Origin: Actinobacteria bacterium UBA7524
GTDB lineage: Bacteria; Actinomycetota; Coriobacteriia; Anaerosomatales; UBA912
Direction of reading: 5' to 3'
Assembly (NCBI GenBank): GCA_002478275.1
Contig: DLMY01000031.1
Coordinates: 124,001-149,919 of the forward strand
DNA: 25,919 nucleotides
The notes under the pieces were generated by a model. It saw nothing but the letters and a program-made list of their open reading frames with translations. It did not search any database and was not told where the DNA came from. A program made the translations under genes and the position numbers. Below, one piece after another: positions 1 to 25,919 of the stretch; position 1 is the first letter of the stretch; every line of letters starts with the position of its first letter.

Positions 1-1
1 A

Positions 2-613
2 GAGGACTTCCAGATGATCATGCCGTTCACGCCGCGGGGCCGCGACAACATGATCGGCTGGATGGCGGTGAAGTCCGACCCGACTGATTACGGCAAACGA
101 GTCGTCTACCAGTTCCCGAAGCAGCGCGTGGTGCTCGGTCCCGATCAGGTCCGTGCGCGAATCAACCAGGACGAGACGATCTCGCCGCAGCTGTCGCTGT
201 GGAGCCAGCGTGGCAGCCAGGTGCTCTTCGGCAACATGCTGGTGATCCCGCTCGAGGAGTCGGTGGTCTACATCCAGCCGCTCTACCTGCGCGCCGAGCA
301 GACCTCGATTCCCGAGCTGACGAGGGTGCTGGTCGTCTACGCCGACAAGGTCGAGATGCAGCCTGACCTCGCTTCGGCACTGCTGGCGGTCTTCGGAGAG
401 GTCGCGCCGACCGAGCCTGAAGACGGCGCCGAGGACATCATCGTCGACGCCGCACTCGCTCGCGACATCTATGAACGAGCGCTGGCCGCACAGCGAGATG
501 GTGACTGGGCCGCCTATGGGCGCCTGATCGATGAACTCGGCAACGTGCTGGCACGTCTTGCCGGAGCCATCGAGGCGCCTTCGCCCTCTACGGAGGAGAC
601 CCTCGCGCCATAG
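2..613 (+). CDS. UPF0182 (COG1615) family membrane protein, C-terminal part (5'-truncated by window edge)
   Basis: Frame is open from position 2. Motifs PFTPRGRDNMIGWM, GPDQVRARINQD..ISPQLSLW and GNMLVIPL...YIQPLYL...IPELTRV, plus the terminal GDWAAYG helix, are typical of UPF0182. Confidence 0.9.
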   Translation, partial: EDFQMIMPFTPRGRDNMIGWMAVKSDPTDYGKRVVYQFPKQRVVLGPDQVRARINQDETISPQLSLWSQRGSQVLFGNMLVIPLEESVVYIQPLYLRAEQTSIPELTRVLVVYADKVEMQPDLASALLAVFGEVAPTEPEDGAEDIIVDAALARDIYERALAAQRDGDWAAYGRLIDELGNVLARLAGAIEAPSPSTEETLAP

Positions 614-685
614 GGTTCGTACCAGGTGACGCAGTGGGCGCTCGCGTGTCAGACCCGCCGCCTAGACTCAAGTTGCGAGCCGAAA

Positions 686-715
686 ATGACGATACGGTAA
701 CAGTTCTGGTAGCAT
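686..715 (+). promoter_or_regulatory. Putative sigma70-type promoter for the rlpA leader
   Basis: ATGACG (686-691), 18-nt spacer, TAGCAT (710-715) preceded by TGG (extended -10). Confidence 0.35.
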
Positions 716-721
716 AGAACC

Positions 722-1040
722 TCACCCTTTGAGGAGGGCACTTGTGGCGCAGCAGTCGTGGAGACGACCGGGGGCGACTGCGTGGACCGGCGCCGGCAAG
801 TGCGACACGATATCTGGTCGACTCGGATTCGATCCGCATGGGCGGATGACCGAAGGCTCGTGATGCTCAAGGTCCGGAGCCGAACAGCATACTCGCTTCG
901 ATCGGCTGGAGACGACGGCGCGTGACGCCGCTCTCGCCGGGTGCGAGACAGCTAGCGACCCTCAACACACCTGTCTCAGGAACGCTCACGTTCCCACCGC
1001 ACTCCGTCGTCTGCACCGTCCCCTACCACGGAGGTCCGTG
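722..1040 (+). ncRNA. Candidate structured cis-regulatory 5' leader RNA of rlpA
   Basis: About 320-nt non-coding leader with many helices: GCACTTG 738-744/CAAGTGC 797-803; GCAGTCG/CGACTGC; ATCCGC-ATGG-GCGGAT; CGGCG-CGTGA-CGCCG; GAGACAG/CTGTCTC; GGAACG-CTCA-CGTTCC; AGACGACGG 910-918/CCGTCGTCT 1004-1012. Confidence 0.45.
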
Positions 1041-1666
1041 TGGCTTCAGCAAGACTGACCCATCGCATACTGTTCGCACTGAGCGTCATCGGCGTGATGT
1101 CGACGATACTCGGTGTGTCTCTCGGTGCGGGCTCGGCCCAGAGGGTGGCCTCGGCAAGTCCCGCCTCCCGTCCGGACGGGATACTCGGCATCGGTGAGCG
1201 TACGGTACCACCGGTAGAGGTGGTGCCTGCTTCGGAGAAGCTGGTCGTGAGCGACGAGTGGACGGTTCTTGAGACAACAGCGTCCGTGCGGGCTGCCGCG
1301 CCCATCCCCAAACCGGTGGTGCGGCGACCTGCGGTTCGTTCTGCGGCTGCGAGTAGCCGGGGAAGTGCGCCGGTGGCCGGAGGTGGCTGGCAGGTCGCGC
1401 GGGCTTCCTGGTACGGGCCCGGGTTCTACGGGCGCCGTACGGCCAGCGGCGCGGTCCTGACACAGGGCATGATGAACGTCGCCCACAAATCGCTGCCGTT
1501 CGGTACGCGTATCGAGTTCGAGTTCAACGGACGATCGTGCGTGGCGGTCGTCAACGACCGCGGCCCGTTCATAGCGGGACGCGTGTTCGATCTGGGCCCC
1601 GGTACGGCTGCGGCCCTGGGCTTCGGAGGCGTGCACAACGTGCGGTACCGGATCTTGGGCAGGTAG
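1040..1666 (+). CDS. rlpA: Septal ring lytic transglycosylase RlpA family protein (secreted, DPBB domain)
   Basis: GGAGG RBS at 1030-1034. N-terminal hydrophobic signal/anchor, then ASWYGPGFYGRRTASG, VAHKSLPFGT and VNDRGPF...FDL motifs. Confidence 0.9.
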   Translation: MASARLTHRILFALSVIGVMSTILGVSLGAGSAQRVASASPASRPDGILGIGERTVPPVEVVPASEKLVVSDEWTVLETTASVRAAAPIPKPVVRRPAVRSAAASSRGSAPVAGGGWQVARASWYGPGFYGRRTASGAVLTQGMMNVAHKSLPFGTRIEFEFNGRSCVAVVNDRGPFIAGRVFDLGPGTAAALGFGGVHNVRYRILGR

Positions 1667-1768
1667 CCGGGTCGCCCCTCCTTCGCGTCACCCGCTGGGA
1701 CGTGTCTCGTTTGGGGTATCTTCGTCTATGTGTGTTGTTGACTCGACCCGACCGATGGAGGTACGAAC

Positions 1769-2107
1769 ATGCCCGACGCTGACCCCAAGCTGGGAGCGGA
1801 CGAGCGCACCATCATCGACGCGGTAGCCGACCTGCTTCAGACGGTCGTCGACTGGTTGCGCGACGAGGCCGAGGCCATCGTGCGCGAGAAGGTCGTGGGG
1901 CCGCTGCAGAAGCTCGGACTGACGGTCGCAGCGGCGTCGGCCGCGGCCAGCCTCGCGGTCCTTGGGCTCGCGTTCGTAGCCGTGGGGCTGTTCATGTTGC
2001 TCGGCACGGCGATCGGCTATCCATACGCGCTGCTCGTCATCGGCGGGGTCCTGCTTGTCGGCTCGGTGATCTTCACCCTGATCAAGATGAGGAACATGCA
2101 GCGATGA
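1769..2107 (+). CDS. Small two-TM membrane protein, actinobacterial holin-like/DUF1469-type
   Basis: GGAGG RBS. Amphipathic N-terminal helix followed by two hydrophobic segments. Family call is tentative. Confidence 0.6.
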   Translation: MPDADPKLGADERTIIDAVADLLQTVVDWLRDEAEAIVREKVVGPLQKLGLTVAAASAAASLAVLGLAFVAVGLFMLLGTAIGYPYALLVIGGVLLVGSVIFTLIKMRNMQR

Positions 2108-2316
2108 CTCCCTCAGATGCCCCCGGCACTCCGCGTCTCACCGTTTCCGACGTCCGTCACCATGCCGAGGAGGTCCGCAACCTGGCCCTCGACAAGGTGC
2201 GTGCGCTTGCCGCCGAGGAGAGCACCAAAGCGGCGGTAGTCGGCGTTGTGGTCGTGATTGGACTGATGTCGGCCGCATACTACTTCGGGTCCCGTGCCGC
2301 GCGCCGGCGGCCCTGA
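2104..2316 (+). CDS. Small tail-anchored membrane protein
   Basis: ATGA overlap with the upstream gene. C-terminal TM segment (AAVVGVVVVIGLMSAAYYFG) followed by a basic tail. Confidence 0.65.
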   Translation: MTPSDAPGTPRLTVSDVRHHAEEVRNLALDKVRALAAEESTKAAVVGVVVVIGLMSAAYYFGSRAARRRP

Positions 2317-2743
2317 GGGCGTCAAGCCGCTGACCCCGTTCGTGCTCGAGGCGTTCGAGCCTGTCGATGGGGGCGTCGAGATCCGGGTCCGCCTGACCGA
2401 CCCTGCCATGCGCCGAACCCTGGCATTCCCGCTCCTTGCCGAGGAGGTCTTGCGTCTTCTGCCGGGCATAGTGCGGCACCGGTGCGAGAGCGGAAGCACG
2501 CGCGGCGTGGTGGCCGAGCTTGCCGATACCGAGGTGCCACACCTCTTCGAGCACGTGACTCTCGAGCTGCTCGTGCAGGCAGGTCTTCCGCGCGACATGC
2601 GCGGCGAGACGCGATGGGACTTCAAGCGTGACGGGCGAGGTGTCTATCGCGTCTTCATTGGGTGCGAGGACGAAGCCGCAGTACGGCGCACGGCGGAAGG
2701 TGCGCTCGGACTTCTGGAAGGGGCTCGGCGCGCGGGAGCATGA
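2294..2743 (+). CDS. Stand-alone cyanophycin synthetase N-terminal domain-like protein (start uncertain)
   Basis: LPGIVRHRC...PHLFEHVTLELLVQAG...GET...GVYRV matches the CphA N-domain pattern LPGL.EH.C...GH..EHVALELQ..AG. Confidence 0.75.
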   Translation: MPRAGGPEGVKPLTPFVLEAFEPVDGGVEIRVRLTDPAMRRTLAFPLLAEEVLRLLPGIVRHRCESGSTRGVVAELADTEVPHLFEHVTLELLVQAGLPRDMRGETRWDFKRDGRGVYRVFIGCEDEAAVRRTAEGALGLLEGARRAGA

Positions 2744-2774
2744 TGCTTGCGATCGCAGGAAGACCGCTTGTCCG

Positions 2775-3341
2775 CTAACCCGAGATGATCGAGGTCGGAC
2801 CTCCGCCATCGTAACGGTCGGCGAGTCGGCTCCACTCCCGCCACCTGGGAAAGCTGAAGGCGAAACCCGCCAGACCGAACAGGATGGTGACGATGAAGTA
2901 CACCCATGTGGCGCCAGTGGCGAAGCCCACGAACCCGAGCAAGGGCGGTACGGTCCAAAGCGCGTACTCCGCGATGGCGAATGTCGCGATGCGACCTTCG
3001 AGGAGGATCGCGAGTTCCTCGGCGGGTACAGGTAGGGCCTGTGAGTCGGGTGTGTCGACCGCAGTGTTCGCGACTTGAGCGTGGCGGGTCAGGACCCATC
3101 GGAACAGCGGGACCGCCAGCAACGGCTCCAGGGCGATGACGCCGAAGACGATGAGCAGGACGGGATCTGCGGTGCCTGAGCCGGGGCCGTCGGGCGCGGG
3201 TGGGCTTGAGAGAAGCCACGCGACGAATGCGAGCAGGGCGGGCACCAGTGAAATAGCGACGCAGATGACGACCGCCGTGCGATAGCGCCGTTCGAGGCTG
3301 GAGCGGTCGATCATCGTGCCGGGTCGGTTCGCTGCAGGCAT
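2775..3341 (-). CDS. Hypothetical integral membrane protein (about 4 TM)
   Basis: GAGGAG RBS upstream on the minus strand; four hydrophobic segments. Confidence 0.7.
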   Translation of the reverse strand: MPAANRPGTMIDRSSLERRYRTAVVICVAISLVPALLAFVAWLLSSPPAPDGPGSGTADPVLLIVFGVIALEPLLAVPLFRWVLTRHAQVANTAVDTPDSQALPVPAEELAILLEGRIATFAIAEYALWTVPPLLGFVGFATGATWVYFIVTILFGLAGFAFSFPRWREWSRLADRYDGGGPTSIISG

Positions 3342-3593
3342 TCCTGGAACTCCTCACCCCCGCGTGTCCTGTGTGCATTCTAGGACGGTGGGGCTGAAGT
3401 GTCATGCGTAGTGCCAAGGCGTGTCATGCACCGTATCGGAGAGGTCTGATTGACGCGGCTGAAGGGGTGCGAGGCGGGGTGGTGGGGGTATCATGAGAGC
3501 TGTGATCGAGTGTGCTTGCCCACTGCACGGCGTCGGGGGTCAAGCGCTGTGATTCGAGGGAGAAGTGGCCGATAGAAAGGGACGGTTCAGTGT

Positions 3594-4535
3594 ATGAGCA
3601 AGACGCCCGGCGGTATCGCGATCGAGATTCAGGGCGCAGCGAAGCGATTCGGGGGTAGTAAGGGCCGGGTCGCGGTCGAGGACGTCGGCTTGAAGGTGAC
3701 TGTCGGTAGCGTACACGGGCTCCTCGGCCCTAACGGTGCAGGCAAGACCACGACACTCAAGATGCTGCTTGGGCTGGTTGGGCCGGACGCCGGGGAGTTC
3801 CGAATCCTTGGCGAGCCGAACGGTCCCACGGCTCGAGCGTACGTGGGGTTCTTGCCTGAACAACCGTACTTTCCTCCGCTTCTGACCGCATTGGAGCTAC
3901 TCACGCTCCACGGACGTCTGAGCGGTATGGCGTCGGGCGACGTGGCGGTCCGGGCACGGGAGCTCCTCGACAGAGTGGGGCTTGCGGGGCGAGAGGCGGA
4001 GCGGCTGGCGAAGTACTCCCGTGGCATGTTGCAGCGCGTCGGCATCGCTCAGGCGCTCGTGGCCTCGCCCGAGGTGGTGGTTCTCGACGAGCCGGCTTCC
4101 GGGCTCGATCCGGTGGGCCAGCGTGACGTGCGCAACCTGATGATGGAGCTCAAGGATGCCGGGACTACGGTGCTTCTCTCGTCGCATCAGCTTTCCGAGG
4201 TTGAAGCCGTGTGTGATGAAGTCACGATACTGAACAGAGGGAGGGTCTCGGCGAAGGGTGCCATCGACGATCTGCTGAACGTCGCCGGGCGCACATCGGT
4301 GCGTGCCCGGGGGGAGGCGAGAAGTCTACCCGCCGAGATTCAGGCGCTGATGGAGGACGTGGCGGTATCGGGAAGCGTGTGGGTGTTCTCGGTACCGGAC
4401 AGTACCGTGAGGACAGTCGTGGACCTTCTCGATGACAGTGGTTGGGCCATAGAGTCGGTGCTGCCGAAGCGCCAGTCACTCGAGGAGTACTTCTCGAGGA
4501 TGCTGGAGAGGACCGAGAGCGAGGTGGTCTCGTGA
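3594..4535 (+). CDS. ABC transporter ATP-binding protein (ABC-2 type, PilH-like)
   Basis: Walker A GPNGAGKTT, signature YSRGMLQR, Walker B VVVLDEP, H-loop SSH. Confidence 0.92.
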   Translation: MSKTPGGIAIEIQGAAKRFGGSKGRVAVEDVGLKVTVGSVHGLLGPNGAGKTTTLKMLLGLVGPDAGEFRILGEPNGPTARAYVGFLPEQPYFPPLLTALELLTLHGRLSGMASGDVAVRARELLDRVGLAGREAERLAKYSRGMLQRVGIAQALVASPEVVVLDEPASGLDPVGQRDVRNLMMELKDAGTTVLLSSHQLSEVEAVCDEVTILNRGRVSAKGAIDDLLNVAGRTSVRARGEARSLPAEIQALMEDVAVSGSVWVFSVPDSTVRTVVDLLDDSGWAIESVLPKRQSLEEYFSRMLERTESEVVS

Positions 4536-5263
4536 ATCGTCTGATCGCCCTCGCGGCCGCGGTGTTCTCCGATGCCCTCAGACGTCGTGTGTTGTGGGTA
4601 GTCGCCCTGTTCGCTCTCGTTCTCGCAGCAGCGATACCGTCTTTGCCCTCCTACGGCGAGGGCGTCGATGACGCGGTGTACCGGGAGATCTCGCTGTCGC
4701 TTGTCTACGTGGCCGCGATGGTGGTAGCACTCGTCCTGGCGGCCACGAGGATACCCGCAGAACTCGAGCGCAGGACCGCCTACACCGTCCTCGTGCGGCC
4801 TGTCAGGCGTTGGGAGTACGTCACCGGAACGTGGCTGGGAATCGCCGCTACGATGGCGGTGGCCTGCGCGATGTTCGGTGCGATCGTCTTCGCGACCGGA
4901 TGGGTCGTGTACGGGGCTCCCATGCCGGTGCTCTGGCAGGCAGTCGCCGCGATCTGGATGGAGGCTTGCGTGGTCGCTGCTCTCTGCGTCGCCGCCTCGA
5001 CCATGCTTTCCGCTGCGACAGTCGCCGTTCTCGCGCTCGGGTTCTTGTTCGTGGCGCATGTGCGTGCAGATCTTCTCGGCGGTCCCGGAAACCCGTTGTG
5101 GAGGTTCTATCCTTCGCTCGACACGTTCAACATCATCGCACCGGTCGCGCATGGTTCGGGCGTCTCCGCCTCCTACCTTCTGGTCATGGCCCTCGTGTTC
5201 GCTGCCTGGGTGGGACTTCTGATGCTCGCGGCCGGGGCGGCCTTCTCGCGAAGGGATGTGTGA
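4532..5263 (+). CDS. ABC-2 transporter permease (PilI-like)
   Basis: GTGA overlap start; about 6 TM; ELERRTAYTVLVRPVRRWEYVTG motif; ends in FSRRDV. Confidence 0.85.
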   Translation: MNRLIALAAAVFSDALRRRVLWVVALFALVLAAAIPSLPSYGEGVDDAVYREISLSLVYVAAMVVALVLAATRIPAELERRTAYTVLVRPVRRWEYVTGTWLGIAATMAVACAMFGAIVFATGWVVYGAPMPVLWQAVAAIWMEACVVAALCVAASTMLSAATVAVLALGFLFVAHVRADLLGGPGNPLWRFYPSLDTFNIIAPVAHGSGVSASYLLVMALVFAAWVGLLMLAAGAAFSRRDV

Positions 5264-5940
5264 TGGACGCGGCTCTCAGCAGGAAGCCTCTGGCGCTGAT
5301 CGTGGCGGCACTGCTGCTTGTGACATTGCTGTCGGGCCAAGTGATCGCTGATACGCTCGCCCCTACTGGTGAGGCCGAGGATACCGGACGTACCATCGGC
5401 CGGGCGGGCTTTGCGTATCTCACCGGGATCCGAACGTATGCAGCGGCTGTGCTGTGGAACCGGCTCGATCCGTTGATGCATGAGTTCTATGACGGAACCA
5501 CCCTTGACGAGCAGGTCTACATGCTGCCCTCGATCCGGGCGATCATTGCGCTCGATCCCCAGTTCGACCAGTCCTACTATGTCGCCTCCTGGATCCTTGC
5601 GCGTAGGGGAGCGGTTGAAGAGGGGATCGAATTGGCTCGGCAGGGGGTCGAGAACAATCCTCGCTCGGGATTGCTTCTCGTGAACAACGCCCAGGTGCTG
5701 TTCCTGTTCGGTGATGACACTGACGAGGCCGTTCGACTTGTCGTGGAGGCGACCGAGCCGGACATCTTCTGGCGCAACATACTCGAAAAGCATGATTCGT
5801 TCGCAATCGTCGAGTCGATACTTGAGGTCACAGGTGATGTGGAGGGCGCGGCCAGGGTGGGCGAGGAGATCGCTCGAATCGATGCCGAGATCGACGAACT
5901 CGGACTCGAGGTCGAGCACGACCACAGTCACGAGCACTGA
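5263..5940 (+). CDS. Membrane-anchored TPR-like protein (PilG/XapA-like) with His-rich tail
   Basis: TGATG overlap start at 5263. N-terminal TM, IIALDPQF..SY and GIELARQGVENNP helical repeats, C-terminal HDHSHEH. Confidence 0.7.
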   Translation: MDAALSRKPLALIVAALLLVTLLSGQVIADTLAPTGEAEDTGRTIGRAGFAYLTGIRTYAAAVLWNRLDPLMHEFYDGTTLDEQVYMLPSIRAIIALDPQFDQSYYVASWILARRGAVEEGIELARQGVENNPRSGLLLVNNAQVLFLFGDDTDEAVRLVVEATEPDIFWRNILEKHDSFAIVESILEVTGDVEGAARVGEEIARIDAEIDELGLEVEHDHSHEH

Positions 5941-6073
5941 TTTGTCAGGACAGGAGTCGGGTTCTCAAGACCGGGTTCGTTCTCGTTCCGCGCGCGGCTC
6001 CAGGAGCCGTTGCCGCCGTGGCTGGCCGTGGCTTTCACGCAATCAAGGGGACGTAGAATCCGGTTGATTTGTC

Positions 6074-6103
6074 TTGACTGGTGGTGGATTCGTTGAGTAG
6101 ACT
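6074..6103 (+). promoter_or_regulatory. Putative sigma70 promoter of the biosynthetic operon
   Basis: TTGACT (6074-6079), 18-nt spacer, TAGACT (6098-6103). Confidence 0.55.
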
Positions 6104-6300
6104 GCGTTCGTTGTGCGCACAGAGGGCGCGCAGGTGGGGGAATGTATCAACAGAGGGGGGTTCGTGCGCGCTTTGTCTCGGCGGCCTTTGTGCCGTCGTT
6201 CCGGTTGCCGTGTCGGCACTATCCGTCCGTCATTCGAACTCGTTTGGCTTGACCGAGAGTCCTCTTGGTCGCTGGGCGTCCCCCCAATCGCGGGCGTTCG

Positions 6301-7287
6301 ATGACTGGGCGCGCGGCGATTCTTGCCACAGGGATGTATGTTCCAGACGAAATTGTGACCAACGATCATCTGGCTTCGTTCGTCCCAGGGGTGACCAGCG
6401 AAGGAATCGAACGCATCTGCGGCATCAGGGAACGTCGGCGCAGTTCTGAGGACGAGGCAGCGTCTGATCTTGCGGCTCACGCGGCCACAGACGCGCTAGA
6501 GAATGTCGGCATGACGATCGCCGATATGGACTTCCTGATCGTCGGAACTGCGACTCCGGACAGGGTCACACCGCCAACAGCCAGCCTCTTGTTAGGCAAG
6601 CTGGGGGGCGAAGGGATCCCATCGTTCGACGTGAACTCTGGTGGTTGTGCGAACTCCGTGTTCGCTTTGATCGTCGCCTCGGGGCTATTGAAACACAGGG
6701 GAGCCATCGGCCTCGTAGTCGCGGTTGAGAACTTCAAGGGGCGTATAGACTATTCGACGAGAGACACCTGTCCCTATTTCGGGGACGGTGCAGCTGCGTT
6801 TGTAGTGGGCTATGCGGACGACGGGAGTGGCATCGTCGCTCATCGCTGGCACACGTACGCTGATCAAGCTGGAACCATAACGGTTCCGGGCGGTGGTTCG
6901 GAGACCCCCGTTTCGTCGGAGATGATCGAAAACGGTCTGCAGTATCTGAAACTCGACGGTCGGGGGGTTTGGGATTTCGCGTCTCGGGCGTTTCCGGAGG
7001 CCGTCCGCGCACTGCTGGATGACACGGGTACAGATATCGGCAACATTGACCTGGTGGTGCCTCATCAGGCCAATCGTAGGCTAATAGAGTACGGTGTTCA
7101 GGAACTTGGCCTAGGGCTGGACCGGGTCGCGGTGAACGTCGAGAGATACGGGAATACCGGCGGGGCGTCTGTGGGCATCGCCTTGCACGAAGCGGTGCAG
7201 TCGGGCCGACTGCGGCGAGGTGACTTGGTCGTGTTGTGCGGGTTCGGGGCTGGCTTGGCCGTAGGCACCGTGCTGGTGCGGTGGTGA
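6301..7287 (+). CDS. fabH: Beta-ketoacyl synthase III (FabH-like), canonical Cys-His-Asn triad
   Basis: GIRERR, DVNSGGCA (Cys), FGDGAAA, VPHQAN (His), YGNTGGAS (Asn), GFGAGL. ATG 6301 preferred over TTG 6265 because the FabH fold starts there. Confidence 0.9.
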   Translation: MTGRAAILATGMYVPDEIVTNDHLASFVPGVTSEGIERICGIRERRRSSEDEAASDLAAHAATDALENVGMTIADMDFLIVGTATPDRVTPPTASLLLGKLGGEGIPSFDVNSGGCANSVFALIVASGLLKHRGAIGLVVAVENFKGRIDYSTRDTCPYFGDGAAAFVVGYADDGSGIVAHRWHTYADQAGTITVPGGGSETPVSSEMIENGLQYLKLDGRGVWDFASRAFPEAVRALLDDTGTDIGNIDLVVPHQANRRLIEYGVQELGLGLDRVAVNVERYGNTGGASVGIALHEAVQSGRLRRGDLVVLCGFGAGLAVGTVLVRW

Positions 7288-7291
7288 GGCA

Positions 7292-8440
7292 GTGATTCCT
7301 GAACAGGCCCTGAACGCCAAGAGGGTTCACATATCGGCTTGTGATAGATATGAGTCTGGTCACACGGACGAGCTGACCAGAAGACTGGTCCTTGATTCAG
7401 GGCTTGCAGACATGGTGACTCCCGGCATGGCGGTTCTTGTGAAGCCGAATCTCGTTGGGCCCTATAGGCCTGATCGTGCTGCCACCACCCATCCTCTGGT
7501 GCTCGAAGGAGTCCTTTGCGTGCTCAGGGAACTAGGTGCACGTGTGACGGTGGGCGAGTCCAGCATGACGAAGACGCGCAAGGCGCTGGAGGTGACAGGA
7601 ACCAGGGAAGTGGCGTTGCGTTACGGTGCTCAGGTGCTCGATTTCGATGTTAGTGAATACGTTGAGATTCAGAGCGGTCTGTCATACGTGCCCAGAATCC
7701 CGATCGCGAAGGCTGTCATCGACGCTGACCTTGTTATCAGTGTTGCCAAACTCAAGACACACTATGCGAACGCATTCAGTGGCGCTGTCAAGAATTGCTT
7801 CGGGGTTGTGCCAGGCAGGATGAAACTGCAGACGCACGGGTTGAGTCGTACGAAGGCGCGGTTTGAACAGGCGCTCGTGAGGATCTGGCAGCTAACCTCG
7901 CCGGCCTTGTCGGTGATCGATGGCGTCATCGGTATGGAGGGTAACGGCCCGACGAATGGACGACCAAAGCATGCGGGAGTCCTTGTGGCGGGCAGAAATG
8001 CCGCTTCGGTCGATATGGTCGCCGCAGACCTCGTGGGCGTTCCAGTTGCAGACATCACTTACCTGACGGCTGCGGTCAGGGGGGGACTCGCACCGCGTTT
8101 TGAGGACTTGGAGGTCGTTGGTGCGCCGGAGACGGTACGTTTTGCTCGACCGTCGTATGTGATGCGCAGGATGGACGCAGTGATCGAGTCGTACACCCCG
8201 TGGATCTACGAGAAGCTTCTGAAACCTCGCGTCCTGATCGGAGAATCGTGCAGGTCTTGTGGAGTCTGTGTCGAGGCATGCCCTGAGGGTGCGCTGCGAT
8301 CTAGGCAGGATATGGCGCCGGTTCTAGATGATGCGGCCTGCATCACCTGCCTGTGTTGCCAAGAGGCTTGTCCGAGTGACGCGATCAGCGCGCGCAATCG
8401 GCTCGGCGACAGAAGATTCGTACGAGGGGGACCGAGATGA
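7292..8440 (+). CDS. DUF362 domain protein with C-terminal 2x[4Fe-4S] ferredoxin
   Basis: VLVKPNL, TTHP, AKLKTH, GAVKNCFG, DGVIGMEGNGP motifs; CRSCGVCVEACP and CITCLCCQEACP. Confidence 0.88.
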   Translation: MIPEQALNAKRVHISACDRYESGHTDELTRRLVLDSGLADMVTPGMAVLVKPNLVGPYRPDRAATTHPLVLEGVLCVLRELGARVTVGESSMTKTRKALEVTGTREVALRYGAQVLDFDVSEYVEIQSGLSYVPRIPIAKAVIDADLVISVAKLKTHYANAFSGAVKNCFGVVPGRMKLQTHGLSRTKARFEQALVRIWQLTSPALSVIDGVIGMEGNGPTNGRPKHAGVLVAGRNAASVDMVAADLVGVPVADITYLTAAVRGGLAPRFEDLEVVGAPETVRFARPSYVMRRMDAVIESYTPWIYEKLLKPRVLIGESCRSCGVCVEACPEGALRSRQDMAPVLDDAACITCLCCQEACPSDAISARNRLGDRRFVRGGPR

Positions 8441-9318
8441 GTCCAATCATGACCTCCTGCGCGGCACAGACAGCACGGGAACTCGTGCAAGCAGGCGAGA
8501 GTGCTCAGGCGTACTCTGACCTGGGAGTGATTGCTGCCCAGAGGGCTATCGCTGCCTCTGGATTGTCCCCAGACGATATCGGCGCCGTCATCTCCATCAC
8601 CGAGACATCGGACTACCTGGCCCCTCAGGCGGGTGCCTTGCTCGCCCACAGGCTCGGTCTGCGCTCGCAAATGGTCTTGAACCTTAACGATGGATTGGTC
8701 GGGTTCAACCAAGGCATAGCGGCCGCTGGAGTGCTGTTCACTCCGGAGGTAGAAGCGGTATTGCTTGTCACCGGAGAGGTGTTCAGCTCGATGGGTCTGG
8801 AGTCTCCGAGTGACGTCGTTGGCGCGTATGTAGTTCAGGCAGAATCGCAAGGCATGAGCATCGAGGCGCCGGAGTTCCGCTGCTTCGGCGATCTGGCTGA
8901 GGCTTACATGGTGAAGGTGGGCGGCTCTGCTCACAAACTCGACCACGACGCCTTGCAGAGGGGTGAGCATTGTCTCAGAAGGTACACGTCGACCCCCGAG
9001 ACCGTGAATGAGGTCCGATCTTCCGCAGTCGAGCTGGTTCGCGCACGCATAGCTAAGTACCACAGGGGAGAGCGGGTCGGCATCGTGGTGGCTGACGTCT
9101 TCTCGATGTTTGAATCCGGTGACACGGAAGATCCTTGGCAAGTGCTCTCATCGTCGGATGAGTGCGCCTGGCTCGACAAGGAAGCGTTCCTTGGCGGGGC
9201 GACATTGGCGGGAATCTTCGCAGGCCAACAGTGTGTGGAGTCGGCTGATGCGGTCATCGTACTTGAGATCGGACTGGGTGCTCAGGTCAGCTGTTCGTCG
9301 TTGAGGAGGGCGGTGTGA
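8437..9318 (+). CDS. Degenerate FabH/KAS III-fold protein, catalytic residues absent
   Basis: SDLGVIAAQRAIAASGLSPDDIGAVI..T.T.DY..P...LAHRLGL is FabH-like. The Cys site reads LNDGLVGF, and no HQAN or GN motif is present. Confidence 0.72.
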   Translation: MSPIMTSCAAQTARELVQAGESAQAYSDLGVIAAQRAIAASGLSPDDIGAVISITETSDYLAPQAGALLAHRLGLRSQMVLNLNDGLVGFNQGIAAAGVLFTPEVEAVLLVTGEVFSSMGLESPSDVVGAYVVQAESQGMSIEAPEFRCFGDLAEAYMVKVGGSAHKLDHDALQRGEHCLRRYTSTPETVNEVRSSAVELVRARIAKYHRGERVGIVVADVFSMFESGDTEDPWQVLSSSDECAWLDKEAFLGGATLAGIFAGQQCVESADAVIVLEIGLGAQVSCSSLRRAV

Positions 9319-10343
9319 TGGCAGATGGATTCGCTGGGATTCTGGGCACAGGCTGCTACCTGCCTCCTCGTAAGGTAGAAGTGGAGCAAGTGAAGGAACT
9401 GAAGGGGCTCGACCCGCATGTAGCTGGACGGATGGGAACTCGCGCGGTGCACGTCGCTGATTTCGATGACCAACCCAGCATCATGGCTGTCAAGGCGGCG
9501 AGAGCCGCCCTGGAAGATGCGCGGATGAGCCCCACAGATGTAGATCTCATCATTTACTCGTCGGGCTTTCTGCCCGACCATCTCTTCTGGGCAGACTACG
9601 CATTCATTCAGCATGAGCTAGGTGCCGATTTTGCCACCGCTTTCAAGATCGACCAAGGCTGCAACGGGGCGCTGATGTCCCTCGAGGTCGCCCGTTCCTT
9701 CATCGAGAGAGGGGTCTTCAAGACGGTGCTCATCGTATCGTCTGAACGTTGGGAAGAACCGCATATCGACAGGTGGACGGCTTCCCCCTTCTGCTATTAC
9801 AGCGACGGAGCTGGAGCACTGGTGCTCGGCGACGGTGCACCTGGCCGGATCATGGCTACCAGCTTCTTCACTGCCGGTACATACCACCGGACTTCATTCA
9901 TCATGGCTGGCGGCACACGACAGCCTCTCGACCCACTGTTACTGGAGTTAGGCTGGGGACGTTTTGACGGGCAGGTAGCCAGTAGATTCGCGTGGAATGA
10001 CTTCGCCGACAAGCGCGCGTTCCGCAAGTACTTTCTCCAGCAAACGGCTGAACGGCTCAGGCACTCGCTTGAGATCGCAGGCTTGACCCTTGAGGATCTT
10101 GACCTGGTGGTGGGGCAGAATGTCTCCAATATGCTTCTGCGTCTTGTCTGGCACAAGATCGGTATCGAGGAATGCAGGACGACCATGCATATGGCCGAGG
10201 ACGTTGGCCATTTCGGTAGTTCAGACGTCATCATCAATCTGCACAAGGCAAGGACTGACGGCCTGGTTCAAGATGGAAGCATCGTGGGGCTTGTGAGTGC
10301 AGGGACTGGCTACTCTTGGGGTGGGGCGGTGGTGCAGCTGTGA
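9315..10343 (+). CDS. KAS III-family protein, atypical Cys/His-Asp type (start 9315 GTG or 9318 ATG)
   Basis: GAGGAGG RBS. GILGTGCYLP, DQGCNG (Cys), SDGAGA, VVGQNVS where PHQAN is expected, GHFGSSD, SAGTGYSWG. Confidence 0.85.
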   Translation: MMADGFAGILGTGCYLPPRKVEVEQVKELKGLDPHVAGRMGTRAVHVADFDDQPSIMAVKAARAALEDARMSPTDVDLIIYSSGFLPDHLFWADYAFIQHELGADFATAFKIDQGCNGALMSLEVARSFIERGVFKTVLIVSSERWEEPHIDRWTASPFCYYSDGAGALVLGDGAPGRIMATSFFTAGTYHRTSFIMAGGTRQPLDPLLLELGWGRFDGQVASRFAWNDFADKRAFRKYFLQQTAERLRHSLEIAGLTLEDLDLVVGQNVSNMLLRLVWHKIGIEECRTTMHMAEDVGHFGSSDVIINLHKARTDGLVQDGSIVGLVSAGTGYSWGGAVVQL

Positions 10344-11359
10344 GAGTACGTCCACGCGCCGCTATTCGGGGGCTTGGCCATGCGTTGCCTCAGAGGACAG
10401 TGACCAACGAAGAACTCCACGAGCTTCACGGGTTCAATTCTCGCTACATACGGATGGTCTTCGGCGTTCAGGAGAGGGTCTTTCTGGGCGAGGGGGAGCG
10501 TTTCTCTGACCTTGCGGTGACCGCGGGGCGTCGCGCTCTGGAGAACGCAGGCGTTCTCGCCGACGACATCGACTTGCTCATTACCTCATGCTGCTCGTCA
10601 GACAACCTGTTGCCCAAGGCGGGAACTGTGGTCCAGCGGGCGCTGGGTTTGAGTCGGGCACAGGTGGTGAACATCAACGCAGCGTGTAGTGGTCCGAACT
10701 TCGGAATGGGACTGGCGTGGCGCTACATCGCCAATGGGCGATGCACACGGGTGCTCGTAGTCATGGGTGACACACTGAGCGTTTCCAGTTCGGAGGATGA
10801 CATCATGCGGGCGGCTTTCTCGGACGCCGCGAGCGCAGCGGTAGTCGAGGCTGTCTTGGATCCAGAGGTGGGATTCATGGCAGACTCCTACGGATGTGAC
10901 GGAACCCTGCATGAGGCGATGGTTCTCCGTTCCCCAGGGTCGCGGTTCCCTATGAACGAACAGAGATTCTCAGAGGAGTACCACCGAACGTTGAACCAAC
11001 CGGAACTGATGAGCGACGTGATGCCGCTTACGGCGAAGTGGTGCCGGGACTGCTGGGATGATTGCCTGGCGAAGGCCGAATGGACTTCCGCGGATGTGGA
11101 TTTCGTATCACCACATCCTGTTTCGTTGATCCAGATGCGCGCACAGATGGAGGCTCTAGGTCTTGGGATGGACAGGACCCTGATCGTGACAGACGAACTC
11201 GGACACAGCGGTAGCGGGACATCGTTCATCGTGCTGGAACGCGCCGTTGAGCAAGGAATCATCGATGCAGGAAGCCGAGTGTACTGTTTCACGGTTGGCT
11301 CAGGGTTCATATGGGGAGGAATGCTCATGACGTGGAGTCCCGCCGAGGCGTTTTCATGA
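10340..11359 (+). CDS. KAS III-family protein, Cys-His-His type
   Basis: GTGA overlap start. GVQER, NAACSG (Cys), FSDAASA, SPHPV (His), LGHSGS (His in place of Asn), GSGFIWG. Confidence 0.87.
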   Translation: MRVRPRAAIRGLGHALPQRTVTNEELHELHGFNSRYIRMVFGVQERVFLGEGERFSDLAVTAGRRALENAGVLADDIDLLITSCCSSDNLLPKAGTVVQRALGLSRAQVVNINAACSGPNFGMGLAWRYIANGRCTRVLVVMGDTLSVSSSEDDIMRAAFSDAASAAVVEAVLDPEVGFMADSYGCDGTLHEAMVLRSPGSRFPMNEQRFSEEYHRTLNQPELMSDVMPLTAKWCRDCWDDCLAKAEWTSADVDFVSPHPVSLIQMRAQMEALGLGMDRTLIVTDELGHSGSGTSFIVLERAVEQGIIDAGSRVYCFTVGSGFIWGGMLMTWSPAEAFS

Positions 11360-11805
11360 TCTTGGACAAGAGGTCGAAGAACAGCGAGGGCCTCCTTGAT
11401 TCGGACTTGCTGCGAGAGACGCTGATGGGCGCTTGTGAGGCGCTCATGAGCGATGATGATGGTAGAAATAGAGTCCCCGAAGCCCCATTGACGATCTTCC
11501 ATGTGCTGGCTGACCCGGATCTCGAATTCACGCTTCACGCTGCGGAGCGGAATCTCCGGGTGTCGTTTGAGAGGCCGGTAGATCCTGACGTGATCCTGAG
11601 TATGACCGCACACGTCTTCCACGAGATTCAGATGGGCCGACTGAACCCGGTAGAAGCTGGCGTAAGGGGCAAGATGGAGGTCATCGAAGGCGATGCGATG
11701 AGACTGCTTGCTTTGCAGAACATACCCATCAGCGCATTCTACGCTCGCACAGCGCGGACGGTCGGACTGGAACCCGCCACGACGGTCGAAAGCGAGAAGC
11801 GATGA
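11356..11805 (+). CDS. SCP2 sterol/lipid-binding domain protein
   Basis: ATGA overlap start. PDVILSMTAHVFHEIQMGRLNPVEAGVRGKMEVIEGD fits the SCP2 pattern. Confidence 0.75.
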   Translation: MILDKRSKNSEGLLDSDLLRETLMGACEALMSDDDGRNRVPEAPLTIFHVLADPDLEFTLHAAERNLRVSFERPVDPDVILSMTAHVFHEIQMGRLNPVEAGVRGKMEVIEGDAMRLLALQNIPISAFYARTARTVGLEPATTVESEKR

Positions 11806-12482
11806 GTTCTGGTGTCTTGATGCGACTGACAGAAGTGATCAAGACATACGGAGACGGAGTGAAGGTTCCGGCGCTCCGTGGGATCACCCTGGACATCATG
11901 GAGGGCGAGTTTCTCGTATTACTCGGACATAGCGGGTCGGGCAAGAGCACCTTGCTCAACATCGTGGGTGGTGTCGATGGTGCGACATCGGGCCAGGTGC
12001 TGTTCCGGGGAAGCGACCTGGTTTCCGCGTCCGGACGAGAATTGCGACGTTACAGGCGAGAGCATGTTGGTTACGTGTTCCAGTTCTACAACCTGATCGC
12101 ATCCTTGACCGCTCGGGAGAACATACTGTTGGCTGCTGAGATGGTCGGGTCACCCGCGTCCGTGGATGAGTTGATTACCGCCGTGGGACTCGACGAGAAG
12201 GCCAACCGTTTTCCCAGCCATCTATCAGGAGGCGAGCAGCAGCGTGTAGCAATCGCTCGAGCCGTGGTGAAGAGTCCCGATTTGTTGTTGTGTGACGAGC
12301 CTACCGGTGCGCTCGACAGCGGAACCGGAGACAGGGTGATTCAACTCATTCGCGAGCTGAATCTCCAGAGGGGAACGGCTGTCGTAATGGCCACGCACAA
12401 CAGGGATATCGCCACTGTCGCCGACCGTGTCGTTGAGTTAAGAGACGGTCGCATTGTGAATACGTCGGGGCAACCTGCGTGA
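11802..12482 (+). CDS. ABC transporter ATP-binding protein (LolD/MacB type)
   Basis: [46 protein letters not shown]. Confidence 0.93.
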
Positions 12483-14833
12483 CATGGCTACTGATCAGGC
12501 GTCTGCTTCGGGCGTCATGGCGGGTTCGCGGGCAGGTCTTCGTGGCTGTTGCCGTGGTCATGCTCGGCGTCAGCGCTCTCGTGGCCCTTGGCGGCTCATA
12601 TCGCCAATTGGCTGCTTCGAGAGATGCGTTCTACGCTCGCTACCGCATCGCGGACATCACGGTCAACACTCTTGTGGGCTCTCATGACGCCAGGGATCTG
12701 GCGAACGGGATACCCGGCGTGGAGCGGACAGCAGCACGTCTTGTGCTGCCCCTTTCTGCCAACGTGGGTGAAGCTCGCCTGATGCTTGAGGTTAGGACTT
12801 TCGAACCTGAAGCTGACTCGCTCAACGCTCTGCATCTGTATGAAGGGTCGGGTTTGCTGGAATCCGGCATCTACGTCGAACGCAACTTCGCGCGCCATCA
12901 TGGCCTGGAAGTTGGCGATTCAGTGGAGTTGCTGCCGGACAGCGAGGTTGTTCGGCTGACTGTCAGCGGCATCGTGGGTAGCCCGGACGTGGTCTACACG
13001 ATGCGGACCATACAGGACATCGCTCCGCCATTGGATGGATTCGGAGTCGCCTACGTTGGGGAGGCCACGGCGCGCCGGATAGCGGGAGAGCTGCCCGAGG
13101 GTGCTTCGGCTCGAAGCGTCTTGGTTGGGCCGGAGTACAACCAGATTCTTCTTGCAGTGGACAACGGTGTTCGGGTGTCAGAGGTTGCAGAGGACGCCGA
13201 GGAACACTTGTCGAGTCTTCGACCGACGAGAGTGATCAAGAACAGGGATTTGCTGAGCGACATCGTGCTTCGGAACAACATAGACCAGATCGGCGCGGTT
13301 GCAGCGGTTTTTCCGATGATGTTCGTGGTCGTCGCACTGATGCTCATATACGTACTGATTGCACGACTGGTCGAAGCCCAACGTCGCGAGCTCGGAGTTC
13401 TTCTTGCGCTGGGGGTTGGGCACGCGCCGCTGATGCTGTCGTTCATGGCGATACCGGTGTTGATCGGAGGCCTTGGTGCAGTGGCTGGCGTGCTCCTGGG
13501 TGAAAGGCTCGCGACCCTCGCGGTATCGTTCTATGCCTCGTACTTCAACATGCCGGTCATGGGCGGTGTCCAGTCTGTCGGCACACCGTGGCTGGCAATC
13601 ATGTTGATTCTGGTGACGTGCCTGTTCGCCGGCGCTTTGCCGGTCCGGCACATGCTCGCCGTTCAGGTGCCTATCGATTTGCTCAGGCCGCATACCCCCA
13701 CGGCATCCAAGGAGACCGACACGCTTGGCGGCGTGGTACGACGTCTCCCAGTGCGGTGGCGTATCAGTGCGAGATCTCTGCTGCGCAATCATCGTCGCTC
13801 ACGACCGGTGGTATTGGGCTCCGTCGCGAGCATAGTCCTGATCGTCTGCTCAGTCTTCATTCTCGACGGGATGGACTATCTGATGCGAGCGCATTTCAGC
13901 GAGTTCAACCGCCAAGACGTGACAGTTGTCTTCACCGAGATGCAGGAAATTGGCGCAGGACTGCTGTCGGATGAACCTCATGTCGCGCGTGCGGAACCGA
14001 TCTTGGAGCTACCAGTCCGCGTGACTTCGACTCAAGGGTCGCAGACAGTCGTAGGGACAGGGGTATCACCAGGTGCGCACCTGCTCGACCTTGGTGATCG
14101 GCTCCCTGGTCCGGGCGAGGTGATCGTCTCGGAACGCTTGGCGGAGGAACTCTTCCTGACTCCTGGTGATTGGGTCACCGTGGATGTCGCGGGAAACACC
14201 TCGGAGTTTCGTGTGGTAGCCAGGGTCACGCAGCTGGTCGGAACGGGGGCGTACTTCCCGATCGAGTCGTTATCGGAGTTGGCGGACATACCGCCGTCCG
14301 CTACGAAGGCTCTCCTGGAAACCTCCGGTGCGGATATTGCCAGTCTACGCACTTCGCTGATGACGAATCCGGCAATCGGTACCGTGGAGCTGAGGGAAGA
14401 ACAGCGCGATCTCTTCAGGAATACGTACATGGGTGCACTGTACGTGTTCGTGGGGATGGCGGCCTTCTTCGCGTTCACCATGGGCTTCCTCGTTGTGTTC
14501 GGAACGACGTCGATCGACTTAATCGAACGGGCGGCTGACTTCGTGATCCTCAAGACGATCGGGTATTCCGCTGGCGAGATCGCAAGGCAGATGACCATTG
14601 AGAATCTTGTGCTCAGCGTTGAGTCGATGCTGATGGGGATGCCGCTAGCGGTGCTGATGGCCTGGCAGCTTTCGGGGGTGTTCGGTACAGACATCCTGTC
14701 GATGCCTTTCGTCATCTATCCACGGACGATGGTGATAGCCGCTGGTGCCTCTGTGGCGTTCACGGTGCTCGCACAAGCTCGCAACGGCTGGGAGATCGAG
14801 CAGCAAGGGATGACCGGGCAGTTGGCTGAGTGA
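12479..14833 (+). CDS. FtsX/MacB-like ABC permease (duplicated, 784 aa)
   Basis: Two repeats of one TM, a large extracellular domain and three TM; QRRELGVLLALG and ERAADFVILKTIG coupling motifs. Confidence 0.88.
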   Translation: MTWLLIRRLLRASWRVRGQVFVAVAVVMLGVSALVALGGSYRQLAASRDAFYARYRIADITVNTLVGSHDARDLANGIPGVERTAARLVLPLSANVGEARLMLEVRTFEPEADSLNALHLYEGSGLLESGIYVERNFARHHGLEVGDSVELLPDSEVVRLTVSGIVGSPDVVYTMRTIQDIAPPLDGFGVAYVGEATARRIAGELPEGASARSVLVGPEYNQILLAVDNGVRVSEVAEDAEEHLSSLRPTRVIKNRDLLSDIVLRNNIDQIGAVAAVFPMMFVVVALMLIYVLIARLVEAQRRELGVLLALGVGHAPLMLSFMAIPVLIGGLGAVAGVLLGERLATLAVSFYASYFNMPVMGGVQSVGTPWLAIMLILVTCLFAGALPVRHMLAVQVPIDLLRPHTPTASKETDTLGGVVRRLPVRWRISARSLLRNHRRSRPVVLGSVASIVLIVCSVFILDGMDYLMRAHFSEFNRQDVTVVFTEMQEIGAGLLSDEPHVARAEPILELPVRVTSTQGSQTVVGTGVSPGAHLLDLGDRLPGPGEVIVSERLAEELFLTPGDWVTVDVAGNTSEFRVVARVTQLVGTGAYFPIESLSELADIPPSATKALLETSGADIASLRTSLMTNPAIGTVELREEQRDLFRNTYMGALYVFVGMAAFFAFTMGFLVVFGTTSIDLIERAADFVILKTIGYSAGEIARQMTIENLVLSVESMLMGMPLAVLMAWQLSGVFGTDILSMPFVIYPRTMVIAAGASVAFTVLAQARNGWEIEQQGMTGQLAE

Positions 14834-14869
14834 TTGTCGCCTAGGACAGTGAGGAAGGGGAGTACGCAG

Positions 14870-16219
14870 ATGCGCGTTCTGTTAGTTTCGCCACGTGGGG
14901 AGAACGATTACCACGATACGGGTGCATTCGAGAAGGTGGCCAAGGATGTTCTTTTCGCCCCCCTCGGACTGCAGTTGCTTGCTGCGATGACACCCTCAGA
15001 GTACGAAGTCGATATCATCGACGAGAACATCGGCCAGTGCATACCAGGGGGTGTTCATTACGACTTGGTGGGTATCACGACGATGACGCCTCAGACACCG
15101 CGCGCATATCGGATTGCAGATGAACTTAGGGTGAGGGGTATCAAGGTTGTGATGGGGGGTTATCACGTCTCCCTATTGCCTGAGGAAGCCCTCGAACACT
15201 GTGATTCCGTGTGTATCGGTGAAGCGGACTTGCTTTGGCCCCGAATAGTCGAGGACGCACGAGCGGGAAGGCTTCAGTCGACATATCAGGCGGACCAGCT
15301 GGTTGATCTTGCGGAGTTGCCGCGACCGAGGCGTGACCTGTCGCCTAAGAAGTACCGGGCGCAGAACATGGTGCAGACATCGCGCGGCTGCCCATTCAAC
15401 TGCGACTTCTGCAGCGTCGTCAAGTTCTTCGGCCATCGGTACAGGTTCCGTCCCGTCCAAGACGTGATCGAAGAGATCGCCGACCTGAAATCGCAGGGCG
15501 AGCTCAAGGACAACATGGTCTTTTTCGTTGACGACAACATCGTCGGCAACAAGAGGCGAGCTAAGGAGCTCTTCCAGGCATTGATCCCTCTGAAGGTGCG
15601 CTGGATCAGCCAGTGCTCATTAGACATAGCCGACGATGAGGAATTGCTCGATTTGGCGAAGCGCAGCGGTTGTCTGTCATTGCTGATCGGCTTTGAGTCG
15701 GTTGCAGTGGAGTCCCTTGTCGAGATGAACAAGAAGAATGTCAAGCGGCTCAGTTACGAACTGAACATCGCGAAGATTCGGCAAGCGGGGATACTGATCT
15801 TCGGTTTGTTCATCTTCGGTTTTGACAGCGATCCTGATAGCGTCTACGAGGACACGCTGCGGTTCATTGAGCGCAACGGCATAGCCTGTGCAACGTACTC
15901 CGTCCTGACCCCATTTCCCGGAACTGCTTTCTTCGACCGATTCGAGGCCGAAGGGCGCCTTCTGCACAAGAATTGGGCGTACTACGATGTCGCCCACACC
16001 GTTTTCAGTCCTCTCAACGGAACACCCGAGGACTTGCAGCGTGCGTTTTATGACACCGCTCAGCGGACCTACGCATGGGGCTCGATGCTCAAGCGCATCA
16101 TGAAGACGGGCCGGTACGCTCCACTTGCGCTGGCAACCAGTCTCGGAGTCAAGAAGATGTACCGCGAGCTGCCATCCAGGGTATGGCGTGCTCCGAAAGC
16201 GGAAATGCACGAGGCATGA
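14870..16219 (+). CDS. Cobalamin-binding radical SAM protein
   Basis: Purine-rich RBS before ATG 14870. PLGL..LAA, VVMGGYH and IGEAD (B12-binding domain); SRGCPFNCDFC; FVDDN; IGFES; TPFPGT. Confidence 0.92.
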   Translation: MRVLLVSPRGENDYHDTGAFEKVAKDVLFAPLGLQLLAAMTPSEYEVDIIDENIGQCIPGGVHYDLVGITTMTPQTPRAYRIADELRVRGIKVVMGGYHVSLLPEEALEHCDSVCIGEADLLWPRIVEDARAGRLQSTYQADQLVDLAELPRPRRDLSPKKYRAQNMVQTSRGCPFNCDFCSVVKFFGHRYRFRPVQDVIEEIADLKSQGELKDNMVFFVDDNIVGNKRRAKELFQALIPLKVRWISQCSLDIADDEELLDLAKRSGCLSLLIGFESVAVESLVEMNKKNVKRLSYELNIAKIRQAGILIFGLFIFGFDSDPDSVYEDTLRFIERNGIACATYSVLTPFPGTAFFDRFEAEGRLLHKNWAYYDVAHTVFSPLNGTPEDLQRAFYDTAQRTYAWGSMLKRIMKTGRYAPLALATSLGVKKMYRELPSRVWRAPKAEMHEA

Positions 16220-18048
16220 AGACCTCAGTAGATGGAGCTGCAGCCAGGGTCAGTTCCGCGAGGCTGCTTTCTGGAAACGCGGCGGTCGCCGCCGGAGCAT
16301 GGGCTGCAGGGGTGGCCGTCGTGACGGGTTATCCTGGTGCGCCCTGTACCGAGGTACACGAATCTCTCCGTGCACTCTCGCGCACGGAATCAGACCTTTC
16401 CGTTTCCTGGTCAGTGAATGAGAAGGTAGCGCTTGAGATTGCGATTGGGGCGAGTCTGGCAGGTGCGCGCTCGCTCAGCGTGATGAAGACCCTGGGCCTC
16501 AATGTGGCGGCTGACGCCTTCACGCAGATGACGGGTACGCGTCTCGCTGCTGGGTTGGTGCTGGTCGTTGCCGATGATGTCGGTAGGGTTCTTGGAGATG
16601 ATGATCAAGACTGTCGCGAATACGCAGCCATGACGGGGGCGCCTGTTCTTGAGCCGGCCAATCCGAGTGAATGCGTGGCATTCACGATGGAAGCCTTCGA
16701 GATCAGCGAAGCATTCTCGACCCCCGTGATCGTCAGACTGACGTCCGTCACCTGTCGTACGTCCTCCCCCGTGGAGATTCCAGCGGCACGAATTCCGCGC
16801 AGAGTGCCAGAAGTCGGGTTCTCCGGTACACGTACGATAACCAATCTGGTGCGTCACGGTCTTGTCGGACTCGATAGGGACGTTGTGTCCCAGCTGGTTT
16901 TCGATGAGGAGACCATGCTCGGAAGCCTCCAGGAGCTCGTTAACGCTTCAGCCTACAATGTGGCTGAGCCTGGACAGGGCCGCGTGGGGCTGATAGCCAC
17001 AGGAATTGCTGCCAGCTATGCAAGAGAAGCGTTCCCCGATCTGCCTATGCTTAAGCTTGGGATATCCTGGCCTCTTCCGATCCGAAAAGCCAGGGAGTTC
17101 TCGAAAGGGCTGGATGCGGTCGTCGTTCTTGAGGACGGGCATCCGGTGGTTGAACGTGGGCTGCGTGCTGCGAACCTTGACGTGCGAGGACGGGACCTCG
17201 TTGAGAGGCACCCTGCTCATCCGTGTCTGTCTCCTGAGGTGATCAGAGATGCTCTCGTCAAGGCGTTTGCAGACCTTGAGGGCAGCACGCCGTTGTTGCA
17301 GTCTCCAGGCACCCCGTTGCCTGCTACGGCCCCTAGGCTCACCTCGAATTGCTCAGGGTGTCCTCACCTGTTCGTTTTTCGCGTCTTGCGCGAACTGGAG
17401 GTCGCTGTTGCCGCAGGCATAGGCTGCTGTGCGATTGGATCCAGCCCGCACGTGGGGGTGGTGGACATCCTGAAATGCATGGGCGCGCCACCAGGTGTCG
17501 CAGCTGGCTGGCAGCTGGCTGGCGGACGCCCCATCGTCGCCCTGATAGGTGATGGCGAGTTCTGGCATACGGGCATCATGGGATTGATCGATGCCGTGGC
17601 CACCGAGAACCCTATCACGATGATCATCGTGGAGAACGAGGTGGTTGCGATGACCGGCGGTCAACCGCACCCGTCGAGTCCGGCAAGGCGGGGGGGCACA
17701 AGGCTCTCGATTGCCGGAATCGTTGCCGCCCTCGGGGTCGATGACGTCAAGGTCGTTGACACATACGATCTGGCTGCCTTGAGAATCGCGGTTGCAGACG
17801 CTGTTGCTGAGCCGCGTCTCTCCGTTGTGGTCGCGCGGACCCCTTGCCCAACGCGCTTGAAGGGATTGAACAACGAAAGGGCCGCACTGGATGCGGATGC
17901 CTGCTCACAGTGCAGAGATTGCCTCACTCTTGGCTGCCCGTCGATCACCGTTCGAGAAGGTAGACCCTCTCTTGTCGGCGAGTCCTGTGTCGGGTGCGGA
18001 CTGTGTGTGGTGACGTGTCCGTCAGGGGCGATAGGGTGGTGCAGATGA
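16216..18048 (+). CDS. iorA: Indolepyruvate:ferredoxin oxidoreductase alpha subunit-like (ThDP, FeS), divergent
   Basis: ATGA overlap. LSGNAAVA, GYPGAP, SVNEKVALE, GLNVAAD, CSGCPH, IGC, CMG, GDG..N ThDP motif, AMTGGQPHP, and a C-terminal ferredoxin (CSQCRDC...CP, CVGCGLC...CP). Confidence 0.88.
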   Translation: MKTSVDGAAARVSSARLLSGNAAVAAGAWAAGVAVVTGYPGAPCTEVHESLRALSRTESDLSVSWSVNEKVALEIAIGASLAGARSLSVMKTLGLNVAADAFTQMTGTRLAAGLVLVVADDVGRVLGDDDQDCREYAAMTGAPVLEPANPSECVAFTMEAFEISEAFSTPVIVRLTSVTCRTSSPVEIPAARIPRRVPEVGFSGTRTITNLVRHGLVGLDRDVVSQLVFDEETMLGSLQELVNASAYNVAEPGQGRVGLIATGIAASYAREAFPDLPMLKLGISWPLPIRKAREFSKGLDAVVVLEDGHPVVERGLRAANLDVRGRDLVERHPAHPCLSPEVIRDALVKAFADLEGSTPLLQSPGTPLPATAPRLTSNCSGCPHLFVFRVLRELEVAVAAGIGCCAIGSSPHVGVVDILKCMGAPPGVAAGWQLAGGRPIVALIGDGEFWHTGIMGLIDAVATENPITMIIVENEVVAMTGGQPHPSSPARRGGTRLSIAGIVAALGVDDVKVVDTYDLAALRIAVADAVAEPRLSVVVARTPCPTRLKGLNNERAALDADACSQCRDCLTLGCPSITVREGRPSLVGESCVGCGLCVVTCPSGAIGWCR

Positions 18049-18638
18049 GGGCCGATTTCGATCTCGTGGTGTGCGGTCTGGGCGGCCAGGGTATCCTTAC
18101 GTGCGCTAACGCAGTAGCGCATGCAGCGGCACTCGAAGGATCTGATGTCTTGGCTACCGAACTCGTTGGTTTGGGACAGAGGGGCGGCTCTGTGACAGCG
18201 CATGTTCGGGTAGCTGAACGTGTCGTGTCGCCACGAATCCCGGCCGGTCAGGCCGATGTGATGCTTGCGCTCGATCGTTTCGAGGCGGCGCGAAATGCGC
18301 ATAGTGTGTCACCGGAAGGTCTGATGTTGGTGATGTCGTACGAATTGACACCGAACAGCGTTGCGCTCGGACTGAGCGATGAGTCAGAGCCAGATGCGGG
18401 GCTCGCGATTGACACGTTGCGGGCCGCCGGAATGAGAATCATCGAACTTCCCTACACACCCGAGGTCGGACGAATGAACGTGTATGCGTTGGGAGCCCTC
18501 TCCGTTGCACTTCCCTTCAACGAGGGGTGTTGGTCGGCAGTCCTTGGCAATCTGCCTCATTCGCAGGGGGGTGCTGAGAGCCCGCTCAGTGCTTTCGAAT
18601 CAGGACGGGCCGACGCTGTAGCACGGATAGATGATTGA
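18045..18638 (+). CDS. iorB: Indolepyruvate:ferredoxin oxidoreductase beta subunit-like
   Basis: ATGA overlap. VCGLGGQG, GLGQRGGSVTAHVR, SPRIPAGQAD, N..ALGA, AFESG. Confidence 0.87.
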   Translation: MRADFDLVVCGLGGQGILTCANAVAHAAALEGSDVLATELVGLGQRGGSVTAHVRVAERVVSPRIPAGQADVMLALDRFEAARNAHSVSPEGLMLVMSYELTPNSVALGLSDESEPDAGLAIDTLRAAGMRIIELPYTPEVGRMNVYALGALSVALPFNEGCWSAVLGNLPHSQGGAESPLSAFESGRADAVARIDD

Positions 18639-18664
18639 CCTTCTTCCCTCGCGGGGTGTACGCT
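18635..18664 (+). promoter_or_regulatory. Putative sigma70 promoter for the T-box leader
   Basis: TTGACC (18635-18640, overlapping the iorB stop), 18-nt spacer, TACGCT (18659-18664). Confidence 0.55.
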
Positions 18665-18670
18665 TCCGCC

Positions 18671-18918
18671 TAACCTTCGTACCAGCATGAAGGCGAATAT
18701 CGGAGCACAAGAGACGTGAGGGAAGAGAGCATCATCCGCTCAGCCACCCCTCCCATGTCTTTCGCCAGGGCGGTGCGCACGCGCAGCCGGAAGCGGATCG
18801 GCGCCGGACCGGTATCCCGGCACAAAGAGGTCTGCACGAGCCAGTTGGTCGTGTGGACGAAGATAGGTGGTACCGCGACCGACCCCTCGCCCTATCGGCG
18901 GAAGGGGTCGTTTTGTTT
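18671..18918 (+). ncRNA. T-box riboswitch (transcriptional attenuator)
   Basis: T-box AGATAGGTGGTACCGCG (18861-18877). Antiterminator TAGG/CCTA and GCG/CGC around the TGGTACC bulge. Stem III GTCTGCACGA 18830-18839/TCGTGTGGAC 18849-18858. Stem IIA/B-like GCCGG/CCGGC. Overlapping terminator downstream. Confidence 0.85.
18880..18918 (+). terminator. Intrinsic terminator of the T-box leader
   Basis: CGACCCCT-CGCC...GGCG-GA-AGGGGTCG hairpin followed by TTTTGTTT. Confidence 0.85.
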
Positions 18919-18938
18919 CCTCGGCGGGAGATGATGAG

Positions 18939-20207
18939 ATGGGTACCGCAAGAGTGGTGTTCGACAAGTGGGAAGGGCGCTACGCGCAGCGCATGGATGA
19001 CGTGCGATCGAGCGCGGTGCGCGACCTGTTCGGGGCGGCGAGCCGTCCGGACGTGATCAGTCTGTCGGGCGGGATGCCCGAGGTCAGCCGCGTGCCGACG
19101 CATACTGTTGCCGACGTGGCGCATTGGGCGGTCGCACACAAGGGCGCTGTCGCGCTTCAGTACGGAAGCAGCGAGGGGAGGCGCGAGCTGCGCGATGTCA
19201 TCGTAGAGCTGATGGCGGAGACGGGCGTGCGTCTGAAGGCCGACGAGGTCGTGGTGACCGCCGGTGCGCAGCAGGCACTCGACCTGATAGCGAAGATCTT
19301 CCTCGACCCCGGGGACGTGGTGATCGCCGAGGGGCCGACGTACCTGGGTGCGCTGCAGGCGTTCTCGGCGTACCAGCCCGACGTGCGCTGCATCCCGATG
19401 GACGACGACGGCATGCGCATGGACCTGCTCGAAGCCGAGCTTGAGCGACTCGGGCCGCGTGGTGCGAAGTTCATCTACACCATTCCGAACTTCCAGAACC
19501 CTGCGGGAGTGACGCTTTCGGCCGAGCGCAGGCGGCGGTTACTCGAGCTGTCGCGCGAGTACGACATCCCGGTGGTCGAGGACGACCCTTACGGGCGCCT
19601 TCGCTTCGAGGGCGGGCACATCAAGCCGCTTCGGGCGCTGGATCCCGAGGTCATCTACCTGGGTACCTTCTCGAAGGTCTTCGCGCCGGGACTTCGACTG
19701 GGCTGGATCACCGCGCCCAAGCCGGTGCTTGCGAAGTTCATCCTGGCCAAGCAGGCGGCGGACCTGTGCGGCAGCGCGTTCGCCCAGGTCACGGCGGAGC
19801 GGTACTTCGCGGCTACTCGCTGGCGCCGTGTGCTGCAAAGCCTCACGAAGACCTACGGCGAGCGACGCGATGCGATGCTCTCCGCGCTCGAGGAGCACTT
19901 CCCGCCCGAGGCGCGCTGGACCCATCCGGAGGGCGGGTTCTTCGTCTGGGTGGAGCTGCCGTCATTCCTCGACACCGGCGCGATGCTCGCCGAGGCGGTC
20001 GAGTGCGGAGTCACGTACGTGCCGGGCGACTCGTTCTACCCTGACGGCCGCGGACGCAACTGTATGCGCCTGGCCTTCTGCTACGCTGAGCCCGAGCGGA
20101 TCGAAGAAGGTATACGCAGGCTCGCCGAGGCGCTCGATGACCGTCTTCACCTGTACCGCGCATTCATCGCCGCAGGGGCCATACCTGCCGAGGAGGGAGC
20201 AGCATGA
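18939..20207 (+). CDS. PLP-dependent aminotransferase class I/II (LysN/ARO8/MocR-like catalytic family)
   Basis: GGGAG RBS. ISLSGGMP, LQYGSSEG, GAQQALDL, PNFQNPAG, EDDPY, GTFSKVFAPGLRLG (PLP Lys), PEGGFF. Confidence 0.93.
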   Translation: MGTARVVFDKWEGRYAQRMDDVRSSAVRDLFGAASRPDVISLSGGMPEVSRVPTHTVADVAHWAVAHKGAVALQYGSSEGRRELRDVIVELMAETGVRLKADEVVVTAGAQQALDLIAKIFLDPGDVVIAEGPTYLGALQAFSAYQPDVRCIPMDDDGMRMDLLEAELERLGPRGAKFIYTIPNFQNPAGVTLSAERRRRLLELSREYDIPVVEDDPYGRLRFEGGHIKPLRALDPEVIYLGTFSKVFAPGLRLGWITAPKPVLAKFILAKQAADLCGSAFAQVTAERYFAATRWRRVLQSLTKTYGERRDAMLSALEEHFPPEARWTHPEGGFFVWVELPSFLDTGAMLAEAVECGVTYVPGDSFYPDGRGRNCMRLAFCYAEPERIEEGIRRLAEALDDRLHLYRAFIAAGAIPAEEGAA

Positions 20208-21154
20208 GCAGAGAGAAGGTAGCCGTCCTGATGGGCGGGCGCTCGCTCGAGCGCGACGTCTCGCTCAGAAGCGGCAAGCGGGTCTGCGAGGCGCTCGAGG
20301 CCGCGGGGCACAAGGTACTCGCCCTGGACGTGACCGCGGACCTGGTCTCGACGTTGCGGGCCGAGCGCCCGGACGCCTGCTACATCGCGCTTCACGGCAA
20401 GTACGGTGAGGACGGGACGATACAGGAGCTGTTGGAGTTCCTCGGCATTCCGTATACGGGGCCAGGGGTCGTCTCGTGTTCGCTCTCGTGGGACAAGTCC
20501 CTTGCCAAGCGGTTGTTCGTGGAGGCGGGGATACCGACACCTGCGTGGGTCACGTTGACGGCAGACGCGTTCAAGGAGATGGGGGCGGCGACCGCGCTCG
20601 ACCTGATTCCTGACGAGGTCGGGGGTCTTCCCGTGGTGGTTAAGCCCTCCAAGCAGGGCTCGGCGCTCGGGCTTTCGCGTGTCGACGAAGCCGGCGGGCT
20701 GGCAGAAGCGCTTCTCAACGCGCTGAGCTACAGCGATGCGGCGCTGGTCGAGAAGTGGGTGGACGGCTGTGTCGTGGCGGTCTCGGTCTTCGACGGCGAT
20801 GACGGGCCGTTGGTGTTGCCGCCGGTGGAGATAGTCGCACACAGTGGGCTGTTCGACTTCAATGCGATGTACACGGCCGGGGAGACCGACTACTACGTGC
20901 CCGCGCGACTTGACGATGACGTCGCCGCACGGGTCATCGAGGTAGCGGGCAAGGCGCATACGCTCATGGAGTGCCGGGACGTATCCCGCGTGGACCTCAT
21001 AGTGGACCCGCAAGGCGGCGTGCACGTGCTGGAGTGCAACACCTCTCCGGGCATGACGGAGACCTCGCTTCTGCCCATGGCCGCCGAGGCCGCCGGTATG
21101 AGTTTCCAGGATGTGGTGGAAAGACTCTTGCACGCAGCGCTGGCAAGGAGATAA
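20204..21154 (+). CDS. ddl: D-alanine--D-alanine ligase family ATP-grasp enzyme
   Basis: GGRSLERDVSLRSG, LHGKYGEDG, GIPYTG, VVKP..QGS, SRVD, ECNTSPGMTETS. Confidence 0.85.
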   Translation: MSREKVAVLMGGRSLERDVSLRSGKRVCEALEAAGHKVLALDVTADLVSTLRAERPDACYIALHGKYGEDGTIQELLEFLGIPYTGPGVVSCSLSWDKSLAKRLFVEAGIPTPAWVTLTADAFKEMGAATALDLIPDEVGGLPVVVKPSKQGSALGLSRVDEAGGLAEALLNALSYSDAALVEKWVDGCVVAVSVFDGDDGPLVLPPVEIVAHSGLFDFNAMYTAGETDYYVPARLDDDVAARVIEVAGKAHTLMECRDVSRVDLIVDPQGGVHVLECNTSPGMTETSLLPMAAEAAGMSFQDVVERLLHAALARR

Positions 21155-21259
21155 TCGTCCTGCTGATGTGGCGTGATTCGGGTACATACCTATGTGCGCG
21201 GGTGTTGGTCGGCCGCGCGTCAGATGTCTGTCCGGCCTCGAAGACGGAGGTGCGCAAGT

Positions 21260-21790
21260 ATGTACGACTACAGGCGTGGTGGTGGTGTTCTGGGGGCGTT
21301 CCTCCTGGGCGGCGCGATAGGGGCGGTGCTCGGGTTGTTGTTCGCGCCGCGTTCCGGTAAGGAGAGCCGAGAGATGCTCGCCGAGGCCGCTGAGAAGTAC
21401 TGGACTGAAGGCAAGGAGCTCTACGAGACGGGCGTCACGAAGGTCACGGACGTCTACGAGACCGGCGTCGCTAAAGTGACTGACGTCTATGAGACTGGCC
21501 GTGAGGTCGCGGCCGAGAAGACCGAGGAGCTGCGAGACAAGATCGATGCTGCCCGTGATCGTCTCAAGGAGCAGGTAGGTTCAGCGTCCGGTGCTGCCCG
21601 CGAGAAGGTCGCCGAGGCCGTTCCCGCAGCGAAGGAAGCCGCTCACAAGGCTGCAGACGCTGTGAAGAGCGGTGCCGAAGTGGCCGAGAAGAAAGCCCAG
21701 GAGACTCTGGACATCGTCGCGGAGAAGGCCGCCCCGAAGGCGCCGCCAGCACCGGCTGCCGAGCCTGGCGGGGATCTTCCGGCGGTATAG
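21260..21790 (+). CDS. YtxH domain-containing protein
   Basis: GGAGG RBS. FLLGGAIGAVLGLLFAPRSGKESR YtxH motif followed by an Ala/Lys/Glu-rich helical region. Confidence 0.88.
   Translation: MYDYRRGGGVLGAFLLGGAIGAVLGLLFAPRSGKESREMLAEAAEKYWTEGKELYETGVTKVTDVYETGVAKVTDVYETGREVAAEKTEELRDKIDAARDRLKEQVGSASGAAREKVAEAVPAAKEAAHKAADAVKSGAEVAEKKAQETLDIVAEKAAPKAPPAPAAEPGGDLPAV
21416..21499 (+). repeat. About 2.5 copies of a 33-bp (11-aa) tandem repeat inside the YtxH gene
   Basis: Units start at 21416, 21449 and 21482: ELYETGVTKVT / DVYETGVAKVT / DVYETG. Confidence 0.85.
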
Positions 21791-21816
21791 GGACCCCACC
21801 TGAGATCAGATACGCG

Positions 21817-21852
21817 GCGGGCCGGAGACGTATGCGCTCCGGCCCGCTTGTT
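21817..21852 (+). terminator. Probable intrinsic terminator after the YtxH gene
   Basis: GCGGGCCGGAG-(9 nt)-CTCCGGCCCGC perfect 11-bp stem followed by TTGTT. Confidence 0.65.
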
Positions 21853-21866
21853 GTACGCTTCCAGAC

Positions 21867-22601
21867 ATGCCTCTGACCGATGACATCCAGGGACTATCGC
21901 TCTTCGACACCCACGGCAAGCCGGCGGGTGAAGTAACGCACGTGCTCTTCCATCCACGCGAGCCACGTGCCGTGGGCCTTCAGGTACAGCCTCCCGCTTT
22001 CGCCTACGTCATCGCGCGCAAGCCCCGCTTCCTCCCGCTGTCCGAGGTGCGCCTCGGTGCGCAGCGCGTGACACTGCTCTCAGCCAGGCCTCAGTGGGGG
22101 AGGGCGGCCGAGAAGGAACAGGGCTTCGCATGGGACGATTCGGTCATCTGGCGCCTCATGCCGGTGTTCACCGAAGATGGCAGGCACTTGGGGCTGGTGA
22201 AGGACGTCGGTGTCTCCTCGGCGGATGGCGGTGTGGAGAGCCTGGTGCTCACCGGCGGCGCGGCGGCCGATATCGCCGTGGGCAGGCAGACGATTCCGGG
22301 CGACCTGGTCGTAGGTTTCGATCCGGAGCGCACCGTGGTGCTTGTCGCCGGCGAAGCGGCGGCTCAGGAGCTTCCCGGTGGCGTCGCCGCCGTGGCGGGC
22401 AGGGGGGCGGCTGTCGCGAAGGCTGCGGCAGGTGCCGCTGCGAAGACGGCTTTGGCCGGCGCGGGTGCGGCAGCCCGTGCCGCAGCTCGTAGCGGGGTCG
22501 GGAAGACCGTGCGCAAGAAGACGTCGTCGGGCTGGCGTGCGTTCAAGGACGCCTACGCTGAAGGTCTGCGCGATGACGCGGACACCGATAGGGACGGCTG
22601 A
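21867..22601 (+). CDS. PRC-barrel domain protein (two barrels, Ala-rich tail)
   Basis: LFDTHGKPAGEVTHVLFHP and VFTEDGRHLGLVKDV are PRC-barrel-like starts. Confidence 0.7.
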   Translation: MPLTDDIQGLSLFDTHGKPAGEVTHVLFHPREPRAVGLQVQPPAFAYVIARKPRFLPLSEVRLGAQRVTLLSARPQWGRAAEKEQGFAWDDSVIWRLMPVFTEDGRHLGLVKDVGVSSADGGVESLVLTGGAAADIAVGRQTIPGDLVVGFDPERTVVLVAGEAAAQELPGGVAAVAGRGAAVAKAAAGAAAKTALAGAGAAARAAARSGVGKTVRKKTSSGWRAFKDAYAEGLRDDADTDRDG

Positions 22602-22607
22602 GACACC

Positions 22608-23255
22608 ATGCCGCGGCGATTGAAGCCTTTGGGTCTTGGGCATCTCGAGCGGCTGCCGAGCGAGTGTGCCAGCTGCGTGTTCTGGGAGAGCTCCCAGGCG
22701 CTCGAGGTGCGTTGCGGAGTGAGATGCGATGCCGACCGGCTGCGCGAGTGGCACCGGGCTGTCAGTGTGCAGTGGGGCGACCCGGGACGTGTGGCACTCG
22801 AAGACGACCAGGTCATGGGCTTCATCAAGTACGCTCCTCCCGAGTACTTCCCCCAGGCGCTCCATCTTCCGGGGGAGGTGACCCGCGAGCGCAGCGTGCT
22901 GATCGCCTGCATGCATATCCATGATGACGCCAGGCGTCACGGTCTCGGGTCCCTTCTGCTCAAGGCGGCGTTGCGCGATGTGAGCATGCACGGCGAGAAG
23001 ACGGTGTACGCGTACGCCTGCCCCCGAGCCACCGACATGACGGTCGAGCCGATGATCGGGATGGATTTCCTGCTCCGGAACGGCTTCGCCATCGCACATC
23101 CTCATCCCGCGTATCCACTGCTCAAGCTCGATATGCGCTCGCTCGTGCAGTGGACAGAGAACCTCGAGGCCGTCCTCGAGTCGTTGCGCATCCCATGGAC
23201 GGCCCGCAACAGGCTGCCTTCACCCTCCGTCGATGTGAGGGGAGGCCGCCGATGA
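22608..23255 (+). CDS. GNAT family N-acetyltransferase (actinobacterial Rv3916c-like)
   Basis: C..CVFWE, WGDPGRVA, YAPPEYFP, RRHGLGSLL acetyl-CoA motif, FL..NGF, HPAYPLLKLD. Confidence 0.82.
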   Translation: MPRRLKPLGLGHLERLPSECASCVFWESSQALEVRCGVRCDADRLREWHRAVSVQWGDPGRVALEDDQVMGFIKYAPPEYFPQALHLPGEVTRERSVLIACMHIHDDARRHGLGSLLLKAALRDVSMHGEKTVYAYACPRATDMTVEPMIGMDFLLRNGFAIAHPHPAYPLLKLDMRSLVQWTENLEAVLESLRIPWTARNRLPSPSVDVRGGRR

Positions 23256-23746
23256 CCGGCGAGAAGCAGGGCCGTCCCGCCGGCGGGTCGGCGGAGCGCG
23301 TACGCGCGTTCCTGTCCATCGCCGGATACGCCGAGGAGATACTGACCTTCCAGGAATCGACCAAGACCGCTCAGATGGCCGCTGACGCTGCTGGCTGCGA
23401 GCTGGGCCAGATCGTCAAGTCGTTGGTGTTCGTCGCGGACGGCAAGGCGGTCCTCGCGTTGGTGGCAGGGGACAGGCGCGGGGATGATGCGGCCATCGCT
23501 CGGGAGATGGGGGCGGCGGCGGCCAAGATGGCCGATGCGGCCACTGTGCGTACGGCGACAGGGTATGCTATCGGAGGAGTCTCTCCGTTCGACCTGCCCG
23601 AAGGGCTTGCTGTCCTGGTAGACGATTCACTGGAGCGATTCGAGATCGTCTTTCCGGCGGCGGGTACCCCGAAGTCGATGGTGCGTATGCCACGAGAGGC
23701 TCTCGTGCGCATCACGGGTGGGCGCATGGCACGAATCTCGCAGTGA
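23252..23746 (+). CDS. YbaK/EbsC family aminoacyl-tRNA editing protein
   Basis: ATGA overlap start. TKTAQMAA, QIVKSLVF, TGYAIGGVSPF, AAGT. Confidence 0.88.
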   Translation: MTGEKQGRPAGGSAERVRAFLSIAGYAEEILTFQESTKTAQMAADAAGCELGQIVKSLVFVADGKAVLALVAGDRRGDDAAIAREMGAAAAKMADAATVRTATGYAIGGVSPFDLPEGLAVLVDDSLERFEIVFPAAGTPKSMVRMPREALVRITGGRMARISQ

Positions 23747-24918
23747 GGGACGTCATGGGGTCGTACACCGTAGAGCGTGTGCCTGAGCAGCGCTTCGGTC
23801 GACTGTATCTGTCGACCGTGGGGCTGCTTCTTGCTGCGCTCGTCGCGGTCTCGATACCCGCTTTCTCCTTCATCGATGTGAGCGTGGACGGGCAGAGAGC
23901 CAAGCTCCCTGCGGGGTCGACCGCGGGCGATGTCGCTTCGCTGCGGCTGATGGGCTCCTCGGCGGGGGACCTGGTCGACCGTGAGGGTGCGGTGATCGCT
24001 CGAGGCCGGGGTGAGCCCCCGAGGCTCGTGAGGGTCGGGCACCAGGCGGCCGGGAACGCCGCGACGTTGGTGATGAGGGAGCTCGATGCCGACACCGAGC
24101 TCATGCAGGGTGATCAGCTGCGCAGCGTGCGGGGGGCCGATGTCCGTGAGACCGAGGTGCCGCAGCGTGTCGCGATACCGGTCGACGTCCAGTACACCGG
24201 CAAGGGACCGCTCATGGCGCTCGAACACCCCGGCTCGCCGGGCGTGCGGGAACAAGTGGTGGGGGCCGCGTCCGGCAAGGTGTTCGAGGACGCGGTCCTA
24301 GAAGAGCCGACGCCGATGGTCGTGAGGCGCTACTTCCCGAACGGCGAGCGCAAGGTCGTGGCGCTGACGTTCGACGACGGCCCGTGGCCGGGACACACCG
24401 AGGCGATACTGGACGTCCTCAAGGCCGAGGGAGTGCAGGCGACGTTCTTCATGATCGGGCGGCAGGTCTACCGGTACCCGGATGTCGTTGCGCGCATACG
24501 CGACGAGGGGCACACGCTTGGCAACCACACCGAGGACCACGTGATACTCGGTCGAGCCACACCCGAAGAGGTCCGACGTCAGGTCACAGAGGGTCAGAGG
24601 GCCATCCAGTCGGTGGCCGGAGTCAAACCGGGTTGGTTCAGGCCGCCGGGAGGAAGCATGTCCGCCCGGGTCGGGCATGAGGTCGCCCGTTTCGAGATGC
24701 AGGTAGCGATGTGGTCGGTCGACCCACAGGACTGGCGCAAGCCGCCGGTGGCCACCATGATCCAGCGCGTGCTGACGAACGTGAAGCCCGGTGCGGTCGT
24801 CCTGCTGCACGACGGAGGCGGCGACCGTACGAACACGGTTGCCGCTGTGGGCCCGATCGTCCGCGAGCTCAAGAAGCGCGGATACACCTTCGTGACCCTG
24901 GACGAGCTGCACGAGTAA
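23743..24918 (+). CDS. Membrane-anchored polysaccharide deacetylase (NodB/CE4) with G5-like N-terminal region
   Basis: N-terminal TM; ALTFDDGP, ATFF, GNHTEDH, FRPPGG, WSVDPQDW, VLLHDGGG. Confidence 0.9.
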   Translation: MRDVMGSYTVERVPEQRFGRLYLSTVGLLLAALVAVSIPAFSFIDVSVDGQRAKLPAGSTAGDVASLRLMGSSAGDLVDREGAVIARGRGEPPRLVRVGHQAAGNAATLVMRELDADTELMQGDQLRSVRGADVRETEVPQRVAIPVDVQYTGKGPLMALEHPGSPGVREQVVGAASGKVFEDAVLEEPTPMVVRRYFPNGERKVVALTFDDGPWPGHTEAILDVLKAEGVQATFFMIGRQVYRYPDVVARIRDEGHTLGNHTEDHVILGRATPEEVRRQVTEGQRAIQSVAGVKPGWFRPPGGSMSARVGHEVARFEMQVAMWSVDPQDWRKPPVATMIQRVLTNVKPGAVVLLHDGGGDRTNTVAAVGPIVRELKKRGYTFVTLDELHE

Positions 24919-24926
24919 GGTGCGCG

Positions 24927-25511
24927 TCAGCGGCTCCTGCGGCAGATGAGGGTACGCAGCGGGGTGATGACGGCATCGACACGCTGGTCGTGCGGGTCTT
25001 CGGGGATGAGTTCGACGAGCTGGTCGTCGAAGACGAATGCCACCCTGTGCGCGAGATGCATGCGAGCGAGTAGGCGGTCGTAGTAGCCTCCACCCATGCC
25101 GAGCCGCGCGCCTCGATTGTCGAAGGCCACACCCGGCACGATCACCAGGTCGATGGTGTCGAACTCCGCCAGGGGTGCGTGTGGGGGTGGCTGGAGCACG
25201 CCGTGGGGCCCTTCTTCGAGCCCGGTGTCGACGGTGCAGGAGTGTAGTTCGAGTGTTCCGGGGGCGTCGACTCGTGGAAGGCAGATGGTCGCTCCTCTGC
25301 GGCGCAGTTCGTTGAGCAGGGGTGACGGGTCGAGCTCCTCGGGCATGGCGACGAAGCCGAGTACGTGCGTGGCGCTTTGGACTTCGGGAAGCTCCAGCGC
25401 GCGGACCGTGGCGGCCTCGGACAGGGCCGGGCGTTCCTCGGCGGGTATGGAGCGCCGCAGAGTGCGTGAGGTTTCTCGCAGGAGCGCCTTGTCGGCCGAA
25501 AGGGAGTCCAT
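24927..25511 (-). CDS. 5-formyltetrahydrofolate cyclo-ligase
   Basis: K..LR, LPRV, DLVIVPGVAFD..G.RLGMGGGYYDR, PHDQRVDAVIT. Confidence 0.92.
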   Translation of the reverse strand: MDSLSADKALLRETSRTLRRSIPAEERPALSEAATVRALELPEVQSATHVLGFVAMPEELDPSPLLNELRRRGATICLPRVDAPGTLELHSCTVDTGLEEGPHGVLQPPPHAPLAEFDTIDLVIVPGVAFDNRGARLGMGGGYYDRLLARMHLAHRVAFVFDDQLVELIPEDPHDQRVDAVITPLRTLICRRSR

Positions 25512-25524
25512 CGGGCGCCCTCGC

Positions 25525-25919
25525 TCAGATCCCGAGCATCAGGCGGGCGACGTTGAAGTACAGCAGTAGGCCCGTGATGTCGACGATGGTGGTCAGCGCC
25601 GGGCTGGAGACGACCGCAGGGTCGAGTCTGAGGCGCGTGGCGATCAGCGGAAGCATCGCGCCGATGAGCGTCGAGGTGATGACCTGCAGCGCCAGCGCGA
25701 TCGAGATCGCCAGGCCGATGCTGTAGATGGTCAGGTGCGCCGGCAGCGTCTCGTCTCCCGCCATCAGCCAGACGCGTGCGAAGGCCAGTACGGCTAGGAT
25801 CGCCCCGATCATCATCGCTATGACGAGTTCCTTGCGCAGCACCTTCAGCGCGTCGCGAGGCGTGACGTCGCCCAGGGCCAGAGCGCGTACGACGACGGTG
25901 GCCGACTGGCTGCCGGTGT
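25525..25919 (-). CDS. mgtE: Magnesium transporter MgtE, C-terminal part (truncated by window edge)
   Basis: GSQSATVVVRALALG, GAMLPL...LDPAVVSSPALTTIVDITGLLLYF. Confidence 0.9.
   Translation of the reverse strand, partial: TGSQSATVVVRALALGDVTPRDALKVLRKELVIAMMIGAILAVLAFARVWLMAGDETLPAHLTIYSIGLAISIALALQVITSTLIGAMLPLIATRLRLDPAVVSSPALTTIVDITGLLLYFNVARLMLGI

Follow-up and report, generated by a model that had tools for sequence, protein, structure and literature searches.

We analysed a 25,919-nt stretch of DNA (the window) in which eleven genes, all on the forward strand, occupy positions 6301-18638 (Table 1). A preliminary description of the locus had counted ten genes; Pfam and NCBIfam profile matches together with the gene overlaps raise this number to eleven, and its account of co-directional genes joined by ATGA/GTGA overlaps is borne out in gene positions, strand and operon structure. 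Such 4-nt overlaps are found at eight of the ten junctions, the remaining two being gaps of 4 and 36 nt. Start codons were set from these overlaps and from the points at which the family profile alignments begin, and all eleven reading frames are intact. The GC content at third codon positions (GC3) is 0.58-0.69 across all eleven genes versus 0.71-0.885 (about 0.71-0.89) in the fifteen flanking genes, an atypical composition which suggests that the cluster is a horizontally acquired island. The 4-nt overlaps and the common composition far exceed chance adjacency.

Table 1. Genes and control elements of the cluster, in window coordinates.
Feature	Position	Strand	Evidence
Upstream control region	5938..6103	+	Hairpin, direct repeat, sigma-70-like site
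Terminator-like hairpin of preceding gene	5958-5979
Sigma-70-like site TTGACT-18-TAGACT	6074-6103		Consensus match
kas1, canonical FabH-type KAS III, 328 aa	6301..7287	+	Pfam ACP_syn_III_C 104 bits, ACP_syn_III 49.8 bits
DUF362 + C-terminal 2x[4Fe-4S] ferredoxin domain, 382 aa	7292..8440	+	Pfam DUF362 178.1 bits + Fer4 families
kasX, degenerate KAS III-fold protein with shortened N-terminus, 293 aa	8437..9318	+
kas3, KAS III-like, DpsC/CerJ/ChlB3 clade, 342 aa	9315..10343	+	PDB sequence matches
kas4, KAS III, 339 aa	10340..11359	+	PDB sequence matches
Small SCP2-fold protein, 149 aa, may bind hydrophobic intermediates	11356..11805	+	Pfam SCP2 34.2 vs cutoff 21.3 bits
ABC ATPase, MacB/LolD/DevA type, 226 aa	11802..12482	+	Pfam ABC_tran 121 bits
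Tandem-duplicated FtsX/MacB-type permease, 784 aa	12479..14833	+	Pfam FtsX 69.1 bits (2 stretches), MacB_PCD 53.5 bits (2 stretches)
Radical SAM enzyme, N-terminal B12-binding domain, 449 aa	14870..16219	+	Pfam Radical_SAM 53.4, B12-binding 46.7 bits
iorA, IOR-type alpha subunit, 610 aa	16216..18048	+	Pfam POR_N, TPP-binding domain, C-terminal ferredoxin domain
iorB, IOR-type beta subunit, 197 aa	18045..18638	+	Pfam POR 80.2 bits
Terminator-like hairpin between iorB and native aminotransferase gene	18880..18920	+	8-bp perfect stem, 15-nt loop, then TTTTGTTT

Terminator-like hairpins flank the cluster, one before and one after; the latter is absent from the output of the promoter/terminator consensus scan. 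Upstream of kas1, a 27-nt direct repeat (5938-5964 and 6065-6091, 74% identity) overlaps the -35 hexamer of the sigma-70-like site with its second copy. The single promoter predicted earlier is present as a consensus match, but its number is not statistically meaningful, one match in 14 kb being fewer than the 3.8 +/- 1.6 found in shuffled sequence. As the count is not above chance, the site is supported only by where it lies, within the 360-nt gap upstream of kas1. A search of 5850-6400 against Rfam gave no family, and the leader folds with a z of -1.0.

The preliminary description grouped four KAS III paralogs as one set. Four KAS III-fold proteins are present, but they are not equivalent: the active-site positions read Cys-His-Asn in Kas1, Leu-for-Cys in KasX, Cys-His-Asp in Kas3 and Cys-His-His in Kas4. 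The four are mutually 25-28% identical and of four different kinds and, judged from their sequences, are old paralogs. Kas1 (Cys116, His255, Asn285) passes the NCBIfam FabH subfamily cutoff (NF006829, 280.1 bits versus 249), and its top PDB match is FabH 4ryb (E 2.5e-58), with the Cys, HQAN and GNT motifs aligned. It also carries Arg260 at His+5, which we take to correspond to the ACP-docking Arg249 of E. coli FabH. Kas1 may thus use a host ACP and, because it is an ordinary FabH that keeps this arginine, the ACP-less cluster need not be 'ACP-independent'.

Kas4 combines Cys116, His259 and His289, with GHSGSG replacing GNT, an unusual set in a protein whose C-terminal E-x-F tail is conserved. 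Its PDB matches include FabH 8vd9 (3.4e-34), PqsD (4.8e-33) and PqsC (1.2e-9). The only two relatives found for its subfamily, P0174 (47% identity) and P0131 (34%), both contain the Kas4 motifs. Kas3 presents Cys116, His299 and Asp304 (GHFGSSD), and its residue-level alignment to DpsC places Gln268 where DpsC, like condensing KAS III enzymes, has His. DpsC (5.2e-30), CerJ (1e-26) and ChlB3 (8.2e-21) are its best solved relatives, all at less than 30% identity. The Kas3 residues match the Cys-His-Asp triads of the CerJ and ChlB3 acyltransferases as described in PMC9573744, and we predict from these residues that Kas3 is an acyltransferase. Unlike Kas3, CerJ, ChlB3 and DpsC work in clusters of the type II PKS or spirotetronate class, where ACPs and sugars are involved, neither of which is present here.

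KasX gave no significant match in the Pfam search, and the NCBIfam FabH models reach its N-terminal half only (48.6 bits). Its AlphaFold model (pLDDT 82.9, pTM 0.85, from a 48-row alignment) matches KAS III structures over the full length, best PqsD 3h77 (E 1.9e-16, TMq 0.77), which identifies KasX as a KAS III-fold protein. Leu87 stands in place of the catalytic Cys (NDGLVGFNQ) and the His and Asn motifs are lost; KasX is therefore probably catalytically dead and a non-catalytic partner subunit. When KasX was modelled together with Kas3, ipSAE reached 0.91 in all three runs against 0.00 for the best of three controls, with pLDDT of at least 86 for the partners and run-to-run contact agreement of at least 91%; 116 of 157 solved complexes reach the mark applied to such predictions, as do 2 of 215 mismatched pairs. 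Since solved KAS III dimers exist, including PqsBC, this result may stem from the predictor's memory. Moreover, the nearest cluster paralog of KasX is Kas4 (27% over 197 aa, E 1.5e-13) and not Kas3 (E 0.06), so Kas3 and KasX may be the wrong pair. In the model, KasX shows a retained KAS III-type dimer face, which does not imply a preference for Kas3 over Kas4.

The DUF362 protein has CxxCxxCxxxC motifs at residues 320 and 350 and scores 135.4 against the Npun_F2552 family (NCBIfam cutoff 500). Its PDB sequence matches are limited to the ferredoxin part, and the DUF362 plus Fer4 architecture also occurs in the ESM Atlas, most commonly in Bacillota and Thermodesulfobacteriota. The preliminary description gave the radical SAM enzyme a tailoring role, with methylation or cyclisation as the known reactions of its class; the B12-domain radical SAM class holds, but these reactions are only candidates, the enzyme lying below the cutoff in all 22 of its NCBIfam matches (best HpnJ, 110 versus 577.6 bits). 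The B12-binding N-terminus and CxxxCxxC core (CPFNCDFC at residue 174) are shared with class B enzymes (QCMT, HpnJ, BchE, PhpK, HpnR). The nearest solved structure is 9ccb (2e-15), named as QCMT in PMC12931638, followed by AprD4 (1.8e-12), which according to that review does not bind cobalamin; with AprD4 as second-best match, cobalamin use by the cluster enzyme is unproven. Its nearest plasmid-borne relatives (36-38% identity) lie in unrelated contexts, so the enzyme points to no single chemistry.

For IorAB, the IOR architecture proposed earlier is supported and the aryl-pyruvate substrate is not established. IorA spans profile positions 3-595 of 595 in TIGR03336 (IOR_alpha) with 437.9 bits against a cutoff of 650.9, carries one CxxCxxCxxxC motif and has distant 2-oxoacid oxidoreductases as its only PDB matches, and the best IOR beta model gives IorB 128.2 bits against 237 (NCBIfam). 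The SCP2 protein has no NCBIfam family, and SCP2 chains appear among its weak PDB sequence matches (E 0.35-0.91). The ABC ATPase scores below the NCBIfam equivalog cutoffs of LolD (201 bits), DevA (195) and MacB (190). By hydropathy, the permease has some eight hydrophobic segments, with large loops at about residues 39-275 and 463-655, and its only PDB sequence match is MacB 5lil (E 0.0041). Because IorAB, the radical SAM enzyme, the DUF362 protein and the ABC parts fall below every named equivalog cutoff, the substrates given for them here are guesses.

We then considered what the region does not encode. Among 125 stop-to-stop frames of at least 55 aa listed on both strands of 5900-18900, we set aside two that correspond to the upstream gene and to the aminotransferase and had their own scans, and found a Pfam match at E<=1e-3 in none of the other 123. 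No ACP, AT, KR, DH or CoA ligase is present in any frame of this interval or among the eleven genes, in agreement with the preliminary description. Its remark that the gene combination was not recognised as a described pathway also agrees with our literature searches, which returned no paper with this combination and only tangential papers on the link between IOR and FabH priming. Searches across billions of proteins gave no close relative of KasX, Kas3 or Kas4, the signature proteins lack a close match to any named sequence in the collections searched, and two scans covering 185,579 species genomes yielded none of their relatives, so that conserved co-occurrence elsewhere is not demonstrated. 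Overall, the earlier observation is confirmed with corrections and its interpretation is partly supported.

The Pseudomonas alkylquinolone pathway (PqsA, PqsBC, PqsD, PqsE) is carrier-protein-free and uses several KAS III-fold proteins on CoA thioesters, as we propose for the cluster. Each has a canonical Cys-His-Asn enzyme (PqsD, Kas1) and an active KAS III paired with a degenerate one (PqsC with PqsB; Kas3 or Kas4 with KasX, a pairing that we propose), and PqsD comes first in the structure comparison of the KasX model and third among the sequence matches of Kas4. However, Kas4 and PqsD are only 30.4% identical, the 44 PDB sequence matches of KasX do not include PqsB, and the cluster lacks the anthranilate-CoA ligase (PqsA) and the thioesterase (PqsE), IorAB being the would-be supplier of the starter. 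The pqs pathway in turn lacks radical SAM, DUF362, SCP2 and exporter genes. FabH can also start fatty-acid synthesis from unusual acyl-CoAs supplied by a 2-oxoacid dehydrogenase or oxidoreductase. The cluster follows the same logic, in which a 2-oxo acid becomes an acyl-CoA that FabH takes up, and Kas1 clears the FabH subfamily cutoff, but here IOR and FabH share an acquired operon with three further KAS III-fold proteins, radical SAM, DUF362, SCP2 and exporter genes. OleA, the pyrone synthases CorB/MxnB and DarB/StlD have the same fold and act on acyl thioesters without a megasynthase, and CorB, MxnB and OleA-type entries are among the PDB matches of Kas1 and Kas4. These enzymes use Cys-His-Asn, whereas Kas4 has Cys-His-His; NCBIfam scores stay below cutoff for the DarB (45 versus 550 bits) and StlD/DarB (51 versus 450 bits) models, and OleBCD, DarA and DarC are absent from the cluster.

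Taken together, we lean, with modest confidence, toward a single horizontally acquired operon for an oxygen-sensitive pathway independent of FAS/PKS megasynthases, which probably builds and exports a hydrophobic small molecule. IorAB would oxidatively decarboxylate an aryl-pyruvate or a branched-chain 2-oxo acid, giving an acyl-CoA and reduced ferredoxin, and Kas1, given its triad and FabH membership, would join this acyl-CoA to a malonyl thioester so that the starter can be elongated; malonyl-ACP from the host fatty-acid synthase would be the simplest partner. Kas4 may catalyse another, non-canonical C-C bond formation resembling that of PqsBC, OleA or the pyrone synthases, with the dead paralog KasX as structural partner of Kas4 or Kas3, and the residues of Kas3 point to acyl transfer to an O- or C-nucleophile instead of condensation. 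The DUF362-2x[4Fe-4S] protein and the radical SAM enzyme would then modify the product, through reduction and through a radical step, methylation or another, that acts on an unactivated carbon; low-potential electrons from the IOR may feed them. SCP2 proteins such as UbiJ and UbiT hold intermediates in ubiquinone synthesis, and the SCP2 protein could likewise carry greasy intermediates for the soluble enzymes. The MacB/FtsX-type ABC system would, by its family, remove the product from the membrane. The location of the exporter and the SCP2 gene inside the operon speaks for this reading.

Alternatively, the cluster could be a membrane-lipid remodelling module with no secreted metabolite, which we consider unlikely but worth weighing. 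IorAB and Kas1 would then feed an unusual starter into host fatty-acid synthesis, acyl chains would be altered (e.g. mid-chain methylation or chain coupling) by the remaining KAS III proteins, the radical SAM enzyme and the DUF362 protein, and SCP2 and the ABC system would place the lipid in the envelope. Kas1 as an ordinary FabH that retains Arg at the ACP-docking position, the likeness of the ATPase to the lipid and lipoprotein exporters LolD and DevA, and a 38% identical radical SAM relative found among five radical SAM genes next to a PAP2 phosphatase and a fatty-acid desaturase all fit. The radical SAM enzyme also weakly matches lipid-acting HpnJ, HpnR (64.5 bits) and TIGR04072 ('lipid biosynthesis B12 rSAM', 83.5 bits), but all far under the cutoffs; glycerol, phosphate and head-group enzymes are absent from the cluster genes and alternative frames, and the cluster has the look of an acquired island that is rare, rather than of a lipid trait shared across its lineage. 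Most of the same facts fit a non-secreted membrane lipid as well.

A RiPP-like lipidated or modified peptide, modified by the radical SAM enzyme, acylated by Kas3 and exported by the ABC system, appears improbable. The closest plasmid relative of the radical SAM enzyme (37.8% identity, 95% coverage) does lie in a YcaO/TOMM peptide cluster with an ABC transporter, and sub-cutoff matches link the enzyme to ApyD (84.4 bits) and the ATPase to the darobactin exporter DarD (180.4 bits). However, a plausible precursor peptide is lacking (the small ORFs of 5900-6320 and 18600-18950 being off-frame products rich in Arg), the alternative frames are devoid of Pfam domains, protease, RRE, YcaO and lanthionine enzymes are absent from the cluster genes (Pfam, NCBIfam), and IorAB and three active KAS III enzymes would be left without a role. 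Still more doubtful is a catabolic function, in which aromatic or branched amino acids would be broken down by IorAB, the resulting acyl-CoAs would undergo thiolysis by the thiolase-fold proteins with SCP2, and the ABC system would serve another function. Amino-acid fermentation is the best-known setting of IOR, and SCP2 domains occur alongside thiolases in beta-oxidation, so the two family matches would fit. Yet the KAS III proteins resemble condensing and acyl-transfer enzymes, not degradative thiolases (thiolase models give merely 18-28 bits, NCBIfam), acyl-CoA dehydrogenase, hydratase and phosphotransacylase/kinase are absent from the cluster genes and alternative frames, and the exporter is translationally coupled within the operon. 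The least probable reading is a decaying, non-functional island, with Leu87, Gln268 and His289 marking loss of function. Atypical composition, extremely rare relatives and one dead paralog are compatible with decay, but the frames and 4-nt coupling are preserved, the cofactor motifs of the radical SAM enzyme, the DUF362 protein and IorA are intact, and Leu-for-Cys in KasX and Cys-His-His in Kas4 are each kept in two distant relatives (25-47% identity), which argues for selection.

The best reading is therefore the acquired biosynthetic operon, encoding a carrier-protein-poor pathway to a lipid- or polyketide-like product primed by an IOR-made acyl-CoA, in which most of the mechanism is inferred. 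Its product would probably be a modified fatty-acyl, alkyl/aryl-ketide, pyrone-like or ester lipid.

The cluster comprises eleven plus-strand genes; the preliminary description had counted ten, a miscount of its own gene list. Genes were called from an ORF list, Pfam, NCBIfam and a survey of start codons, and the starts are our choice. With these starts, ATGA or GTGA overlaps are found at eight of the ten junctions, and the remaining gaps measure 4 and 36 nt.

Genes of the KAS III-based cluster, with positions in the window
Gene	Position	Strand	Product
kas1	6301-7287	+	KAS III (FabH-type)
duf362	7292-8440	+	DUF362 + 2x[4Fe-4S] ferredoxin domain
kasX	8437-9318	+	degenerate KAS III-fold protein
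kas3	9315-10343	+	KAS III-like, DpsC/CerJ/ChlB3 clade
kas4	10340-11359	+	KAS III, Cys-His-His
scp2	11356-11805	+	SCP2-fold protein
abcA	11802-12482	+	ABC ATPase
abcP	12479-14833	+	FtsX/MacB permease, 784 aa
rsam	14870-16219	+	B12-domain radical SAM enzyme
iorA	16216-18048	+	IOR-type alpha subunit
iorB	18045-18638	+	IOR-type beta subunit

At the 5' boundary, a terminator-like hairpin stands at 5958-5979, behind the preceding gene. A sigma-70-like match at 6074-6103 is the only one in 5500-19500, fewer than the 3.8 +/- 1.6 found in shuffled sequences, so the number of matches is no evidence for a promoter. Upstream of kas1 lies a 27-nt direct repeat (TGATTTGTC...) whose copies (5938-5964 and 6065-6091) are 74% identical and 127 nt apart; the overlap of its second copy with the -35 hexamer of the promoter-like site makes it a possible operator. 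No regulator gene is present inside the cluster. The leader gives two Rfam miRNA matches, at chance level only, and its fold has a z of -1.0. At the 3' boundary, a hairpin (8-bp) and then TTTTGTTT stand at 18880-18920, ahead of the next gene.

The cluster differs from its surroundings in base composition, with a GC content of 0.55-0.61 against 0.64-0.68 in the flanks and a GC3 of 0.58-0.69 in all 11 of its genes against 0.71-0.885 in the fifteen flanking genes measured. No direct repeats flank this island and no integrase was found, the only related signal being one 11-mer inverted match; no Rfam family reaches its gathering score anywhere in the window, which also contains no tRNA genes. We therefore claim neither a riboswitch nor an integration signature.

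Pfam families of the flanks include UPF0182 and 'Actinobacterial Holin-X', which point to a putative actinobacterial host. The PLP aminotransferase gene at 18939-20207 was considered as a supplier of 2-oxo acids and set aside: it has a GC3 of 0.835, overlaps ddl and lies behind the terminator-like hairpin, and it belongs to the native flank, not to the island. Within the region 18939-21154 (+), this protein matches MocR/PdxR-type regulators in their aminotransferase part only (252.5 bits over profile positions 90-447 of 448), with no match to the DNA-binding region, and it matches MppQ at 213 bits. The 3' end of its gene overlaps the start of the D-Ala-D-Ala ligase gene by 4 nt, an unusual pairing. 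On the other side, following an ABC-2 transporter (3594-5263), the gene at 5263-5940 (+) has a product of about 225 aa without family assignment, which contains a hydrophobic N-terminal segment and ends in an acidic, His-rich tail (...EHDHSHEH). The TPR-like matches of this protein are weak (E 0.018-0.13), and the GC3 of the gene, 0.726, is intermediate between those of the flanks and the island. Two minus-strand ORFs of 223 and 188 aa (2138-3341), located between the ABC-2 transporter and the holin-like gene, have no family match and GC3 values of 0.68 and 0.78, compatible with coding, making them putative genes. Further downstream on the plus strand, the longest ORFs for a GNAT acetyltransferase (22608-23255) and a YbaK/tRNA-editing-domain protein (23150-23746) share 106 nt, read in different frames; since the domain of the latter begins only at residue 69, its true start is probably later. 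Among the few clear minus-strand genes in the window is a 5-formyltetrahydrofolate cyclo-ligase (24927-25511, 142 bits).

The preliminary description had also reported four KAS III paralogs. The fold is indeed present in all four proteins, which are not equivalent and represent four different kinds by their catalytic residues. Their pairwise identity of only 25-28% makes them old paralogs. Kas1 is the conventional member, scoring 280.1 bits against the FabH model NF006829 (NCBIfam), above the subfamily cutoff of 249, and 250.5 bits against the stricter TIGR00747, below its cutoff of 292.1. Its Cys-His-Asn triad (Cys116, His255, Asn285) aligns with that of FabH 4ryb (E 2.5e-58), and it carries Arg260 at His+5, which we take to be the counterpart of the ACP-docking Arg249 of E. 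coli FabH. The best PDB relatives of Kas3 are DpsC (5.2e-30), CerJ (1e-26) and ChlB3 (8.2e-21), at ranks 1-3, 7 and 12 of 69 matches. Kas3 has Cys116 and a G-H-x-G-x-x-D motif, GHFGSSD (His299, Asp304), aligned to GHLGGGD of DpsC; in the same alignment, Gln268 occupies the position of the DpsC His. According to PMC9573744, the acyltransferases CerJ and ChlB3 use Cys-His-Asp for catalysis. From the replacement of the first His by Gln268, we infer that Kas3 is a predicted acyltransferase rather than a Claisen-condensing enzyme. Kas4 aligns with FabH (3.4e-34) and PqsD (4.8e-33) in the PDB and combines Cys116 with His259 and His289, GHSGSG replacing GNT. This residue set is found again, together with a C-terminal E-x-F tail, in the metagenomic proteins P0174 (47% identity) and P0131 (34%), the only two relatives of the Kas4 subfamily found.

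The fourth protein, KasX, has no significant Pfam hit, and its match to FabH in NCBIfam is N-terminal only (48.6 bits). Leu87 stands at the position of the catalytic Cys, and the His and Asn motifs are absent. An AlphaFold model built on a 48-row alignment (pLDDT 82.9, pTM 0.85) aligns to KAS III structures across about 294 columns, with PqsD at the top (E 1.9e-16, TMq 0.77) and KAS III-fold proteins making up 39 of the 39 chains among the matches listed; the alignment consists mostly of FabH relatives, so this fold was favoured by the input. PqsB is not among the 44 PDB sequence matches of KasX at E<=0.01.

Complex prediction addressed whether KasX pairs with an active paralog; the structure of the PqsBC heterodimer has been solved. 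The predicted complex of Kas3 and KasX reaches an ipSAE of 0.91 in three runs against 0.00 for the best control (n=3), a score that may echo solved KAS III dimers known to the predictor. For calibration, 116 of 157 solved complexes attain the ipSAE mark, compared with 2 of 215 mismatched pairs; these rates are rough here, where our own alignments were used. Partner pLDDT was at least 86 and contact agreement at least 91% across the runs. Kas3 was the only partner modelled, and Kas4 is the nearer paralog: it is the closest relative of KasX within the cluster (E 1.5e-13, against 0.06 for Kas3). As a prediction, the complex shows that KasX keeps a KAS III-type dimer surface and nothing more; the choice between Kas3 and Kas4 as partner is beyond its reach.

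We asked how widespread these proteins are. A word-index search of 5.8 billion clusters with KasX as query gave three weak FabH matches besides KasX itself, and HMMER over 1.84 billion representatives gave 490 matches at E<=1e-3 and four, including KasX itself, at E<=1e-10. The N-D/G-G-L...N-Q motif of KasX is common only to P0128 and P0129. For Kas3 the best non-self match is 29-30% identical, and for Kas4 a single match at 47% identity is followed by matches at 32% or less. The only relatives found for the signature KAS III proteins are P0128 and P0129 (KasX-like), P0174 and P0131 (Kas4-like) and P0012 (Kas3-like). Scans of 185,579 species-representative genomes, from which the source contig is evidently absent, gave 54 pattern matches with the KasX family alignment and 59 with the Kas4 subfamily alignment, none confirmed in either case. 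These scans are pattern-based and may miss divergent relatives; with no relative confirmed, conserved synteny is neither shown nor refuted. In tblastn searches of plasmids, KasX gave one weak FabH match and Kas4 76 generic FabH/PqsD matches of at most 33% identity.

The redox enzymes are each recognizable by domain and fall short of named families. IorAB has the two-subunit IOR architecture (Pfam), the alpha subunit combining POR_N, TPP_C and ferredoxin domains and the beta subunit being POR gamma-like. Compared with the models TIGR03336, TIGR03334 and PRK06853, the alpha subunit covers the IOR_alpha profile end to end (positions 3-595 of 595), and both subunits stay under the equivalog cutoffs (alpha 437.9 against 650.9 bits; beta at best 128.2 against 237). 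The DUF362 (PF04015) protein scores 178.1 bits against a Pfam gathering score of 24, contains two CxxCxxCxxxC motifs and lies below the Npun_F2552 equivalog cutoff (135.4 against 500). The DUF362 and LarA (DUF2088) families are placed in one Pfam clan, CL0471, in a section of PMC11770544. The DUF362+Fer4 architecture is common in anaerobic phyla (ESM Atlas). A literature search with most subscription journals outside its range found no paper assigning a function to DUF362, and nothing was found under 'Npun_F2552'. A single-sequence AlphaFold model of the protein was of low confidence (pLDDT 29.8, pTM 0.17) and was kept out of the fold search. Plasmid tblastn gave four matches of 26-32% identity, and the two loci viewed carry no annotation.

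The radical SAM enzyme shows the features of class B (B12-dependent) members: it has the CxxxCxxC motif CPFNCDFC at residue 174 and passes the Pfam thresholds for B12-binding (46.7 against 32.1 bits) and Radical_SAM (53.4 against 29.5 bits). All 22 of its NCBIfam matches are below cutoff: HpnJ is best (110 against 577.6), with PhpK (98.7/600), BchE (95.4/481), the ladderane-type TIGR04072 (83.5/360) and QCMT TIGR04014 (70.4/360) among the others. Its closest solved structures are AprD4 and 9ccb, the latter identified in a passage of PMC12931638 as the glutamine C-methyltransferase QCMT. Plasmid tblastn returned 40 records with nearest relatives at 36-38% identity, and the two contexts viewed are both unrelated to the cluster. 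On a plasmid of Clostridium sp. CF011 (NZ_CP086247.1 13053-32276), a relative 37.8% identical to the window enzyme accompanies a YcaO/TOMM/SagB peptide cluster and an ABC transporter. An IncF plasmid of Citrobacter portucalensis (NZ_CP134684.1 49732-68958) carries five paralogous radical SAM genes, one of them 38% identical, beside a GH3-family protein, an N-acetyltransferase, a PAP2 phosphatase and a fatty-acid desaturase; this locus resembles a lipid-modification cluster, as yet uncharacterised. Neither context fixes the chemistry of the radical SAM enzyme.

The exporter fits the MacB/FtsX (type VII) layout of FtsX permease, extracytoplasmic MacB_PCD and separate ATPase. FtsX (69.1 bits) and MacB_PCD (53.5 bits) each match in two stretches of the permease, a MacB/FtsX unit duplicated in tandem with two large loops, and ABC_tran matches the ATPase at 121 bits; the parts reach no named NCBIfam equivalog cutoff.

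To look for hidden domains, both strands of 5900-18900 were read in stop-to-stop frames, and those of 55 aa or longer were compared with Pfam. The scan listed 125 frames, two of which, the upstream gene and the aminotransferase, were left out and scanned separately; none of the other 123 gives a Pfam match at E<=1e-3. No ACP, FabD-type acyltransferase, ketoreductase, dehydratase or adenylating ligase is thus present in the cluster or at its edges, and the statement that such genes are missing holds. On the combination as a whole, a literature search covering few subscription journals found nothing relevant.

The closest logic is that of the Pseudomonas pqs pathway, in which several KAS III proteins act on CoA thioesters with a dead partner subunit; by this analogy, KasX may be compared to the PqsBC type, as it likewise has a KAS III fold without the catalytic Cys. 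Unlike the pqs pathway, the cluster lacks PqsA and PqsE and any detectable relative of PqsB, and it adds redox enzymes, SCP2 and an exporter. Systems of DarB, OleA and pyrone synthases have the fold in common with the cluster, but not the partner genes or scores. Identity as a DarABC (dialkylresorcinol) or OleABCD (olefin) system was rejected, with DarB scoring 45.2 against 550 bits and no DarA/DarC or OleB/C/D domains present. We file the cluster as a putative biosynthetic operon, KAS III-based and megasynthase-free, whose enzyme complement is unprecedented; at present it is an orphan cluster.

On balance, we consider the following working model somewhat more likely than not. IorAB would convert a 2-oxo acid to an acyl-CoA, reducing ferredoxin, and Kas1 would prime with this acyl-CoA, for which malonyl-ACP from the host would be the simplest partner. 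Kas4, possibly with KasX, would perform a second, non-canonical condensation, and Kas3 would transfer an acyl group. Tailoring of the product would fall to the radical SAM enzyme and the DUF362 iron-sulfur protein, perhaps with electrons released by the IOR; SCP2 would hold hydrophobic intermediates and the ABC system would expel the product. The main rival, a role in remodelling membrane lipids, seems rather unlikely to us. A modified-peptide cluster fits less well and is highly improbable, for no precursor peptide was found: no credible small ORF could serve as one, and the 123 alternative frames hold no domain, on which grounds a RiPP assignment was rejected. Still less likely is a catabolic role, which the absence of beta-oxidation enzymes counts against. 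Decay of the island is the least likely account, since all frames and cofactor motifs are intact and the odd active-site sets are kept in distant relatives.

A bolder version of the biosynthetic reading, which we put forward only speculatively, is an undescribed ferredoxin-coupled, megasynthase-free assembly line: the IOR would yield both the acyl-CoA starter and low-potential electrons, the four KAS III-fold proteins would take separate roles, and the DUF362 protein would be a novel type of reductive tailoring enzyme beside the B12 radical SAM enzyme. In the division of labour it implies, equally conjectural, one of the four would be a primer synthase, another a condensing enzyme (Cys-His-His), the third an acyltransferase (Cys-His-Asp) and the last a dead subunit serving as scaffold, the skeleton being built on CoA or a borrowed ACP. 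Were this assembly line real, it would give a first biochemical role to DUF362, a relative of the nickel-pincer LarA fold, and its product, a methylated aryl- or branched-alkyl lipid, would belong to a new class.

Should the operon function as in the working model, it would add a rare pathway to lipid-like natural products, one that is oxygen-sensitive and uses neither a PKS or fatty-acid megasynthase nor a dedicated carrier protein, with a 2-oxoacid:ferredoxin oxidoreductase recruited to supply the starter unit. It would also offer a tractable context for the function of DUF362 iron-sulfur proteins, which are widespread in anaerobes and functionally unassigned. The KasX (Leu-for-Cys) and Kas4 (Cys-His-His) subfamilies are nearly unrepresented in public data, and their basic biochemistry would inform our understanding of the KAS III fold.
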